A stretch of 64,000 nucleotides of DNA. Origin: Cycas panzhihuaensis (lineage: Eukaryota > Plantae > Cycadophyta). The stretch covers positions 187,929,741-187,993,740 of the forward strand of contig CM041465.1 of the NCBI GenBank assembly GCA_023213395.1. The letters run 5' to 3'. The notes under the pieces are model-generated. The model did no database searches. It worked only from the letters and a program-made list of their open reading frames with translations, and was not told where the DNA came from. The translations under genes and the position numbers were made by a program. This document shows, one piece after another, positions 1 through 64,000 of this stretch; position 1 is the stretch's first letter, and each line of letters begins with the position of its first letter.

Positions 1-73
1 TTTTTTTTTTTTCTCTTTTTTCTTCAAAAATCCCTAAACTTCCAAGGTTTTGTTTTTTTTTTTAAGAAACAAA

Positions 74-1043
74 GCTCTGATACCAAAAATATTGATCTTA
101 ATTTGAATGGAAAAGTGAAGACTTAATCCAATTGAAACAAACTCAAAATCAATATACAGTGTAAAACACTTTTATATTTGAAAAATTCTTACAAAATTCT
201 GTTATCTTTATGCTCTACTGAGCATATATAGGACTGCTACAACAATCTGGAATGAAGAAATGTGTGTTCGGCACAACTAGGCCGTTTCATTTTGTCTGGA
301 ATGGTTTACTAGTTTCTAAGAAGTGAGGATTTATCCTCTGTTTTCAGCTGCAAGCCTCTTTTGGGATATCGTCTGACTTGGGGCATCTACGCTGGACTAC
401 TATTGTTGTCTTCATTTTTCCCATGCTACGTCTAAACCTTTTCAAACTCCTCTTGGGCTTCAGGAACAAATTTGGCCCTGCGCTATTATCTCTGCGCTCT
501 TCCTCTGTCCGCTCCCTATTTGTGTCATTGCTACTTGTCTCTGGGACAATGGCGAACTCGTGCACCTCTCCGGGACTGCTATGGCTCTCCTTTCTTTCTC
601 TCTGGCTGCATTTGTGACTTCTGGCCTCCTCAAGTGCTTTTTGTGCCCTCTGTGCATTCTTGTGCGTCCCCCTGTTTTGCCTTGCTGTGCGTTCTCCATT
701 TAAATCTTCATTTTCTTTGAAAGTAAATGATGAAAAACAATTAGTAAAACTGTCTCCTAACTTGTTGACAGGTGTATGATGGAGCTGGGCGGTTTCTATG
801 ATCATCCGATCACTTTCAGGTCGTCGGATCATCATTTGGTCGCACCTGGTCTAGTTCAGGTTGTACCTATTTCAGTTCAGGTCACACCTGGTTCAGTCCA
901 GGTCACACCTGGTTCACTTTGGTCACACCTGCAGACCTCTGGTTGCACCTGCAGATTTTCTGGTTGCACTCTGAATGCATTTCCTTCACTTTTTAGCAGT
1001 CCAAATTATATTCTTCTGATTTAATAGATCCGAAAATGGATCA
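74..1043 (-). mobile_element. PBS (74-85, tRNA-iMet) and 5' LTR (~93-1043) of an LTR retrotransposon whose body lies left of the window; inserted into the RT of the copia element to the right
   Basis: GCTCTGATACCA at 74-85 is the reverse complement of TGGTATCAGAGC. Terminal inverted repeat TGATC (93) ... GATCA (1043). The copia RT frame (GYAQQSGIDFDEI) stops abruptly at 1044. Confidence 0.65.
838..970. repeat. Degenerate 10/21-bp tandem repeat (GGTCACACCT / GGTTGCACCT) inside the LTR
   Basis: Repeated caggtcacacctggttca and ggttgcacct units are read directly. Confidence 0.75.
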
Positions 1044-4000
1044 AGATTTCATCAAAATCTATACCTGATTGCTGTGCATACCCCTTAGCCACCAATTAAG
1101 CTCTATTTCACTCAACCACACTATCAACATCCCTTTTCAGCTTAAAGACCCACTGATTTCCTATGGCTTTGCGACTTGCAGGCAATTCCATCAGCTCCCA
1201 TGTTTTGTTTTTACTTAGGGCCTCCATTTCCTCCTCCATGGCAATCCACCATTTGCTTGCTTCTTCGCCCTCACAAGCTTCATGAAATGAGCTAGGCTCA
1301 CCAACATCAGTAACTAATGCAAAAGTTGAATGTGCATTAAGAGTATACCTTTAGGGTGGCTTAGATATTCTAGTGGATCTCCTAATCCAATGAGATCCAT
1401 CAACCTGTGGTTGCTCAAGTTGTTGTTCTTCCTGTTTAGTCACGATATTTTGTTGTTCAAGTTCTTGATTTTCATCTTTTCCATAGCATCATCTTCCACT
1501 TTTATTTCCTTAGTAGGTATAGCATCTATTGTTTGTTCTTCTTCAACTTTCTGCATGGATTTCTCATTAAATACCACATCTCAGTTAATGATAAGCTTGT
1601 GGGCAGTTGTATCCCATAGCTTGTACCCTTTTGTTCCATCATCATATCCAAGAAAAATACACTTCTTGGACTTTGCGTCCAACTTGGACCTTTGTTCATT
1701 TAAGACATGGGCATAAGCATCACAACCAAAAACAACTAAATGGGAATAATTAATAGGTTTTCTTGTCCATACCTCTTCATGAATCTTCCTGTCTATAGCT
1801 GTAGTGGGTGACTTGTTGATCAGGTAAGCACGTATATTTAGAGCCTCAACTCAAAATTCTTGCCCCAAACTAGCAATGCTGAGAATATACGTGGCATGCT
1901 CCATAATGGTACGGTTCATCCTCTCAACTTCCTCATTTTGGTGTGGGGTGCTGGGAATTGTTTATTGCCTGGCTATTCCATGTTCACTACAAAATTGATC
2001 AAATTCCTTTGAGCAAAACTCTCTCCCATTGTTTGTCTTGAGACACTTAATGCTCTTACCCATCTGTTTCTCTACAAGAGCTTTGAGTTTCTTAAAACAA
2101 TCTAAGGCATCTGACTTCTTCTTGACAAGAAACACCCATACTTTAAGAAAGTAGTCATCAATGAATGACACAAAATACAGTGACCCTCCTAATGAAGCTA
2201 TGGGTGTAGGTCCAAAATAGTCTGAATATAACAACTGCAAAAAAAATGAACTTCTAGTAGTGCATCTAGCAAATTGAAGCCTATTTTGTTTTCCAAACAA
2301 ACAATGTTCACAAAAATTGAGAACAAGAGATTTTAAACTTGGCAGAAGGTTTCTGTCGAGTAGTATCTTTAGTCCTCTCTCACTCATGTGGCCCAGGGAT
2401 TGATGCCATAAAGTTACCGAATACATGGCACCTGTTGTTGCCACCGCAACCTGCCCAGTTATAGTCTCTCCAATTAGCTTATACAAATTGTGTTCACATT
2501 TCTTGGCCTTCATCACTACTAGAGCTCCCTTAGAGACCTTTAAACAACTTTTCTCACTACTGTATTTATAGCCTAGCTCATCAAACTCACCTGAAGACAA
2601 CAAGTTCTTCTTTAGCCTTAGAACATGGCGAATTCTTTGAATGGTACAAACAACTCCATCATACATCTTCAGCTTGACTTCTCCTTCTCCTAGAATGTTG
2701 CATGAGTTATCGTTGCCCATGTAGACTGTGCCTCCATCACATGACTGGTATGAGGAGAATCAGTCCCTGTGTGGTGTCATATGGAATGAAGCCGAGTCCA
2801 ATAGTCATATGTGTAACAATTATTCTTGAGAGTTTGCTGAAAGCACTTCACCATCTTCATGTGATCCTAAATTTTCAACTATGTTTGCATCTGAGCTTTG
2901 CGAATTGACTTTTTCTGCTTCTACTTTCAGTAGCTTGCAATCTTTCTTAAGATGCCCAGACTTCCCATAATGCCAACATTTCCCCCTTCTTCGCATCTTA
3001 GACTTCGACCTGGAATGAGATCTATTCGATTGATTTCTTTTCGTGGTCTTGTCCCTTACAAATAGGGCATCATTGGAAGACCCACTTTGAGATGTCTTTC
3101 GCCTCGATTCCTCTTCCAACAATGCGGCCGCCACATCATCGTAAATGAGGGTCTCAAAAGGATTTATATTGCTGAGCATCATCACCAGTTGGTCCCATGA
3201 GTCTAGTAGTGAACAAAGTAGGGTTGTAGCCTTATCTTCCTCCTCGATCTTCACGTCCATTGAACTTAGCTTGTTAATCAATATGTTGAACTTGTACAGA
3301 TGGTCTTCAATTGGCGTTCTGTCCTTCATTCTCAGATTGTACAATTGTCTTTGCAGAAAAATCCAGTTTGATAATGACTTTGTTTCATACAACTTATTGA
3401 GTTTATCCCAAAGCACCTTTGTTGTTGTCTCCTTTGCTACATTGAACATAACTGAACCGGCTAGCGATAGATGAATATCTGCCCTAGCTTTTGCATCCAT
3501 AACGTCCTAATCTTTTACAGACATTGTTGGTTTGGTCGTCACACCCTTAAGGGCTAGAGCACAACTATCTTTAACCAACAATGCTTTGATCTTCAGTTTT
3601 CATAGAGCAAAGCTTGACCCATCGAACTTCTCTATCTCAAATTTGGTCATACTCAGTTTTGACTTCTTGCTATCGTGTGCGCAACCGCGAGACAAACAAA
3701 CCCTCAACTCTGATATCAACTGTAAGATAAAAATAACAATGCACAAACACTAAACAAGCAATGAAGCCAAAAGAGAGTACAAGAGAACAACACCTATTTT
3801 TACGTGGAAAACCTTGGTAGAGTGCCAAGGTAAAAACCACTGGGCAAAGGTCTCTCCTTTATTAGCAACAAGATCATAATTTTTTTTTGTGTACATGTAT
3901 GTCAATACAACAGCTTGATCGGACTTATATCAGAAAAACACCAACCCCAAAACTGCGCCAAAAAGCCACAACAAAAAAAACTGTGCCTAAAAACAAAAAG

Positions 4001-4081
4001 CAGAAAGTTGCTGTAAACTAGTCATCATGTTGGAAACCAAAATTGACTTCACATCCAACACTAAATTCATATGCACCAACA
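1044..4081 (-). mobile_element. Ty1/copia (Tnt1/Tork-like) element, decayed: 5' LTR from 3721 (end ~4060-4081), degenerate PBS 3707-3718, gag-PR-INT and start of RT
   Basis: Gag with QRQLYNLRM and knuckle CWHYGKSGHLKKDC. Protease LDSASFHMTPHRD. LWHQSLGHMSE, CEHCLFGKQ and FIDDY motifs. RT start AMEEEMEALSKNKTWEL...LVAKGY. Multiple stops. The LTR right end is uncertain. Confidence 0.9.
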
Positions 4082-4683
4082 AAAGTGAAAATAGTGATTG
4101 ATGGCTGTGCTTTTGAGCCATCGTTTTGATTTAGTGAGCTATCGTTGGACATTTAGATAGTAGTTGGTTTGAGGAGAAAGTCATTTGAAAAATGAGTGAA
4201 ACATTATAAAAATTGAGAATTCACTTTGTAGATCTGTCTTTAGGCCTTGGGTGGCCTTTGCAGAAGAGGTTTCGCTAAGAAATGTTAAGAAACAAAGAAG
4301 AAAATTGAGATTGAATTGCCACTTTTGGCATTTGGACGCCAAATTAGAAAAGTGATCAATGAGTGTGAAGAAACACTGATATACATCATTAAGATCTTGA
4401 TTATGCACATCAAGCATTAAGAGAACAATACATAGGTATTTACATCGGAAACCCTTACAAGAGAAAACCCATAGTCGAATTCAGGATAACTTTATTATAT
4501 TAAACACAACTTGGTTTCGTTACCTGTTAGGATCACTTGACCTTGATGGTCAGGCTTGTTAAGGCCTGATGCACATTGGTACACTCATACGTTGTTTCGT
4601 ATATGTTGATTGTTGTTTGATATTGAATAACATATATGGGGTTCATATTTGTAATACCCCAAGTAGTACATCCATCCAATGGC

Positions 4684-5395
4684 TGTTGACTTAAAATTTG
4701 CTCCCTATTGAGAGTTATCCACTTGTCAAGGTTTCCAATGTAGTCTAGGGTGTGTGCACATGGTCAACATTCATATTATTCATCATTTATGCCACATAAG
4801 TCCACAACTCATTCATACACACAACAATCACCATGCATTCCCTTTTGAGTACACATGTAATCCACGTAACTCTATAATATTATTAAATAATAGTCACTGT
4901 CTTTACATCATATCTTTGCCCATACACTACTCGCTGGTCATCTGTACCAAACTAGACCCAAAAGGATTAGTTAACTTGGCTCTCACATCCATCCCAATGG
5001 ACGGATGTGCTTATATACATTATGCGCCCTTACTGAGGAACGATTGTGACTAAATTCATAACCATCCGCTTTTCTTAATGGACACCCTTTCACTAATTAA
5101 TTCATTCTGCTGCTTGATTAATTGTTCATTCGTTCGTACAGTTTGGTCCACGTTTCTTTTCTTTGCTCAATTCGTTCTGTGAATGTTCCTGATGTGTTCC
5201 TGGCTGTGCAACGTGCATTCCTTCACTGTGCAGTGTGTTCTTGTGACGGAATGGTCCTATTTTTTGGCTGCTTTTCGTCTGCCCTTCTTCCAGAATGCAT
5301 TTTGAATGGTTGCCATGCAATTATCCACTATTTCAACCAGATTTCATCATACATTTCCCTTCACGGACGCACAGGTATCAATTTCATTTGCAACA
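4684..5395 (-). mobile_element. Solo LTR related to the gypsy A LTR
   Basis: TGTTGAC...GCAACA flanked by perfect TSD ATGGC (4679-4683 / 5396-5400). Reverse-complement similarity to 17004-17719. Confidence 0.9.
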
Positions 5396-5486
5396 ATGGC
5401 TGTGACTCTTGATCATGTCTTATAACATTTCATCATGTTCTATGACTCTTCATCATGTCTTGTCGAATATTCAATATTCATGTCTC

Positions 5487-5939
5487 TGTTACGAAGTTAC
5501 ACCTTATGCATATTTGAAATACATACAAACAACAAAAAATAGCAGAAGTATAGAGCCAAAATTATGGAGAGGATTCTCCATGTATTGAATTCCCAAAGAT
5601 GAAGTACAGAGTCTCTTTATATAGTATGGTCAAGGCCCTCACATTGTAGCTGACCTCATGAGGAGAAAAATATCTTTACAAAAACCGACTTCAATGATAC
5701 AATAAACATTTACACCATAACATAATTTATTTTGGCTGACTTACTTATATTATGGCCGACTTCCATATAAACTGGGATGCTCATACTGAACTTGGGTATA
5801 TTGTAGGCTGACCTACAAACAAGTATATTAGTCATTCTGGCTGACTAACATATAGTACAATAGATACCTTTTGAGACTGTATTTATTGATGTCTTAATTC
5901 CAGAGTTTGCCCTTAGTCAGATGTGCATTATTGTTAATA
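5487..5939 (-). mobile_element. Solo LTR (453 bp, unrelated family)
   Basis: TGTTA...TAATA (decayed TAACA) flanked by perfect TSD GTCTC (5482-5486 / 5940-5944). TATA-like CTATATAAAG on the minus strand near 5615-5624. The host LTR C resumes at 5940. Confidence 0.85.
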
Positions 5940-6322
5940 GTCTCTTTGTATCTCCTGGCTACACTACATGAGTCACTAGCCTAACACAAAGTTAGGCTCA
6001 ACTGGGTTCACTAACATCCCCCTTTAATGCGAATGTGCGATCATAGCTTCTAATCAATTTCATTATCATAGGTGAAGGTAGAAATTGTCCTTGCTGTCAT
6101 GTTTGCATTTGACACATCCCCCCTAAAGGATAATTTTGCTCAAATCCAAACTAACACATTTTTGAGCCTTCAAAGCACCATTACACGGTTTCTCTGCATG
6201 CCACACACCTGCAAAGGTCTTCACACTTTTGAATGGGATCAGTTTCCTCTTTTCAATGGTTCCTTTTGCATTGAACCCACTCTACTCTAGTTTCGCTTTA
6301 GCTTCTAGCTTTTCAAGTGGCC

Positions 6323-9295
6323 TGTGTTTTTTTCTTTTTTAGATAGTGGAATCACGTCTATGGGGATGGCAACTACACCTAGTTAGAACAAGACAATCAA
6401 CAGAAGGTTCTGGGGCAAAGGGATCAAACCAACCAGTGTAAGGGAGCACCCACACAGGGCGTCTGTGCGTCAGAACGCAGGTTTGGGACTCATGAATGGC
6501 ACACGACTTCCTCAAGGTAACTTGGCTTTTGACTTTGAAGGGGAGCGTAGGTGAGGGATATCCTCTGTTGCCCTAGTAACATCAAAGCAAGGGTCTTCCC
6601 ACCCTTGGATGGCTGGAAGGGGAAGGCAAGACCCAATGAAGGAACAGGTCCTCGCAGAAAGCGGGCTAAAGGATGTAGGTGGAGGGTGTGTAGGTATGGT
6701 GAAGAAAGTAAAAGGACCTTAGGGAATAGATCCTCTAGGAACTAATCCACCTAGCGGGAGAGTCAGATGGATAAAGAGTGGTAGCGGAAAGAGTTCCTGC
6801 CACTCTTTTGTGCGAGGGGGTTCTTAGTCTCTATAGGCACAATGGAACAAAGACTAGTCGTATGTGTGCAAATGAGAGACAAAATAAGCATACAAGTGCA
6901 AAGAACAATAAATACTCTCTCTCAAAAGCGGATCCTCGCTCTTATTTCGTTTTTTAAAACAAAAGGAAAAAGAGAAAGCAATAAACCTAGGTATCATGCA
7001 ACATGCATGTCAATGCATTTGGGTGGAAGAGAGAAGGGGATGATCCTTAATGAATGCTCTTTCCTACAATGCAAACTAATGTTCAAGATAATGATGATAG
7101 GTTCTCTTTTCTCTTTTATTCCCTTATTGTCTTTTATGCAAGTGCGCAAGCTAAAGGAAACATGAAAAGACTTGTGAAATGAGAAAGGCGTACTTGGAAG
7201 AACGAAGTGGCTGAAACGTGGTCTTCACTTTGCACTACGCCCGCTCCCTCTTTTCCCTTCTCCCGTAGCGTGAGCAGCGTGGGGTTTCCTTACCTCCCCT
7301 AAGAACGAAAGGAAAGGAACAAGGAAATGCGAAGGAAAAAGGAACTGTGAAAGAGTAAAGTAGCCAAAGGGAAAGAGGCCAAAGAACATACCTGGATTGT
7401 TGCCGCTTACCTCTCTCCACCGACGGTGTAGCAAACCTACAATCACAAAGTTCTTTGCCCTTCCCGAAAGGGCTGCTAGGATACAAAAGCAATATATGTA
7501 TTCTTATACGAAAGTAAACTACTGAAATGTTACAAATTAGAATGTTGTAAGTTAGATAATCTTCCACCAAAAGTGAGTCAACAAACTCTCAAGGAAACCA
7601 ACAACACATGCCAAAGCAAAGGGAGTTTAGCCTCAGAATGGCTAACCCTCTGGCAAATGCACCTTCACGCTGCCCTTAGGTGCAGGGTACAACAGATTAG
7701 GACAGCCTATTAGTAGTGGATAGGAAAGGAAACAAATGTTACAAAGTTTGTAAAAGCTGCCTATGTTGCAAGTAAGCTATGGGCAGCAAAATGCAACATG
7801 GGCTATGCTAGGACCCTGGATGAATATGGGACACCGTTTGGGGTTGGAGAAGATGCCCAAAAGAGGCGTGCATGCCTGGAAACAGCGCAACAAGGGCTGC
7901 ATACGCTAAAATCCAACGCAGGCCTAATCCCAAAGACTGCCCGGTGACTCAAGAGAGGCACGAGTGAAGGAGAGGAAAGAGGAGAAGTGGTTTGCCCTTG
8001 AGGAGCAGGCCTAGTGGGTATGGATCCCGCCTTGGTTCCTTTCACTCACTCTTTATGAGTCCTCTCCTATAGCCTCCTAGAAAAAACCGGGGGAGGATAG
8101 GGAGATCAAGAGGGCAAGAAGACAAGGAACGGAGAGATACCTCCTGTGTGCAGCAAAGAAGACAAGGAAAGGAATAATGTGCTCAAAACCTAACCTTTTA
8201 CAAGACAAACCTAAGGAAAACTATGGAACAATAATGGAAAATACCTGCTGGGCTGTGTGAGAGGCATATCTACCCTTGTAGACAGCAGAAAAAGGCAGAT
8301 CTGGTATGCTTACAGGATATCCTTAGGAAGGTGCTGCAATGGAAACACACTTGCTGAAAGTTGCAGGAAGGGCGTGGAGGCCACACTTGGGCATGAATCC
8401 TTGCTTAGAGGTGTTAGTTGGCGAGCCTGCTGCCGCGGATTAGAGCTGCAATCGGCGGATCTCAGGCTGGAACACAGGGAACTTGGACGTTGTAGGGCGC
8501 CCTTGCAGAAAACTCCTGTGAAAGAGAGAGAAGAGAGCAAGGAAGGTGATAGAAGAAGAAGGAAAATGAGGTCATTTTGGGCTTTATACCTAACCCTAGG
8601 TTGAATAGACGATTAGGGTTAAGGCAAGGCTTGAGAGGTGTCGAAGCCAAGTGACAATTTCATGAAAAAAGCGAAATTTGCCACGACAGATTTTAAAAAA
8701 CAAGTTATGACAGTCGCCCCGTGGCAAACTTCACGGTACCGCAAAGTTTACCGTGGTATCGCGACATTTGCCGCGGTGCGGTGACAGAGACCAAAGTAAG
8801 CCAAAAGGAGGATGCCTGGGAGCCTAAAAGGGGGTACCCCAGGTTTAGGAGGGATCGGCCCTCTGTCCAGATGGCTGGGGACAGTCAAATAGAGAAGATG
8901 ATCCAAACTGGATGGGGTACCGAAGTGGCAGAACTTCCAGGAAACCGATAATTGACATAAGGATCAACCAATCTCAAGGGTTGTGATGTGGTGAGGGGGG
9001 TGTGACGGATCACACGGGTTAAGAAGTGCTAAGGACAATGTGGAGGTGCGTAGGAGGGTTGTGGAGTGCCATGGGGATGCATGTCCCATTGATCGTTATA
9101 GGCTAAAAAAATGACAAGCAGCATGATCAAGCAACAGGTGCAAGGTGATCACTCAAACGTGACAATCAGTCATGCAATGAGATGATGCTTCTATCTACCT
9201 TTCCAAAGAAGCAGTAAAGGCGAAAGGGAAGAAGCATACCTGCCCTTACCTGAGTCGACCTGCCAAGAACCCATTCCTGGGAGCTGGAAAACAAA
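6323..9295. other. GC-richer non-coding ~3-kb block, probably an inserted long solo LTR
   Basis: Compositional shift, CpG retained, no recognisable protein motif. Ends are TGTGTTTT...GAAAACA-like, but there is no clean TSD. Confidence 0.3.
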
Positions 9296-11989
9296 TAGCC
9301 TTCATATGTGGGTGATATATGGCAATGTGGCCTCACCTGCACTCTAAACAATAACACAGGGCTTTGCATGCCTTCAACATAGCCCTTCATGGCTTTAACA
9401 TGTACCTATGCAACCTTCTACACCACAACACAACTTCAATGTTGCCTAAACATCTACAAATGTCTTAATAATAACACAAATTTTGCTTGATGAGTGAATC
9501 TATGTTTGAATAGGTATATACAGAGCACCTCATTTCAAACACTTCAACATAGTCTCATCAAATTTTTTGTTCAACATACATTTATTTGAGTGGCTCTCAG
9601 AGATTTCACAAATTTCACTGTGGCTTCAATATTCCATCAACGTTCGCGATCCACATGTAGCTTCACTAACCAAAGGCTTCACATGCAACTTTTGAAGCAT
9701 CACATGCTTCAACCTGGCCTATACATGCATCAATGCGCATTCTAATGGCTTCAAATGATTGTTAAACCCTTTTGAACTGCCTTTATTTTATTAAGAAAGT
9801 TTACACATTTTGAATTGGTGAGTGTGGCTTCTCACTTCAAGACGTACAAATGCGGCCTCCATGATTGGCTTCTCCAAGGTTTTCGCACCAAATACGACCT
9901 CACACCTATTTCACACTACTCCAAATTGCATCATTAATGTTTATATTCTTTGAAAAACACCCTTGAAGCTTCTTTTGGCTACATGGGATTTCATTGGTTT
10001 TATGATTGTGATATTTTGCATTGTATGACTTCTTATGTGGCCCACACATTCACACATGTCCCCCATGCTTTATTCTACTTCAATACGCTCTTCCACGACC
10101 TCTACATGTTTGTCTGTGGATTGAAATTGCTTTAGAAGGCTTTTCATTCACCTTTAGTGGCTTTCAAACTCTTCCATAGCTTTTAAACAACTCTCACACA
10201 ACTTCAAATGACTCGCATGGCCTTCAAAACACTTCTTTACAAGCTTCATATGACATCACATAGCTTCTCACGGGCTTCAAGCCTAATATGGCCTTGAAGT
10301 GTCCTCACATGGTTCATATGGAGCTCACCATTGCTCAAACAACCTTCAAATGACTTTCTTTGAGGTCTATTAGCCTTACAACTGCCATATAGACATCCGA
10401 CATCTCCACTCTTGACAAGCTCTAAACAAACTTTGCTTACCTTTGTATAGCTTGAGTATACAATGCTAACAGTTCATATGTGGCCTCCATGTTTTCAAGC
10501 ATGGCTTCACATACTCTAGAAATGGCTTTCATACAGCTCTCCAAAGCCATGTAGCCCTCACTACACATCACAAACACCTTACACATGGCCCAATGCGATA
10601 TATCATGCAATGCTATGACAACCCACACATCAAAGGAAGCTTTATGCAATGCAAACAACTCATACGCCTTTCAACAAACTTTGTATGGACGCCCACACAT
10701 TATTTGTAATGCACAACTTCAACTGTGGCACTCTAAACATTTTGGAATGCCTGCAAATGTCTCTCACAATGAATTCTTGCTTTGGATTGCTTCGAAAAAC
10801 TCACTTGGTGCTTGTGTTTCTTCAAATGACTTGGTACAAGTTTAAAATACTCTATATGTTGTTTTGCATGTTACTAGTGCTTTGGATTACTTCTCCACGG
10901 CTTTTACACTTCATATGGCACTCAACCTCAATAGGTAATGGCGTTTTGCAGTTCCACACTACTTTTCGATGCTTGTATGGCATCTTCACGGTGTTCCAAT
11001 GTAATGCACATCATTTATGGCTTTGTGTTGACTTGAATATGTTCAATAAATGAATTTGCTCTTTTATTTTGAATGCAAATGGAGAATATCCCTTTATGAG
11101 CAATGATTGCGACATTTGTAAAGCTCCTATGCGATTTAAAGAACATCTGAATAATAAATATATTATAGACCAAGGTTTATAATTGTTAACTCCCACTTTT
11201 GCCCCATGAAAGTACACTTCTCAAGGGGGTCACTATCCAATAGTGTAGTTAGGGTTTGCTCAACATAGCAATATCATCATGGATCACACATATGCCATGC
11301 TAGTAATCATCATCATACCATGCATTTCCACATAACTTGTTATTTCATTAAGCAATATCACTATCAAATGTCTTTTACACCACTAGGGGTGGGCGGGGGG
11401 GGGGGGGGGGGAGTTCCACATGCGTTCCAACATAATATTCCCTACATAAACTTGACTCACACCTTTGAGACCATAATACAGACTCAATGGCTTGGCTCTC
11501 ACCATTGGAATGGTCTGGAATGACAATAAATAAATTATGTGTGCCTTTTTGAGAAATGTTTGAGACTTTTGGTCATAACTGTACCTTTTGATGACAAATT
11601 ATACCTTTTTACTTAATACACATTAATTATGCCTCTTAACACCTTTTTTCATCCATACAACTGTACAACCATACCACTTAGAATGATGCTAACATCTCTT
11701 GAATGTACGGTTTCGATCTGGGCGTGCGTTCCATGCATTCCTCACTATGCATTCCAAATTGTTTGTGTTTCATTTCAGAATGCAACTTGATGCATTCCTG
11801 AATTCTTCAAGTTAGGATAAGCATGCATTCCTACATTTCCATTGTCCAAAATCACTCGGGTATCAAATTTTACCCCAACATCTATCCTGAGTCAACAAAA
11901 TGGGTTGAGCATCCTTGTTCAATCCAAAATTTCAAAACTTTTTATTTTGCTTCTCTCCCTACTCTATATCAAGTCTCCTCTTGCTATCC

Positions 11990-12960
11990 TGGATTTGTTG
12001 TAGCTTCACTTGCCTTCAGTATGTCTTTGTTGATTTGGGTGAGGATGGTTATAATTGCATCCTTCTCCTTCAATGTTTCTTTCAAGGTGACAATTTTCAC
12101 TTTGTAACTTGGCTTCATCTCTTCCACCATTTGGATGATTTGTTGGCTCTTCCCTTCCATAGATATTGGCTTTGGTGAAGATGTTTCCCTTGGTTAGTTA
12201 AAATGAGTGAATTTTTCTTTGGCTAGTGCCCACTCCTCCAACGAGGGCTTTGACTCCAATTCTTTCTCTTTCGCTACTTCCCCTTGCCTCTTCACCACCT
12301 ATTTGGAGCGGCGACGAATAGGGCTACTTGGCATTTCTTGTAGTCACTCTAGTATCCTTCCCATCTCCTTTTTCACTTTCCTTCTGATCTCCATGTCTTG
12401 AGTATTTTTTGAAAATGCCTCCACCCATTGTTTGATCAATGGTTCATGTGGACGAAGAGGTTGTTGCAGCGGTTGTGTTCCTAGACATTGATGCAATAAG
12501 ATGGCCAACAACAATGAAGGATGTCGGAAGGGATGAGTGCCGATCTCTTGGATTTGTTGGTTCAGGTTTGTTGCCAAGAACTCTGACCAATTAAGCTAAA
12601 CTCCATCCCGAATTTGTGTCAACACTGACATCACTCCCCTTGGAATGTATGTGTACTTTTGCTTTGGTAGGAATTGGGCGACAACCATTTTGCCACCCAT
12701 TGTAATATGATATCTCTGATATCCACAACTCTAACTCCATTGGAGAATATTTGAGTGTTATCCTTGCACATCTCCCTCACCCATGTCTCATGATCAACCT
12801 TTGATTGCTTGGTAGAAGTTGGAACGTTCCCCTCCTTGAGAAGTCTTGTGACAGTATGGATAATATTCACATCTAATTGAATGCGTCCCACATTCTTTTT
12901 CAACATTGATGGAATTTGCTCCATCAACTCTAGGTCCTAATGCAATGGAACCAAGTGTAT
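11990..12960 (-). pseudogene. Extra 3' ORF of gypsy D (downstream of integrase), disrupted
   Basis: IHTVTRLLKEGNVPT...WVREMC...HPFRHPSLLLA...KEKDAIITILTQIN. Homologous to 30617-31695. Confidence 0.75.
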
Positions 12961-13086
12961 ATATTCTTGACACTGTTTTGTTTTAGAATGTATAATGTAT
13001 TTATGAGGAACGTATGCTTAAAAATTCACTCTTTGTTTTATATCAATGTTTTCTTTTCTTCTTTTGTTTTTTTATATATCCTCAAT

Positions 13087-13089
<3 letters not shown>

Positions 13090-13122
<33 letters not shown>

Positions 13123-13166
13123 TTCTATTTTTTTTCATGATAACTATTTTTTCATTCTTTGTATTC

Positions 13167-13211
<45 letters not shown>
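13090..13211. repeat. (CA)n and (CT)n microsatellites
   Basis: Direct reading: (CA) run ~13090-13116 and (CT) run ~13170-13211. Confidence 0.95.
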
Positions 13212-13215
<4 letters not shown>

Positions 13216-13414
13216 TTAAATAATAGATCCCTTTTTTTTTCTCAAGATATTGCTATATGGTGATTTTGCTTAAGTGTATGGTTGAAGTTATGGTTATTTT
13301 TTCCATTTTTTTGATTTTTTTTTTTCTTGTATTTTCTATTTACGCACCAGACTGGAATCATGTTTTGGCACTGGACAACCTTGATTGCCTCCAACTTCAA
13401 GCAACACATTATAA

Positions 13415-16230
13415 TTCAACCTGTTGATTCCTTTGGTAGGATTGTCAGACTCTAGCTGTGATAAGGTTTCAACCAACTACTGTTGACCAATGTTGGTAGT
13501 TGTAGCCCATCAATCTCCTTCAATCTTACCAAACCATTATCAAAGATCTTATCGACGATGTATGGCCTGAGCCATCACAAGTTTAGTTTTCTTGGATGTG
13601 TACAAAATTTGTTGGCATACAATAACGATTGGTCACCTTCTTGAAATTTGGGTGCCTTTAAGTGGCAATCGAGCCATGCCTTCTATCTCATCTTCTCAAC
13701 ATTTTGTAACCACTTTGCTCTATGCCTTGTTTCCTCTAGTTGCAACAATTGTTATGACCTTTCTCATAAAGAATTGAAATCATCAAGTTGACAAGCCATG
13801 TTAACTCTTAAGCTTGGAATCTTTATTTCTACTGGAATGATGGCCTCCATTCCATATACCAACTGGAATGGTGTCTGTCTAGTTTCCCTTTTGTATGTTG
13901 CGTGAAAGGCCCATAATAATGATGGCAACGTTTTCACCCAATTTGACCTGCCTACATCACAGTTTTTTTGTAGACAATTTTTAGTGATCTTATTTGAACG
14001 TTTTGCTTCTCCATTTACTTTGGGTTAATAAGGTGTTGATTTCTAATGGCTAATTAGAAACTTGGATTAGTTTCTTCATTACATGATTCAAGAAATGCGA
14101 ACCTTGGTGGCTTATTATCTCCAATAGGCAACCATAGTGTGTAATAAACATCTCACATAAGAATTTTGCTGTGCTGTCCAAATTTGCTTTCCTAAATGAC
14201 CTTGCTTCTACCCACTTGGTCGTATAGTCTGTAGCCACCAAAATATATTGGGCTTGGGATCGTCGAGTCGTTGGTTTGATAGGCCTAATGAAGTTAAGAT
14301 CCCATTTCTCAAATGTGTCAAAGGCAAAATTGGGTTGAGAGGTCAAACGTCTTGGCGACTTGGCTTCCTAGTTCATTGACAATAGTGACATTTCTTGATT
14401 CACCTTTTTTATATCTTCAAACATGGTGAGGCCACTAGAATCCTTTTGATAACACTTTTCTGTAGGTTGTCAACTTGCCCATATGCCCTCCAACCACACC
14501 TTCATGTACTTGGGTTATTATTTGCTCAATTTCATATGGCTTCACACAACATCAAAGCACATCATCTGGTCCTAGGCAATATAATTCACCTTGGATCAGA
14601 TGATATGGTTCTGCTTTTTGAACCAAGTCTCTTCTCTCTGTTTTGCGGATTTCTGGTGGCAGTTCACCTGTTGTGAGGTGGTTTGGGTTTCCTTCATACC
14701 ATTTGGTTGGAACTGATTCAACACTGAAGAGCGTTGCATTTGGAAAATCATCAGGTACTCCTATGGCTTCCTCTCCATTATCAATCCTAGATAACTGATT
14801 AGGAATCATATGTACTTTCCAAGGTTTGACCATGATTTTAAAAGTGAATTCTTGAAACAACATGAGCCACCCACTAATACTTCCTCTCAATATAGACTTA
14901 TTCATGAGGTACATCAATGGCTGATGACCCACATAAAAGATAAATAGATTTGATAGTAGGTAGTGTCAAAACTTTTATAATGCATATACCATTTCAAGGC
15001 CTTCTCTTTTAGGTGTTGTGTAGTTTTGTTCAGACATAGTCAAATATTGGTTGACAAAGTAGATAGGATGATCAATGTTGGTTCCCCCTGGTTGGGTGAG
15101 TACACACCCAATAACACACTGCGATGAATCAACATGCACATGGAAGATTTTATCCCAATCAGGGGATCGAAGAATAGGTGCTGATGCTATCGCTCTCTTT
15201 AAAGATTCAAATGCTTCTTGCTGCTCTTCTCCCCATTCCCATTCAATGTCCTTTCTCAATAACTCCTCTAGGGGTCTCGATATACATGTGTATCCTTTGA
15301 TAAACTTTCTGTAGTAGCTAGTTAGTCCTAAGAAACCCTTTAATCGCTTTTGTGGTAATGGGACTGGAAAATACAAAATTGTGGATACTTTTGCCAGATT
15401 GGTTAACAATCCTTCTTTACCTATGATGTGGCCTAACAAGTTTTTGAATGGAACTAGGAAAGTACATTTCTCTGGATTTAAACAGAGGTTGTTTTCTTTA
15501 CTCATTTGCAACATTTCCCTCAAATTGTCCATATGATTTTTCATTATGCTGTAAAAAGTCTAGTCATCTAAGAATACGATCACTTTCCCTCCTATCATTC
15601 TTTTGAAAGTGTTAATCACAATATGTTGGAATGTGGCGGGCGCATTGGTTAGCCCAAAGGGCATGATCTTATAAGCATATGCCTCCCATTCCATTACAAA
15701 AATAGTCTTGGCCTGATCTTCGGGAGCAATTTGAACTTGATTGTGCCTACTAAATCTATTTGTGAAGGAATAAACTTCTTTGCTCCCTACCATCTCCAAT
15801 ACATCCTCCATAAAGGGAATTAGAAATGGATCCTTTTTGGTTACATTATTCAACTATTTATAATCTACACATACTGTAATTTTCCCATTCTTTTTGGGCA
15901 CCACTACCACCAGACTTATCCAATCACTGTAGTCAAACTCGTAGATGTATCCTGCTTCTAACATTTATCCAGTTCTACTTTCACTTTCTCTTTATATTTT
16001 AGATTCATGCGATAGGGCCTTTGCTTCACCAACTTGGCCCCTTCAATCAAGTCAATGTGTTGCATCCTAATCTTTAGAGGGATGCCATTAAGGTCCTTAT
16101 AGAACCAAGCAAACATGTCCTTGAATTCCTCAAATGGTGCTTGTGCTTCAGCCATTGTTTTGTCATCTCAATCGTTTTTGATAATAATATTACATGGATT
16201 TTCTTTATCCCTTAAATTAATCTTAGTTGT
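13415..16230 (-). pseudogene. Gypsy D pol: RT, RNase H, integrase (decayed)
   Basis: ORF-track fragments 14050-14346, 14552-14932, 14975-15544, 15560-15853 and 15958-16155 carry canonical motifs. Confidence 0.9.
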
Positions 16231-17849
16231 CTTTATCTTCTCAAATTCCACTTTATTATCTTTTGTAATTTGGTGAACTGGGGTGTTTTTAATATCCCGA
16301 TTGTTGTGTTGTAACTCAATATACTCTGGAGAAAAATTATGGGTTTCCTCCTCTTCTTTCTTATTCCAATTTTCTACAGTCCTTGCTAATGACATGAATT
16401 TTGGTTGCTTTATCTTCATACCTAATTTTCTCATTTGTTTTAGTACCTTATCAATGGTTTTATTATGGGATGAATGTAGGAATGTTAAATAATTTTTTTT
16501 TTTTTTTCTAGATTATGCCAGGAGGCTTCTTAGTTTTTCTCCTTACCGAATAGCCATTGTTTCCCTAATCTCCCTAGGGTATGATAGAGTAAATGACTCC
16601 AGTTATGTTTAGGGTGACTTTGAGATACCCAAAAGTTTTTACACTTTTGAATGTGTTTTATTGGGCAATCTCCTACCAAAAATGATGGAATGCTTAGTTT
16701 ATCTGGGGGATCAAACCATAATTGGAAGAATATCTAGATATTTGCCCAACCATGAAAAGAGGCCTTGTGGGGTAAATACCAATACCAGGCAGGCCTATAA
16801 GGTTACTATGAAATCTAAATCCCAATGTGATTTGTCAACTATTCTTTTCTCAATCCAATACTCCATGCATTGAATTAAATGAGTTGTACCATACAATTGT
16901 TTTCCTAAGAATGGGGTCACTTGGTCTTCAATGAAGGGACCAAATTTCCTATCTTTAAGGATGGCTATCCTATCTAATAGACAACAATCTCTTGAGATCC
17001 ATCTGTTACGATTGAAATTAACACCTGTGCGCCCAAAGGAAGGAACATATGCTTAATTGTGATTTAATGCAGCTAATAAATGCAGGACAACCATTCGACA
17101 AGTGTTCAGGATGAAGAATGAACGAGAAACTAGTGAACAAGTAGGCATAACACTATGCATTCCATCACGGGAATGCATTACATAGACATAACACATGCAG
17201 TATAGGCTGGGAATGCACAAGGAATGGTTGCAAAATGGACAGGGCAAAAAGGAGCCATGGGGATCAGAACTGTACAGACGCACGTGTGGACTAACCAACA
17301 ACAAAACGAATTAACCTAGGGTTTGTTATGAAGAGGTGTGCATTAAGGAAAAGGGACGGTTGTGACTCCTGGTCATAACCATTCTTCAACAAGGATGCAT
17401 GGCCTATTTAAACATGATTAATCAAGGGGATTGATATGAGAGCCTGGTTTGGTACAGATAACCAACCCAACATTGTACGGAAAAGAATGAGATGATGTAA
17501 ACATTGACTATTACTTAATGAAATTACAGAGTTACGTGGAATTTATGTGTATGAATGTAATGAGGGATGCATGATATTCTATTGTGTTTTATGATTATAT
17601 TGTGGACTCATGAGTCATAATTTAGTACATGAATGTGTATGTTGACCGTGAGCACACCCTAGACTACAATGGAAACCTTGACAAATGAATATCTCAATAG
17701 GACAGATATAAAGTCAACATTGGTTTCGTTGCCTAAGTCCACTAGCAGAGGGAGAAAGAAGTTGTAAACTTCTATGTGTAAAGGTCAAGTCACCTTGGCT
17801 ATTGTAGTGATGGCAGGCTCTGACTAGGTCTCGACAGTGAGGGGGACCT

Positions 17850-20460
17850 TCCAATGCCACTTAAACGACCTTCGAAGGCGAAGGAGTGACACACAAAACC
17901 TAAGGGGATAATAGAGTCAAGTAGGCAAAGAGCTTTGAGATGGTCGAAGGAGAAAAAGTTAAGGAGAGCAAGGAGATTGAGTATAGGGATAAAGGAAGAC
18001 CAAATAGAATATGTGGAAGGATTTGAGGCAAGTGGTGCCTAGACACCACAAAATACGAAAAATGAAGGCCAAGGGGAGCCAATGACAATCACACCTACTC
18101 TAAAAAAGTGTTACAATCTCAATAGAGAGGAGGATATTGAAGAGGAAAGAGAAAAGGATGAAAGAAAAGAAATAAACACTCCTAAAAAGGAATTATGTTT
18201 GGACTCTACTCTGAAGGATCTAAGTGACAACGGGGAGAAGGTAAAGGAAGGTCCCCGGGCATATTGGGAAAACCATCTTATTAGACAATTATTTGAGGAT
18301 CCACCAGAGGGAAGTGCAGATCAATCATTTCTAATAACAATCCCAGTAGTGGCAGAAATACCAGGAGTACTAGGAGTTATACAATTGAAAACACCTATCC
18401 AGAATCTCCTATTCAGGAAAGGGGACAATGGAGAAGAGACACCACTAAGGGGACCTTATAGAAAGTCTTTAGAAGGAGAAGAAACAAACCCACCACAAAA
18501 AGGGAAAACAAGAAATAATCTCACAATGGCACATCACAAAGAATTCGAGAAACTTATCTTTGATGACTCTACAAATGCAACAGAGCATATATACTTATTC
18601 CAAAGATTGATAAAGCTTGAAAAGATCATAGATGAAATGGAAATTAAGGAGAGATTTGCCTATTTAGTAAGGGGTGTACCACTAGCTTGGTACAAGCAAT
18701 TGTATCCACTAAAGCCATGGAATGAGATAAAGAAAGAGTTTGAAGAGCGATTCCTAAAATATCTTAATAATGGCATCATAGAGTTAACTTTAAGGGAGAT
18801 CTAATAGCAGCCAGGAGAGTCAGTGCTAACATATGTAAGTAGAATTGATATGATAGCATCCGCAATGACAAAAGGAGAGAAGATTACAGATCTAAGCATG
18901 AGGACTTTCTTTGTGAATGGTTTAAACACCAAGTTGAGAAGTGCAATGGCTTCACATCAATTGAAGTCATACCAACATGTTCAAGAGTTAGCATTAGACT
19001 TCGAGAAGTAGATTGATATAAAGAGGATAGCATACGATCCCCTTATCATGAGGCTCCAGGAGGAAATAAATGAGTTAAAGACTCAAAATCTTAACAGACC
19101 TCTATTTCAAATGGCAAAAACAAGAGAAAACTCAAAGGTGGAGACCTTAAGAAAACAAGTCACAAGATTAAAATTACAAGAGCACAAATTTCGGGAAAAT
19201 ATGGAGGAAGAATCCAACAAACAATGGATTAAGGAGGCCCCAATTGAAAAATGGTGCCATATTTGTGAGGAAGACACACACACCACTAAAGAATATGATT
19301 GTAATGCCAAGGCAAGGAAACAAAATAGTTGGTACCATATTTGCGATCAAAGAACTCATAGCACTCGAGAATGTTATTTTAACACAAGAATCACAAATGC
19401 TTAGAGGAAGAGGATGGGGAAGAAACAACCCCAACACTAGAACAATCTATACCACTTATACACAACTAGAAAATTTGAAGAGGAAGCCTCCATTGGAAAG
19501 ATGTTTAATATGTCTTGAGTATGGACATTGGAAATTGGATTGTCCAGTAGCAAAAATTCATAAGGAATGCCCCTATCTTTGTAAAAATTGTGGGCCAAGT
19601 ACACATACAACGGATGAATGTAAGGGCAAAGGGAAGGCTCTTAACGGGGTAACAATCATGTCTAATTCCCTTAAGAATGTGAATCTACAAAATAAGAAAC
19701 AAATGACAGAATATGACTGCCCTAATCCAAAAGTAGAGATTGACTGCGTTACTGCTGCCAAAAAAGCATTAGAGGAAGTTGCCAAGGAGGAAGCAACCAA
19801 AGCTCTAACATTAGGGAAATCCAAAATCAAACAAGTATATCGAAGAAGAAATAAAGCAATAGAAATGAAAACTTTGGAAAAAAATCCAAGTGATATAACT
19901 CCATAATCAGAGGAACTTCTACAAAAATTGATGTTGATTGAAGACCTGGTGAAACAACTAAAGTTGACTATTCCATTGGAAAAAGTAATAGAATGGATTA
20001 AAGGAGGAATAATTCGTCCAATAGAAGCTACATGGAACTTGAACAAGGTCAAATCTTCATGTGACCTTGATCCCTCAGTTAACATGAATATTCTAAGAAT
20101 AACAATACAGAATGTTATTGTTGATGGCAGAGTTGTAGTGAACGTACTACCAACACAAACATGGAAAAAACTAGGGATTCCTCGATTAACACCCACAAGT
20201 TATTCATTAAAACTAGCAAATGAGTTGTTAGTAAAACCTATTGGTCGATTGGAGAACATTAAAGTAAATGTGGCAGGAATCATAGTTCTAGTGGACTTTA
20301 CCATCGTAGACACAGTAAAGGACATGGTAACCTACCTAGCCCTACTAGGTAGGCCATGGTTGTATCAAACAGACTGCTTACAAAGCTAGAGAGATGTGAC
20401 TTTTACGTTGACAGACAGAGGCAATGAAGTTGTTCTTCCCATGTTGGCAAAGGGAAAATA
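17850..20460 (+). pseudogene. Gypsy A gag and aspartic protease
   Basis: ORFs 18082-18804, 18823-19011, 19048-19404, 19244-19906 and 19928-20389. Confidence 0.88.
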
Positions 20461-21314
20461 CATGGTGGAGGTGGTCCTAGATGATGCATCTAGTATAATG
20501 ATAGCCATCAGAGAGACATCCTGAACATTTGATGAAGCCAATCTATATCACACAACAGAGGAGAATGCAAATATGAATAATTCCCAAGAATTCGAGCCAA
20601 ACTTGTATGGAGAATTGCCATAAGAAACATCATCAGATGAACAAGGTACAATGAATATGATCAAATATTGGATGAACAATTCATATAAGGCACAACCCTT
20701 CTCATATCGTTGTAATGTGCTATTCATATGTTCCTCATTTGACAATGAATCAAACAATAAATTAGATTATATGGGTCCTAATTGTAATAATGAATCTTTA
20801 AGCAATGAATGTTTAGTAAAAGTAGAATTTAAAGTAGATAGAAAAATACATGTAAAGCTCCTAGCTTTTAATTCTCCCCCCTATCCCAATCCTTATCCCT
20901 ATCCCCTTCCCAACTTCATATTCCCCAAAGTCAATCCGAGAGATCTGGCCAATCTTTCTTCCAAAGGAAAATCCCACTCCTACCCCTACCTTGGGTCAAA
21001 AAACCAAGATAGAAATTCCTGTCCTTACCTCAACCCCCCTATCAACTCCCCAAATTCCCTCTCAGGCAACCCACCAAGCGAAAATGAGATAAAGGGAAAT
21101 CTCAAAGAACTAAATACAATACTACCCTAAATAGACCCAGAGGAATCTCATCCAACAACCCTTATACCACAAGATAAAATAGACCTGCAAAAGAACATGC
21201 CCATATTCCTAGATGACAAAATGGAAGGTGCATGAGCCATTTGATTCATTACATGGAGCATTGGTTACAATTTAAGGTTTTGAATACAACTCAATGGGTT
21301 TTTGACTTTGTGTT

Positions 21315-24300
21315 TGATAGCAATCTCAATTGAGATGAACAAAAAATTTGCATTCCATGGAGATCTAGTCTCCTTTAAGTATACATCATACAAGATGACC
21401 GTTACAAACTGAATTGTAACTGATCCATCTCTGACTGCCAAGTGTCAACATCTTATGTGAGTTACATTTGAGGGTATTTCAACATTACCCCTTTTGTACC
21501 TAGATAAAGCATTACACTCTAACACCCTCTCTTAATGTTTTATCTCTAGTAAACCTAATTTGTTTCTCAGATTTTGAAGTCTCTCTTTTCCAAGAGATTT
21601 TGTTAGTAGGTATGCAACTAGTTCTATAGATGGATAGTATTCCAAATCAATTTCCCTGTTGTGGACTTTTTTCCTTATGAAGTGATGATGTACTTCTATG
21701 TGTTTGGTTCTTGCATGAAGGACTGGATTTTTGGTCAATTTGATGGCGCTCTGATTGTCACACTTCAGAATAGTTGCTTGATTCTGTCGTTGTTTCATAT
21801 CCACCAGGAGTTGTCTCAACCAGATAGCTTTGCACGTTGCTGTCACAACTGCTTTGTATTCTACCTCAGTGGATGATAATGCAACAGTAGCCTATTTTTT
21901 GCTGCACCATGAAATTACTATAGATCCTAGAAAAAAACAGTACCCACAAGTTGATTTCCTTTGTTCTTTGTCTTCTGCCCAGTCGAAGTCGCAGAAACCC
22001 GATAGATTAGTTGATCCGCCTTTGGGATATACTAGTTTTAGGTTTGTCGTCCCTTTAGGTACTTTAGAATTCTCCTTGCGGCCTTCCAGTGTCTCGTTTT
22101 AGGATTTTGCATGTATCTGGATACTAATCCTACTGAATGTGATATGTCAGGCCTGGTGGCTATTAGATAAATCAAACTTTCGATCAATTGTCTATATAAG
22201 GTGATGTCTGCTACCTGCTCCATATCATCTGCTGCTAGATCACAATTTATTTCCATGGGTGTGGCACATGGATTGCAATTTTCCATATGGAATTTGCTCA
22301 ATAGATCTTTGATGTATTTGCTCTGGGATAAAGCAACATAACCTTGTTGTTGATCTATTTCTAATCCCAGGTAATAGCTTAGGAGGCCCAAATCTGTCAT
22401 TTCAAATTCTTGCTTGAGTTGTTCTTTTATATCTACAATGGATTATTCATCATTGCTGGTGAGATCCATGTCATTCACATAAATAACAATTATTGTGATT
22501 TTTCCACCATTTTTCCTTATGTATAAGCTAAGGTCTGAATCACATCATTTAAAGCAGTTTTGACACAGGTATTGATCTAATTTTGCGTACCAAGGTCGAG
22601 GGGCTTGCTTTAATCCATATAGAGCCTTTTCTAATTTGCACAATAGATGCTCTTGTCCTTCTTTGACGTATCCTTCGGGTTGTCTCATATAAACTTCCTC
22701 TTCCAATTCCCCATTCAAGAGGGCACTTTTTACATCTAACTGAAAGATTTTCCAATCTTGCATAGCAACTAGTGCAATCAATGTCCTTACAGTGTTTAGT
22801 TTGGCCACAAGAGAAAAGGTTTCTTCAAAGTCTACTCCGGTTGTTTGAGTGTATCCTCTTGCAACAAGCCGTGCTTTGTGCTTCTCTATTTTGCCATTGG
22901 TTCCCTCCTTAATTTTGTAGACCCATCTGCAACTAACTACAGATTTGTTGGCAGGTAGCTCTACCAGTTCCCATGTTTGATTTTTCCTAATTGAGTCCAT
23001 TTCACTGCCCATGGATGTCTTCCACTCATGTTGATCTTTAGCCTCCTGAAAGGTCTGTGGTTCGACTCTGCTTATTAGGGCCCTTGGCTTTTGACTTCAT
23101 GTTCTGTGTTCAAGCACATTGCCTTTTCCTTCTTCGATTGTTTTGATGAACCATCTGGGTAACTTCTTCTATTTTTGTGTACATTCTTCAATGTCTGTTT
23201 CCTCCGTTGATTGTTCTATGACTGATTCTTCTCCTTCTGGTGTTTCATTTTGAACTGATGAAGAGGAAGGAGATGATTCTGCAGAGGATATTTCCTGTAA
23301 GGTTATTTCAGACACAGCTTCTTGTTCCGCCTCCTTTTTATTTCCTTCGATTATTCTAACTTGTGAAGTGTCATTTGAGCCATCTTCTTCATTGAAAACA
23401 ACATCTCTACTTACGTAGATTTTATTGGATTTAGGATCTATGCATTTGTAGGCTTTGGAGTTTTTGCTGTAACCTATCATAATGCATTGTATGGTTTTTG
23501 CATCAATTTTAGACCTCCTTTTATTAGGTATGTGAACAAAAGCTTGGCTATCAAATACTTTAAGTGAACTTACATCAGGTTTCCTACCCGTCCAGGCTTC
23601 TTTTGGAGTGATGTTCTTTAGAGATTTTGTTGGACTTCGATTTATTAGATAGCAGGCGATACTTATTGCCTCAACCCAATATGATTTTGGAACTTCCTTT
23701 CTGTGAACCATACTTCTGGCCATTTCCATTAGAGTCCTATTTTTCCTTTCTGCAACTCCATTAGATTGTGGTGTATATGGAGTTGTGACATGCCTGCAAA
23801 TTCCGTGCAACTTACAGTAGTTCAAGAACTCCTTTGATATGTATTCACCTCCTCCATCTGATCTGATGCACTTGATTTTTGTTCCTGATTCTAGCTTTGC
23901 TTCTGCTTTAAATTTTTTGAATATTTCGAAGACTTCTGACTTGTTGTGAAGAAAGTAAACCCATACTCTTCGAGTAAAATCATCAATGAAGGTTAGAAAA
24001 TACCTGTATCCATTGATTGAGAGTGGTGTGATGGGACCACACAGATCTGTATGAATTAATTCTAATTTTGATTGTGCTCTCCAACTGCTTTCTTTAAATG
24101 AATGTCGGTGCTGTTTGCCAAATTGGCAGCCTTTGCAAACAAAGTTGTCAGAAGAAATATGGGGCAACCCATTTACTATTCCTGACTTTTCCATTGATTT
24201 TAGTGTTTCAGTTGGAAGATGTCCATACTTCAAATGGCAAATTTTATTGTCAGTTTTAATAGCACTACAAGCTTTTTCTTCTACATTGGGAAGCACAGGA

Positions 24301-26513
24301 TCTGACAGAAGTTTGTACAGATCATTATGCCTTTTGCAATGGTTTCTCCATTGTTCTTCATGTCTAGAATATGACAATAACCTTCTTCATAAAAAATTGT
24401 CCTTAGTCCCTTTTTGCTAAGTTGTGAGACAGAAAGAAGGTTCATTTTTAGGCCAGGGACTAACAGAACATTCCCAATTTTTTTTACATTTACTTGCAAA
24501 TTGATGGCAATGGTACCTACCCCCTTTATGTCAAGTGGGTATTTATCTCCTAGTTCAACTGTCGAAGTCGCATGGCTTTAGGGCCTCAAACCAGTCTTCA
24601 CGATTGGTCATGTGTTGCGAAGCTCCCAAATCAACATACCATACATCGCCATCTTTTAGACTTGTGGCCAGAGCAACGATGAATGCAGTTTCTTCTTCCT
24701 CTTCCTCTATTTTTTCTTTGCTATATCCTCCAACAAGTCGTTTCCCTCTTTGAATATTGATCCTTCTTTGTGGGCATTGATATGGGTAATGCCCGGATTG
24801 CCCGCAGTGGTAAGAAATATCAAAAATTCTGCATGTACTAGAGATGTGCCCGGTTTTTCCACAGTTGAAACATATTATGGTATCTCTGCTTCGTCCACGT
24901 CCCCTGAATTCTTGCCAGCGTCCACATCCTCTGATGTCTGGAGTCGGTCCTCGTCCACAAGCCTAGTTTCGTCCACGTGGGCCTAGATTCAATCTAGACG
25001 CAAATGCGTCCTCTAGTTTTGAATAATCCTCATAGCGCTTGTTCCTCTGTTCCTGTCTTAATAGCAGCCATGTCAATTCATCAAGAGTCATTTTATCAAT
25101 CTGGTTACTGTTTGTAATGGTGTTAATGGTTATGCCAAAGGATTTTGGTAACTTGGTTGCCACCAGTTCCACTAGCTCTTGTTATGAAATCATACCTCCT
25201 GCACTCAATAGATTATTTCTAATTGAAATAACTTTATGTATGAATTCTGTTATAGTCTCATTTTCCTTCATGTGCAGTTTGTACAATTCTTCCTTAAGTG
25301 CAATTATCCTAGCTTTGTTCTTCTGCTCATATAAATTCTCAAGATATTTCCAAATATCTGATGAAGAGTTTAATTTCTCTATGTATACCAGGAGTGAATA
25401 TGAAACTGACATCTTTAAAATAAGCATTCCTATATTATCTCTCTCCTCCCAACTTGCTAACTTTGGATCTGTGGCATTTGAACGAATTTCAGACCCATTC
25501 GCAATATTCCAATCATTTTTAACTCTTAAAATAGTTTCCACTTTAATTTTCCATATATGGTAATTGGAATCAGTTAGTTTTCCTTGATTAGGCAAGGTTA
25601 GGATTGCAGAAGCCATTTGATCTGAGAGAATCAAGGACTAACAGAGTTGGACCATACAATTGTACGGATTTCCGTACAAAAATGAGATGGTACGGAACGA
25701 GACAAAGTGTACCTCAAAAGAAGGAGGATGAAGAGAGGATTTCAGACCTGATATTAGATTTTCAAGATAGGTTTTAGACTGTGAGAAAATTGGCTCGAAA
25801 GACAAGGGGGCGCGGCTAGGGTTTAGCACAATTTGACTCGTATCTCCAAAAAAACTCCACTGAATTTCTTAAAGTCGGTCACAATGTCTTCACAGCATTG
25901 ATACACAGAGTTTATGACAGATTTAATCCAAAAATCTAAGAAAAATCGAGAGAAATTTATGAAGGTACCTCCAAACCCGCGCGGACTGGTAAAGTGGCCA
26001 AAATCGCCTTCAAACATGCTTGGATGACTTCGACCTTGAAGACAGAAGTGACGGGGGGGTCAAGATCTACTTGCTAGTGAAATTTCGTCTCAATCTGAGA
26101 CACTGGATTTTTCTAGTCCGTACAACCATACGGTTCCGTACACAGGTCGTACGACGTCTTTAATCGCCTCCAGATCTGCCCTTCTAACAGTCTTGACTCT
26201 TAATCCAGCGTTTGTTGGCTTCTGGGTCTGTCTTACTCTGGTATTGCCTTTATCAGACGCTAATCCCTCTATCAAACAGGCAGGGTGACCTGCTCTGATA
26301 CCATGATAGCAATCTCAATTGAGATGAACAAAAAACTTGCATTCCATGGAGATTTAGTCTCCTTTAAGTATACATCATACAAGATGACTGTTACAAATTG
26401 AATTGTAACGAATCCACCTTTGATTGCCAAGTGTCAACATCTTATGTGAGTTACGTTTGAGGGTATTTCAACATTACCTCTTTTGTACCTAGATAAAACA
26501 TTACGCTCTAACA
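21315..26513 (-). mobile_element. Ty1/copia element E, full length (5.2 kb), 210-bp LTRs at 21315-21524 and 26304-26513, PBS-iMet 26292-26303, PPT 21525-21533
   Basis: Perfect TSD GTGTT. The LTRs differ at about 13/210 positions by hand count. Gag LTDSNYHIWK, INT HTDLCGP / SDGGGEY / NGVAERKNRTL, RT KARLVARGY / QLDVKSA, RNase H CDNQSAI...HARTKHIEV. Confidence 0.97.
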
Positions 26514-27059
26514 GTGTTTACCTTATGGGACCAAGCATGGTGGTGGTACCTAGCCCACCACCATATCCTTAGAACATGGAATGAACTACAGTATGCATTT
26601 CGACTAAAGATTCGATCCACCCCAAAGCATACCAATCTCAAGGTTCCTAGTAAGAGAATTCCCCAATCGACACCTTATCAAATGTAAGCGTGTGTAGAAA
26701 CATTGGAGCATTCCCAAATCTCACTGGAATCATTTGTTTATTCATATATTAGGCACACTAGCGAAGTAATGGTTCCTAAAACAGGAACGGGTTAGGGCTA
26801 TATCCTGGGACCAACTAGAACATTTGTTTGTGAAAGCATTCTCTTATTCTTCAAATAATAAAGTGATACATAAAGTATTAAGAAACATAAGGGATATGTG
26901 TATAGAAGTAGAAAAGAATTTCATGTCAATTGGAAACATTATGGATACAAAAAGTAATGAGAATGAGGAGGAGGGGAAGGAGAAGGAAGTTCTCAACTTT
27001 CCTCCAGAATACACAGAGTTAAAATATGAACAACAGGATATAGAAGAAACTCTTGCACA

Positions 27060-29880
27060 TAAATTAAGAGAAAAGAATTAGATACAACAAGAAGAACCAA
27101 GAACAACCCAAATCAATCTCGGTATCCAAACTGAACCCAAAAACATTACCGTTGGAGATTACTGGGTCGAGAAAACGTTGGTAGAAGCATAAGCCCTCTT
27201 TGAGGAGTACAAGGATGTATTTGCGTGGTCATATAAAGACCTCAAGGGCATTCCACCAAAAATTGGAATGCATCACATTGATCTAATTGAAGGAGAAAAA
27301 CCAGTAAAGCAAAGACCCTACAGAATGAATCCTCATTACAAAGAAAAAGTCAAGGTAGAATTGGGCAAAATGCTCAAAGTAGGCTATATTTATGAGATAG
27401 AATACAATGATTGGGTAAGCCCAATAGTAGTAGTACTGAAGAAAAATGGGAAAATTCAAGTCTGCGTAGATTATCAACAACTCAATAAAGTCACTAAAAA
27501 GGATCCATTCCCCATCCCTTTCACAGAAGACATACTAGAAACAATGGGTGGGAAGGAAATTTACTCCTTTACAGATGGATTCAACGGATATAACCAAGTG
27601 AGTCTTGCATTGGAAGACTGGCCCAAGAGAACTTTCATAATCTAATGGGGTACTTATGCTTATCGAGTAATGCCTTTTGGACTTACGAATGCACTGGCAA
27701 TATTTCAGAGGATAGTACTCAATATTTTCAAAAAATTAGTGGAAGAAACTGTTGCAATATTTCTTGACGACTGGACATTATATGGGATAATGAAAAACCA
27801 TATAGAGAATCTGAGAACAATGCTACAAACATGTTGAGAGAATAAATTGTGTTTAAGTCTAGAAAAATGTACTTTCCTAGTACTCTTCAGGAACCTCTTA
27901 AGACATGTGATTAACAAAGAAGGATTAATCATGTAGCCAACAAAAGTAGCTACTATCTTACATTACCCCCCAACCCCAAAATAGAAAACAAATCAAAGGA
28001 TTTTTGGGATTAACAGGTTATTATCGCAAGTTCGTAAAAGGGTATGTACAAATATTTGGACCTTTGGAGTATTTGTTGAAAAAGGAAATAGATTGACGAT
28101 GGGGGCCAGAATGTCAAAGAGCATTTGAAACTTTAAAATAGGCAATAGCTTTAGCACCTATACTATGTTTTCCAAATTGAAACAAAATATTCCATATGCA
28201 TGTCGATGCCTCCTAGTTTGCCATTGGTTGTGCTCTAGCTCAGTCGGGGCAGAATAATGTGGATTGACCTATTTACTTTGCAATTTGGAAGTTAACCAAG
28301 GCAAAACAGAATTACATGACCACAGAAAGAGAAGGGTTAGGAATGGTGTATGCCTTACAAAAGTTTCGACACTATCTCTTATTGAATCCCTTCATATTTT
28401 ATGTGAATCATCAAGCATTAGTGTACCTAGTCAACAAACCACTGTTAAAAGGTTGTATTAATCAATCACTAGTGTTATTTCAAGAGTTTACTTTCTAGAT
28501 TGTGGTAAAACCAAGGAAAGCCCATATTATCCTAGACCAACTCTCTCGAATCCACAATGGTGAAAAAACCATAGGGGTACTTGACGACTTGCCGAATACA
28601 ACACTCTTCAATATTGAAGCAGTCCATGTTGAATGGTACCAAGATATCATGGAGTTCCTAATCACATGACAATGTCCTCCAAAGTTGGACAAAGCCCAAA
28701 AAAGGAACATAATAAGAAAAGTAGAACCTTACCAGTTGATCGGAGAAGAGCTATATTGACTTGGACCGAGCGACGTTTTACGACAATGTATTCGATTGCA
28801 TGAGGTAGAACAAATAATATCCCAAGCTGACGAGGGTATATTGGGAGGACATACAGGCGTGAAAAACACTTAAAGGAAGATACTGGCAACCAGATTCTGG
28901 TGTCCAACTCTCTTTGAGGATGTGAAGGATTGGGTAAAGAAATGTGGTTATTGTCAAAGGGTTGGAAAACTAAAACCTACAGACTTCGACCCTTCAAACA
29001 CAATCTTTCCTCTAGCACCATTTGAAAAATGAGGTTTAGACTTTATTAGACCAATTAAACCGACAGCACGAAGAACACAAACTAGATACATTCTGGTTGC
29101 CACAGATTATGCAAGCAAGTGGGTAGAAGCCAGGCCTTACGCAAAGCTGACACACCTAATATTGCTTAATTCTTATATGAAGTTATTACAACGAGGTTTG
29201 GATGTCCCATTGAATTAATTAGTGACCAAGGGGCCCACTTCTTAAATGAAATAGTCAATGAACTAACATAAACTTTTTTGATCTCCCATCATAAATTGAC
29301 ACCCTATTAACCTCGAGCAAATGGACAAGTAGAAAGTTCCAATATGATTCTAGAAAACTGTTTACGGAAAATATGTGATGTTGGAAGATCTGATTGGGCA
29401 GAAAAGCTATGCTCAGTGTTATGGGCATTCTGCACAACTTACAAATAGGCAACAGGGCAAATATAATTCAAACTAGTCTATGGGACTGAAGCCACATTGC
29501 CATTAAGTTTCAAATTCCAAGCTTGAGAATAGCATTGGCCTACCAATTGGACGATACAGAGTCTTTAAGAGAATGTTTATGGCAATTAATCCAGCTTGAT
29601 GAAGATTGACACAAAACAAAATGGTTACAAGAGGTAGAAAAAACAAGACAGAAGGTATGGCACGACCGCCATTTAAGAGCTTCATAATTTAGAGAAGGAG
29701 ATTAGGTTTTATTATATGATAGTAAATTCCGCACTCATCCAGGGAAGTTGAAACTTTCATGACTAGGACCATATTGAGTTGAACATATCTACTCCAATGG
29801 ATCAGTGCAATTAGAAGAGATAAATGGATATACGCTGCCTATGTTAGTCAATGGCAGTAGATTGAAGCTCTATCACCATT
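27060..29880 (+). pseudogene. Gypsy A pol: RT, RNase H, integrase ending in a GPY-type motif, no chromodomain
   Basis: HHIDLIEGEKPVKQRPYRMNP, VCVDYQQLNKVTKKDPFP, FTDGFNGYNQ, FLDDW, TTEREGLGMVYALQKFRHYLL, ATDYASKWVEA, LGPY. Confidence 0.92.
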
Positions 29881-30109
29881 AGAGCATTATTCCAGTAGGA
29901 ATCAACTGGATGTATATTACGAGTTGATTGAAGTTGCAGACAACAAAAGTTGTCCTAGTACCAGAACTAGGAATCTACACCGATGCATAAATAGCAAAAA
30001 AATTACAAAAAAGAAAAAAAAGAAAAAATTAATTGTAACTCACAAAATCATATACTTAAGCAGAGTCTTGGACAGAATACCACATAAATCGGACAATTAT
30101 TTCATAAAA

Positions 30110-30430
30110 CTGCACTATACGTTCCAAGTTTAGAACAAAAGCAGAACAGATTGGTGAAAAAGAGCTTGACAGATCAAGATACGTTCTCGATACAGAATGA
30201 GAATAGAACGGATCAACTAAAAAAGGGGACTCAACATATTAAAGGTTACATTCCAAATCTAGAATGGAAGGAAATACGAGTGAAGACATAAAAGTACAAG
30301 ATACGTTCCAAAAAGGGAATGCGAATGGGATAGACCAAAAGGAGAGGATAAAACAACCAAAATCCTGCGACCATTCCACTAGAAGAACACATGCAAACGG
30401 ATAGAGGTTACATCCTAGACCTGGTATGGT
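30110..30430 (+). repeat. Degenerate ~60-bp array in the 3' non-coding region of gypsy A (core TACGTTCC-N5-7-GAAY)
   Basis: Cores at ~30117, 30178, 30246, 30300, 30369 and 30408. Confidence 0.55.
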
Positions 30431-30616
30431 ATCAGAAAGCAACGAGTGCCACAGAAAGAAAGCAGCAAGCAAGCATTCCATCCTCCATTCGAGAGAGTGA
30501 ACACACGCCTATGCTCGACATCCAAAACAATGAACGAACTAGGGTTATAAATACTTTGTATTTATTTTCAATATTAAATTTCAATTGCCTACGTTCCCTC
30601 CCTTTTCTGACCATAG

Positions 30617-31695
30617 GATGAAGATTGTAGGGATTTAAGAGACCTATCTGCCAAAACTCCAAGTAGAGATTGAGGAATTACCAATGTCCTTCCAAGATGA
30701 GATCAGACAAGCAAGATGGGGAGATTTTATTCTAATGCCTCCATTATACCGTGATTTTGAGCTTATGGAGTAGATTATAGTGGCTTTAAAAGTAAACATA
30801 GGGAAGCTTGAGGTGAGTTTAGAAGCTATTCATTTTGTGACAAGATTATTAAAAGAAGGGGAAGTTCCGACAGCCACAAAAAGGTCTGAGGTGGATTGGG
30901 AAATTTGGACACGAGAGCTATGTAATCCCAATACCCAAGTTTACTCTAGAGGAATTAAAATTGTGGATATCAGGGATAGCTAGTTACGATGGGCAGTGAA
31001 AATTATTGGGACCAAATTTTTGTTAAAACAAAAACACACTTATATTTCAGGAGGTATGATGCCCATACTATCATCATTGCGTGATGGGGTTTAGATGAAT
31101 GGTGTGAATTCCTCGCAAATAGTATAGAACAATAGTTTGGGGAATTACAAACTCACCCCTTTTGACAACCATCACTATTATTGGCCCCTCCTATTTTAGC
31201 AATGCCTAGATGCTAAGTCCCCATCCTTGCCTATCTGACTAGGGGAACCCACAATTAAAAAATGGATAAACACTATGCCTACTACTGCTCAAGATCCAAC
31301 AGTAAAAGGACAGTAAAAGCAGAAATGACCAAAATCTTGAGGTGGATTCAGCACAAACTAGGGGCTCCTTTTCCTCTACGACAAAACAAGTGACTAAGAA
31401 GGGCATCAAGCAAGGTAGGGAGCAACAAAAGGAAGAAATTATATGCAAATAATGGAAGATGGAGCCTCCGCTTACATCAGTGACTGAACCTGGAAAAGGT
31501 TCTTCTGAACAACCATTTAGGGAAAAAGGGAAACATATTATCCGGCTTCTAGTGGAATTCGAGCAAGGCTACAAAGCAGAGATCGCAGATCTACATGAAA
31601 AAATGAAAGAAAGGGATGCTATTATAGCTACATTGACCCAAATCAATGAAGAATTACTTCGAGCCAATGAGCCACTAGGGGAACTGGAACTATAG
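30617..31695 (+). pseudogene. Extra 3' ORF of gypsy A, disrupted
   Basis: LEVSLEAIHFVTRLLKEGEVPT...WTRELC...LRWAVKIIGTKFLLKQK...THPF*QPSLLL, ending in coiled-coil-like LHEKMKERDAIIATLTQINEEL. Confidence 0.78.
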
Positions 31696-32527
31696 GAGCA
31701 GTCCTAATTCAAGGAGGGAGGAGGAAGAAGAATGATTTTTTTTTTGAAAAGGATGCTTAACCATTTTTGTTGACCTCGGATAGATGTTACAATCGAAATT
31801 AACACTTGTGCGCCCGAAGGGAGGAACGTATGGTTAATTGTGATTTAATGTAGCTAATAAGTGTAGGACAATAGTTCGACAAGCGTTTGGGATGAAGAAT
31901 GGACGAGAAAATAGTGAACAAGCAAGCAGAACATTGTGTGTTCTGTCATAGGAATGCACTACACAAATAGAACGCATGCAACACAGTCTGGGAACGCACA
32001 AGGAATGATTGCGGAAAGGATAGGGCAGAAAGGAACCACGTGGATCAGAACCGTATGGACGCACGTGTGGACTAACCAACAACAAAACGGATTAACCCAG
32101 GGTTTGTTATGAAGAGGTGTGCATTAAGGAAAAGGGACATTTGTGACTCCTAGTCACAACTGTTCTCCAATAAGGATGCACAACCTATTTAAACATGATC
32201 AATCAAGGGGATTAATGTGAGAGCCGAGTAAAGTGATCCATTGGGCCCAATTTGGCACGAATAACCAGCCCAACATTGTATGGAAAAGAATGAGATGATG
32301 TAAACATTGACTATTGCTTAATGAAATTACACAGTTACATGGAATTTATGTGTATGAATGTAATGAGGAATGCATGATATTCTATCGTGTTTTATGATTA
32401 TATTGTGAACTTATGAGGCATAATTTAGTACATGAATGTGTATGTTGACTGCGAGCACACCCTAGACTATAGTGGAAACCTTGATAAGTGAATCTCTTAG
32501 TAGGACATATATAAAGTCAACACCATC

Positions 32528-35500
32528 CTCCCTTGTTATAAACCCGTTGCCTTTGGGAGTGCTACTCTTTGATGGAGAAGATCGGTCACTGGGTGGGTGT
32601 GCCTGTAGAGAGGATGAAGAAGAGTTGTTACTCTCTCCCTCGAGATATGTTAAGGTTTGGGAAGGCAATTCTACCTCGGTACCCACACTTGACGTATAAT
32701 GAAGGTTGGGGTTTGGATTGGGATTAGAGTTGGGTAAGGAATTAGTGTTTGGGCTAGGGTTGGGGTTGGGGTTAGTGTTAGGATCTAGGGATAGGGATTT
32801 TGACTTTATGACTGCTTGACTAACTAAGGAAACATCATCCATGCATTCATTTTCTGCTACATTTGCTACACTATGACTGCACAGAACACCAATATATTCA
32901 TAATTATCAATTTTATTGCTCATGTCATTAGAAGTACATATAGAAAGCAAGTTACATTGGAAGGATGGAGGATTGACCTCATAAGACTCTTGCATCTAGT
33001 AATCTACAAATCTTTTTGTTCCTTCTTCATTAGAGAAACTATCAACATGTAATTTCCGAATTGGGTTTATATTCATGTGAATTGGTCATTTTCATTAGTT
33101 CTTTTACTGCATGATATAAATTTGTCTCCTTGAATGTCGATGATGTCTTGTCACTAGAAATTGTTGTGTTTGAGGCATTGTTTGGGATCATCTCGATTAA
33201 ATATTTTTGCTTTTTGAGCATAGGAAGAACCACTTCACTTCCACCATCTGTTAATGCAAAAGTCGCATCTCTCCAACTTTGGAGACATTCAATCTTATAC
33301 AACCATGGATGTCCTAACAATGTTGGGTAAGGCACCATTCCTTTTACCTCAACTATGCTGAAATCTATTAGCACCATAATATCTACTATGTCCACCTTCA
33401 CATTCGATGGCCTGCTCACTGGTTTGACCAAGAATTTGTTGGCCAACTTCGATGAGTACGTCGTGACTTCCAATTTAGGGCTACCCATTTTTTTCCATGT
33501 TGTTGTAGGTAGCACTTCTATTGCTACACCTTTGTCAATAATCATGCCATGGAATATTTCGCACAAAACTATGATGGTAATTGTGGGATCAAGGTTGAAA
33601 GAGGGTATTGCTTTTTTCAGACTCTTGATGGATTCTTGATGCTGTAATACACCCATTTTAATTCACTCAATGACTTGTTCTAGGGGAATAGTCAATTGTA
33701 ATTACTTCACTAAGTTTTCCATCAATAGCAATATCTAAGGTGTATCTTCCATTGGTAACCCTTTGAACAAGTTTTCTGCTTGGACCACATGTGGTGGCGA
33801 TCATAGTTTTGCCTCCTTGATCGCTGATTCCTTCTCTTTAGGTTTGTTTTTTCTTCTATAGATGTGATTTGTTGTTGGTTTGCCCACCAACAACTTCTTC
33901 TCCTCTTCTTTTCTCATAACGTCCTCTACTGCTTTGTTAGCAAGTTCGAAATGGTTTGTCTCTAATTTAGGGTTGGGATAATTGTCTACCACCTTCTCTT
34001 TCCCCTTTTCCTTGCTCCTTGCTTGTAGTTTAACATTTTTACTTGTTTCGGGGACTATGGTTATAAGATTTGTGACCTTAGCCTTCCCCTCATAATTTTT
34101 TGTGCAGTGATTTCGGGGTTTGCAATCCTTGCACACAAACGGACATTACTCATGTGCTTTGGGTATTGGGTAGTTGGACTTCCAATGGCCGAACTTGAGG
34201 CACAGTAGGCATCTCCCAATTGGTGCCTTTTTTTTTATGCTTCTGGTGTGTTTCTAGTGGCATATAGGTGCTTGGTTGAGTCAAAACCTCTGCATCTGCC
34301 TCTACCTTTATAACTTCCTCCTCTAGGATTAAAGTAACAATCCTTTATATTGTGGTTGTCCACATCGCAAATGTGACACTGCTTGTCTTGCTTCCTCATA
34401 GCACTATTTTTAGGATTAAGTTTGGATTCCTTTGTGAAATGAGAATCTTCTTTGCAAATATGGCATCACTTGTTGATCTGAAATTCTTTTCCATTCTTCT
34501 TTTTACCTTTATCTTCTTCCTCCTCTTTTTTAGTTTTCATTTTCAATTTGCTACCTCTTTTTGAGGGCTTCCACCTCAGATTCCTCCTCCGTCTTCTCCA
34601 CTTGGAAGACTAGCTAATTGTGTTGTTTTATTTCTTACAATTCCTCTTGTAATCTTAATAACATTGGATAGTGACCTCTTGTTTGAGCATCCATTTATGC
34701 CTCAAAACTTGGGGCCAATTCCTAAACATTTTTGAAAGATTTTAACGGATGCATTAGCATCATTGACCTTAATTTTTCATTCAACCCTTTGACAAAACAA
34801 TTCTTCATGTTATGATTTGTGACTTTCTCATTCATCATGTTAGTTGCTATGATTTTCATGCAGCTTCTATAAGTTAAAATTGACTCACCAGATATCTACT
34901 TGATCTCTTTTTTAGTGCAATTTCTATAGCTTCTTTGTTGTGAAATTTCCAAAATATCTCCTCAAATTACTTTTTAATATTTTTCCCAAGTTTCAGTTTT
35001 ACCCAATTCTTTATACCATGCCAATGATACTCTTTGCAATGTGCATGTAGATCTGGCTTTAATTTCATCTTCATTTGTAGTTTTTTTCACATTTACCAAA
35101 TTCTGAAAGAGATAGATGTGTGCAATGGCATCTAACATATCCCTGAAGATCAACTTGCCAAATTCCCTTGAATCATCCATTTTTGGCAAATCTAGTGGTA
35201 TACTTTCCAACTCTAGAGAACTAGGTGGTGAAATTTCTCCCTTTGGGGATTTAAGTGGCGTAATCTCTTATTTTAGAGGTATCTCCTCCTCTTCTACTAT
35301 ATTGGGTTTCAGTGGCATTTTGGGTGTATTTCTCCCAATACTCTCCCTTCCAAACAAGGGATTCTTAAAAGGTGTATTTAGATGAATAAGTTTTGGCACT
35401 TCTAGTATTTGCATTGTTAATGGTGTTGCTATTAGGAATGATTGCTTAGAGCCCTTCTCTAGCGAATCTTCAAAGAACTGTCTTGTCAAATGATTTTCCC

Positions 35501-35900
35501 AATATGTTGAGGGACCTTCCTCAACGTTTTTGTCGTGGTCACTTAGGTCCTTTAGAGTAGAGTCCACACTTACTTCTTCCTTCTTCCCTAGGGTTCCACT
35601 TTCTTCCTCTAAAGTATCATTTTCTTTTGAATTTTATTTCTCTTTTGGATTCTATTCTTCTTTCTTTTCTAGGCTAAGTATATTTGCTTCATTTGGGGTA
35701 GGTGTTATCACCATTTGGTCTCCACATCTTTCAATTTCCTATTCTTGATGTGTCTGGGCACCACTTTCCTTAGACCATTTTACGGACTATCTCTTAGTCT
35801 TGTCATTTTTACTAAGGCTTAACTTCCTAGCCTTTCTTAGTTTTGCCTCCTTAGACCATCTTAAAGCCCTTTGTCCACTAGATTATGGTATCCTCTTTAG
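32528..35900 (-). pseudogene. Gypsy D gag, protease and Pro/Asn-rich linker
   Basis: HIYLFQNL...TLQRVSLAWYK, CKDCKPRNHCT, IIDKGVAIEVL...LLGHPWL, PNPNP repeats. Confidence 0.88.
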
Positions 35901-36954
35901 TGATGGCCTTTTTGGTGGCTTCCTTGCCTTTGAAGGTTGCTTTGGTGGCATTGGAAGGTCCCTTGGCTATCAAATGCTTAGTTATAGCTTGCCATCACGA
36001 TGACAACCAGGGTTCTTTGGTCATTGGACATAATATGTATGGCGAAACTTTGGACCAGTCCCTCAATGGACTTGGGCAACGAAACCAATGTTGACTCCTA
36101 CTTTCGCCTTATGAAAGTATGCTTGTCAAAGGTGTCATTATCTGGTAGTCTAGTTAAGGTTTGGTCAACATAGCAATGTCATCATGGATCACATATATGG
36201 CATACTACTAATCATCATCATATTGTATATTTCCACATAACTTGCTATTTCATTAAGAAATATCACTGTCAAATGTCTTTTACATCACTGTGGGGAATGT
36301 TCCACATGCATTCCAACATAATATTACCTACATAAACTCGGCTTTGACACCTTTGAGACCATAATATAGACTCACTGACTCAACTCTCACCATTAAAATG
36401 GTGAATGAATGACAATAAATACACTATGCGTGCCTCTTGAGGAATGGTTGAGACTTTTGGACCCAATCATACCTTTTTATGATAAATAACACCTTTTCAC
36501 TTAATATACATTAATTATGCCTCTTAACACATTTTGTTTGCCTGTATCACTGTACAAACATATCACTAAGGATGGCATCAACATCTTTGGAATGCACCAC
36601 TTCAATTTGGGCGTGCATTCCATGCGCTCCTCACTATGTGTTTTTCATATGTTCTAAATTGTGTTGCATTCCATTCCGAAATACAACCTACTATGGGTTC
36701 CCTAAGAGCTCTATTTTGGCCTTTTCCACTATTTTCTGGCATGTATTACACTATACGTCCATCTGTTGATGCGTTCATGCATTCCTTAAGTTAGGATAAG
36801 CATGCATTCCTATGTTTCTATTGTCCAAAATCACCCAGGTACTAGATTTTACCCCAACAATAACCTTAGTGATATAATTAATAAATTCTTCTATTGTCAT
36901 CTCGTGAAAGTTTACGTTGAGTCGAATGAGACGTCTCACAGTTTCAACAATTTT

Positions 36955-37487
36955 CGCCTGTTGTAGTTGGATTTGGAACTAAACCATCTACTGTGTGAAG
37001 ATTCGTTTCCCCCCAATGTATTATCATGTGGCCTATGATGGGTTGCTCCTTGTCAATCTCATTGTGAGGAGCATCCTTCCATATTTGGAAAAATCTTTAT
37101 GTGTTTAGAATAGGATGTGGGGCATTTGACCATTTGGAGTGACCAAACACATCTGTGTATGTTGCCTATTCTTCATTGTATTCAATCTATTTTTGTTTGT
37201 ATAATCTATGAACATAGGCTTCATTTGTAGTTACAAATTGTGAGTTGAGGAAAACATTGTGTGCCCCAAATGTTAATGCAACAACGTAACCACGTGCATC
37301 AATGATTGATCTCGCAGTAATGATTGCAATATCTCATCCTTCCACCATGTTTGCTACTCTTGGTAGTAATGCCTTTAGTCCCACCTTGCCAATGACATGA
37401 CCTCCAACTTCAAAACCTTGAACAATAACGGCATCAATGTCTACAACAATAACTTTCTCCGTAGCTGCTAGAGAACCCACTTGATAA
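36955..37487 (-). pseudogene. Captured fragment of a plant nitronate monooxygenase / 2-nitropropane dioxygenase-like gene
   Basis: QVGS...DAVIVQGFEVGGHVIGKVGLKALLPRVANMV..DIAIITARSIIDARGYVVALTFGA...FVTTNEAYVH.LYKQ...YTDVFG..W.NAPH...QPIIG...VPNPTTTG. Matches the family pattern along ~170 codons, with stops and frameshifts. Confidence 0.88.
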
Positions 37488-37548
37488 CAATATTGCTTAT
37501 GAGGCCCACTGCTTGTCAACCATACATCACCATGCTTTCAATGTTACC

Positions 37549-37663
37549 CGTCTTTGCCTTTCTTTGTTAGGGCTGCAATTTGTTCCCTTAGGTCCATTTC
37601 ATAATCATGAAGCTCTCCAACCTTTTCAAAGTCTTAGCCTCAAATGGCTTCATCCTTTTCCTT
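37549..37663 (-). pseudogene. clpC: Captured fragment of ClpC (Hsp93/Hsp100) UVR coiled-coil region
   Basis: KEKDEAI*G*DFEKVGELHDYEMDLREQIAALTKKGK matches the ClpC pattern [25 protein letters not shown]. Both stops are C>T products (CGA, CAA). Confidence 0.85.
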
Positions 37664-40059
37664 CAATCTAGGGATATGGCCTATATTTAGTTGGGTGTTC
37701 TATTAAAGAGCATCTTCTCTTCATCTATTGTCATTTGGCAGAATGAAGTTTTTACACTCCATCTTTGTTATGGCTATAGTGCTATCCTCACAATGATGTT
37801 GCTTGGTGGTTCAATGATATTTATAATGTTTTGGAGTTGTTTTTGCTCACACTAGGATGGTTTCTTTGTCATTTATTTGGTCATACACCTCCTCCAAACA
37901 AACCACTATAAATACCTTTCGCACCACCAAAACAATTGAATATATATATGTGTGTGTGTATGCACGTGTGTATGTATATAAGAATAACTACTACCACCAC
38001 CTTAAGGATGTCATTGTTGCCTTCTGTGAAGTCATTATGGCCTTCTAAATATTTTGGCATCTCATATGTATATGCAAATGACTATCTAACATTGTGTTAA
38101 CACGATCATTTGCCTTTCAATAGAGCCTAACTTGTATCAGAGATGCCTAACACACCTTTGCTTTGCCATATCATGCAAAAATGAGGCTTAATTGTTTCCG
38201 AATGGGCCCAATCCATGTTGCTAATAGTCTATCAACTTTTTTGTGAGCCCAACATACTGTAACGAGCTTATACGAGTCAGATACTATTGAAATTTAATGC
38301 CAAATGGGTTATGGTGCCTTCACCACTACCTAATGATGTCATTCACAATTTGAAAATGTTGGCAATCAGTCTTTCATGCCTAATACAAAGTTTAAATGTT
38401 ATTCACACCTCATAACGATCGCTACTCCATTATTGCCTTTCTCATGACATCGTTGTCAACCTTATATGAGTTCAATGTCTCCAACAAATATATTTGTAGC
38501 TTCAACTGAGTGTAATCATTTTTAGATTGTCCACACATGCCTATCTTCCATCCAACACTGTAGAAACATAATTGGACCCGTCTAAAATCTTCCATACCTT
38601 CTTATAACGTCCAACAATGAGCAAACATCGTGAACAAACGAAAAACATGCCTTGAACGACTCATTTTTCTCCATTTTTATGACTGTATTACATCATTTTG
38701 TTCTCCTAGCAGTTAGAAAGAATCAACATCACCACTTCAAGGCTCTCATTCGCATTACCAAATAGCCTTTGATTCGATTTGGCTCTGTACTTGCTATGCC
38801 TTAACTGCACACCTCCATGGGCTCTGATACCATGTGAAGAAACATAGACATATATCGACAGGATCTTGGTCATGCACAACAAACACTCAGAGAACAATAC
38901 AGAGGTATTTGTGTGGGAAATCCTTATGGGAGAAAACCCATAGTTGAACTTAGGATAGCTTTATTATATTAAACATAGCTTGGTCTTGTGACTTGTTAGG
39001 ATCATTCGACCGTAGGGGTTAGGCCTATTAGGGCCTAATGCACCTTGGTACACTTGTACATTAATTTGTATCCATTGATTCCTATTCGATATCCACTAAC
39101 TTGTATGGGGTTGATATTTATAATACTCCAAGAATTACGTCCAACCAATGGCTGTAACTCTTTGTCATGTCCTATGACCTTTTGTCATGTCTCGTGATTC
39201 TTCATCATATCCCGTTGAATCCTCAATACTTGTCTCTTCGTATCTCTTCACTAAACCACGAGTCATTAGCCTGACACAAAGTTAGCCTCAATTGAGTTCA
39301 CTAACAATGGGCATGCAAAAAGCACCAAAAAATAGAGCAAAAATCACGTGGAATGACATACAAGACCTGTGCCACTGACATGCACAGAGATTCAACAAAA
39401 AATTTGAACTAAAAATACTAAAAAAAAACCAATTTGTTTTGTCGCATGTCTGTCACCATCGACTTCTATAGGGAATATTCAATGGAATATTTCAAATTGA
39501 AAACTTTGGATATGATTTATCTTTCACTTTTCTAATATTAAGTGAAATTAAATCACATTCTATAAAATTTGAAGTTTGATTTTGAAGCCCCCTTCATTTC
39601 AACCCTTGGTCATGTGGAGCACAGGTTGCCAGGTCAGTTTTTGAGCATTCCAGAGGCCATTTTGGCATGTGAATATACCATGGAGCCCCCTTTTTTGAGA
39701 TCTTTTGGTAGTGGTCACATGTTGATGTTATATGTTTTTTTAGAAAATTGAAATTTATGTGTTTTTTAGCTAATTCCAGCTTCTTACAAGTAGTCTGAGG
39801 AAATAAAAATAGCTATGCCAGCTAGTTGCATGTAGATTGAAGTATCTTACAGTTTTCACCCTTTATTTCTGTGTTGCTTTAGTCGTTTTTCTAGTTAATT
39901 TTATGTGTGATTAGTCAAAATAGCTAGTGGAAGAGGTATAATGGGTTTTGTTACAGAAAAATTGATTGGTCTTTATGTGTGGGGAATAAGTCATAAAAAG
40001 AATTGAAAGAAATTTGAAGAAAAATAGTGTATAACTTTAGTTTTGGTTGTAATTTAAAC

Positions 40060-40370
40060 TACAACCTGGTGCAATCAAGTGCAACCAAACATAATGAGGT
40101 ACGGCCAGGTACAACTAGAACCATAATAAGTGTGATCATAAATGTCACCAAGTATAAACAGATGTGATCAAGCACAACCAGGTATAACTTGAGATGCGAC
40201 AAGGGATGACCAAGTGCGACTAGGTATGACCAAGTGTGACTAAGTACAACTTGAAGTGTGACCATGTATGACCAAGTGTGACCAAGTACAACTTGAAGCG
40301 CGACTGGGTGCAACTTGGAGTACAGTCGGATCGCAAACGTTGTGTGACTAGGTCATAAAGTTGCAACTGA
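40060..40370 (+). repeat. 10-bp tandem repeat (CAAGTGTGAC / CAGGTGCAAC), probably in the 5' LTR of gypsy G
   Basis: Repeated caagtgtgac, taggtatgac and caagtacaac units. Confidence 0.8.
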
Positions 40371-42460
40371 AACTGTGATTAAATTGTAATTAAAAGGCTT
40401 ATTTCCATGTGAACATAATGTAATGGTTAAAGTTAGTTGGAATGACTAAGGTTGTTGATGTCACAGACAATATCATACTTGTATAAGTTCGATTAATGCA
40501 ATAGGGGAAGCAGGTAATAGTTTGGGACTTTTCTTCCTGTATTCTTGATTATATGGCTTGAGCTGCAACTTGTACAAATTTGGTTGTACTATTCAACCTA
40601 TGTCTGGTTGTGAGAGGACTAGACGTAGGGCCCTTATTTGCAATAAAGATTAGGTTTGCATTCCTATCGACTTAACTTGTGCCTGCCTATCGAAGTAATG
40701 CACATAAATTGATGTGAGGTATGTAGAAGCACACATTGGTTCCATTGCCGATTGAATCTAGGGAAAAGATATAAATATGGTGAAAGCTGAGTAGACAGTT
40801 GGTTTCGCTTCCATGCCACCAAGGGTTAGGGCTGAGAAGAGACCTAAGATGTGCCAAGAACGTGGAGAGTGTTGGGCAAAGGATAGAATCTAGGTGGGAG
40901 TCTAGAAACCCAGATTTTCAATTACACCAAAGAAACAGGTGAAGAGGCGACCACCTATAAAATCAACAAAGTAAAAAAAGCTGATTGTGGAAGAAGAAAT
41001 CAAAAAAGAGGATGAGGGTGACAAAGGAACAGTCAGAAGTCTTGCCCAAGAATTGGCAGCTTAGACAGAAGAAGAAGACTAAATGTGTGCATTGGAAGAG
41101 GATTGTTTCAAGGAAATTCACTTACAAGAAAGCGTGGCTGAAGAAAAGGAACCTATAGGAGTAATAATAACACCAAATGATGAAAGTAATTCCATAAATT
41201 TAGAATTGTACAGTACAACTAGCACAGGGTGGGACAATTATTTGATCGAAATAGGAACTCCCCTCACTCATATACTCATCCCTCTCTTTGATAGAATGAG
41301 TAGAAGGCTCATCGGGGTGATTACATCAACAATTGATCTGCTAGTACTAGAAGCAAGCCTTGAGCAGGCAAGAAGTATGACAGGAGAGGGTGACAATTTG
41401 CCAATTCGAGGAGGCATGAGTGCAAGAGGAGGAAGTCCATTGGAGAATCCCTCCTTGTTGATGAATGCAGGAGGAGGTGGCAATCAACCACCACCATGAG
41501 GGCTACCTTGAGGAACTGCATTAGGGGGAATAGGACAAGGGGGTCCTAATTTGATAAGCAGTATACCACCAATAGTCCCATATGGTATTGTGCAAAATGA
41601 TGCAGTATTTACAAGTTTGTAGTTTGATGGGTCTACGAATCTAGTGGATCACTTGACATTGTTTAGAAACATGTTGCAAATCAAACGAATTCGAGACCTT
41701 GATGAGATAAAAGCTAGATTTTTCTCAACACTACGAGGAGCAACGATTTCCTGGTTTCTATATGCTTCGCCATAGAACCCATCATGGGATCAACTTAAAG
41801 TATATTTCTTGGATTGCTTTCAAAAATTGAGGGACCCAATGGTGATTTTACAAGCTCTGGAGGAAATAACACAATTTTTAGGGGAGTCAGTGAATGATTT
41901 TGATGGTCAAATGAGGATCATCATGAACAAAATGGACGCATTGGCACCCATTAATTTGATGCTGGCAATGAAGTATTTTGTTCAAGGATTAACGCCATAG
42001 TTGCGATATAAAGTTATGCTTCATCCAATGCATAACTATGAGTAGGTTCAGGAATTAGCTCTAAAATTTGAGAATCAAATGAAGACTACGTATTCCCAGT
42101 GAATGATGCATGCGAATTCGGTCTTGAGAAAGATATTGCCTTTATCTAGACATCGCCATTAAGTGTGAATGTATAGCCATTCACGATGAATGGGCAGTAA
42201 ACAATATAGGCTCCACAAATGGGAACAAATCCAGAATTGGAAGCTTTAAGGAGGGAGGAGGAAACACTGAAACAACAACCACTTGTGTTTGTACCAACAA
42301 ATATGTAGCATAATCAAGAAATTAAAAAACTGCAACAAGAAGTGGCCCAACTACGCCTGGAGAAATCTAGAGAAAATATTTAGTGCCCCCCACCTTGCAA
42401 CCAACAAGGACAGTTAAAGAATGAGCATTTAGGATCGATAAAATGGTGTGAGAATTGTAG

Positions 42461-42552
42461 AAGAACTAACCACAATACGTGGGAATGTTTGTTCAGACAA
42501 GGCCTGAAGAACTAACCACAATACGTGGGAATGTTTCTTCAGACAAGGCCTG
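42461..42552 (+). repeat. 46-bp tandem duplication in the gag knuckle region of G
   Basis: aagaactaaccacaatacgtgggaatgttt(g/c)ttcagacaaggcctg occurs twice with one mismatch. Confidence 0.95.
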
Positions 42553-45500
42553 ACAATCCTAGAATGAAAGGTCCATAACATATTTTTTAAGAAAGCGGAA
42601 CGAGGCCGACAATATAAAGGTAAAACAAAGTCAACTCGATGTTTTCTTTGTCAAAGATGGGGACATTATAGGTCTGAATGTCCACTAGAAAAAAAGGGTG
42701 TTGAATTTATCTACGAAGAATGTGGACCTGTGGACCATGAATGGGCCAATTGTTTGAAGAACATGAAAGTGCAAACGACCAACTTAGTTACAAAAATACT
42801 AGACAAGGAAGTTCTGTCCTATTTACAGACTAGGAGCGGAAAAGTAGTAACCATGCTAGTTCAGAACAATTTCCTAGAACCTGCGGTGGAAAAACAAAGA
42901 CTTTAGGAAGCAGTGAAGATCCTCCAAGAAGCCATGAATGTAGTTCAACAAGAAGAAAAACAATAGGAGCAAAGATTCAAGGGTCAAGTATATAAAAGGA
43001 GATCAGTCCTTGTTGAAATTCCACCACCAAAGGAAGGTATGAACCCTTGGTAGAGATTTTAGTCTATTAAGGATTTGTTAATAGAATTAGGAGTTTTGAT
43101 TCCAATTGCTGCAGTATTTAGATGGTGGGAGGTAGGCTATTTTCAGTGGATTGTGTTGGATCAAATTGAAAAGCTTGTGCTCAAAGCAATAAAAGAAAAT
43201 GGAGTGGACTCTAGGGTACCAATGGTGATTCTTGGGACAATGCTATGCAGAACAATTATGGATGGAGGATCAGGTGTAAATGTATTGCTATAATCTTCAT
43301 GGATAGAATTAGGAAGGCCCAAAGTGGTTGCCTTAGACTATGCCATAAGATTGGCAAATCAATTGCAAGTGAGGCCAATGGGAACATTGATGAATGTTCT
43401 GATGACTGTGGCAGGAATAACTGTCTTGGTGGACTTTGTAGTGGTTAAAATGCAATGTTAGAAAAAAACTTATCCAGCGTTGCTTGGTAGGCCATGTTTA
43501 CTGGTCACTAAAGCTATTCAAGATTGGAGCAAGTACACATTTATATTATCAACTGGAAATAAAATAGTTACCCTGCCCTTATGCTCAGATGGACCTCAAA
43601 TTGAAAAAATTAAGGATGTTGAAAGAGCCTCCTTCGCAATGGTGGAAATAAAATCAACGGTAAGTCCCTGTTCGGAAAGGACATACAAATTGCAATCCAC
43701 CATACCTAGCAATGCATCTTCTTCCTATATGCTAAACTGGCTTCAAAATGCATGGGATGAAACTGAACCAACAACTTGCTACCGACTGGAGATGTGCCCA
43801 GACTCCTCGGATGAGGAAGAAGAAGCTGATCCTAAGACAAGTAAGGAGCAGTCCCAGATACTCGGAGAAGGAGAACAAGGAATTCAAATGGATAAGATCC
43901 AAGACTTGTAGACAATGCGAGGTAACCCAAAATTATATAGCGAAATTGTTGAAAATTTTCCACAATTTTGGGGTTAAGAAAATGAGGCAGGAAATCATTT
44001 GAATCAATGTATTGATATATTGAAAAACAAGGAATGGTAAGAAGATTTTTGGTGCTATTTATTTCCAAAGTCCCTATTAGGACAAGCTTTTGCTTGGTAT
44101 GCTGCTTATTGTATGAAATTTAAAAATTGGTGTGACATAAGTCAAAACTTTTTAAATAGATTCTAGATGAAAGATAAGAATCTTCCTGAATTTTAGAATA
44201 GGGATAATCCCCATACACGCGGAAAGATGTGTCTTTAAATGGAACAAAACCCATGTTCTAAAAAGTGAATGGAGCCAACGACTGGTACATACTTTAGAAG
44301 GGGTGTGCCTAGTATGGTACCAATACTATGACAAATCACAGTTAGTAGAGTAGGATGAATTAGTGCAAAACTTTTGTCGCACCTTTGCATATCATAGCAA
44401 GGACAATAAAATCCAGAATATCTTGTATGCGTTAAAGCAGAAGTTAATGAGTCAAACTGAAGATTGTTTTCAAGTAGAAAGGATGGAACAAATTTTTGTG
44501 TCCCATAATTTAGATGAAGCACAAGATGGTCCAAAAAATGCATAGAATTTTCCTCCAGAATACTTTGTGACGAGTATGGAGACAGGATAATTGATAGAAC
44601 CCCACAATACATTTTGAACTAAGATGGCGAATCGGTGAAGGGGAAGCAACTAAAGACAAAGCAAATCAATATAGGGACAGAAGAACAACCCCAGTTAATC
44701 ACCATGGGAGATTACTGGGATGTGAAGACAATTAACCAAGCAACATCTTTGTTCTTGGAATACAAGGATGTCTTTGCTTGGTCCTATAAGGACCTAAAAG
44801 GCATTCTATCAGAATTGGGAGAACATCGAATAGAGTTGGTGGAGGGAGCAAAGCTGGTGAGGCAGTGCCCCTATAGAATGAACCCCAATTATAAATAGAA
44901 AGTGAAGGTAGAGATAGACAAGCTATTGGAAGCGGGATATATTTTTGAAGTTGACAATAGTGAATGGGTTAGTCCAGTAGTCTTAGTTCCCAAGAAGAAT
45001 GGGAAACTATGAATTTGTGTGGACTATAGAGCCTTAAATAAGGCCACAAAGAAAGACCCTTTTCCTATACCCTTCACCGAGGACATTTTGGAGAAGGTGG
45101 TAAGTCATGAAGTTTATTCGTTCACAGATGGGTTCAATGGATATAACCAGGTAAGAATAGCCCCTGAAGACCAATTAAAGACAACTTTTGTGATAGAATG
45201 GGGTACATATGCTTATAGGGTCATGCCCTTTGGCTTGACCAACGCACCAACCACATTCCAATGATTCATTCTAAACATTTTCCGACATATGATTGAAAAA
45301 ACCATTGAGGTATTTCTGGATGATTGGACCCTATACACCCGTCTGAAAAACCATCTTGGTAATTTGAGGATAATGCTAGAAACTTGCAGGAGAAATAATC
45401 TGTGTTTAATCCATACAAGTGTATATTCTTGGTTTCGTTTGGATCTCTACTGGGCACACAGTAATGAAGGCTTGCTAATGGACCCAGAAAAAGTGGCTGT

Positions 45501-48500
45501 CATCTTGAACTTTCCAATGCCTGAGACAGTTAAGCAATTAAAAGGGTTCTTGGGAATGACAGGTTATTATAGGAAGTTTATCACAGAATATGTCAAGATA
45601 GCAAATCCCCTTGAAATGTTGTTAAAGAAAAGACTAACGTGGCAATGGAATTTATAGCAGCAGTTAGCATTTGGTTTGTTGAAAAGAAAAGTAGTAGAGG
45701 CACTGGTCCTAAGATTTCTTGACTGGAATAAACCATTCCATGTACATGTGGATTCATCTCTCTTTGTGATAGGGTGCATGTTAACTCAGCCCAAAGATGG
45801 CAATATAGACTTTCCAACTATTTTGCCAGTTGAAAGTTGACACAGGTAGAGCAAAATTATTCAATAATAGAAAGAGAGGGCCTTTAAATGGTGTATGCAT
45901 TACAAAAATTTAGACATTATTTATTAGCTAATCCGTTTGTATTCTTTGTGGATCATCAGGCCTTGCAATATTTGATTAACAAACCAATCTTACAAGGAAG
46001 GATTAACAGGTGGGTGACGCTGTTTCAAGAATTAAATTTTAAAATCATTGTCAAGAAGGGGGAGAAACATACATTGCCCAATCAACTATCTAGAAATGTA
46101 AATGTAGAGGCTGCCACTAGAATTCAAGATGATTTTCCTGATACAAGATTGTTTTCAGTGGAAGTAGTACCAAAATGGTACGAGGGCATTGTGCAATATG
46201 TGTCAACAATGCGTACACCAATTGGGTTGGAATGAGTGGAACAACAAAGTTTTATTAGAAAGATATTTCCATTCCAATTGATCCAAGGTATGTTGTATAA
46301 GCTTGGGCCTGATGGAGTTCTCATACAATGTATATTAAAACATGAAGTAGAAGCAGTGGTATGGGAAGCTCATGAGGGAGTTGTAGAAAAGTACCAAAGC
46401 ACGGAGCCAATTGCTAGAAAGATCTTGCTAGTAGGATTATGGTGGGCCATGCGATTTGAAGATGTGGAAAAATGGGTCAAGGCTTGTGATATTTGCCAAA
46501 GAGTTGGTAAACTAGGTAAACTTCACTTCATGCCTTTACATCTGATTTTAGCCCAAGGCCCATTCAAGAAGTGGAGATTAGATTTCATAGGACCAATTAG
46601 CCCACCGACAAAGAGGACAAATGCCAAGGATATTCTTGTTGCCATTGATTTCCTCACTAAGTGAATGGAAGCAAAGCCTATGAAGACATTTGATGCTCAT
46701 AGCATTGCACATTTTCTGTACGAAATGATAATTGTTTGTTTTGGATGCCCACTTGAAATCGTATTCGATTAGGATAATAGTTTTCTAAACCATACAATTC
46801 AACACCTTACTATGGAATTCTTGATCCAGCATAGGAAGTCTTTGTTGTACTACCCTAGGGCCAATGGTCAGGTAGAAAGTACAAATAAAATCTTAAAGTT
46901 GGCCATGACAAAGATCTGTAGTGAAGGTAGGACGGATTGGGTAGAACGACTACATTCAATTTTATGGGCAGATAGAACGATAGTAAAGCGACCCCACAAG
47001 TAGACACCATTTCAATTGGTGTATGGATTAGAAGCGACCGTTCCTTTGGAATTCCAAGCAAAAAGTCTGCGAATAATAGTCCAGTTGTGGATGGAAGAAA
47101 GGGATTTAAGAGAATAGCGACTCATAAAACTTACGAAACTAGACGAATGACAAGCTAGAGCATTGTGGGAAATCAGGATGGAAAAGAACCATTGCAAAGC
47201 CTGGCATGACAAATATTTGAGAATGGCTCAATTCCAAGTTGGTGATTTAGTACTACTGCATGATAGTAAGTTTTGAGTTAAATTAAGGAAGATGAAGTTC
47301 AAATGGTTAGGTCCATATAGGGTGGACCAAATTGGACAAAATGGAGTTGTTTGACTCATACAGCTTGACGGATCCCTCATGGCTAAACCTATAAATGATA
47401 GTCGATTCAAGCCATATAGGTGTTGAAAAAAAAAACAAAGAATGCAAATCAGATGGGCATACTTGCTCTCTCATGGTGATGATGTAGTTGGCGAGGTTAT
47501 AATCTAGTGAAGTGTCGAAGCTGGAAACTCATCAATGGAATCCTCCTAACAATTGGTAACTGAAAATGGATGGTTGGATTGTTCATGATAAGATATTATT
47601 AAAAGCATATAATGATCGTGATATGTGATTAAGGAGTGTGACATGTGAAAGACTATCATAGTCATGAGTTAGTAAGCATGATTGACAGTGCGAAAAGTAC
47701 TAAAGGTTGTCAATGTAAGAAACCTTCAATTAATGAAGATGAAATTCATTGATTATGTGAGAGAGACTCTATATATACAACGGTTGTTTGTAACTGTTCA
47801 TTGTTGGTACGACACTTGTTTAACACATGACCCTCATGATGTCCTAGATAAAACATTACCTTTAACACCCTCTCTTAATGTTTTATCTATTTTAAACCAA
47901 GCCTTTTTCTAAAGAATTGAAATTTATCCTTATTGGGAGGTTTTGTTAGGATATCTACAAGTTGTTCATTTGTTGTATAATGTAATTGGTCTATCTTCTT
48001 GTTTTATACTTTCTCCCGTATGAAGTGATGATGTACTTCAATATGCTTGGTTCGTGCATGGAAGACTGGATTCTTGGTCAATTTAATTGTACTCTGATTA
48101 TCACGGAACAATGTTGTTGACTCTTGTTGCTGTTGAGTTAAATCTGTTAGTAATTGTCTTAACCAAATTGCCTCACAGGATGCTGTTGACTACTGGGGTG
48201 TCTTATTACACTTACAAGATACCTCTGCTCACTTGTCAAGGTTACACAGTGCTATAGTCTAGTTCGTGGTAATCACAACATGGTCATTCACATACATTCC
48301 ACATATATTTCATGAATGGTACATGTATACGTAAATCAATGCATACTCAGCAATTCATCATCACAACACAAAGAATACACCACTTTCCATGTAACTCTTC
48401 CTTTTATTAAGTAATCAAGTCAATTTACACAGAGGCTGGAATGTATTCATGAGCATTCCAGTAGCATACAATCTTTCTGTTACACATGCGTACCCAGATG

Positions 48501-49464
48501 GTACTTATCATACAGTGCTGCTCCAATTGGCTGACATATGTGCTGACTTCCGCACCTTTGCGTACCCGTGATAATTGGCTCTCACCCTAACCTGGTGGTT
48601 CATGCGTACCTCCTTAAGTACTCATGTTGGTACCTTTTGGATGAAGGGTTATGACCGTCATAACTGCATTCTTCATCATACGTACCTTTCTATTAATCAC
48701 TTGTTTAGGCACTTAATTAATAAACCTTTGTGTCCATATATCCGTACGTACGTCTGGCAGCTCAACATGTCTTCACTGGTTCCTTTGAGTCATGCGTACT
48801 GCTTCCGCTCGGTTCCATTCCGCCGTTAGTAATGTATCATCATACGCACTGCCTGTACATACCGCCATAATGCACCTGAATGCCGATTTCTTTGCCGTTT
48901 TGCCTCGTGCGTACCTCTGTATGGTCCGTACCTACACAACTCAGGTTATCTGACCTACCTCTGGTCCTTTCGCAGCCATAGGATCATTTTAGACTCAACA
49001 TCTATCCCGGGTCAACAGTTATGGGTTTGAGCATCCTTGCTCAACAAAACTCCAAAAAATTTCAAAATTTCGGGGTATTCCTCCCCTGCTCGGTCTCAAG
49101 GCGGCTCCTGCTGCCTCTGTCCTCCCAAAATTTCCTCATTTATCTGTTAGGGTGGCAATAATAGCATCCTTCTCTTTTATTTTGTCCTTCTGGCACCCTG
49201 TTGTCCTCATGCTGGTTGCGGAGTCCCAGAGATAATAAAGAAAACCTAAGCGTACAAATCGGAACCCTACGTACGTGCCTCTGAGGAACGCTTGCCGTTT
49301 TTGTGTCTTTGCGTACTGCGATGCGTACCAGAGCAAGTTCTTTGCGTGTTGTGCCGTATGGATGTTTGGCGAATTTTCCGGAGTCCGTTCCGCTCTGCGT
49401 ACTGCATGGGAATGCTCGTAGGTACGTAATGATTTGTCGTTTTGCGGAATTTTGTCTTATACGT

Positions 49465-49870
49465 GCCTGTGGTACGTATAGTGTTAAGAGTCTCCATTAT
49501 GCGTACTCGATTACGTACGTTTTTGATACATAAAATGTAACTAAGCACTTGAGTGTATTTTACACAGTGCGTACCCGACTACGTACTTTTTTGGTACGTA
49601 TAATGTAGTCGTTTAACTTAATTCTCTTTGCACTGTGCATACCTGCTATGTACTTTTCGTGCACGTATAATGTATTTGAGCTACTTAAAATTTGTTTACC
49701 CGTGTGTACCGATGTACTTTCGTGCACGTATAGTGTAATTTCGAGTCACTTTTTTGAACTGTGCGTACTTCAGTGTATTTCCGTGGTACGTATGGTGTAT
49801 GTTTTCATTTTGATCACTTTTTTAACTGTACGTACCTGGTAACATACCATTTTGGTACGTATACTGTATT
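49465..49870. repeat. GTAC-rich ~60-68-bp tandem array (6-7 units) in the 3' non-coding region of B
   Basis: Conserved block GTGCGTACC..TACGTACTTT..GGTACGTATA.TGTA at ~49499, 49567, 49635, 49702, 49761 and 49828. Confidence 0.85.
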
Positions 49871-50160
49871 TTGCTTGTATGCCTTGGATTTTTCCTCTGA
49901 TTTTTTCAATTGCTGATGCTATTACTTATGTCTGTGATGAGTTACAGTTATTTTTTATTTTTTCCAATTTTTTTTTTCTCTTTTTGTATCCATACCGAAC
50001 TGGATCATGGCTCGGTATCAAGGCATTTGATTGTGCCTCAATGTCATGCAATACGATATGGTACAACCGGTGATCCTACCGGGTAAGTTGCTCCACCCTA
50101 GTTGATATAGGGTTTCAGTTTACTACCCTTGACCAGTAGCTGGCCTGATAGTTTCTTCAA

Positions 50161-51522
50161 CTAGATAGTGCCATTCTGGTACACCTTCTCAATCAGATAT
50201 GGGCCTTGCCAATGCATCTTCAATTCTCCTTGGGTTGTTTGGGATTTGTTGTTGAACCGCCATACTCGATCACCCTTCTTGAAATACGATGTCTTGTCGT
50301 GGCGGTCGTGCCTTGTTCTTTTTCGCCTTTTCCTTGGTGTGGTATGCTTTGTCAATTTCTTCTTATGATCCCTTAATTGATCTTCTCCTAACCAATGTTC
50401 TCTACAATGTCTGAAATGGGAAATTCCATATAGTGGTTTTCCATAAAAGGGTTTCATATAATCTCCAACGTATTCTCCATGATTTTTGTCTTCTGGAATG
50501 GCAACTTTATTTCCTAGATCGGAATCTCTAGGGATACTCTCGGCAGTTTCCTTTTCTTTGTCCTCAAATTTGGCGCCGATGGTTGAAAAAGATCTTTCGC
50601 TGGGTAGGTGTACCTCTAAAGAAGATGAGGAAGGTTTGTTACTTCCTTCCTCGGGCTGGGATGGGGGTGGGGAAGGGCAATCTACCTCAAGACCCACACT
50701 GGAGGCAGAGGGAAGGTTAGGGTTAGAGGGGGTTGAGGTATTAGGAGGTGAATTAGGGTAAGGGTTTGGGTTAAAAGGGGGATTTGGGTTTGGGTCTAGG
50801 TTTTTAATGTTATTATTAACACTCGTATAATCAACAAATTCAGATTTAATATCAACTTCCTCAGTTACATTCCGAGAAAGTAGGTTACACTTATAGGATG
50901 AGGGGTTGACTTCATATGCGTCCCGTAGCCAATAATCCACAAATCTCATCTCGTTTTCATTGTCTGAAGAATTGTAGATTTCTCCAAAATAAGTCGGTTC
51001 TACTTTTTGGCGGTCGATTAATTTGGTAGGTTCTTCGGTCGTATGGTAGAGATTTTCTTCGCCGAACGAAGAAGTTGTTGCTTCACTCGCAATGGTTGTA
51101 CTTGAACCATCGTTAGGTATCACTTCAATGGAATTCTTTCCCAACATCGGTAATACTACTTCATTCCCTTCATCTGACAAGGTGAAGGTTACGTCTTTCC
51201 AACTTTGGAGACATTGGGTTTTGTATAGCCATGGTCTCCCCAATAAGGCCGGATAGGGAGTTGCACCTTTCTCCGTTTCCACAATCGTAAAATCGATCTT
51301 TACGACAATTCCTGCCACATCCACCTTGATGTCGGCCAATCTCCCCATAGGTCGTACCAGTAATTCGTTGGCCAATTTCAACGAATAGGTTGCCGCTTCC
51401 AACTTTGGGCTTCCCAGTTTACGCCATGTCGAAGCTGGTAACACGTTTACCGCTGCGCCTCCATCAACGATTACCCGTGGGAATGTTTCTCCCAAGACTG
51501 TCATGGTTACCATCGGATCCAT
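50161..51522 (-). CDS. Gypsy B protease (DGG) + Pro/Asn/Ser linker + integrase C-terminal GPY motif, in one 453-aa frame
   Basis: VIVDGGAAVNVLP...LLGRPWL...PNPNP...FKKGDRVW...HWQGPYLIEKVYQNGTI. Confidence 0.85.
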   Translation of the reverse strand: MDPMVTMTVLGETFPRVIVDGGAAVNVLPASTWRKLGSPKLEAATYSLKLANELLVRPMGRLADIKVDVAGIVVKIDFTIVETEKGATPYPALLGRPWLYKTQCLQSWKDVTFTLSDEGNEVVLPMLGKNSIEVIPNDGSSTTIASEATTSSFGEENLYHTTEEPTKLIDRQKVEPTYFGEIYNSSDNENEMRFVDYWLRDAYEVNPSSYKCNLLSRNVTEEVDIKSEFVDYTSVNNNIKNLDPNPNPPFNPNPYPNSPPNTSTPSNPNLPSASSVGLEVDCPSPPPSQPEEGSNKPSSSSLEVHLPSERSFSTIGAKFEDKEKETAESIPRDSDLGNKVAIPEDKNHGEYVGDYMKPFYGKPLYGISHFRHCREHWLGEDQLRDHKKKLTKHTTPRKRRKRTRHDRHDKTSYFKKGDRVWRFNNKSQTTQGELKMHWQGPYLIEKVYQNGTI

Positions 51523-51567
51523 ATCAAATGATGGTATGATTTGCTTTAGACTCTTGGTGATTCCCCG

Positions 51568-53730
51568 CTATAACACTCCTCCTTTGATCGAATCGATAAC
51601 TTGGCATAGAGGAATAGTCAACTGTAGCTGTTTTACCAAATTTTTCATTAATAGCAACATTCTGGGAATATCCTCAGCTGACAATCCTTTAAAAAGCTCC
51701 TCCATTTGCACCATTTGGGGCTTCATCTTAGGTTCTTCCGGTAGATTTTCTTGTTCCTTCTGTTTGTTCTTCCGTACATAGACGTATTTGGTTTCTGGTT
51801 TACCCATTGGTAATGCATTCTCCTCCCCGACTAGGCCATCTAATACTTGTTTTGCCTTTCTGTATCGATCCATTTCTGTCGGTGGATCTAGATATCCTTC
51901 ATCCAGTTTCTCCTTTTGTTTATTTTGTAGTTTGACGTTTTTTGCTTCCGGTATGATTGTCATTAGGTTGGTCGCTTTGGCTTTCCCTTTGCAATCTTCT
52001 GTTTTGTGGTCACTTGGGCCACAGTTACTACATACGAACGGCTTCTGTTCGTATTCACCTTCATTGGGCATTCGACTTCCGATTGCCCAAAGCTGGCAAA
52101 CAGATGAGGCATCTACCCATTGGCGGTTTTTTCCTCGAGGGTTCTGGTGCACCCCTTGTTGTATAAACATTAGGGTGGGTTGCCTCCCTTCCCCTACCTC
52201 GTCCTCTGAAGGCTTTTCCCACAGGATTGTAGAAACAATCCTTAGTTGTATCGTACCAACGTCGCATATATGGCACCATCTCTCTTGTTGGTGCAATGCA
52301 TTATTTTTTAAATTCAAGTCACATTCCTTGGTGGTATGTGAATTTTCTTCACAAATGTGGCACCATTTGGTTACTCTTCCCACATGGTCCTTCTTTTTTA
52401 GTGTTTCTTCTTCTTCTTCTCGGTTATTTCTAATTTTCAATCTGGCCACCTCTTTTCTTAATGCTTCCAATTCCGATTCCTCTTCTGCTACCCCTACCTG
52501 GCAGAAGGGTCGGTTGTACTGATTTTGTTTCAATTCTCTAATCTCATCTTGTAATCTCAGCAGCAGGGAGTCTTGTCCTCCTGCCTGCGCGTCCATTTCC
52601 ATTTCAAAATCTAATGCTAGATCTTGAGCATTCTTAAACGATTTCAGTGGATGAGCATGCATCATGGCTCGCAATTTCTCGTTCAACCCTCTTACAAAGT
52701 AGTTTTTTATATTGTGATCTGTTATCGTCTCGTTAATCATGCTAGCGGCAATGATTTTCATTCTGCTAATGTAGGTTAGGATGGATTCTCTCGGTCTTTG
52801 TCTGATTTCTCTTAACGCAATTTCCATTGCTTCATTACTGCGAAACTTTTGAAATCTTTCTTCGAATGCTTTCTTAAGCTTTACCCATGGCTCATTCTTA
52901 TTTGTTTCCTTGTACCATGCCAAGGGTACTCCTCTCAATGTACAGGTGAATCATGCTTTGATTTTGTCTTCGTTTGTAATCTTTTTTACACCAATAAGAC
53001 TCTGAAATAGATACACATGCTCTGCTGCGTCTGAAGTATCATTAAAAATCAGTTTCCCAAAGTCTCTATAGTCATCCATTTTGGGAGATTGCAACTGTCC
53101 CCCACCTGGTGGTGATTTTTCCTTTCTTCCCTCCTTCGGGGATGCACTGGGAGTGCCTACCGCTGTACTATCTTTCCCAAACAGCAGATTCTTGAATGGA
53201 GTTTTGATGTGTATGGGTTCCACTACACCTGGAACTTATATAGTCAATGGTGTCACTGTAATATACAATTGATCAGATCCCCTTTCTGTCAAATCTTCAA
53301 AAAGTTGTCTCGTTAGCTTATTCTCCCAATATGCCGAGGGACCTTTCTCCGCCTTCTTTTCACTATTACTTGGGTCCTTCGGGCTGTCCTCCACTGGTAT
53401 ACTTCCCTCTTTTAAGGTTTCTGGATGTTTTTCATCCACTTTTGGTTTCCCTTCAATCTCTGGGCTAAACAAATCATCTCTGATTGGGGCTGGTGTCAAT
53501 ACCATGCGTTCGCCATGAGTTTCCTCTTCCTGAGGTGTCTAGGCTCCACTTGCCTTAGATCCTTCAATGGACTGTCCCTTAGTCTCGCTGTTTTGCGAAC
53601 TTAACCTCCTCGCCCTTCTGAGTTTTGCTTCCTTCGACCATCTTAGTGCCCTTTGTCTGCTGGTCTCCTTTTCCTTGGGTGAAGTATCCTTCTGGGGCTC
53701 TTCCGACCTTGAAGGCCTCTTAGGTGGCAT
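51568..53730 (-). pseudogene. Gypsy B gag (few stops and frameshifts)
   Basis: MPPKRPSR start; EHVYLFQ...RGVPLAWYK...WVKLKKAFEERF...QRPRESILTY; four CCHC-type knuckles. Confidence 0.88.
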
Positions 53731-56700
53731 TGGAAGGTCCCTTGGGCGCGATGGCTTAGTTCTGACCCGCCATCACGACGGCAGCCAGGGTCCTCTGCCC
53801 TTTACACATTCTTTTCTTTGAAACCCCTAGGCCCTGTCCCTCCTCAACGGATGTAGGCAACGGATCCAATGTTGACTGCTGGGGTGTCTTATTACACTTA
53901 CAAGATACCTTTGCTCACTTGTCAAGGTTACACAGTGCTATAGTCTAGTTCAGGATACTGTCAACATGGTCATTCACATACATTCCACGTATATTTCACA
54001 GAATGGTACACGTATGCAATCAATGCATACTCAGCAATTCATCATCACAACACAAAGAATACACCACTTTCCACATAACTCTTCCTTTTATTAAGTAATC
54101 AAGTCAATTTACACAGAGGCTGGAATGCATTCCTGAGCATTCTAGCGACATCTGATCCTTCATTACACATGCGTGCCGGATGGTACTTATCATACGGTCT
54201 TTGCTCCAATTGGCTGACATATGTGCTGACTTCCGCACCTTTGCGTACCCGTGATAATCGGCTCTCACCCTAACCTGGTGGTTCATGCGTACCTCCTTAA
54301 GTACTCATGTTGGTACCTTTTGGCTGAAGGGTTATGACTGCCTGTCATAACCGTACCCCTTCAGTCATACGTACCTTTCCATTAATCACTTGTTTAGGCA
54401 CTTAATTAATTATCCTTTGTGTCCGTACGTCCGTACGTACGTCTGGCAACTCAACAAGTCTTCACTGGTCCCTTTGAGTCATGCGTCAGCTTCGATCAAT
54501 TCCATTCACGTTGATGCGTATCATCATACGTGCCGTTGCACGTGCACTGCCATACGAATGCCGCCAATTTTTTTGCCATTTTGCCTCGTGCGTACCTTTG
54601 TACGGTCCGTACCTGCACAACTCAGGTTATCTGACCTACCTCTGGTCCTCTCGCAGCCATAGGATCATTTTAGACTCCAACAGATGCACTGACTGCTGAC
54701 TTGTATTCTGCTTTGATAGAAGACAAGGCAATTGTTGGTTGTCGTTTACTGCTGTAGAATATTGCGGTTGACCCAAAGAAGAAACAATACCCACTGGTTG
54801 ACTTTCTTTTTTCTTTATCTTTTGCCTAGTCTGAATCACAGCACCCAATTAACATACTTGTCTCATTCTTTGGATATGTGAATTTTAAATCTGAAATCCC
54901 TTTCAGATATTTGAGTATCCTCTTTGTTGCCTTCCAATGTGCTAGTTTTGGATCTTGCATATACCTGGAGATTACTCCATCGGAGTATGAAATATCATGT
55001 CTGGTTGTAGTGAGATATATCAGACTTCCAACTAATTGTTTGTATAGAGTTGTATCGACTGAAGTATCTTTTGTAGATGGACTTAAGTCGCACTCAATTT
55101 CTATGGGGGTAGCACAACTATTACATTCTTCCATTTTGAATTTTAACAGAAGATCCTTGGTATACTTGATTTATGACAGAGTGATTGAATCTTTCTTTTG
55201 ATTAACTTCTATACTAAGGTAATAATTTAGAAGTCCTAAATTAGTCATCTCAAAACCTTTTTCTAATTGCACTTTTATATCTATGATGGACTCTATGTCA
55301 CTACCTGTGAGAATCATGTCAGTTACATCTACTACAATTATTGTGATTAGCTCTTGATTTTTCTTTACATACAGATTGGAATCTGATTAGCATCCGTGAA
55401 ACCCATTTTGAATGAGATACTTGTCCAATTTGGCATACCAAGCCCTTGGAGTTTGTTTTTGCCCATATAGGGCTTTTTTCAGCCTGCATACAAGATGTTT
55501 TTGTATGTTTTGAATATATCCTTCTGGTTGCCTCATATAAGCCTCTTCTTCAAGATACCCATTCAAAAAGGCACTTTTCACGTCCACTTGATAGACTTTC
55601 CAATTTTATTACGCAACAAAGGCTATTACCATCTTAACTGTATTTAGTTTGGCTACTCGAGAGAAGGTGTCATTATAGTCTACTCCAACAGTCTGAATGT
55701 AGCCCTTGGCCACCCATTTGGCCTTGTACTTTTCTATCTTGCCATCAGAATTTTCTTTTATTTTATAAAGCCACTTATAGGTGACAATAGGTTTGCCTAT
55801 AGGTGGTTCAACCATTTCTCAAGTTTTGTTTTTGGAGATAGATTCCATTTTTGTGTCCATTGCAGCTTGCCACTATGTATGCTAACTTACTTCTTCATAT
55901 GATTGTGGTTCAACAGAGCAGAATAGGGCTTGATGTTTTTGGGCCCTTGTTCTATGAGTGAATACGTCTCCTTTGGCTTCCTCAATGGTTTTGAGATACC
56001 ATTTGGGTATTTTTTTGGAGAATGGTCTCCTTTCTTCATCTTCCTCAAGACTTGAATCTCTAAAGGGCGAAGGTGCCCTTCCTAATTTTTCTTCTTCATC
56101 CGTTCCTATGTCTTTAGATGTGATTCTTGAAATATCTTTAGGTGGAAGAACTTCCACTGGAGACTCCTTTGCAGGCTCTTCAATTTCCTAATATGGTAAT
56201 GGGCTTGCAATAATGTCTTTTTCATTGAATATAACATCTCTAGTTACATAAATCGTATTTGTTTTGGGGTCTAAGCATCTATAGGCTTTTGAATTTTTGT
56301 TGTAGCCTATCATTATGCATTATATGCTTTTACAATCAAGTTTTGATCTTTCTTTATCTGGAATGTGTACAAAAGCTTGGCAACCAAAGATTTTAAAATT
56401 ACTTACATTTGGCTTGTATCTTGTCCATGCCTCTTTTGGAGTCATTTTGATTAAGGCTTGTGTTGGACTTCGATTTATAAGATGAACAATTGTGTTTACA
56501 GCTTTTGCCTAATAAGTTTTTGAGATTTGTTTGTCTTGAGTCATGTTTCGAGCCATTTCCATAATTGTCCTGTTCATCTGTTCTACCACGCCATTCGATT
56601 AAGGTGTATATGAAGTTGTGATTTGTCGACATATCCCATGAGTTCTGCAAAATGCCTAAAATTCTTTCGAGATGTACTTGCCTCCTCCATCTGATTTGAT

Positions 56701-59559
56701 GCATTTTATGTTGTTTCCGCATTCCAATTCAGCTTTTGCCATGAATTCTTTGAATTTATCAAAGGTTTTAGATTTACAATAGAAAAAGTAAATCCCGACT
56801 ATCTTAGAAAAATCATCAATGAAAGTAAGAAAATATGATTGGTCCACATAGGCCAGTGTGTACTAATTCTAATTTGCTCCTTGCACGCCATTCAATATTT
56901 TGGGAAGGAAGGTGATGTTGTTTACCAAGTAGGTAGCCTTTACAAACAAAAGGATGAAATTGCCACATTAGGAAGTCCAACCATTCTCGAGTTTTTTAGC
57001 AATTCTAATATATCAGAAGAAATATGCCCATACTTCAAATGCTAGAGTTTGTTATTATCAACGTTTGCAATAGTAAAAGCTTTTACATCTTTGTTTGTAA
57101 TGATAGGGTTAGAGAGCAATTTATAAAGATCATTGCTTTCTATACCCTTAGCAATTACAGTGCCACCCTTTTTCATGTCTAAGACATAATAAAACCCTTC
57201 TTCATCAAAGATGATTCTTAGTTTTTTCTTTCTGAGCTGTGAAACAAAAAGGAGGGTTTTTTTCAACCCTAGAACAAAGAGAACATTGCAAATTTTTTGA
57301 ATAGTTCCTTTCATTTCAATTGCTATTGTTCCAACCCCTTAAATATTGAGAGGATATTTGTGTCCTAACTCTCCTAACTTGTTAGGAGAGTAGGGTTTTA
57401 GAGATACAAACCACTCTTCACAACCTGTCATATGCTTGGACGCTCCTGAGTCAATGTACAAGACATCATCTTTGAGGCTACCTGTGAGTGCGACTATAAA
57501 TGCCGTTTCTTCTTCATTTTCATAAAGATTGTTTTGCTCCTTGCTGTAGTTGCTAGTAAATCTTTTCCCTTTCTGTATGTCAACTCTTCTTTGTGAGCAT
57601 TGATATGGAAAGTGTCCTGTTTGCCCACAATGATAGCAAACGTCGAAGGCTCTGCAACTGCTTGAGAAGTGTCCAGGCATTCTACAGTTGAAGCATACCC
57701 TGGCATCTCTTGGTGGGATTGGTCACCCTCAGCCTCTATTTTCTTGCCATCTACCTTTGGACTGGTTTCTTAGGGGTTCTTCCGTGACCTCTTGATTGTC
57801 CTCGTCCTCTGGAGCCAAAACTGAGCTTGGATAGGAAAGCCTCTTCAATCTATGTCTCTTTCTCATGCCTCCTATTCCTTTGTTCTTGTCTGAGGAGAAG
57901 TCCTGTCAAAGTATCAAGTGACATAATAATAGTTTGATCATTATTCGTTATTGTGTTTACCATATTATCAAAGGATTTCAGAAGTTTGTTTACAATCATT
58001 TCAGTGAGTTTCTATTTAGGCAAATTTGCACTAGCATTGATCAAATCATTTCTAATTAAAGTTACTTTATGGATGAACTCTAAAATGCTCTCCTTTTCCT
58101 TCATATGTAATTTAAACAATTCTTCTTTTAGGGCCACAACCTTGGCATGACTGTTATGGCTGTAGAGTTGGCAAACACTTTTCAAACTTCTATAAAGGAG
58201 TTTAATCTTTCAACATACACCAAGAGGGGATCAGAAATAGATAACTTCAGAATTATTACTCTTGTATTGTCTCTTTCATCCAAATTGGGTTGAGCAACTG
58301 CATCATCAGGTCGTTCTTCTATCCCTGTGGCTATGTTCTAGGCATTTTTGGCTCTTAATAGGTTTTCAATCTTAATTTTCCATACAAAATAATCGGTTTT
58401 AGTCAATTTATCCTGATCATTCAATGCAAGAATGGAGGAGGCCATCTTAAAGACTGAACAAAAGATATTAGACTGACTTTTAAGATTTTGAACAGGCTGG
58501 TTGTACAACTGTACAGAATTTTGTATAAAAGTACAATTGTACGGATTTCAGAGTATAGGGTCCCACAAGGAAGATTTTAATTAGAGGATTCTAGATATGT
58601 AAAAATATTTGGGAGATCTACTTTTGTTTGTTCAGAAACAAGCCCAAAAACCTAGAATTGCTGCTAGTTTTTTTTGAAAAAAATGCTTGTGATTTAAAAA
58701 ATACCCAATCAAATGACTCAAAATTAGACTCAAAAGAAATAGACTGATCAGGCGAATAAATTTTGTCTGGTATTACCCAAAATGATCGAGTGATTTGAGT
58801 AGAATCTTTAGAGAAGTCTCCAAACTTGTGCAGTTAGAAAAGGGGCCAAAAGTGCTTGAAAATAAGCTCGAATGAATTCAACCCAGTTGAGAAAAGTGAC
58901 GGCCTCATCAAAATGCTCCTCTTGGTGAATTTCGTACGATTCTGAGTACTTCAAAAATTTTGGTTCGTACATATTCGTACAATAGTCGCTTTTTTGTACT
59001 TTGTTTGCTTCTCACACTATCTTTGAGAATTAAATGCCTTTTATCAATACCCTTCAACATATTTCTCAGTTACCTCTGGCTTCCTTCGAAGACAAACCTC
59101 CTCTTAGAACTTTATTAGATGACCAGTTTGCCCTGCTCTGATACCATGTAAGAAACCTTCAATTAATGAAGATGAAATTCATTGATCATGTGAGAAAGAC
59201 TCTCTCTATATATACAAGAGTCGTTTGTAACCGTTCATTGTCAATACGAAACTTGTTTGACAATTGTGTTTATTACAATTAGGAGGGGCTTAACACATGA
59301 TCCTCCTGATGCCCTAGATGAAACATTACCTTTAACAATTAAGTATAATGACGAGTGCTGAGTCACATCACAACTGTTGTAGACATAGTTATAAAGCTCC
59401 TGATTGAATTGGTAAAATCATACCTTTTTGTTTTGAAGCTAATGACGATTGTAGCTTGTTGTGAACTATTGTGCTTTCTATCTCTATGAATTGAAAGAAA
59501 TAACAAGCAATTCAACAATTATCATGCTGAAGGAGATAATTTTCTGTAAATCAATATCA

Positions 59560-61233
59560 ACTTTTGAGAGATGGATGATGCTAAACTCAGGCTAAATTGA
59601 CAGCTATGCAGTTGAATGATTCTCGAAAGAAAGCCTTGACAAATGTTAGATTGTCTGAATATATTATGGTAGGCGTACTTCCAATTGCTTTTAATTTTTT
59701 AACGATTGTGACATTATCGGTAGCTATGTGGCCCTCCATCCTGGATTGCTCTACTAGGGAAATTGCATAACCTACAGGGTTACTCGATGAAGGACATGAT
59801 ATTTCACGAGATAAGTAGATCTAGAGGAAGCAAGCCGCAAAAGAAATCAGAGCAAGCATAGCAGATGTCTCTAGTTCTAGTATTGGCATCTTTGGCATTT
59901 GTTTAGAGGACCAAAGATGGATCGCTCACTTTCTTTTTATGAGGTTCATTTTGAGTCAAAAAAGCCTGTTTGTACCAACTAATCTCTGTTCAACATTGTT
60001 GTGTATAGTGGAAGGAGTTCAGTTCAACTGGTAAGACTTGTCTCAAAAAGACTCTAGAAGAATTTGGAGAGTGTGAAAAATGCAGGGCAATCAGTAATGT
60101 TTTTTCATCTAACATTGCTGCAAGGCCTTTTATTTTCTCAATGTCTAGACATTCATTTACCACCCTTGAAAATGGTCAAACTCCATTGGCAAAATGGGTC
60201 GAGACCTTTAGTAAAGATAATTTGGGACTCGTTACTCCTTTAGGCACAGGAGCAGGTAAAAATTTGGCTACTTGTGCAATGGCATAAAGGAACTCAGGAA
60301 CCATCTCTACTTAAGATAGTGATTTCACAAGAAGAGGAAAGACCACGAGAAGAGGCATCCTCGTAGGTTAGAGATGAACAAGAAGAAGGAGAAGTAAAGC
60401 AAGAAGAAAAGAGGAAAGAAAAAGAGAAGAGAGAACAAATTAGCATAGGGAAATGAAAGATGGAACTTGGGTTGTCAACAGTTACGAAAGAACAACAATC
60501 ATAGCCTGTATCAGTGCAGATGGAACCTATGGAGTCAGAACATGATTGGCGGCAGCGTAGGAAATTGGTTGCAGAATAACTGAGGTGGGAGATTCTTAAA
60601 TACATTAATCAACAACCCGCAAAATTTGAGGTCTACATAGATGAGTAGATTCTGGAAGAAGGGTTGGAACCAATGGATTGCAATCCTCGGGATGTTTCAC
60701 AGTGGAAAACTTCCTTTTTAGGCCAGGTGACTAGACAAAATTAGACTAGCGTTCGCAGAGGCTACCACTAGACATGCAACGAATTACTCGGTTAGAAGAA
60801 AATCTATAGGTTGCAAAGGGAAAATTAGAATTTTTGAAGAAATTTATTGTAGATTGGGTAGATGATGTAAATGAGGTAATCCCTTAGTTGAAAAAATTTG
60901 AAGTATGGTTTAGTGAGCAAATCACCACAGATTTGAGCTTGGATATTAAATAGTGATGAAGAATCCGAACAATGCAACAAAGTTTGGAATCAGATTTGCA
61001 CTTATAAATCCAAGTTACAGACCCTATAGAATATTAATCAAGAATTATACATAGAGAAAGCCCAACTATAGTCAGGAGAATCACCTAACATGAGGTAGCT
61101 AGATGCACTTCATGATGTTATGATTTTGTGTGATTATATTAAGTCTAAAGGGCTGCCACTTCCTCCTATGGTTGTACGACTACATCCCTTGTACATTAAA
61201 AGAGAAGTGGCCAAGTTAAAAGAAGCTAGAAAG
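59560..61233 (+). pseudogene. Extra 3' ORF of gypsy G, decayed, with acidic and coiled-coil C-terminal part
   Basis: LDCSTREIA*PTGLLDEG...QRWIAHFLFMRFILSQKSLFV...EGVQFNW...LFSQCLD aligns by eye with the A and D 3' ORFs. Confidence 0.65.
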
Positions 61234-64000
61234 TGTTGAAAACCAGAGCCAAGAATTGACAGAGAATGGAATTGTACTTTCTATTGAGTTTCAATTTGCT
61301 TAAGTATACAAGAGTTATGAGTTGGTTACAACCACTAATGTAACCGATCACTCAGATTCTGCCAAGTGGCAAGATCTCATAAGAGTATTTAAGGATGGTC
61401 CAACATGGCCCCCTTTTCTGTCCTAGATAAAACATTATATCTCAACACCCCCTCTTAATGTTTTATCTCTAAAAGTCCAATCTTGTCTCTCAAATATCTG
61501 AGTCTTTCTCTTCCAAGTGGTTTTGTCAAAAGATCTGCAACTTGTTCAGATGTCGGACAGTATTCCAAGTCTATTTCTTTGTTCTGCACCTTTTCTCTTA
61601 TAAAGTGATGATGAACCTCAATATGTTTTGTTCTTGCATGCAGAACTGGATTTTTGGTTAGCTTGATGGCACTTTGGTTATCACATTTTAGAGAAGTTGC
61701 TTCTTTCTGCTGTTGATTCAAATCAAGTAAGAGTTGTCTTAACCAGATGGCTTCACAGTTCTTGATGTGGTACTTTATATCTTTATACTCAGAGGAGAGA
61801 GCCACTGTTGCTTGTTTCTTACTGCACCATGAGATTGCTGAAATTCCTAAGAAAAAACAAAATCCACTTGTGGATTTCCTTTGTTCTTTGTCGCCTGCCT
61901 AGTCTGAATCGCAATATCCTGTTATTTTGATTGGATGCCCCTTTGAATATACTAATTTGAGATCTGTTGTTCCCTTGAGATACCTCAACTCTTTTCTTTG
62001 CTGCTGTCTCACTTTGGATTACGCATGTACCTTGATATTAGTCCTCTTGAGTAGGATATGTCGGGTCAGTGGTACATCAAATAAATCGGACTTCCAATCA
62101 TTTGCATGCGGGGTAACATCGAGATCTTTTCCCTACTCTCTCGTTAGATTGCAATTTGTTTCCATGGGAGTGGCGCATGGATTGCAATTCTCCATCCGAA
62201 TCGAGCAAGCAAATTTTTGATGTAATTACTTTGGGACAAAGTTATGTAATTTTGGTGTTGGCCTATCTCCGGTTCAAGTAATAATTTAGTGAACCCAAGT
62301 CTCATTTGAATTTTGTTGAAGTTGATTTTTGATCCACTTGATTCCTTCTACATCATTCCCAGTAAGAAGCATATCATCCACATAAACAACAATTATTGTT
62401 ATTTTGTTGTTTATTTTCCTTATGTACAGACTGGAATCTGAATTACATCGAATGAACTTATGTTCTTCAAGAAAGTGATCCGATTTGCATACCGAACGCA
62501 GAGCTTGCTTTAGACCATACAAGGCCGTTTTCAATTTGCAGACTAGATCTTCTTTTCCCTGTTCTACATATCCATCCCGCTGTTGCATATAAACTTACGC
62601 TTCTAGTTCACCGCTTAGGAAGGCACTCTTTACGTCCATCGAGAAATTCCCGGCCTTGAGCAGACTAAGGCTATTCATCCTTCTTGTGTTCATCTTTGCT
62701 ATTGGAGAAAATGTCTCATCAAAATCTAGTCTGCAGTTTGAGTGTATCCTTTTGCAACTAACCTTGCCTTGTGTTTTTCAATTTTGCCATCAACTCCTTT
62801 CTTTGTTTTGTAAACCCATTTGCGCTTCGATTGGATTTATTAGCAGGTAGTTCTACTAATTCCCATGTTTGATTTTTCTTGATTGAATTTATTTCATTGT
62901 CCATTGCTTCTCTCCATTCTGAATGATCTTTTGCTTCGTCAAAATTCTGTGGTTCAACCTTGCTTAGAAGAGCTTTTGACCTTTGCCCATGTGTTTTTTG
63001 TTCTAATACATTTCCTTCTTCAACTTGCTTTGATATACCATTTCGGCAATTTTTTGTTTCGTGGATCTCCTTTTTCGATTTTGTCTCCGATCGGTTGGTG
63101 ATGATGGTCCTTCTTCTTCGATGGTGGCTCCCTGCCCTGTTGTTGATGATGAATCAACTTGTCCTTCTTCTAAATCATTTCCTTCTCTAGTTTCTTGAAT
63201 TCAAGTAATTCTGATGACTTTCCTCATCTTCCCGTATTCTCGTGTCCTAGTTCCCAATTCTTTTCATTTTCTATTATTTTGATTTGTGAGAATTCATCTG
63301 AGCTATTTTCATTAAAGACGACATCTCTACTCACATAGATTCTATTTGTTTTTGGATCTATGCACTTATATGCCTTTGAATTTTTATTATATCCTATTAA
63401 GACACATTCTATGCTTTTTGCATCTAATTTGGATCTTCTTTTATCAGGAATATGCACAAATGCTTGACTGCCAAAAACCTTAAGAAAACTTACATCGGGT
63501 TTCTGACCTGCCCAAGCTTCTTCTAGAGTGACGTTCTTGATGTTCGGTTGGACTACTTATCAAGTAACATGTCAGGCCGATACGCTTGATATGTCTGTGA
63601 TATTTTGTTCCATACATCATGCTTCGCGCCATTTCCATCAAAGTTCTATTCTTTCTTTCAGCTACTCCATTTGACTGAGGAGTATAGGGAGTTGTGACTT
63701 GTCTACAATTCCTCTGTATTTGCGATAATTTAGAAACTCGCTCGACATATATTCTCCTCCTCCATCGACCGATGCACTTGATTTTCATTCCCGATTCTAG
63801 CTCTACACTTAAATTCTTTGAACGTTTCAAAGACTTGGACTTATTATGTAAAAATATACCCAAACTTTTGAGTGAAGTCATCAATGAAAGTTAAGAAATA
63901 TCGCATCCATTTATTGTGAGGTAAAATTGGACCACGAGATATACGTGTGTATCACATCTAATTTAGACTGAGATTTCCAAGTGCTTTCTTTAAAAGGGAA
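61234..64000 (-). mobile_element. Ty1/copia element H (E/F family), 3' part: LTR 61234-61447, PPT 61448-61456, RNase H, RT and INT
   Basis: TGTTGA...CTCAACA followed by CCCCCTCTT. CDNQSAIKLTKNPVLHARTKHIEV, VYVDDM, NGVAERKNRTL. Runs off the window. Confidence 0.92.

Follow-up and report, generated by a model that had tools for sequence, protein, structure and literature searches.

Two tandem domains lie inside pol, between the protease (PR) and the reverse transcriptase (RT), in a clade of old, plant-type Ty3/gypsy retrotransposons from Cycas panzhihuaensis, and profile comparisons indicate homology of both to the N-terminal portion of the Ty3/gypsy-type Gag capsid. Both domains (module 1 and module 2) were found in three elements, here called G, A and D, of the 64,000-nucleotide stretch of DNA that was analysed (the window), and the start of module 1 was found in a fourth element, E. 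This layout of pol, with tandem capsid-like domains at the PR-RT junction, seems to be undescribed. The assignment to Ty3/gypsy rests on LTR pairs (A, D and E), 5-bp duplications (A and E) and the gene order gag, PR, RT, RNase H (RH), integrase (INT), as identified by Pfam and tblastn. The LTR pairs are 79-88% identical, every module contains stops or frameshifts, and every copy in the window is dead. An Rfam scan of the window produced no match. We favour, with a probability of roughly 45%, the reading that the ancestor of the clade gained two capsid N-lobe copies in pol, which would have come to act as a Pol-borne capsid-binding accessory protein.

The shared layout begins with the protease, followed by an unconserved stretch, acidic or rich in Pro/Asn, of 110-250 aa and by module 1 (N-lobe only, ~70 aa). 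A linker of ~12 aa leads to module 2 (N-lobe and next helix, ~100 aa), after which come acidic sequence, the conserved motif N-F-[PS]-P-E-Y and RT. In G, where all features are on the + strand, the element's own Gag capsid core is located at 41584-41997 and carries two in-frame stops; Pfam Retrotrans_gag matched it at 41776-41997 (E 6.7e-5), and a hidden Markov model (HMM) of external Gag domains at 41647-41937. A CCHC knuckle is present at ~42640-42681. The aspartic protease (43063-43560) was recognized by DGGSG at 43261-43275, by ALLGRP in the 43462-43908 piece and by tblastn similarity to the corresponding regions of A, D and E; the homologous region of the natural protein P0151 gave a weak Pfam Asp_protease_2 match (21.2 bits, cut-off 24.3). 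The acidic low-complexity part of the spacer (43561-43911) matched no Pfam family and did not resemble the spacer of either A or D. Module 1 of G, which is capsid N-lobe-like and in the protease frame, occupies 43912-44205 (external-Gag HMM match 43972-44181) and contains stops at 43975, 44038, 44164 and 44194. Module 2, capsid-like over the N-lobe and the next helix, occupies 44207-44566 (HMM match 44285-44449). It lies one frame away from PR and RT, is broken by stops at 44351 and 44543, and bears the motif N-F-P-P-E-Y at its C-terminal end (44546-44563); in alignments it matched its counterparts in A (z 17.9) and D (z 7.4). The remaining enzymes span 44623-47351 (tblastn to A and D; Pfam RT_RNaseH and Integrase_H2C2), with RT from 44623, RH from 45658 and INT at 46236-47351, and a single frame is common to PR, module 1 and RT. 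The spacer of G measures ~350 aa, and its PR-RT junction as a whole ~480 aa, compared with ~130-250 aa for the junction in the related polyproteins P0007, P0019, P0022 and P0047.

Module 1 of A (+ strand) is split by a nested copia-like element at 21315-26513 (target-site duplication GTGTT), with the reading frame continuous across it. The first part of the module, at 21217-21314, was identified by translation and by a module-1 HMM (46.3 bits), and the second, at 26514-26606, by the external-Gag HMM (26505-26612). Module 2 of A (26611-27015) is in the RT frame, contains two in-frame stops, ends in N-F-P-P-E-Y and matched the external-Gag HMM at 26653-26892 (columns 15-94). In D (- strand), module 1 lies at 16716-16920 with two frameshifts and one stop, and it aligned with module 1 of A (z 10.5) and of G (z 8.4). 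Module 2 of D (16318-16715), with one stop and with one frameshift in a run of A, has its last part in the RT frame and aligned with module 2 of A at z 34.9 and 43% amino-acid identity. The D spacer is also interrupted by a nested element. Translations quoted in the original prediction were all present at their positions and in their frames. It had also held that an element labelled 'B' keeps the beginning of module 1; this element is E, and the start alone is present (50380-50466, - strand; module-1 HMM 8.3 bits over 50383-51), in an internally deleted copy. The in-frame deletion joins the module-1 start to the INT C-terminus in a 379-aa ORF (50164-51300). In both E and P0151, PR, spacer and module-1 start form a single ORF of 379 aa, and the deletion junction of P0151 is that of E.

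The external-Gag HMM derives solely from 11 external Gag domains, each exceeding the Pfam Retrotrans_gag cut-off, and was scanned against the six-frame translated window with stops converted to X. The elements' own Gag domains scored 39.1 bits (E), 22.3 bits (A) and 12.8 bits (G), and module 1 of G (20.6 bits), module 2 of G (18.3 bits) and module 2 of A (17.2 bits) were on par with them; the C-terminal part of A module 1 scored 5.0 bits. Among 100 block-shuffled windows the top score was 1.5 bits, and reversed sequences gave no match. The modules were also read through with one X per break, these X-joined reads serving for computation only. Here the scores were 31.9 bits for G module 1 (E 3.5e-8), 28.4 bits for G module 2 (E 4.2e-7), 27.8 bits for A module 2 and 13.6 bits for A module 1, none of which was equalled by composition-matched decoys (0/7000). 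The score of D module 2 (10.2 bits) was equalled by 2 of 7000 decoys and that of D module 1 (5.7 bits) by 24 of 7000.

Profile-profile comparison gave a similar picture. When aligned with the external Gag alignment by local hhalign, modules 1 reached a probability of 88% (P 2.8e-6) and modules 2 a probability of 96% (P 2.6e-9), with the window's own Gag as a control at 97% (P 1.8e-10). In the converse test, HMMs derived from the modules matched true Gag domains of outside elements. Modules and Gag N-lobes aligned in register, with a nearly invariant H and with W, L.G and W positions in common, and the modules follow the series F.G...H(L/I), W, L.G.A..W(Y/F) and W..L...F...F. They are equally distant from the Gag of their own element and from the Gag of other lineages. 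The presence of two capsid-like modules between PR and RT in G, A and D, as originally proposed, was thus upheld by the HMM, the shuffle controls and hhalign.

The two modules differ in extent. Module 1 corresponds to Gag profile columns 12-83 and stops after the W..L...F...F helix, in agreement with the proposal that only an N-terminal half is present; this did not hold for module 2, which covers columns 5-98 and reaches the next helix (L..L.Q...E-type). Both modules are without the capsid C-lobe and without a zinc knuckle, and Pfam coordinate mapping would place them at roughly positions 20-90 of Ty3_capsid. A 61-aa N-terminal piece of D module 2, modelled by AF2 from an 11-row alignment, contained three helices (pLDDT 64.9) and had no Foldseek match in the PDB, and a bona fide Gag control (pLDDT 59.7) likewise lacked a match to any capsid. 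Sequence searches of the PDB yielded nothing informative, true Gag included.

The modules sit at the same pol site, the PR-RT junction, in G, A and D, which are all the clade elements of the window that keep this region, and corresponding modules aligned across the families with z 4.9-34.9. For comparison, the Gag HMM was applied to 48 related outgroup loci whose sequence extends 1.3 kb or more upstream of RT. With the exception of L053, none of these loci had a match above 0 bits starting within 1.3 kb upstream of RT, and the L053 match (2.3 bits) was at noise level. At L036 (68% identity), RT is truncated and the upstream sequence is non-coding. A metagenome scan yielded 67 loci, all of them outgroups and all without modules. 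When an RT piece was compared by phmmer with 1.84 billion proteins, the closest relatives were short Logan fragments (P0001, P0031). The long relatives P0007, P0019, P0015, P0022 and P0047 have one Gag and no PR-RT module, as assessed for P0007 and P0019 by Pfam and visual check and for P0022 and P0047 by the absence of Pfam Retrotrans_gag between PR and RT. The outgroup loci and the long polyproteins share at most 57% RT identity. Because the modules are absent from the 48 outgroup loci and from several long polyproteins, they mark one clade and not a broad lineage, and the original attribution to a whole gypsy lineage was too wide. A gag-like oddity in P0116 looks like a chimeric gene model and was set aside.

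Homologue searches with the long ORF of E recovered P0151 alone, which has the same deletion, and those with an alignment of the C-terminal half of module 2 or with G 44171-44350 recovered nothing. An intact module region was found in no collection searched, so that we infer an uninterrupted PR-module-RT ORF and have not seen one.

In the reading that we favour, the common ancestor of four or more diverged Ty3/gypsy families (G, A, D and E among them) would have gained two tandem partial Gag capsid N-lobes of the Retrotrans_gag/Ty3-capsid type in the variable PR-RT junction, likely through misaligned template switching or recombination. The module stretch would be translated within Gag-Pol and probably freed by the protease, possibly at the N-F/P-P motif. 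Once freed, the N-lobe-like domains may make the usual capsid N-lobe contacts with Gag, and with every Pol molecule an accessory protein that binds capsid would thus enter the forming particle, where it could retain Pol products at the shell or adjust assembly. A fuller version, in which a protease-released double N-lobe protein docks on the Gag lattice, either as a tether or scaffold for RT/IN or as a dose-fixed assembly modulator in cis resembling RTL8 or p22, we consider unlikely in that specific form. The E/P0151 deletion derivative spread without the modules, and they are therefore not needed in cis.

Somewhat unlikely, in our estimate, is that the modules are a relic that the elements tolerate: part of gag would have been duplicated long ago into a permissive PR-RT linker and have persisted as a folded in-frame spacer, comparable to the junction peptide of Ty3, with no role in the capsid. 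Such an origin would accord with the variation in length and content of the PR-RT junction among relatives, with the propagation of the E/P0151 subfamily without modules, and with the evolution of the modules, which is much faster than that of RT (pN 0.35-0.51 versus 0.17-0.18). A mere spacer, however, should lose all similarity, as the adjoining low-complexity part did between G and A or D (no alignment, z -0.4 to 0.2), whereas in three families the modules retain the positions typical of Gag, and against an outside Gag profile they score like true Gag. Synonymous sites are saturated (pS 0.75-0.92), and third codon positions are near random, RT included (0.29-0.47). The pN of the modules equals that of Gag (0.35-0.48) and not that of neutral sequence, a comparison in which the protein-guided alignment makes the first two codon positions look somewhat more conserved than they are; A and D are 43% identical at the amino-acid level in module 2 and 44% identical in Gag. 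Saturated synonymous sites combined with Gag-like non-synonymous divergence indicate that the modules were under protein-level constraint equal to Gag's own. Their retention across diverged families, another element of the original prediction, is likewise evident from modules that were kept while synonymous sites saturated.

By analogy with RTL8 or Ty1 p22, the modules could alternatively constitute a built-in negative regulator, with the fragments poisoning or limiting particle assembly and so setting copy number. As N-lobe-only or truncated capsid homologues they are fragments of the RTL8 kind, they lack the parts needed for assembling alone, as a trans-dominant fragment would, and two copies are present per polyprotein. 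Against this, being in the same ORF they would stand in a fixed 1:1 ratio with Pol and not be separately regulated, and selection should remove an inhibitor that an element makes in cis, except where its main targets are competing elements. We regard this account as quite improbable.

It is very improbable that the modules resemble Gag by chance, as a Trp-rich helical spacer mimicking the spacing of the Gag motifs might. The observations that lean this way come from pairwise comparisons and from short pieces. Pairwise, the G modules resembled G's own Gag marginally (z 2.0-2.5; equalled by 33-52 of 1000 shuffles), and a thin profile-profile comparison restricted to stop-free pieces gave a probability of 5% (P 0.007). 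A match to a Gag profile had been anticipated, and it was obtained with the custom 11-Gag HMM and not with PF03732 itself (gathering cut-off 24.1 bits), the Pfam run covering stop-free module pieces only. Retrotrans_gag was the top Pfam match of the A piece 26770-27078, in the right register and below the cut-off (13.3 bits, E 0.1), and the remaining stop-free module pieces had no Pfam match, which we attribute to their shortness; a piece of G's own Gag also fell slightly below the cut-off (23.5 bits). In tblastn searches of the window, the G module pieces matched only themselves at E < 0.01, the families being too diverged for BLAST. Chance resemblance is nevertheless largely refuted by the composition-matched shuffles, which never equalled the HMM scores of either G module or of either A module, by the hhalign P values against outside Gag, and by the matches of module HMMs to true Gag domains elsewhere. 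Least probable of all is a nesting artefact in which unrelated gag fragments inserted separately into each copy, as the heavily nested window and the nested elements interrupting A module 1 and the D spacer might suggest: it is refuted by a module order and position that are the same in three families with similar matching modules, by the frame shared with PR or RT, and by the absence of LTRs or target-site duplications flanking the modules, whereas the true nested insertions, located elsewhere, show clear 5-bp duplications.

It is already known that N-lobe fragments encoded by separate genes modulate Ty3/gypsy-type particles, as RTL8 does with PEG10, and that extra domains enter the PR-RT junction, as archaeal-type RNase H (aRH) does in TatI and TatII elements. 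A constrained tandem N-lobe in pol would add a third example, that of an element whose own structural domain was duplicated into its enzyme polyprotein. If binding to Gag is true, it would bear on the Gag:Pol stoichiometry of single-ORF elements, on the retention of Pol products in the particle and on the origin of capsid-derived regulators. The modules also provide a practical classification marker for the clade, whose elements would be misread as chimeras by annotators expecting a single GAG before PROT.

With the Ty3/gypsy Gag N-lobe (PF03732, Ty3_capsid PF19259, the Arc and PEG10 N-lobes) the modules have the motif series and profile homology in common; they differ in sitting after the protease inside pol, in tandem and truncated. 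At the PR-RT junction of Ty3 lies the J peptide of ~10 kDa, which is reportedly dispensable and for which we know of no reported capsid homology. Like the module stretch, J is a separate, partly acidic part of the polyprotein between PR and RT; the stretch here is set apart by its length of ~350 aa and by two capsid-like domains under constraint. Ty1 p22/p18 is said to be a trans-dominant Gag fragment that hinders assembly of the element's own particles, with p22 reportedly representing the C-terminal half of a Ty1/copia Gag made from an internal transcript. It too is an element-encoded truncated Gag, whereas the modules are N-lobe copies in a gypsy pol and are encoded within the pol ORF.

The nearest known parallels are the aRH of TatI and TatII elements, at the same junction, and the RTL8-PEG10 pair. 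In the club-moss TatI and gymnosperm TatII elements, aRH lies between PROT and RT (Neumann et al. 2019, PMC6317226; Ustyantsev et al. 2015, PMC4408406). As with the modules, non-chromovirus plant gypsy elements gained at this junction an extra domain by which a clade can be recognized; the TatI/TatII insert is an enzyme, whereas here the element has duplicated one of its own structural domains, and spacer pieces of G, D, E and P0151 had no match to RNase_H, RVT_3 or any other Pfam family. RTL8 is an N-lobe-only capsid homologue that binds the N-lobe of the PEG10 capsid, enters the particles and reduces their yield (Campodonico et al. 2024, PMC11684626). Like the modules, it is an N-lobe-limited homologue of Ty3/gypsy-type Gag; RTL8 is a separate, domesticated mammalian gene, whereas the modules stand in cis within the pol of a mobile element.

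Element G, one of the decayed Ty3/gypsy elements of the window (internal region ~41000-47600, plus strand), encodes on that strand a Gag (41584-41997, the second half of which matches Pfam Retrotrans_gag with E 6.7e-5), a CCHC knuckle, the protease (PR; 43063-43560), a spacer of ~350 aa and the reverse transcriptase (RT; from 44623), followed by RNase H and integrase. In G, ~480 aa separate the PR end from the point where the Pfam RT model begins, compared with ~210-250 aa in the related database proteins P0022 and P0047. Within this spacer two Gag-like segments, modules 1 and 2, had been predicted, and the translations proposed for them proved correct in both position and frame. Against Pfam, short stop-free pieces of the modules failed, the best of them (element A, 26770-27078) having Retrotrans_gag as its top match and in the right register, with an E of only 0.1.

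Because stop-free pieces fail against Pfam, a Gag profile independent of the window was built from 11 Gag domains of proteins found by RT-anchored phmmer, all of which exceed the Pfam Retrotrans_gag cut-off at the same residues. Scanning the six-frame translated window, with stops replaced by X, detected the gag of element E (39.1 bits), the gag of A (22.3 bits), G module 1 (43972-44181, 20.6 bits), G module 2 (44285-44449, 18.3 bits), A module 2 (26653-26892, 17.2 bits), G's own gag (12.8 bits) and the C-terminal part of A module 1 (5.0 bits). The maximum over 100 block-shuffled windows was 1.5 bits, and reversed sequences gave no match. Modules were also read through, with X at each stop or frameshift, and scored with the same profile. 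None of 7000 decoys reached the scores of G module 1 (31.9 bits), G module 2 (28.4 bits), A module 2 (27.8 bits) or A module 1 (13.6 bits), while two reached that of module 2 of element D (10.2 bits) and 24 that of D module 1 (5.7 bits). Local hhalign against the outside Gag alignment gave a probability of 88% for modules 1 (n=3; P 2.8e-6) and 96% for modules 2 (n=3; P 2.6e-9), the positive control (the window's own Gag) giving 97% (P 1.8e-10). In the reverse test, the best external matches of module-derived HMMs were true Gag domains of outside elements. Pairwise, the G modules matched G's own Gag marginally (z 2.0-2.5), and a thin profile-profile comparison restricted to stop-free pieces reached only P 0.007. 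Taken together, the data exclude chance resemblance of the modules to Gag.

When stop-free pieces alone were aligned with MAFFT, the modules fell into register with the Gag N-lobes; an H is nearly invariant, and W, L.G and W(Y/F) positions are shared. On the Gag profile, module 1 occupies columns 12-83, and an F-D-P-P start of module 2 follows ~12 residues later, indicating that module 1 is an N-lobe only. The original prediction of capsid N-terminal-like domains alone thus holds for module 1; module 2 spans columns 5-98 and extends into the next helix. With Pfam coordinates mapped through Ty3_capsid on P0007 and a weak Arc_capsid_dom match on P0119, the part common to modules and Gag probably corresponds roughly to the capsid N-terminal lobe. 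No stop-free reference spans an entire module. Structure prediction on the N part of module 2 from D (61 aa, 11-row alignment) gave three helices (pLDDT 64.9) with no Foldseek match; a genuine Gag piece from A, folded as a control, equally lacked a capsid match (pLDDT 59.7), and PDB sequence search was blind even to true Gag.

The window (GC ~38%) consists of stacked, nested and decayed plant-type LTR retrotransposons, with no Rfam families or cellular genes found in it. Self-comparison of the window and target-site duplications resolved nesting three levels deep, with clean 5-bp duplications. A (17004-32522, plus strand; LTRs 84.7% identical; duplication CCATC) interrupts the PR-RT spacer of D (11184-36638, minus strand; LTRs 78.8%) and is itself split within module 1 by a copia-like element (21315-26513; duplication GTGTT). 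E, called B in the original prediction (48184-54682, minus strand; LTRs 87.9%; duplication GATGC), carries an internal deletion. A gag near 35174 and a PR near 33503, considered as a separate element, were rejected as such, being the 5' half of D. The LTR end GTCAACA is common to A (17713-17740, plus), D (36072-36098, minus) and E (53852-53878, minus), followed by a primer-binding-site-like TTGGTTTCGTTGCC in A and D and TTGGATCCGTTGCC in E. Further LTR-like repeats lie at 4364-5092 and 38833-39155: 4679-5092 is an inverted match to the LTR of A, and 4364-4686 matches 38833-39155 at 78%. A second, copia-like family comprises four related stretches (47840-48178, 54779-58445, 61300-63994 and 21315-26513; 64-74% DNA identity), one of which harbours E. 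Two of them weakly match the Gag profile in its C-terminal part (25218-25361 and 58048-58152, both minus); by eye, these matches read like Ty1/copia gag.

The modules are part of pol. A single 379-aa ORF of E takes in PR, the spacer and the module-1 start, and the natural Logan protein P0151 is built likewise. RT and module 2 share a frame in A and D; in G a single frame holds PR, module 1 and RT, with module 2 displaced by two compensating shifts. The frame of A module 1 is continuous across the nested insertion. Counterpart modules can be aligned between families (z 4.9-10.5 for module 1 and 7.4-34.9 for module 2). The RTs of A, D and G are no more than 65-67% identical as DNA, so the modules are older than the split of these families. 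An origin of the modules as a nesting artefact is excluded by the data. The evidence on the modules as a whole is drawn from four dead copies in one window. E (junction near 50380, minus) and P0151, which is independent of the window and 76% identical to E over the aligned 39% of the query, share the same in-frame internal deletion joining the module-1 start to the integrase C-terminus; they look like a propagated non-autonomous subfamily retaining gag, PR and spacer.

A whole gypsy lineage had been proposed to carry the modules. No module relatives were found in a 5.8-billion-cluster protein set at the lengths searched. The nearest fragments were P0031, P0001 and P0151. A metagenome scan yielded 67 loci, many on JGI (Ga-numbered) contigs, with RT identity of at most 57% except in short fragments. 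Of these, 48 extend 1.3 kb or more upstream of RT; they contained at most a normal Gag, 2-4 kb ahead of RT, and none had a Gag-like match starting within 1.3 kb of RT, except one at noise level (L053, 2.3 bits). Modules were also absent, by Pfam and by eye, from P0007 and P0019. The feature therefore marks one clade rather than a broad lineage. In several long database 'proteins' (P0055, P0032, P0045 and P0035), two full Gag domains occur together with two RTs; unlike the in-pol modules, these proteins look like gene models fused over tandem or nested elements.

Third-codon-position identity was 0.29-0.47 throughout, including RT, and pS was 0.75-0.92, so dS is saturated and dN/dS takes no numerical value. 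Protein-guided alignment inflates apparent conservation somewhat, with Gag handled identically; pN was 0.35-0.51 for the modules, 0.35-0.48 for Gag and 0.17-0.18 for RT, and A-D amino-acid identity was 43% for module 2 and 44% for Gag. Similarity between the low-complexity spacer of G and that of A or D was undetectable (z -0.4 to 0.2). Since pN and identity match those of Gag and spacer similarity is gone, the modules were constrained about as strongly as Gag, whereas the adjoining sequence drifted freely.

Among the short motifs of the spacer, N-F-[PS]-P-E-Y is the most conserved; it lies ~66-80 aa ahead of the RT anchor, after an acidic stretch, in G (44546-44563, plus) and at the end of module 2 in A (26995-27012, plus) and D (16321-16338, minus). 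The P0019/P0015/P0014 family has a similar ELNYPKTL at -79. The motif is reminiscent of retropepsin sites, the HIV-1 PR/RT junction among them, and could be where the protease cuts at the RT N-terminus. The known activity of the capsid N-lobe is the formation of N-lobe contacts. RTL8, a homologue restricted to the N-lobe, binds the corresponding lobe of PEG10, enters PEG10 particles and reduces their yield (PMC11684626). Given this precedent and the cleavage-site-like motif, we favour a model in which the module segment would be an accessory protein carried in Pol, released by the protease and binding the Gag lattice. Rival readings are that the modules act as a built-in negative regulator or persist as a tolerated relic.

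A full-text literature search turned up no account of capsid-like domains located within pol. Ty3 has a junction peptide between PR and RT. An extra domain at the PROT-RT junction is established in TatI/TatII elements (PMC6317226); there it is an aRH, whereas the spacer pieces of G, D, E and P0151 showed no RNase H.

Follow-up and report, generated by a model that had tools for sequence, protein, structure and literature searches.

A box complementary to the anticodon arm of tRNA-Glu(CUC) at the predicted U3/R border of Ty3/gypsy LTRs in Cycas panzhihuaensis

The window, that is, the whole 64-kb stretch of DNA analysed here, contains three LTR retrotransposons of one lineage, A, B and D, along with a solo LTR that belongs to it; their strands were fixed by gag orientation, the primer-binding site (PBS) and target-site duplications.

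4684-5395, minus strand: solo LTR of the same lineage as A, B and D; target-site duplication GCCAT
11184-36859, minus strand: element D; LTRs 11184-11880 and 36089-36859, 79% identical
17004-32522, plus strand: element A; target-site duplication CCATC; LTRs 17004-17719 and 31785-32522, 85% identical
48184-54682, minus strand: element B; target-site duplication GCATC; LTRs 48184-49000 and 53870-54682, 88% identical

Element A is nested within D and harbours in turn a copia element at 21315-26513. The pol genes of the window are broken into short ORFs, and B, the internal part of which displays matches to gag and protease only, is non-autonomous; it nevertheless retains its PBS and both of the LTR boxes described below. 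A further element, G, also possesses a tRNA-Glu PBS, next to a different LTR that lacks the box.

In A, B and D the PBS is a TGG-led 13-mer adjacent to the 5' LTR; 12 of its 13 bases agree with the complement of the tRNA-Glu 3' end and its CCA, in line with an earlier note on this DNA according to which the PBS and the LTR box name the same tRNA.

17721-17733, plus strand: PBS of A, TGGTTTCGTTGCC; 12/13
36075-36087, minus strand: PBS of D, TGGTTTCGTTGCC; 12/13
53856-53868, minus strand: PBS of B, TGGATCCGTTGCC; 12/13

Metagenomes were searched for the tRNA with a pattern derived exclusively from the box and the PBS complement of the window, and 120 metagenome stretches were matched. ARAGORN identified tRNA-Glu(ctc) at 24 of the 25 loci tested, with 86 such genes across all 120 loci. 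No tRNA-Glu gene was detected by ARAGORN within the 64-kb window and no printed plant tRNA-Glu sequence was found in a literature search; the reference used throughout consists of plant-type tRNA-Glu(CUC) genes from environmental contigs, which may differ from the host's own. The retrieved genes contain GATACTCGGCTCTCACCC, showing that the tRNA-Glu(CUC) string given in the earlier note was correct for plant-type genes, and the match counts given there for the box, 17/18 in B and 14/14 in A, were reproduced on them.

The window holds five copies of the box core, GGCTCTCAC, where 0.26 would be expected; none of 100 shuffles reached five, and every copy falls inside an LTR of this single tRNA-Glu-primed Ty3/gypsy lineage (A, B, D and the solo LTR). 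At the B 5', B 3', A 3', D 3' and solo sites the sequence reads as the earlier note had reported, and two decayed copies, in the 5' LTRs of A and D, can be added.

4974-4987, minus strand: box of the solo LTR, sense TGTGAGAGCCAAGT; begins 31 nt past the TATATAAG motif at 5017-5010
11490-11503, minus strand: box of the D 3' LTR, sense GGTGAGAGCCAAGC; exact run of 10 nt
17405-17412, plus strand: TATA-like box of the A 5' LTR, counterpart of the motif in the A 3' LTR
17435-17448, plus strand: decayed box of the A 5' LTR, TATGAGAGCCTGGT; exact run of 8 nt
32186-32193, plus strand: TATA-like box of the A 3' LTR, TATTTAAA; 31 nt ahead of the box
32217-32230, plus strand: box of the A 3' LTR, GTGAGAGCCGAGTA; exact 14-nt complement of tRNA positions 26-39
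36378-36391, minus strand: decayed box of the D 5' LTR, sense GGTGAGAGTTGAGT
48570-48587, minus strand: box of the B 3' LTR; exact run of 11 nt
54253-54270, minus strand: box of the B 5' LTR, sense GGGTGAGAGCCGATTATC; 17/18 against tRNA-Glu(CUC)

In the B 5' copy, 13 consecutive nt are exactly complementary to positions 29-41 of tRNA-Glu(CUC) in linear numbering; the B 3' copy departs from it by a single base change, a CpG-type transition. Together the copies complement the 3' strand of the D stem, the 5' strand of the anticodon stem and the anticodon loop (tRNA 23-41). A being a plus-strand element and the remaining three (B, D and the solo LTR) minus-strand ones, every sense strand presents the box antisense to the tRNA, as had been proposed.

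A second region of complementarity to the same tRNA, the U5 box, is located 46-71 nt ahead of the LTR end and covers positions 1-17 of the tRNA (its 5' strand and D arm), extending to 29 in B.

4734-4748, minus strand: U5 box of the solo LTR, CTAGACTACATTGGA; exact 10-nt run against tRNA 6-15
17659-17673, plus strand: U5 box of the A 5' LTR, CTAGACTACAATGGA; 14/15 against tRNA 1-15
36145-36155, minus strand: U5 box of the D 5' LTR, AACTAGACTAC (tRNA 7-17)
53941-53959, minus strand: U5 box of the B 5' LTR, AGTATCCT (tRNA 22-29) adjoining AACTAGACTA (tRNA 8-17)

The lone mismatch of the U5 box of A, which contains an exact run of 11 nt, is a CpG-type transition.

That a promoter-proximal motif should match the tRNA by coincidence is scarcely credible. 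Matches of 9 nt to tRNA-Glu do occur in the window at chance level, as this explanation would have it, and for this reason two D-loop 9-mers, CTAACCAAC in the U3 of A and TATCCTAAC in the U3 of D, were dropped as evidence. Longer matches behave differently: the exact 14-nt match, which concerns the same tRNA as the PBS, has an estimated expectation of about 2e-4 per LTR, the U5 box of A provides an independent match, and nine of the 11 runs of at least 10 nt found in the whole window on both strands lie within the two LTR boxes. When runs of at least 8 nt were summed over the seven LTRs, the antisense total was 193, and the sense and reversed controls totalled 8 and 33; over 500 dinucleotide shuffles the sum averaged 23 and peaked at 106, and none of them attained the observed totals. 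The controls for the tRNA match were these shuffles and strand comparisons, the non-Glu tRNAs from the harvested loci numbering only four, among which 'Lys(ctt)' is a mutated copy of tRNA-Glu.

The anticodon-arm box is found 300-400 nt upstream of the LTR end, so positioned that R and U5 lie between it and the PBS. Counted from the initial T of the TATA-like motif, GTGAGAG follows after 31-32 nt in A, D and the solo LTR and after 36 nt in B, the TATA-like motif of which is weak; the earlier estimate was about 25-35 nt. The sequence of this spacer is unconserved, while its length is held at 31-36 nt. Placed just after the TATA-like box, at the predicted U3/R border, the box should therefore be transcribed at least in its 3' copy, and, judged from the TATA spacing, the 5' copy is probably also present in genomic RNA, at its very 5' end.

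Predicted pairing energies agree with the placement of the box. For A 3', B 5', B 3', D 5' and the solo LTR the box itself is predicted to be the best tRNA site of the LTR, with energies between -31 and -45 kcal/mol, and in the two cases compared with shuffles, A 3' and B 5', the duplex energies are -40 and -45 kcal/mol, against -29 and -32 kcal/mol (standard deviation of about 2.5); this predicted pairing would require an opened anticodon stem, and the energies leave out tRNA modifications. When the tRNA was co-folded with the natural 5' leader of each of B, D and A, a check suggested in the earlier note, intermolecular helices were predicted at the box and the U5 box, with an energy gain of 16-26 kcal/mol.

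The earlier note had also argued from LTR families said to be otherwise barely alignable. This argument fails because the families are homologous, sharing at least eight conserved blocks of which the box is only one, and their homology points to one evolutionary origin and not four. The part of that interpretation that the sequences bear out is a strand-specific complementarity to the element's own primer tRNA that far exceeds chance and is conserved between families; binding of the tRNA to the box, and a bridge that would aid strand transfer or dimerisation, are proposed functions. The box keeps an identity of 0.69-0.71 between families, compared with an LTR mean of 0.35, and ranks sixth among the conserved blocks, while its flanking sequence and most of U3 are unalignable, and the four families already place it well above its neighbouring columns, the comparison for which the note had asked. 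Other LTR blocks that lack any tRNA match are as conserved as the box or more so, and conservation alone therefore does not mark it out.

In a less probable alternative, the box is a conserved core-promoter, transcription-start or R-start signal, or another cis signal such as one for packaging, and its tRNA match is an old primer-capture relic that is not bound in replication. The constant gap of 31-36 nt after the TATA-like motif suggests a role linked to the transcription start, and the equal or better conservation of blocks without a tRNA match fits the same explanation. The leader that follows the PBS of element G, in addition, may hold a decayed read-through copy of the primer tRNA, a non-significant match that 37 of 500 shuffles reproduced (p of about 0.07). 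Read-through fossils, however, directly follow the PBS in register, whereas the box is found hundreds of nucleotides ahead of the LTR end, and a fossil of this type was ruled out for A, B and D, the leaders of which match the tRNA complement over the 13-nt PBS only. Plant initiator signals are only a few bases long, compared with the 13-18 of the box; a neutral relic would be unlikely to hold an identity of about 0.7 where the LTR mean is half of that, and the separate U5 box matches the same tRNA.

Shared ancestry alone, with an ancestral LTR that held tRNA-derived pieces by accident and copies too little diverged to have lost a functionless box, is an unlikely explanation. All seven LTRs are homologous and the copies are old, with LTR pairs that are 79-88% identical, as it would require, yet the box has been kept between families amid unalignable flanks and U3, and neutral decay is seen only after insertion. 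In A, B and D the 5' and 3' copies of the box differ at eight of 46 positions, several of the differences being CpG transitions, compared with 12-21% over the whole LTR. Judged from these sequences, the box decays at the neutral rate once inserted, which is the pattern expected for a cis element needed only in transposition.

An antisense match of 11-18 nt might also serve the host, as a target through which tRNA-Glu-derived small RNAs or tRNA halves silence the element. According to a preprint, tRNA fragments target LTR retrotransposons via the PBS (bioRxiv 10.64898/2026.01.22.698655). A harmful site would nevertheless be expected to be lost, not kept, in active lineages, and the cleavage that yields tRNA halves occurs in the anticodon loop, which the box covers; silencing is a very improbable role. 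The plant lineage that carries the box is very abundant, thousands of short contigs (about 100-200 nt) from public runs, none of them recorded as RNA, matching element B (region 48900-54760 of the window); starts or ends were not visible in these contigs. A homologue search with the gag protein of B retrieved one weak match (Logan), and in viral contigs neither relatives of gag nor the two-box DNA pattern found a match.

We lean, with somewhat better than even confidence, towards the box being a second place of contact between the genomic RNA and its primer tRNA-Glu(CUC), as part of a multipartite association that may bridge its 5' and 3' ends. A role in primer selection or packaging, or in the 5' initiation complex, would be equally compatible with the sequence evidence. 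In a bridging arrangement, tRNA-Glu unfolded by the nucleocapsid chaperone would pair with the PBS, the U5 box and the U3/R box. As it lies about 31-36 nt after the TATA-like motif, the box would always be found where R begins in the 3' copy of the RNA, which is the acceptor of minus-strand transfer, and a tRNA seated at the 5' PBS could dock onto the 3' box, drawing the acceptor near. As the 3' end of minus-strand strong-stop DNA would carry the anticodon-arm sequence of the tRNA, it would displace the tRNA from the box. This full scheme, with tRNA-Glu tiled on three sites, its anticodon arm holding the 3' acceptor and strong-stop DNA displacing it there, is speculative and we regard it as doubtful; to our knowledge, such a built-in hand-over by strand displacement is undescribed for any retroelement.

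Primer choice and the transfer of strong-stop DNA are understood from a few yeast, fly and retroviral models. The primer complementarity found here is unusually long and clear, with one site exactly at the predicted border of the first-strand-transfer acceptor. If functional, it would extend the tRNA-bridge idea of Ty3 and Gypsy to plants, with simple and testable sequence rules, and in large plant genomes it would allow better annotation of U3/R/U5 boundaries and primer usage.

In HIV-1, an A-rich loop in U5 near the PBS contacts the anticodon loop of tRNA-Lys3 over about 4 nt and requires modified bases. The elements described here similarly possess a template segment upstream of the PBS that is complementary to the anticodon loop of the primer, with the difference that a long duplex is predicted, at the start of R. 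The U5 box, on the other hand, resembles the extra boxes of Ty1 that serve other arms of the tRNA, and in this sense the PBS is extended. The Ty1 boxes are downstream of the PBS, whereas the U5 box is upstream of it and the main box is 300-400 nt upstream, at the R start. According to the summary of Friant et al. (1996) in PMC5371799, Ty1 combines a short PBS with boxes 0, 1 and 2.1, which sit in the 5' region near the PBS and pair with other arms of tRNA-iMet.

Other associations between tRNAs and LTR elements were ruled out. Helenus and TRIMp3 also have tRNA-related sequence within the LTR, which in Helenus is said to provide a Pol III promoter (Kojima, 2024, PMC10886601); in the LTRs of the window only antisense pieces occur, with nothing from the T arm, the Rfam tRNA model found no match in them at E values up to 10 and ARAGORN predicted no tRNA. 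Half-tRNA priming, as in copia, Ty5, Bianca and Osser, does not apply, the site after the LTR corresponding to the tRNA 3' end and the anticodon-arm box lying inside the LTR.

No report of such a box in plant elements was found in the literature, and the closest counterparts are the 5'-3' bipartite PBS of Ty3 (PMC5371799) and the two sites at which tRNA-Lys,2 binds in Drosophila Gypsy, where in vitro the tRNA can link 5' RNA to 3' RNA (Gabus et al., 2006, PMC1635307). Like Ty3, the elements described here are of the Ty3/gypsy type and combine a short 5' PBS on the tRNA 3' end, canonical in A, B and D, with further complementarity to the same tRNA in the 3'-LTR part of the RNA, the presence of this second segment in the 3' RNA being expected from the logic of LTRs; with both sites complementary to one tRNA, a single molecule could bridge the RNA ends. 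In Ty3, however, the primer is tRNA-iMet and the 3' segments, located in U3, pair with the T-psi-C and D arms (PMC5371799), whereas here the primer would be tRNA-Glu(CUC), the distal box at the predicted U3/R border faces the anticodon arm and a third box is found in U5. Compared with that of Drosophila Gypsy, the site is longer (13-18 nt), covers the anticodon loop and is conserved over four LTR families. In Ty3, initiation or minus-strand transfer suffers when the distal site is lost; this is not so in Gypsy, the 3' site of which is dispensable for cDNA synthesis (PMC1635307), an observation that counts against a replicative role of the box. By analogy, the comparison as a whole suggests that the box is a plant variant of the multi-site primer contact known from Ty3 and Drosophila Gypsy.

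Self-comparison, reading of LTR ends and Pfam matches showed that the window is built of nested LTR retrotransposons of plant type, all of them old. Elements A, B and D and a solo LTR, related copies primed by tRNA-Glu, are Ty3/gypsy members, as judged from a PF03732 gag with a Ty3 capsid match and an RT–RNase H domain. Their strands were set by gag, the primer-binding site (PBS) and the target-site duplications (TSDs).

48184-54682, minus strand: element B; TSD GCATC, LTR pair 88% identical
17004-32522, plus strand: element A; TSD CCATC, LTR pair 85% identical, copia element nested within
11184-36859, minus strand: element D; LTR pair 79% identical, A nested within
4684-5395, minus strand: solo LTR; TSD GCCAT

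The PBS, TGGTTTCGTTGCC or TGGATCCGTTGCC, lies two bases past the 5' LTR in each of A, B and D. The 4.9 kb interior of B (49001-53869, minus strand) has Pfam matches to gag and, once, to an aspartic protease only, and because no RT or integrase match was found there the element looks non-autonomous; its ends are intact and its 5 bp TSD is perfect despite this reduced interior. About 40 nt ahead of the 3' LTR are alike in A (31745-31784, plus strand), B (49001-49040, minus strand) and D (11881-11920, minus strand), reading AAGGATGCTYAACC...TTGTTGAC..GGATAGA, a conserved stretch that lacks purine richness and is thus an unusual polypurine-tract region. The 3' LTR of D also carries a run of about 20 C broken by one G (11386-11412), which is missing from its 5' LTR. 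Elsewhere, a PBS of tRNA-iMet type, TGGTATCAGAGCC (38812-38832, minus strand), adjoins a copia-type LTR end at 38833, and a related copia-type piece (4364-4686) borders the solo LTR, showing that the latter is inserted in a copia LTR.

The box, an LTR segment complementary to the anticodon arm of tRNA-Glu(CUC), was found where the earlier note had placed it (54253-54270 and 48570-48587 in B, 32217-32230 in A, 4974-4986 in the solo LTR and 11491-11503 in D), with GGCTCTCAC occurring five times in the window against 0.26 expected. When mismatches were allowed, two further, decayed copies came to light, one in A's 5' LTR (17435-17448, read directly) and one in that of D (36378-36391). Since the 64 kb window holds no tRNA gene, the tRNA sequence given in that note was checked on outside sequence: metagenome contigs were scanned with a pattern built from the window only (the box in tRNA sense, an 18-30 nt gap and the PBS complement). 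Matches were mostly 42 nt long; ARAGORN called tRNA-Glu(ctc) in 24 of the 25 loci tested, and 86 such genes across all 120 pattern-matched loci (for example L004:14626-14698:+). Such genes carry GATACTCGGCTCTCACCC and have GGCAACGGAA at their end, so that, with environmental plant-type genes rather than those of the host as reference, the stated matches of 17/18 for B and 14/14 for the 3' LTR of A were reproduced, and the PBS (12/13) and box indeed point to one and the same tRNA-Glu(CUC). In several environmental variants (L002, L007, L018, L029 and others) the anticodon stem reads GATATTCGG or GATATTTGG, and its opposite strand has changed to compensate; similar variants in the host would shift the match counts by one.

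Over the entire window and both strands, 9 nt complements of the tRNA occur at the expected level, and nine of the 11 complementary runs of at least 10 nt fall within two LTR positions. Complementary runs of at least 8 nt sum to 193 nt over the seven LTRs, compared with 8 nt in the same sense, 33 nt for the reversed tRNA and a mean of 23 nt (maximum 106) in 500 dinucleotide shuffles.

A second tRNA-complementary box lies in U5, 46-71 nt ahead of the LTR end, and is exemplified by the copy in A.

17659-17673, plus strand: U5 box CTAGACTACAATGGA in the 5' LTR of A; 14 of its 15 bases complement tRNA positions 1-15

In B the U5 box reaches tRNA position 29 across a small gap. Together, the PBS, U5 box and box span positions 1-17 (to 29 in B), 23-41 and 64-76, leaving the T arm outside their coverage, and all three sites are retained in the non-autonomous B.

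Three other readings of these sites were rejected. The LTRs are not tRNA-derived in the manner of Helenus (PMC10886601), because no Rfam tRNA-like fold was found in them, even at E values up to 10, and the tRNA pieces are antisense; nor is half-tRNA priming involved, since the site beside the LTR fits the tRNA 3' end. A read-through fossil would trail the PBS in register, which the box does not. In element G, from another LTR family, the PBS TGGTTCCATTGCC is followed about 30 nt on by GGTGAAAGCTGAGTA, which resembles the anticodon-arm complement, and then by a second PBS-like string, TGGTTTCGCTTCC; this stretch (40737-40812, plus strand) might have arisen by read-through into the primer tRNA and decayed since, but 37 of 500 shuffles score as high in the alignment.

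As had been claimed, the box is antisense to the tRNA when read on the sense strand of every element. Counted from the first T of the TATA-like motif, for which the earlier note gave some 25-35 nt, the box begins 31-32 nt on in A, D and the solo LTR, and 36 nt on in B, where the motif is weak.

32186, plus strand: TATA-like motif of A; box begins 31-32 nt on
5017-5010, minus strand: TATA-like motif TATATAAG of the solo LTR; box begins 31-32 nt on
17357-17381 (plus strand) and 54337-54360 (minus strand): inverted repeat before the TATA-like motif, present also at the homologous positions of other LTRs

Spacer length is maintained across families whose spacer sequences differ, and the box thus falls where the U3/R border is predicted. 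The main rival explanation, that the box is a start-site or R-start signal merely descended from captured primer sequence, appears unlikely to us. Irrespective of where transcription begins, the copy in the 3' LTR must, from its sequence context, be transcribed, since a conserved AATGAAA/AATAAA block that is likely to be the poly(A) signal lies downstream of it. In A, B, D and the solo LTR, the inverted repeat, of the type GGTTATGAC..GTCATAACC, precedes the TATA-like motif by about 30-40 nt. One of its arms ranks with the best conserved LTR blocks, and the repeat might form a hairpin or serve as a palindrome bound by a factor.

The LTRs had been described as barely alignable; MAFFT nevertheless aligns all seven, with at least eight common blocks. 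The sample comprises four LTR families, homologous to one another and taken from this window alone. Within it, the box reaches a between-family identity of 0.69-0.71 against 0.35 LTR-wide, clearly above its flanks, yet the box is not unique: it ranks sixth among non-overlapping 14 nt blocks, behind, among others, the poly(A)-signal-like block, ACCTTGACAAGTG, AGTTAYGTGGAA and the palindrome arm. Comparison of the 5' with the 3' copy of each element gives 3/14 (A), 1/18 (B) and 4/14 (D) mismatched positions, 17% overall, similar to the divergence of the LTRs as a whole; CpG-type transitions account for several of these. To be kept between families and to decay neutrally after insertion is the pattern that a cis-acting replication signal should show.

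In a pairing model that leaves out tRNA modifications and tertiary structure, the box is the top predicted tRNA-Glu site in five of the seven LTRs (-31 to -45 kcal/mol). For the 3' LTR of A and the 5' LTR of B, the two to which the shuffled control was applied, the values are -40 and -45 kcal/mol, against -29 and -32 kcal/mol for shuffled tRNAs (s.d. about 2.5). When the tRNA was co-folded with the actual 5' leaders of B, D and A, a check suggested beforehand that likewise ignores modifications and tertiary structure, intermolecular helices were predicted at both the box and the U5 box.

On balance, we lean towards the box being the distal part of a multipartite primer contact of the Ty3/Gypsy/Ty1 kind, and hence a candidate tRNA site. 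Because the box sits at the acceptor border, a contribution to minus-strand transfer is an attractive possibility. No description of such tRNA-complementary boxes in plant elements was found in the literature searched. The closest known systems are Drosophila Gypsy, the second tRNA site of which proved dispensable for cDNA synthesis (PMC1635307), the boxes near the PBS of Ty1 and the 5'-3' bipartite PBS of Ty3.
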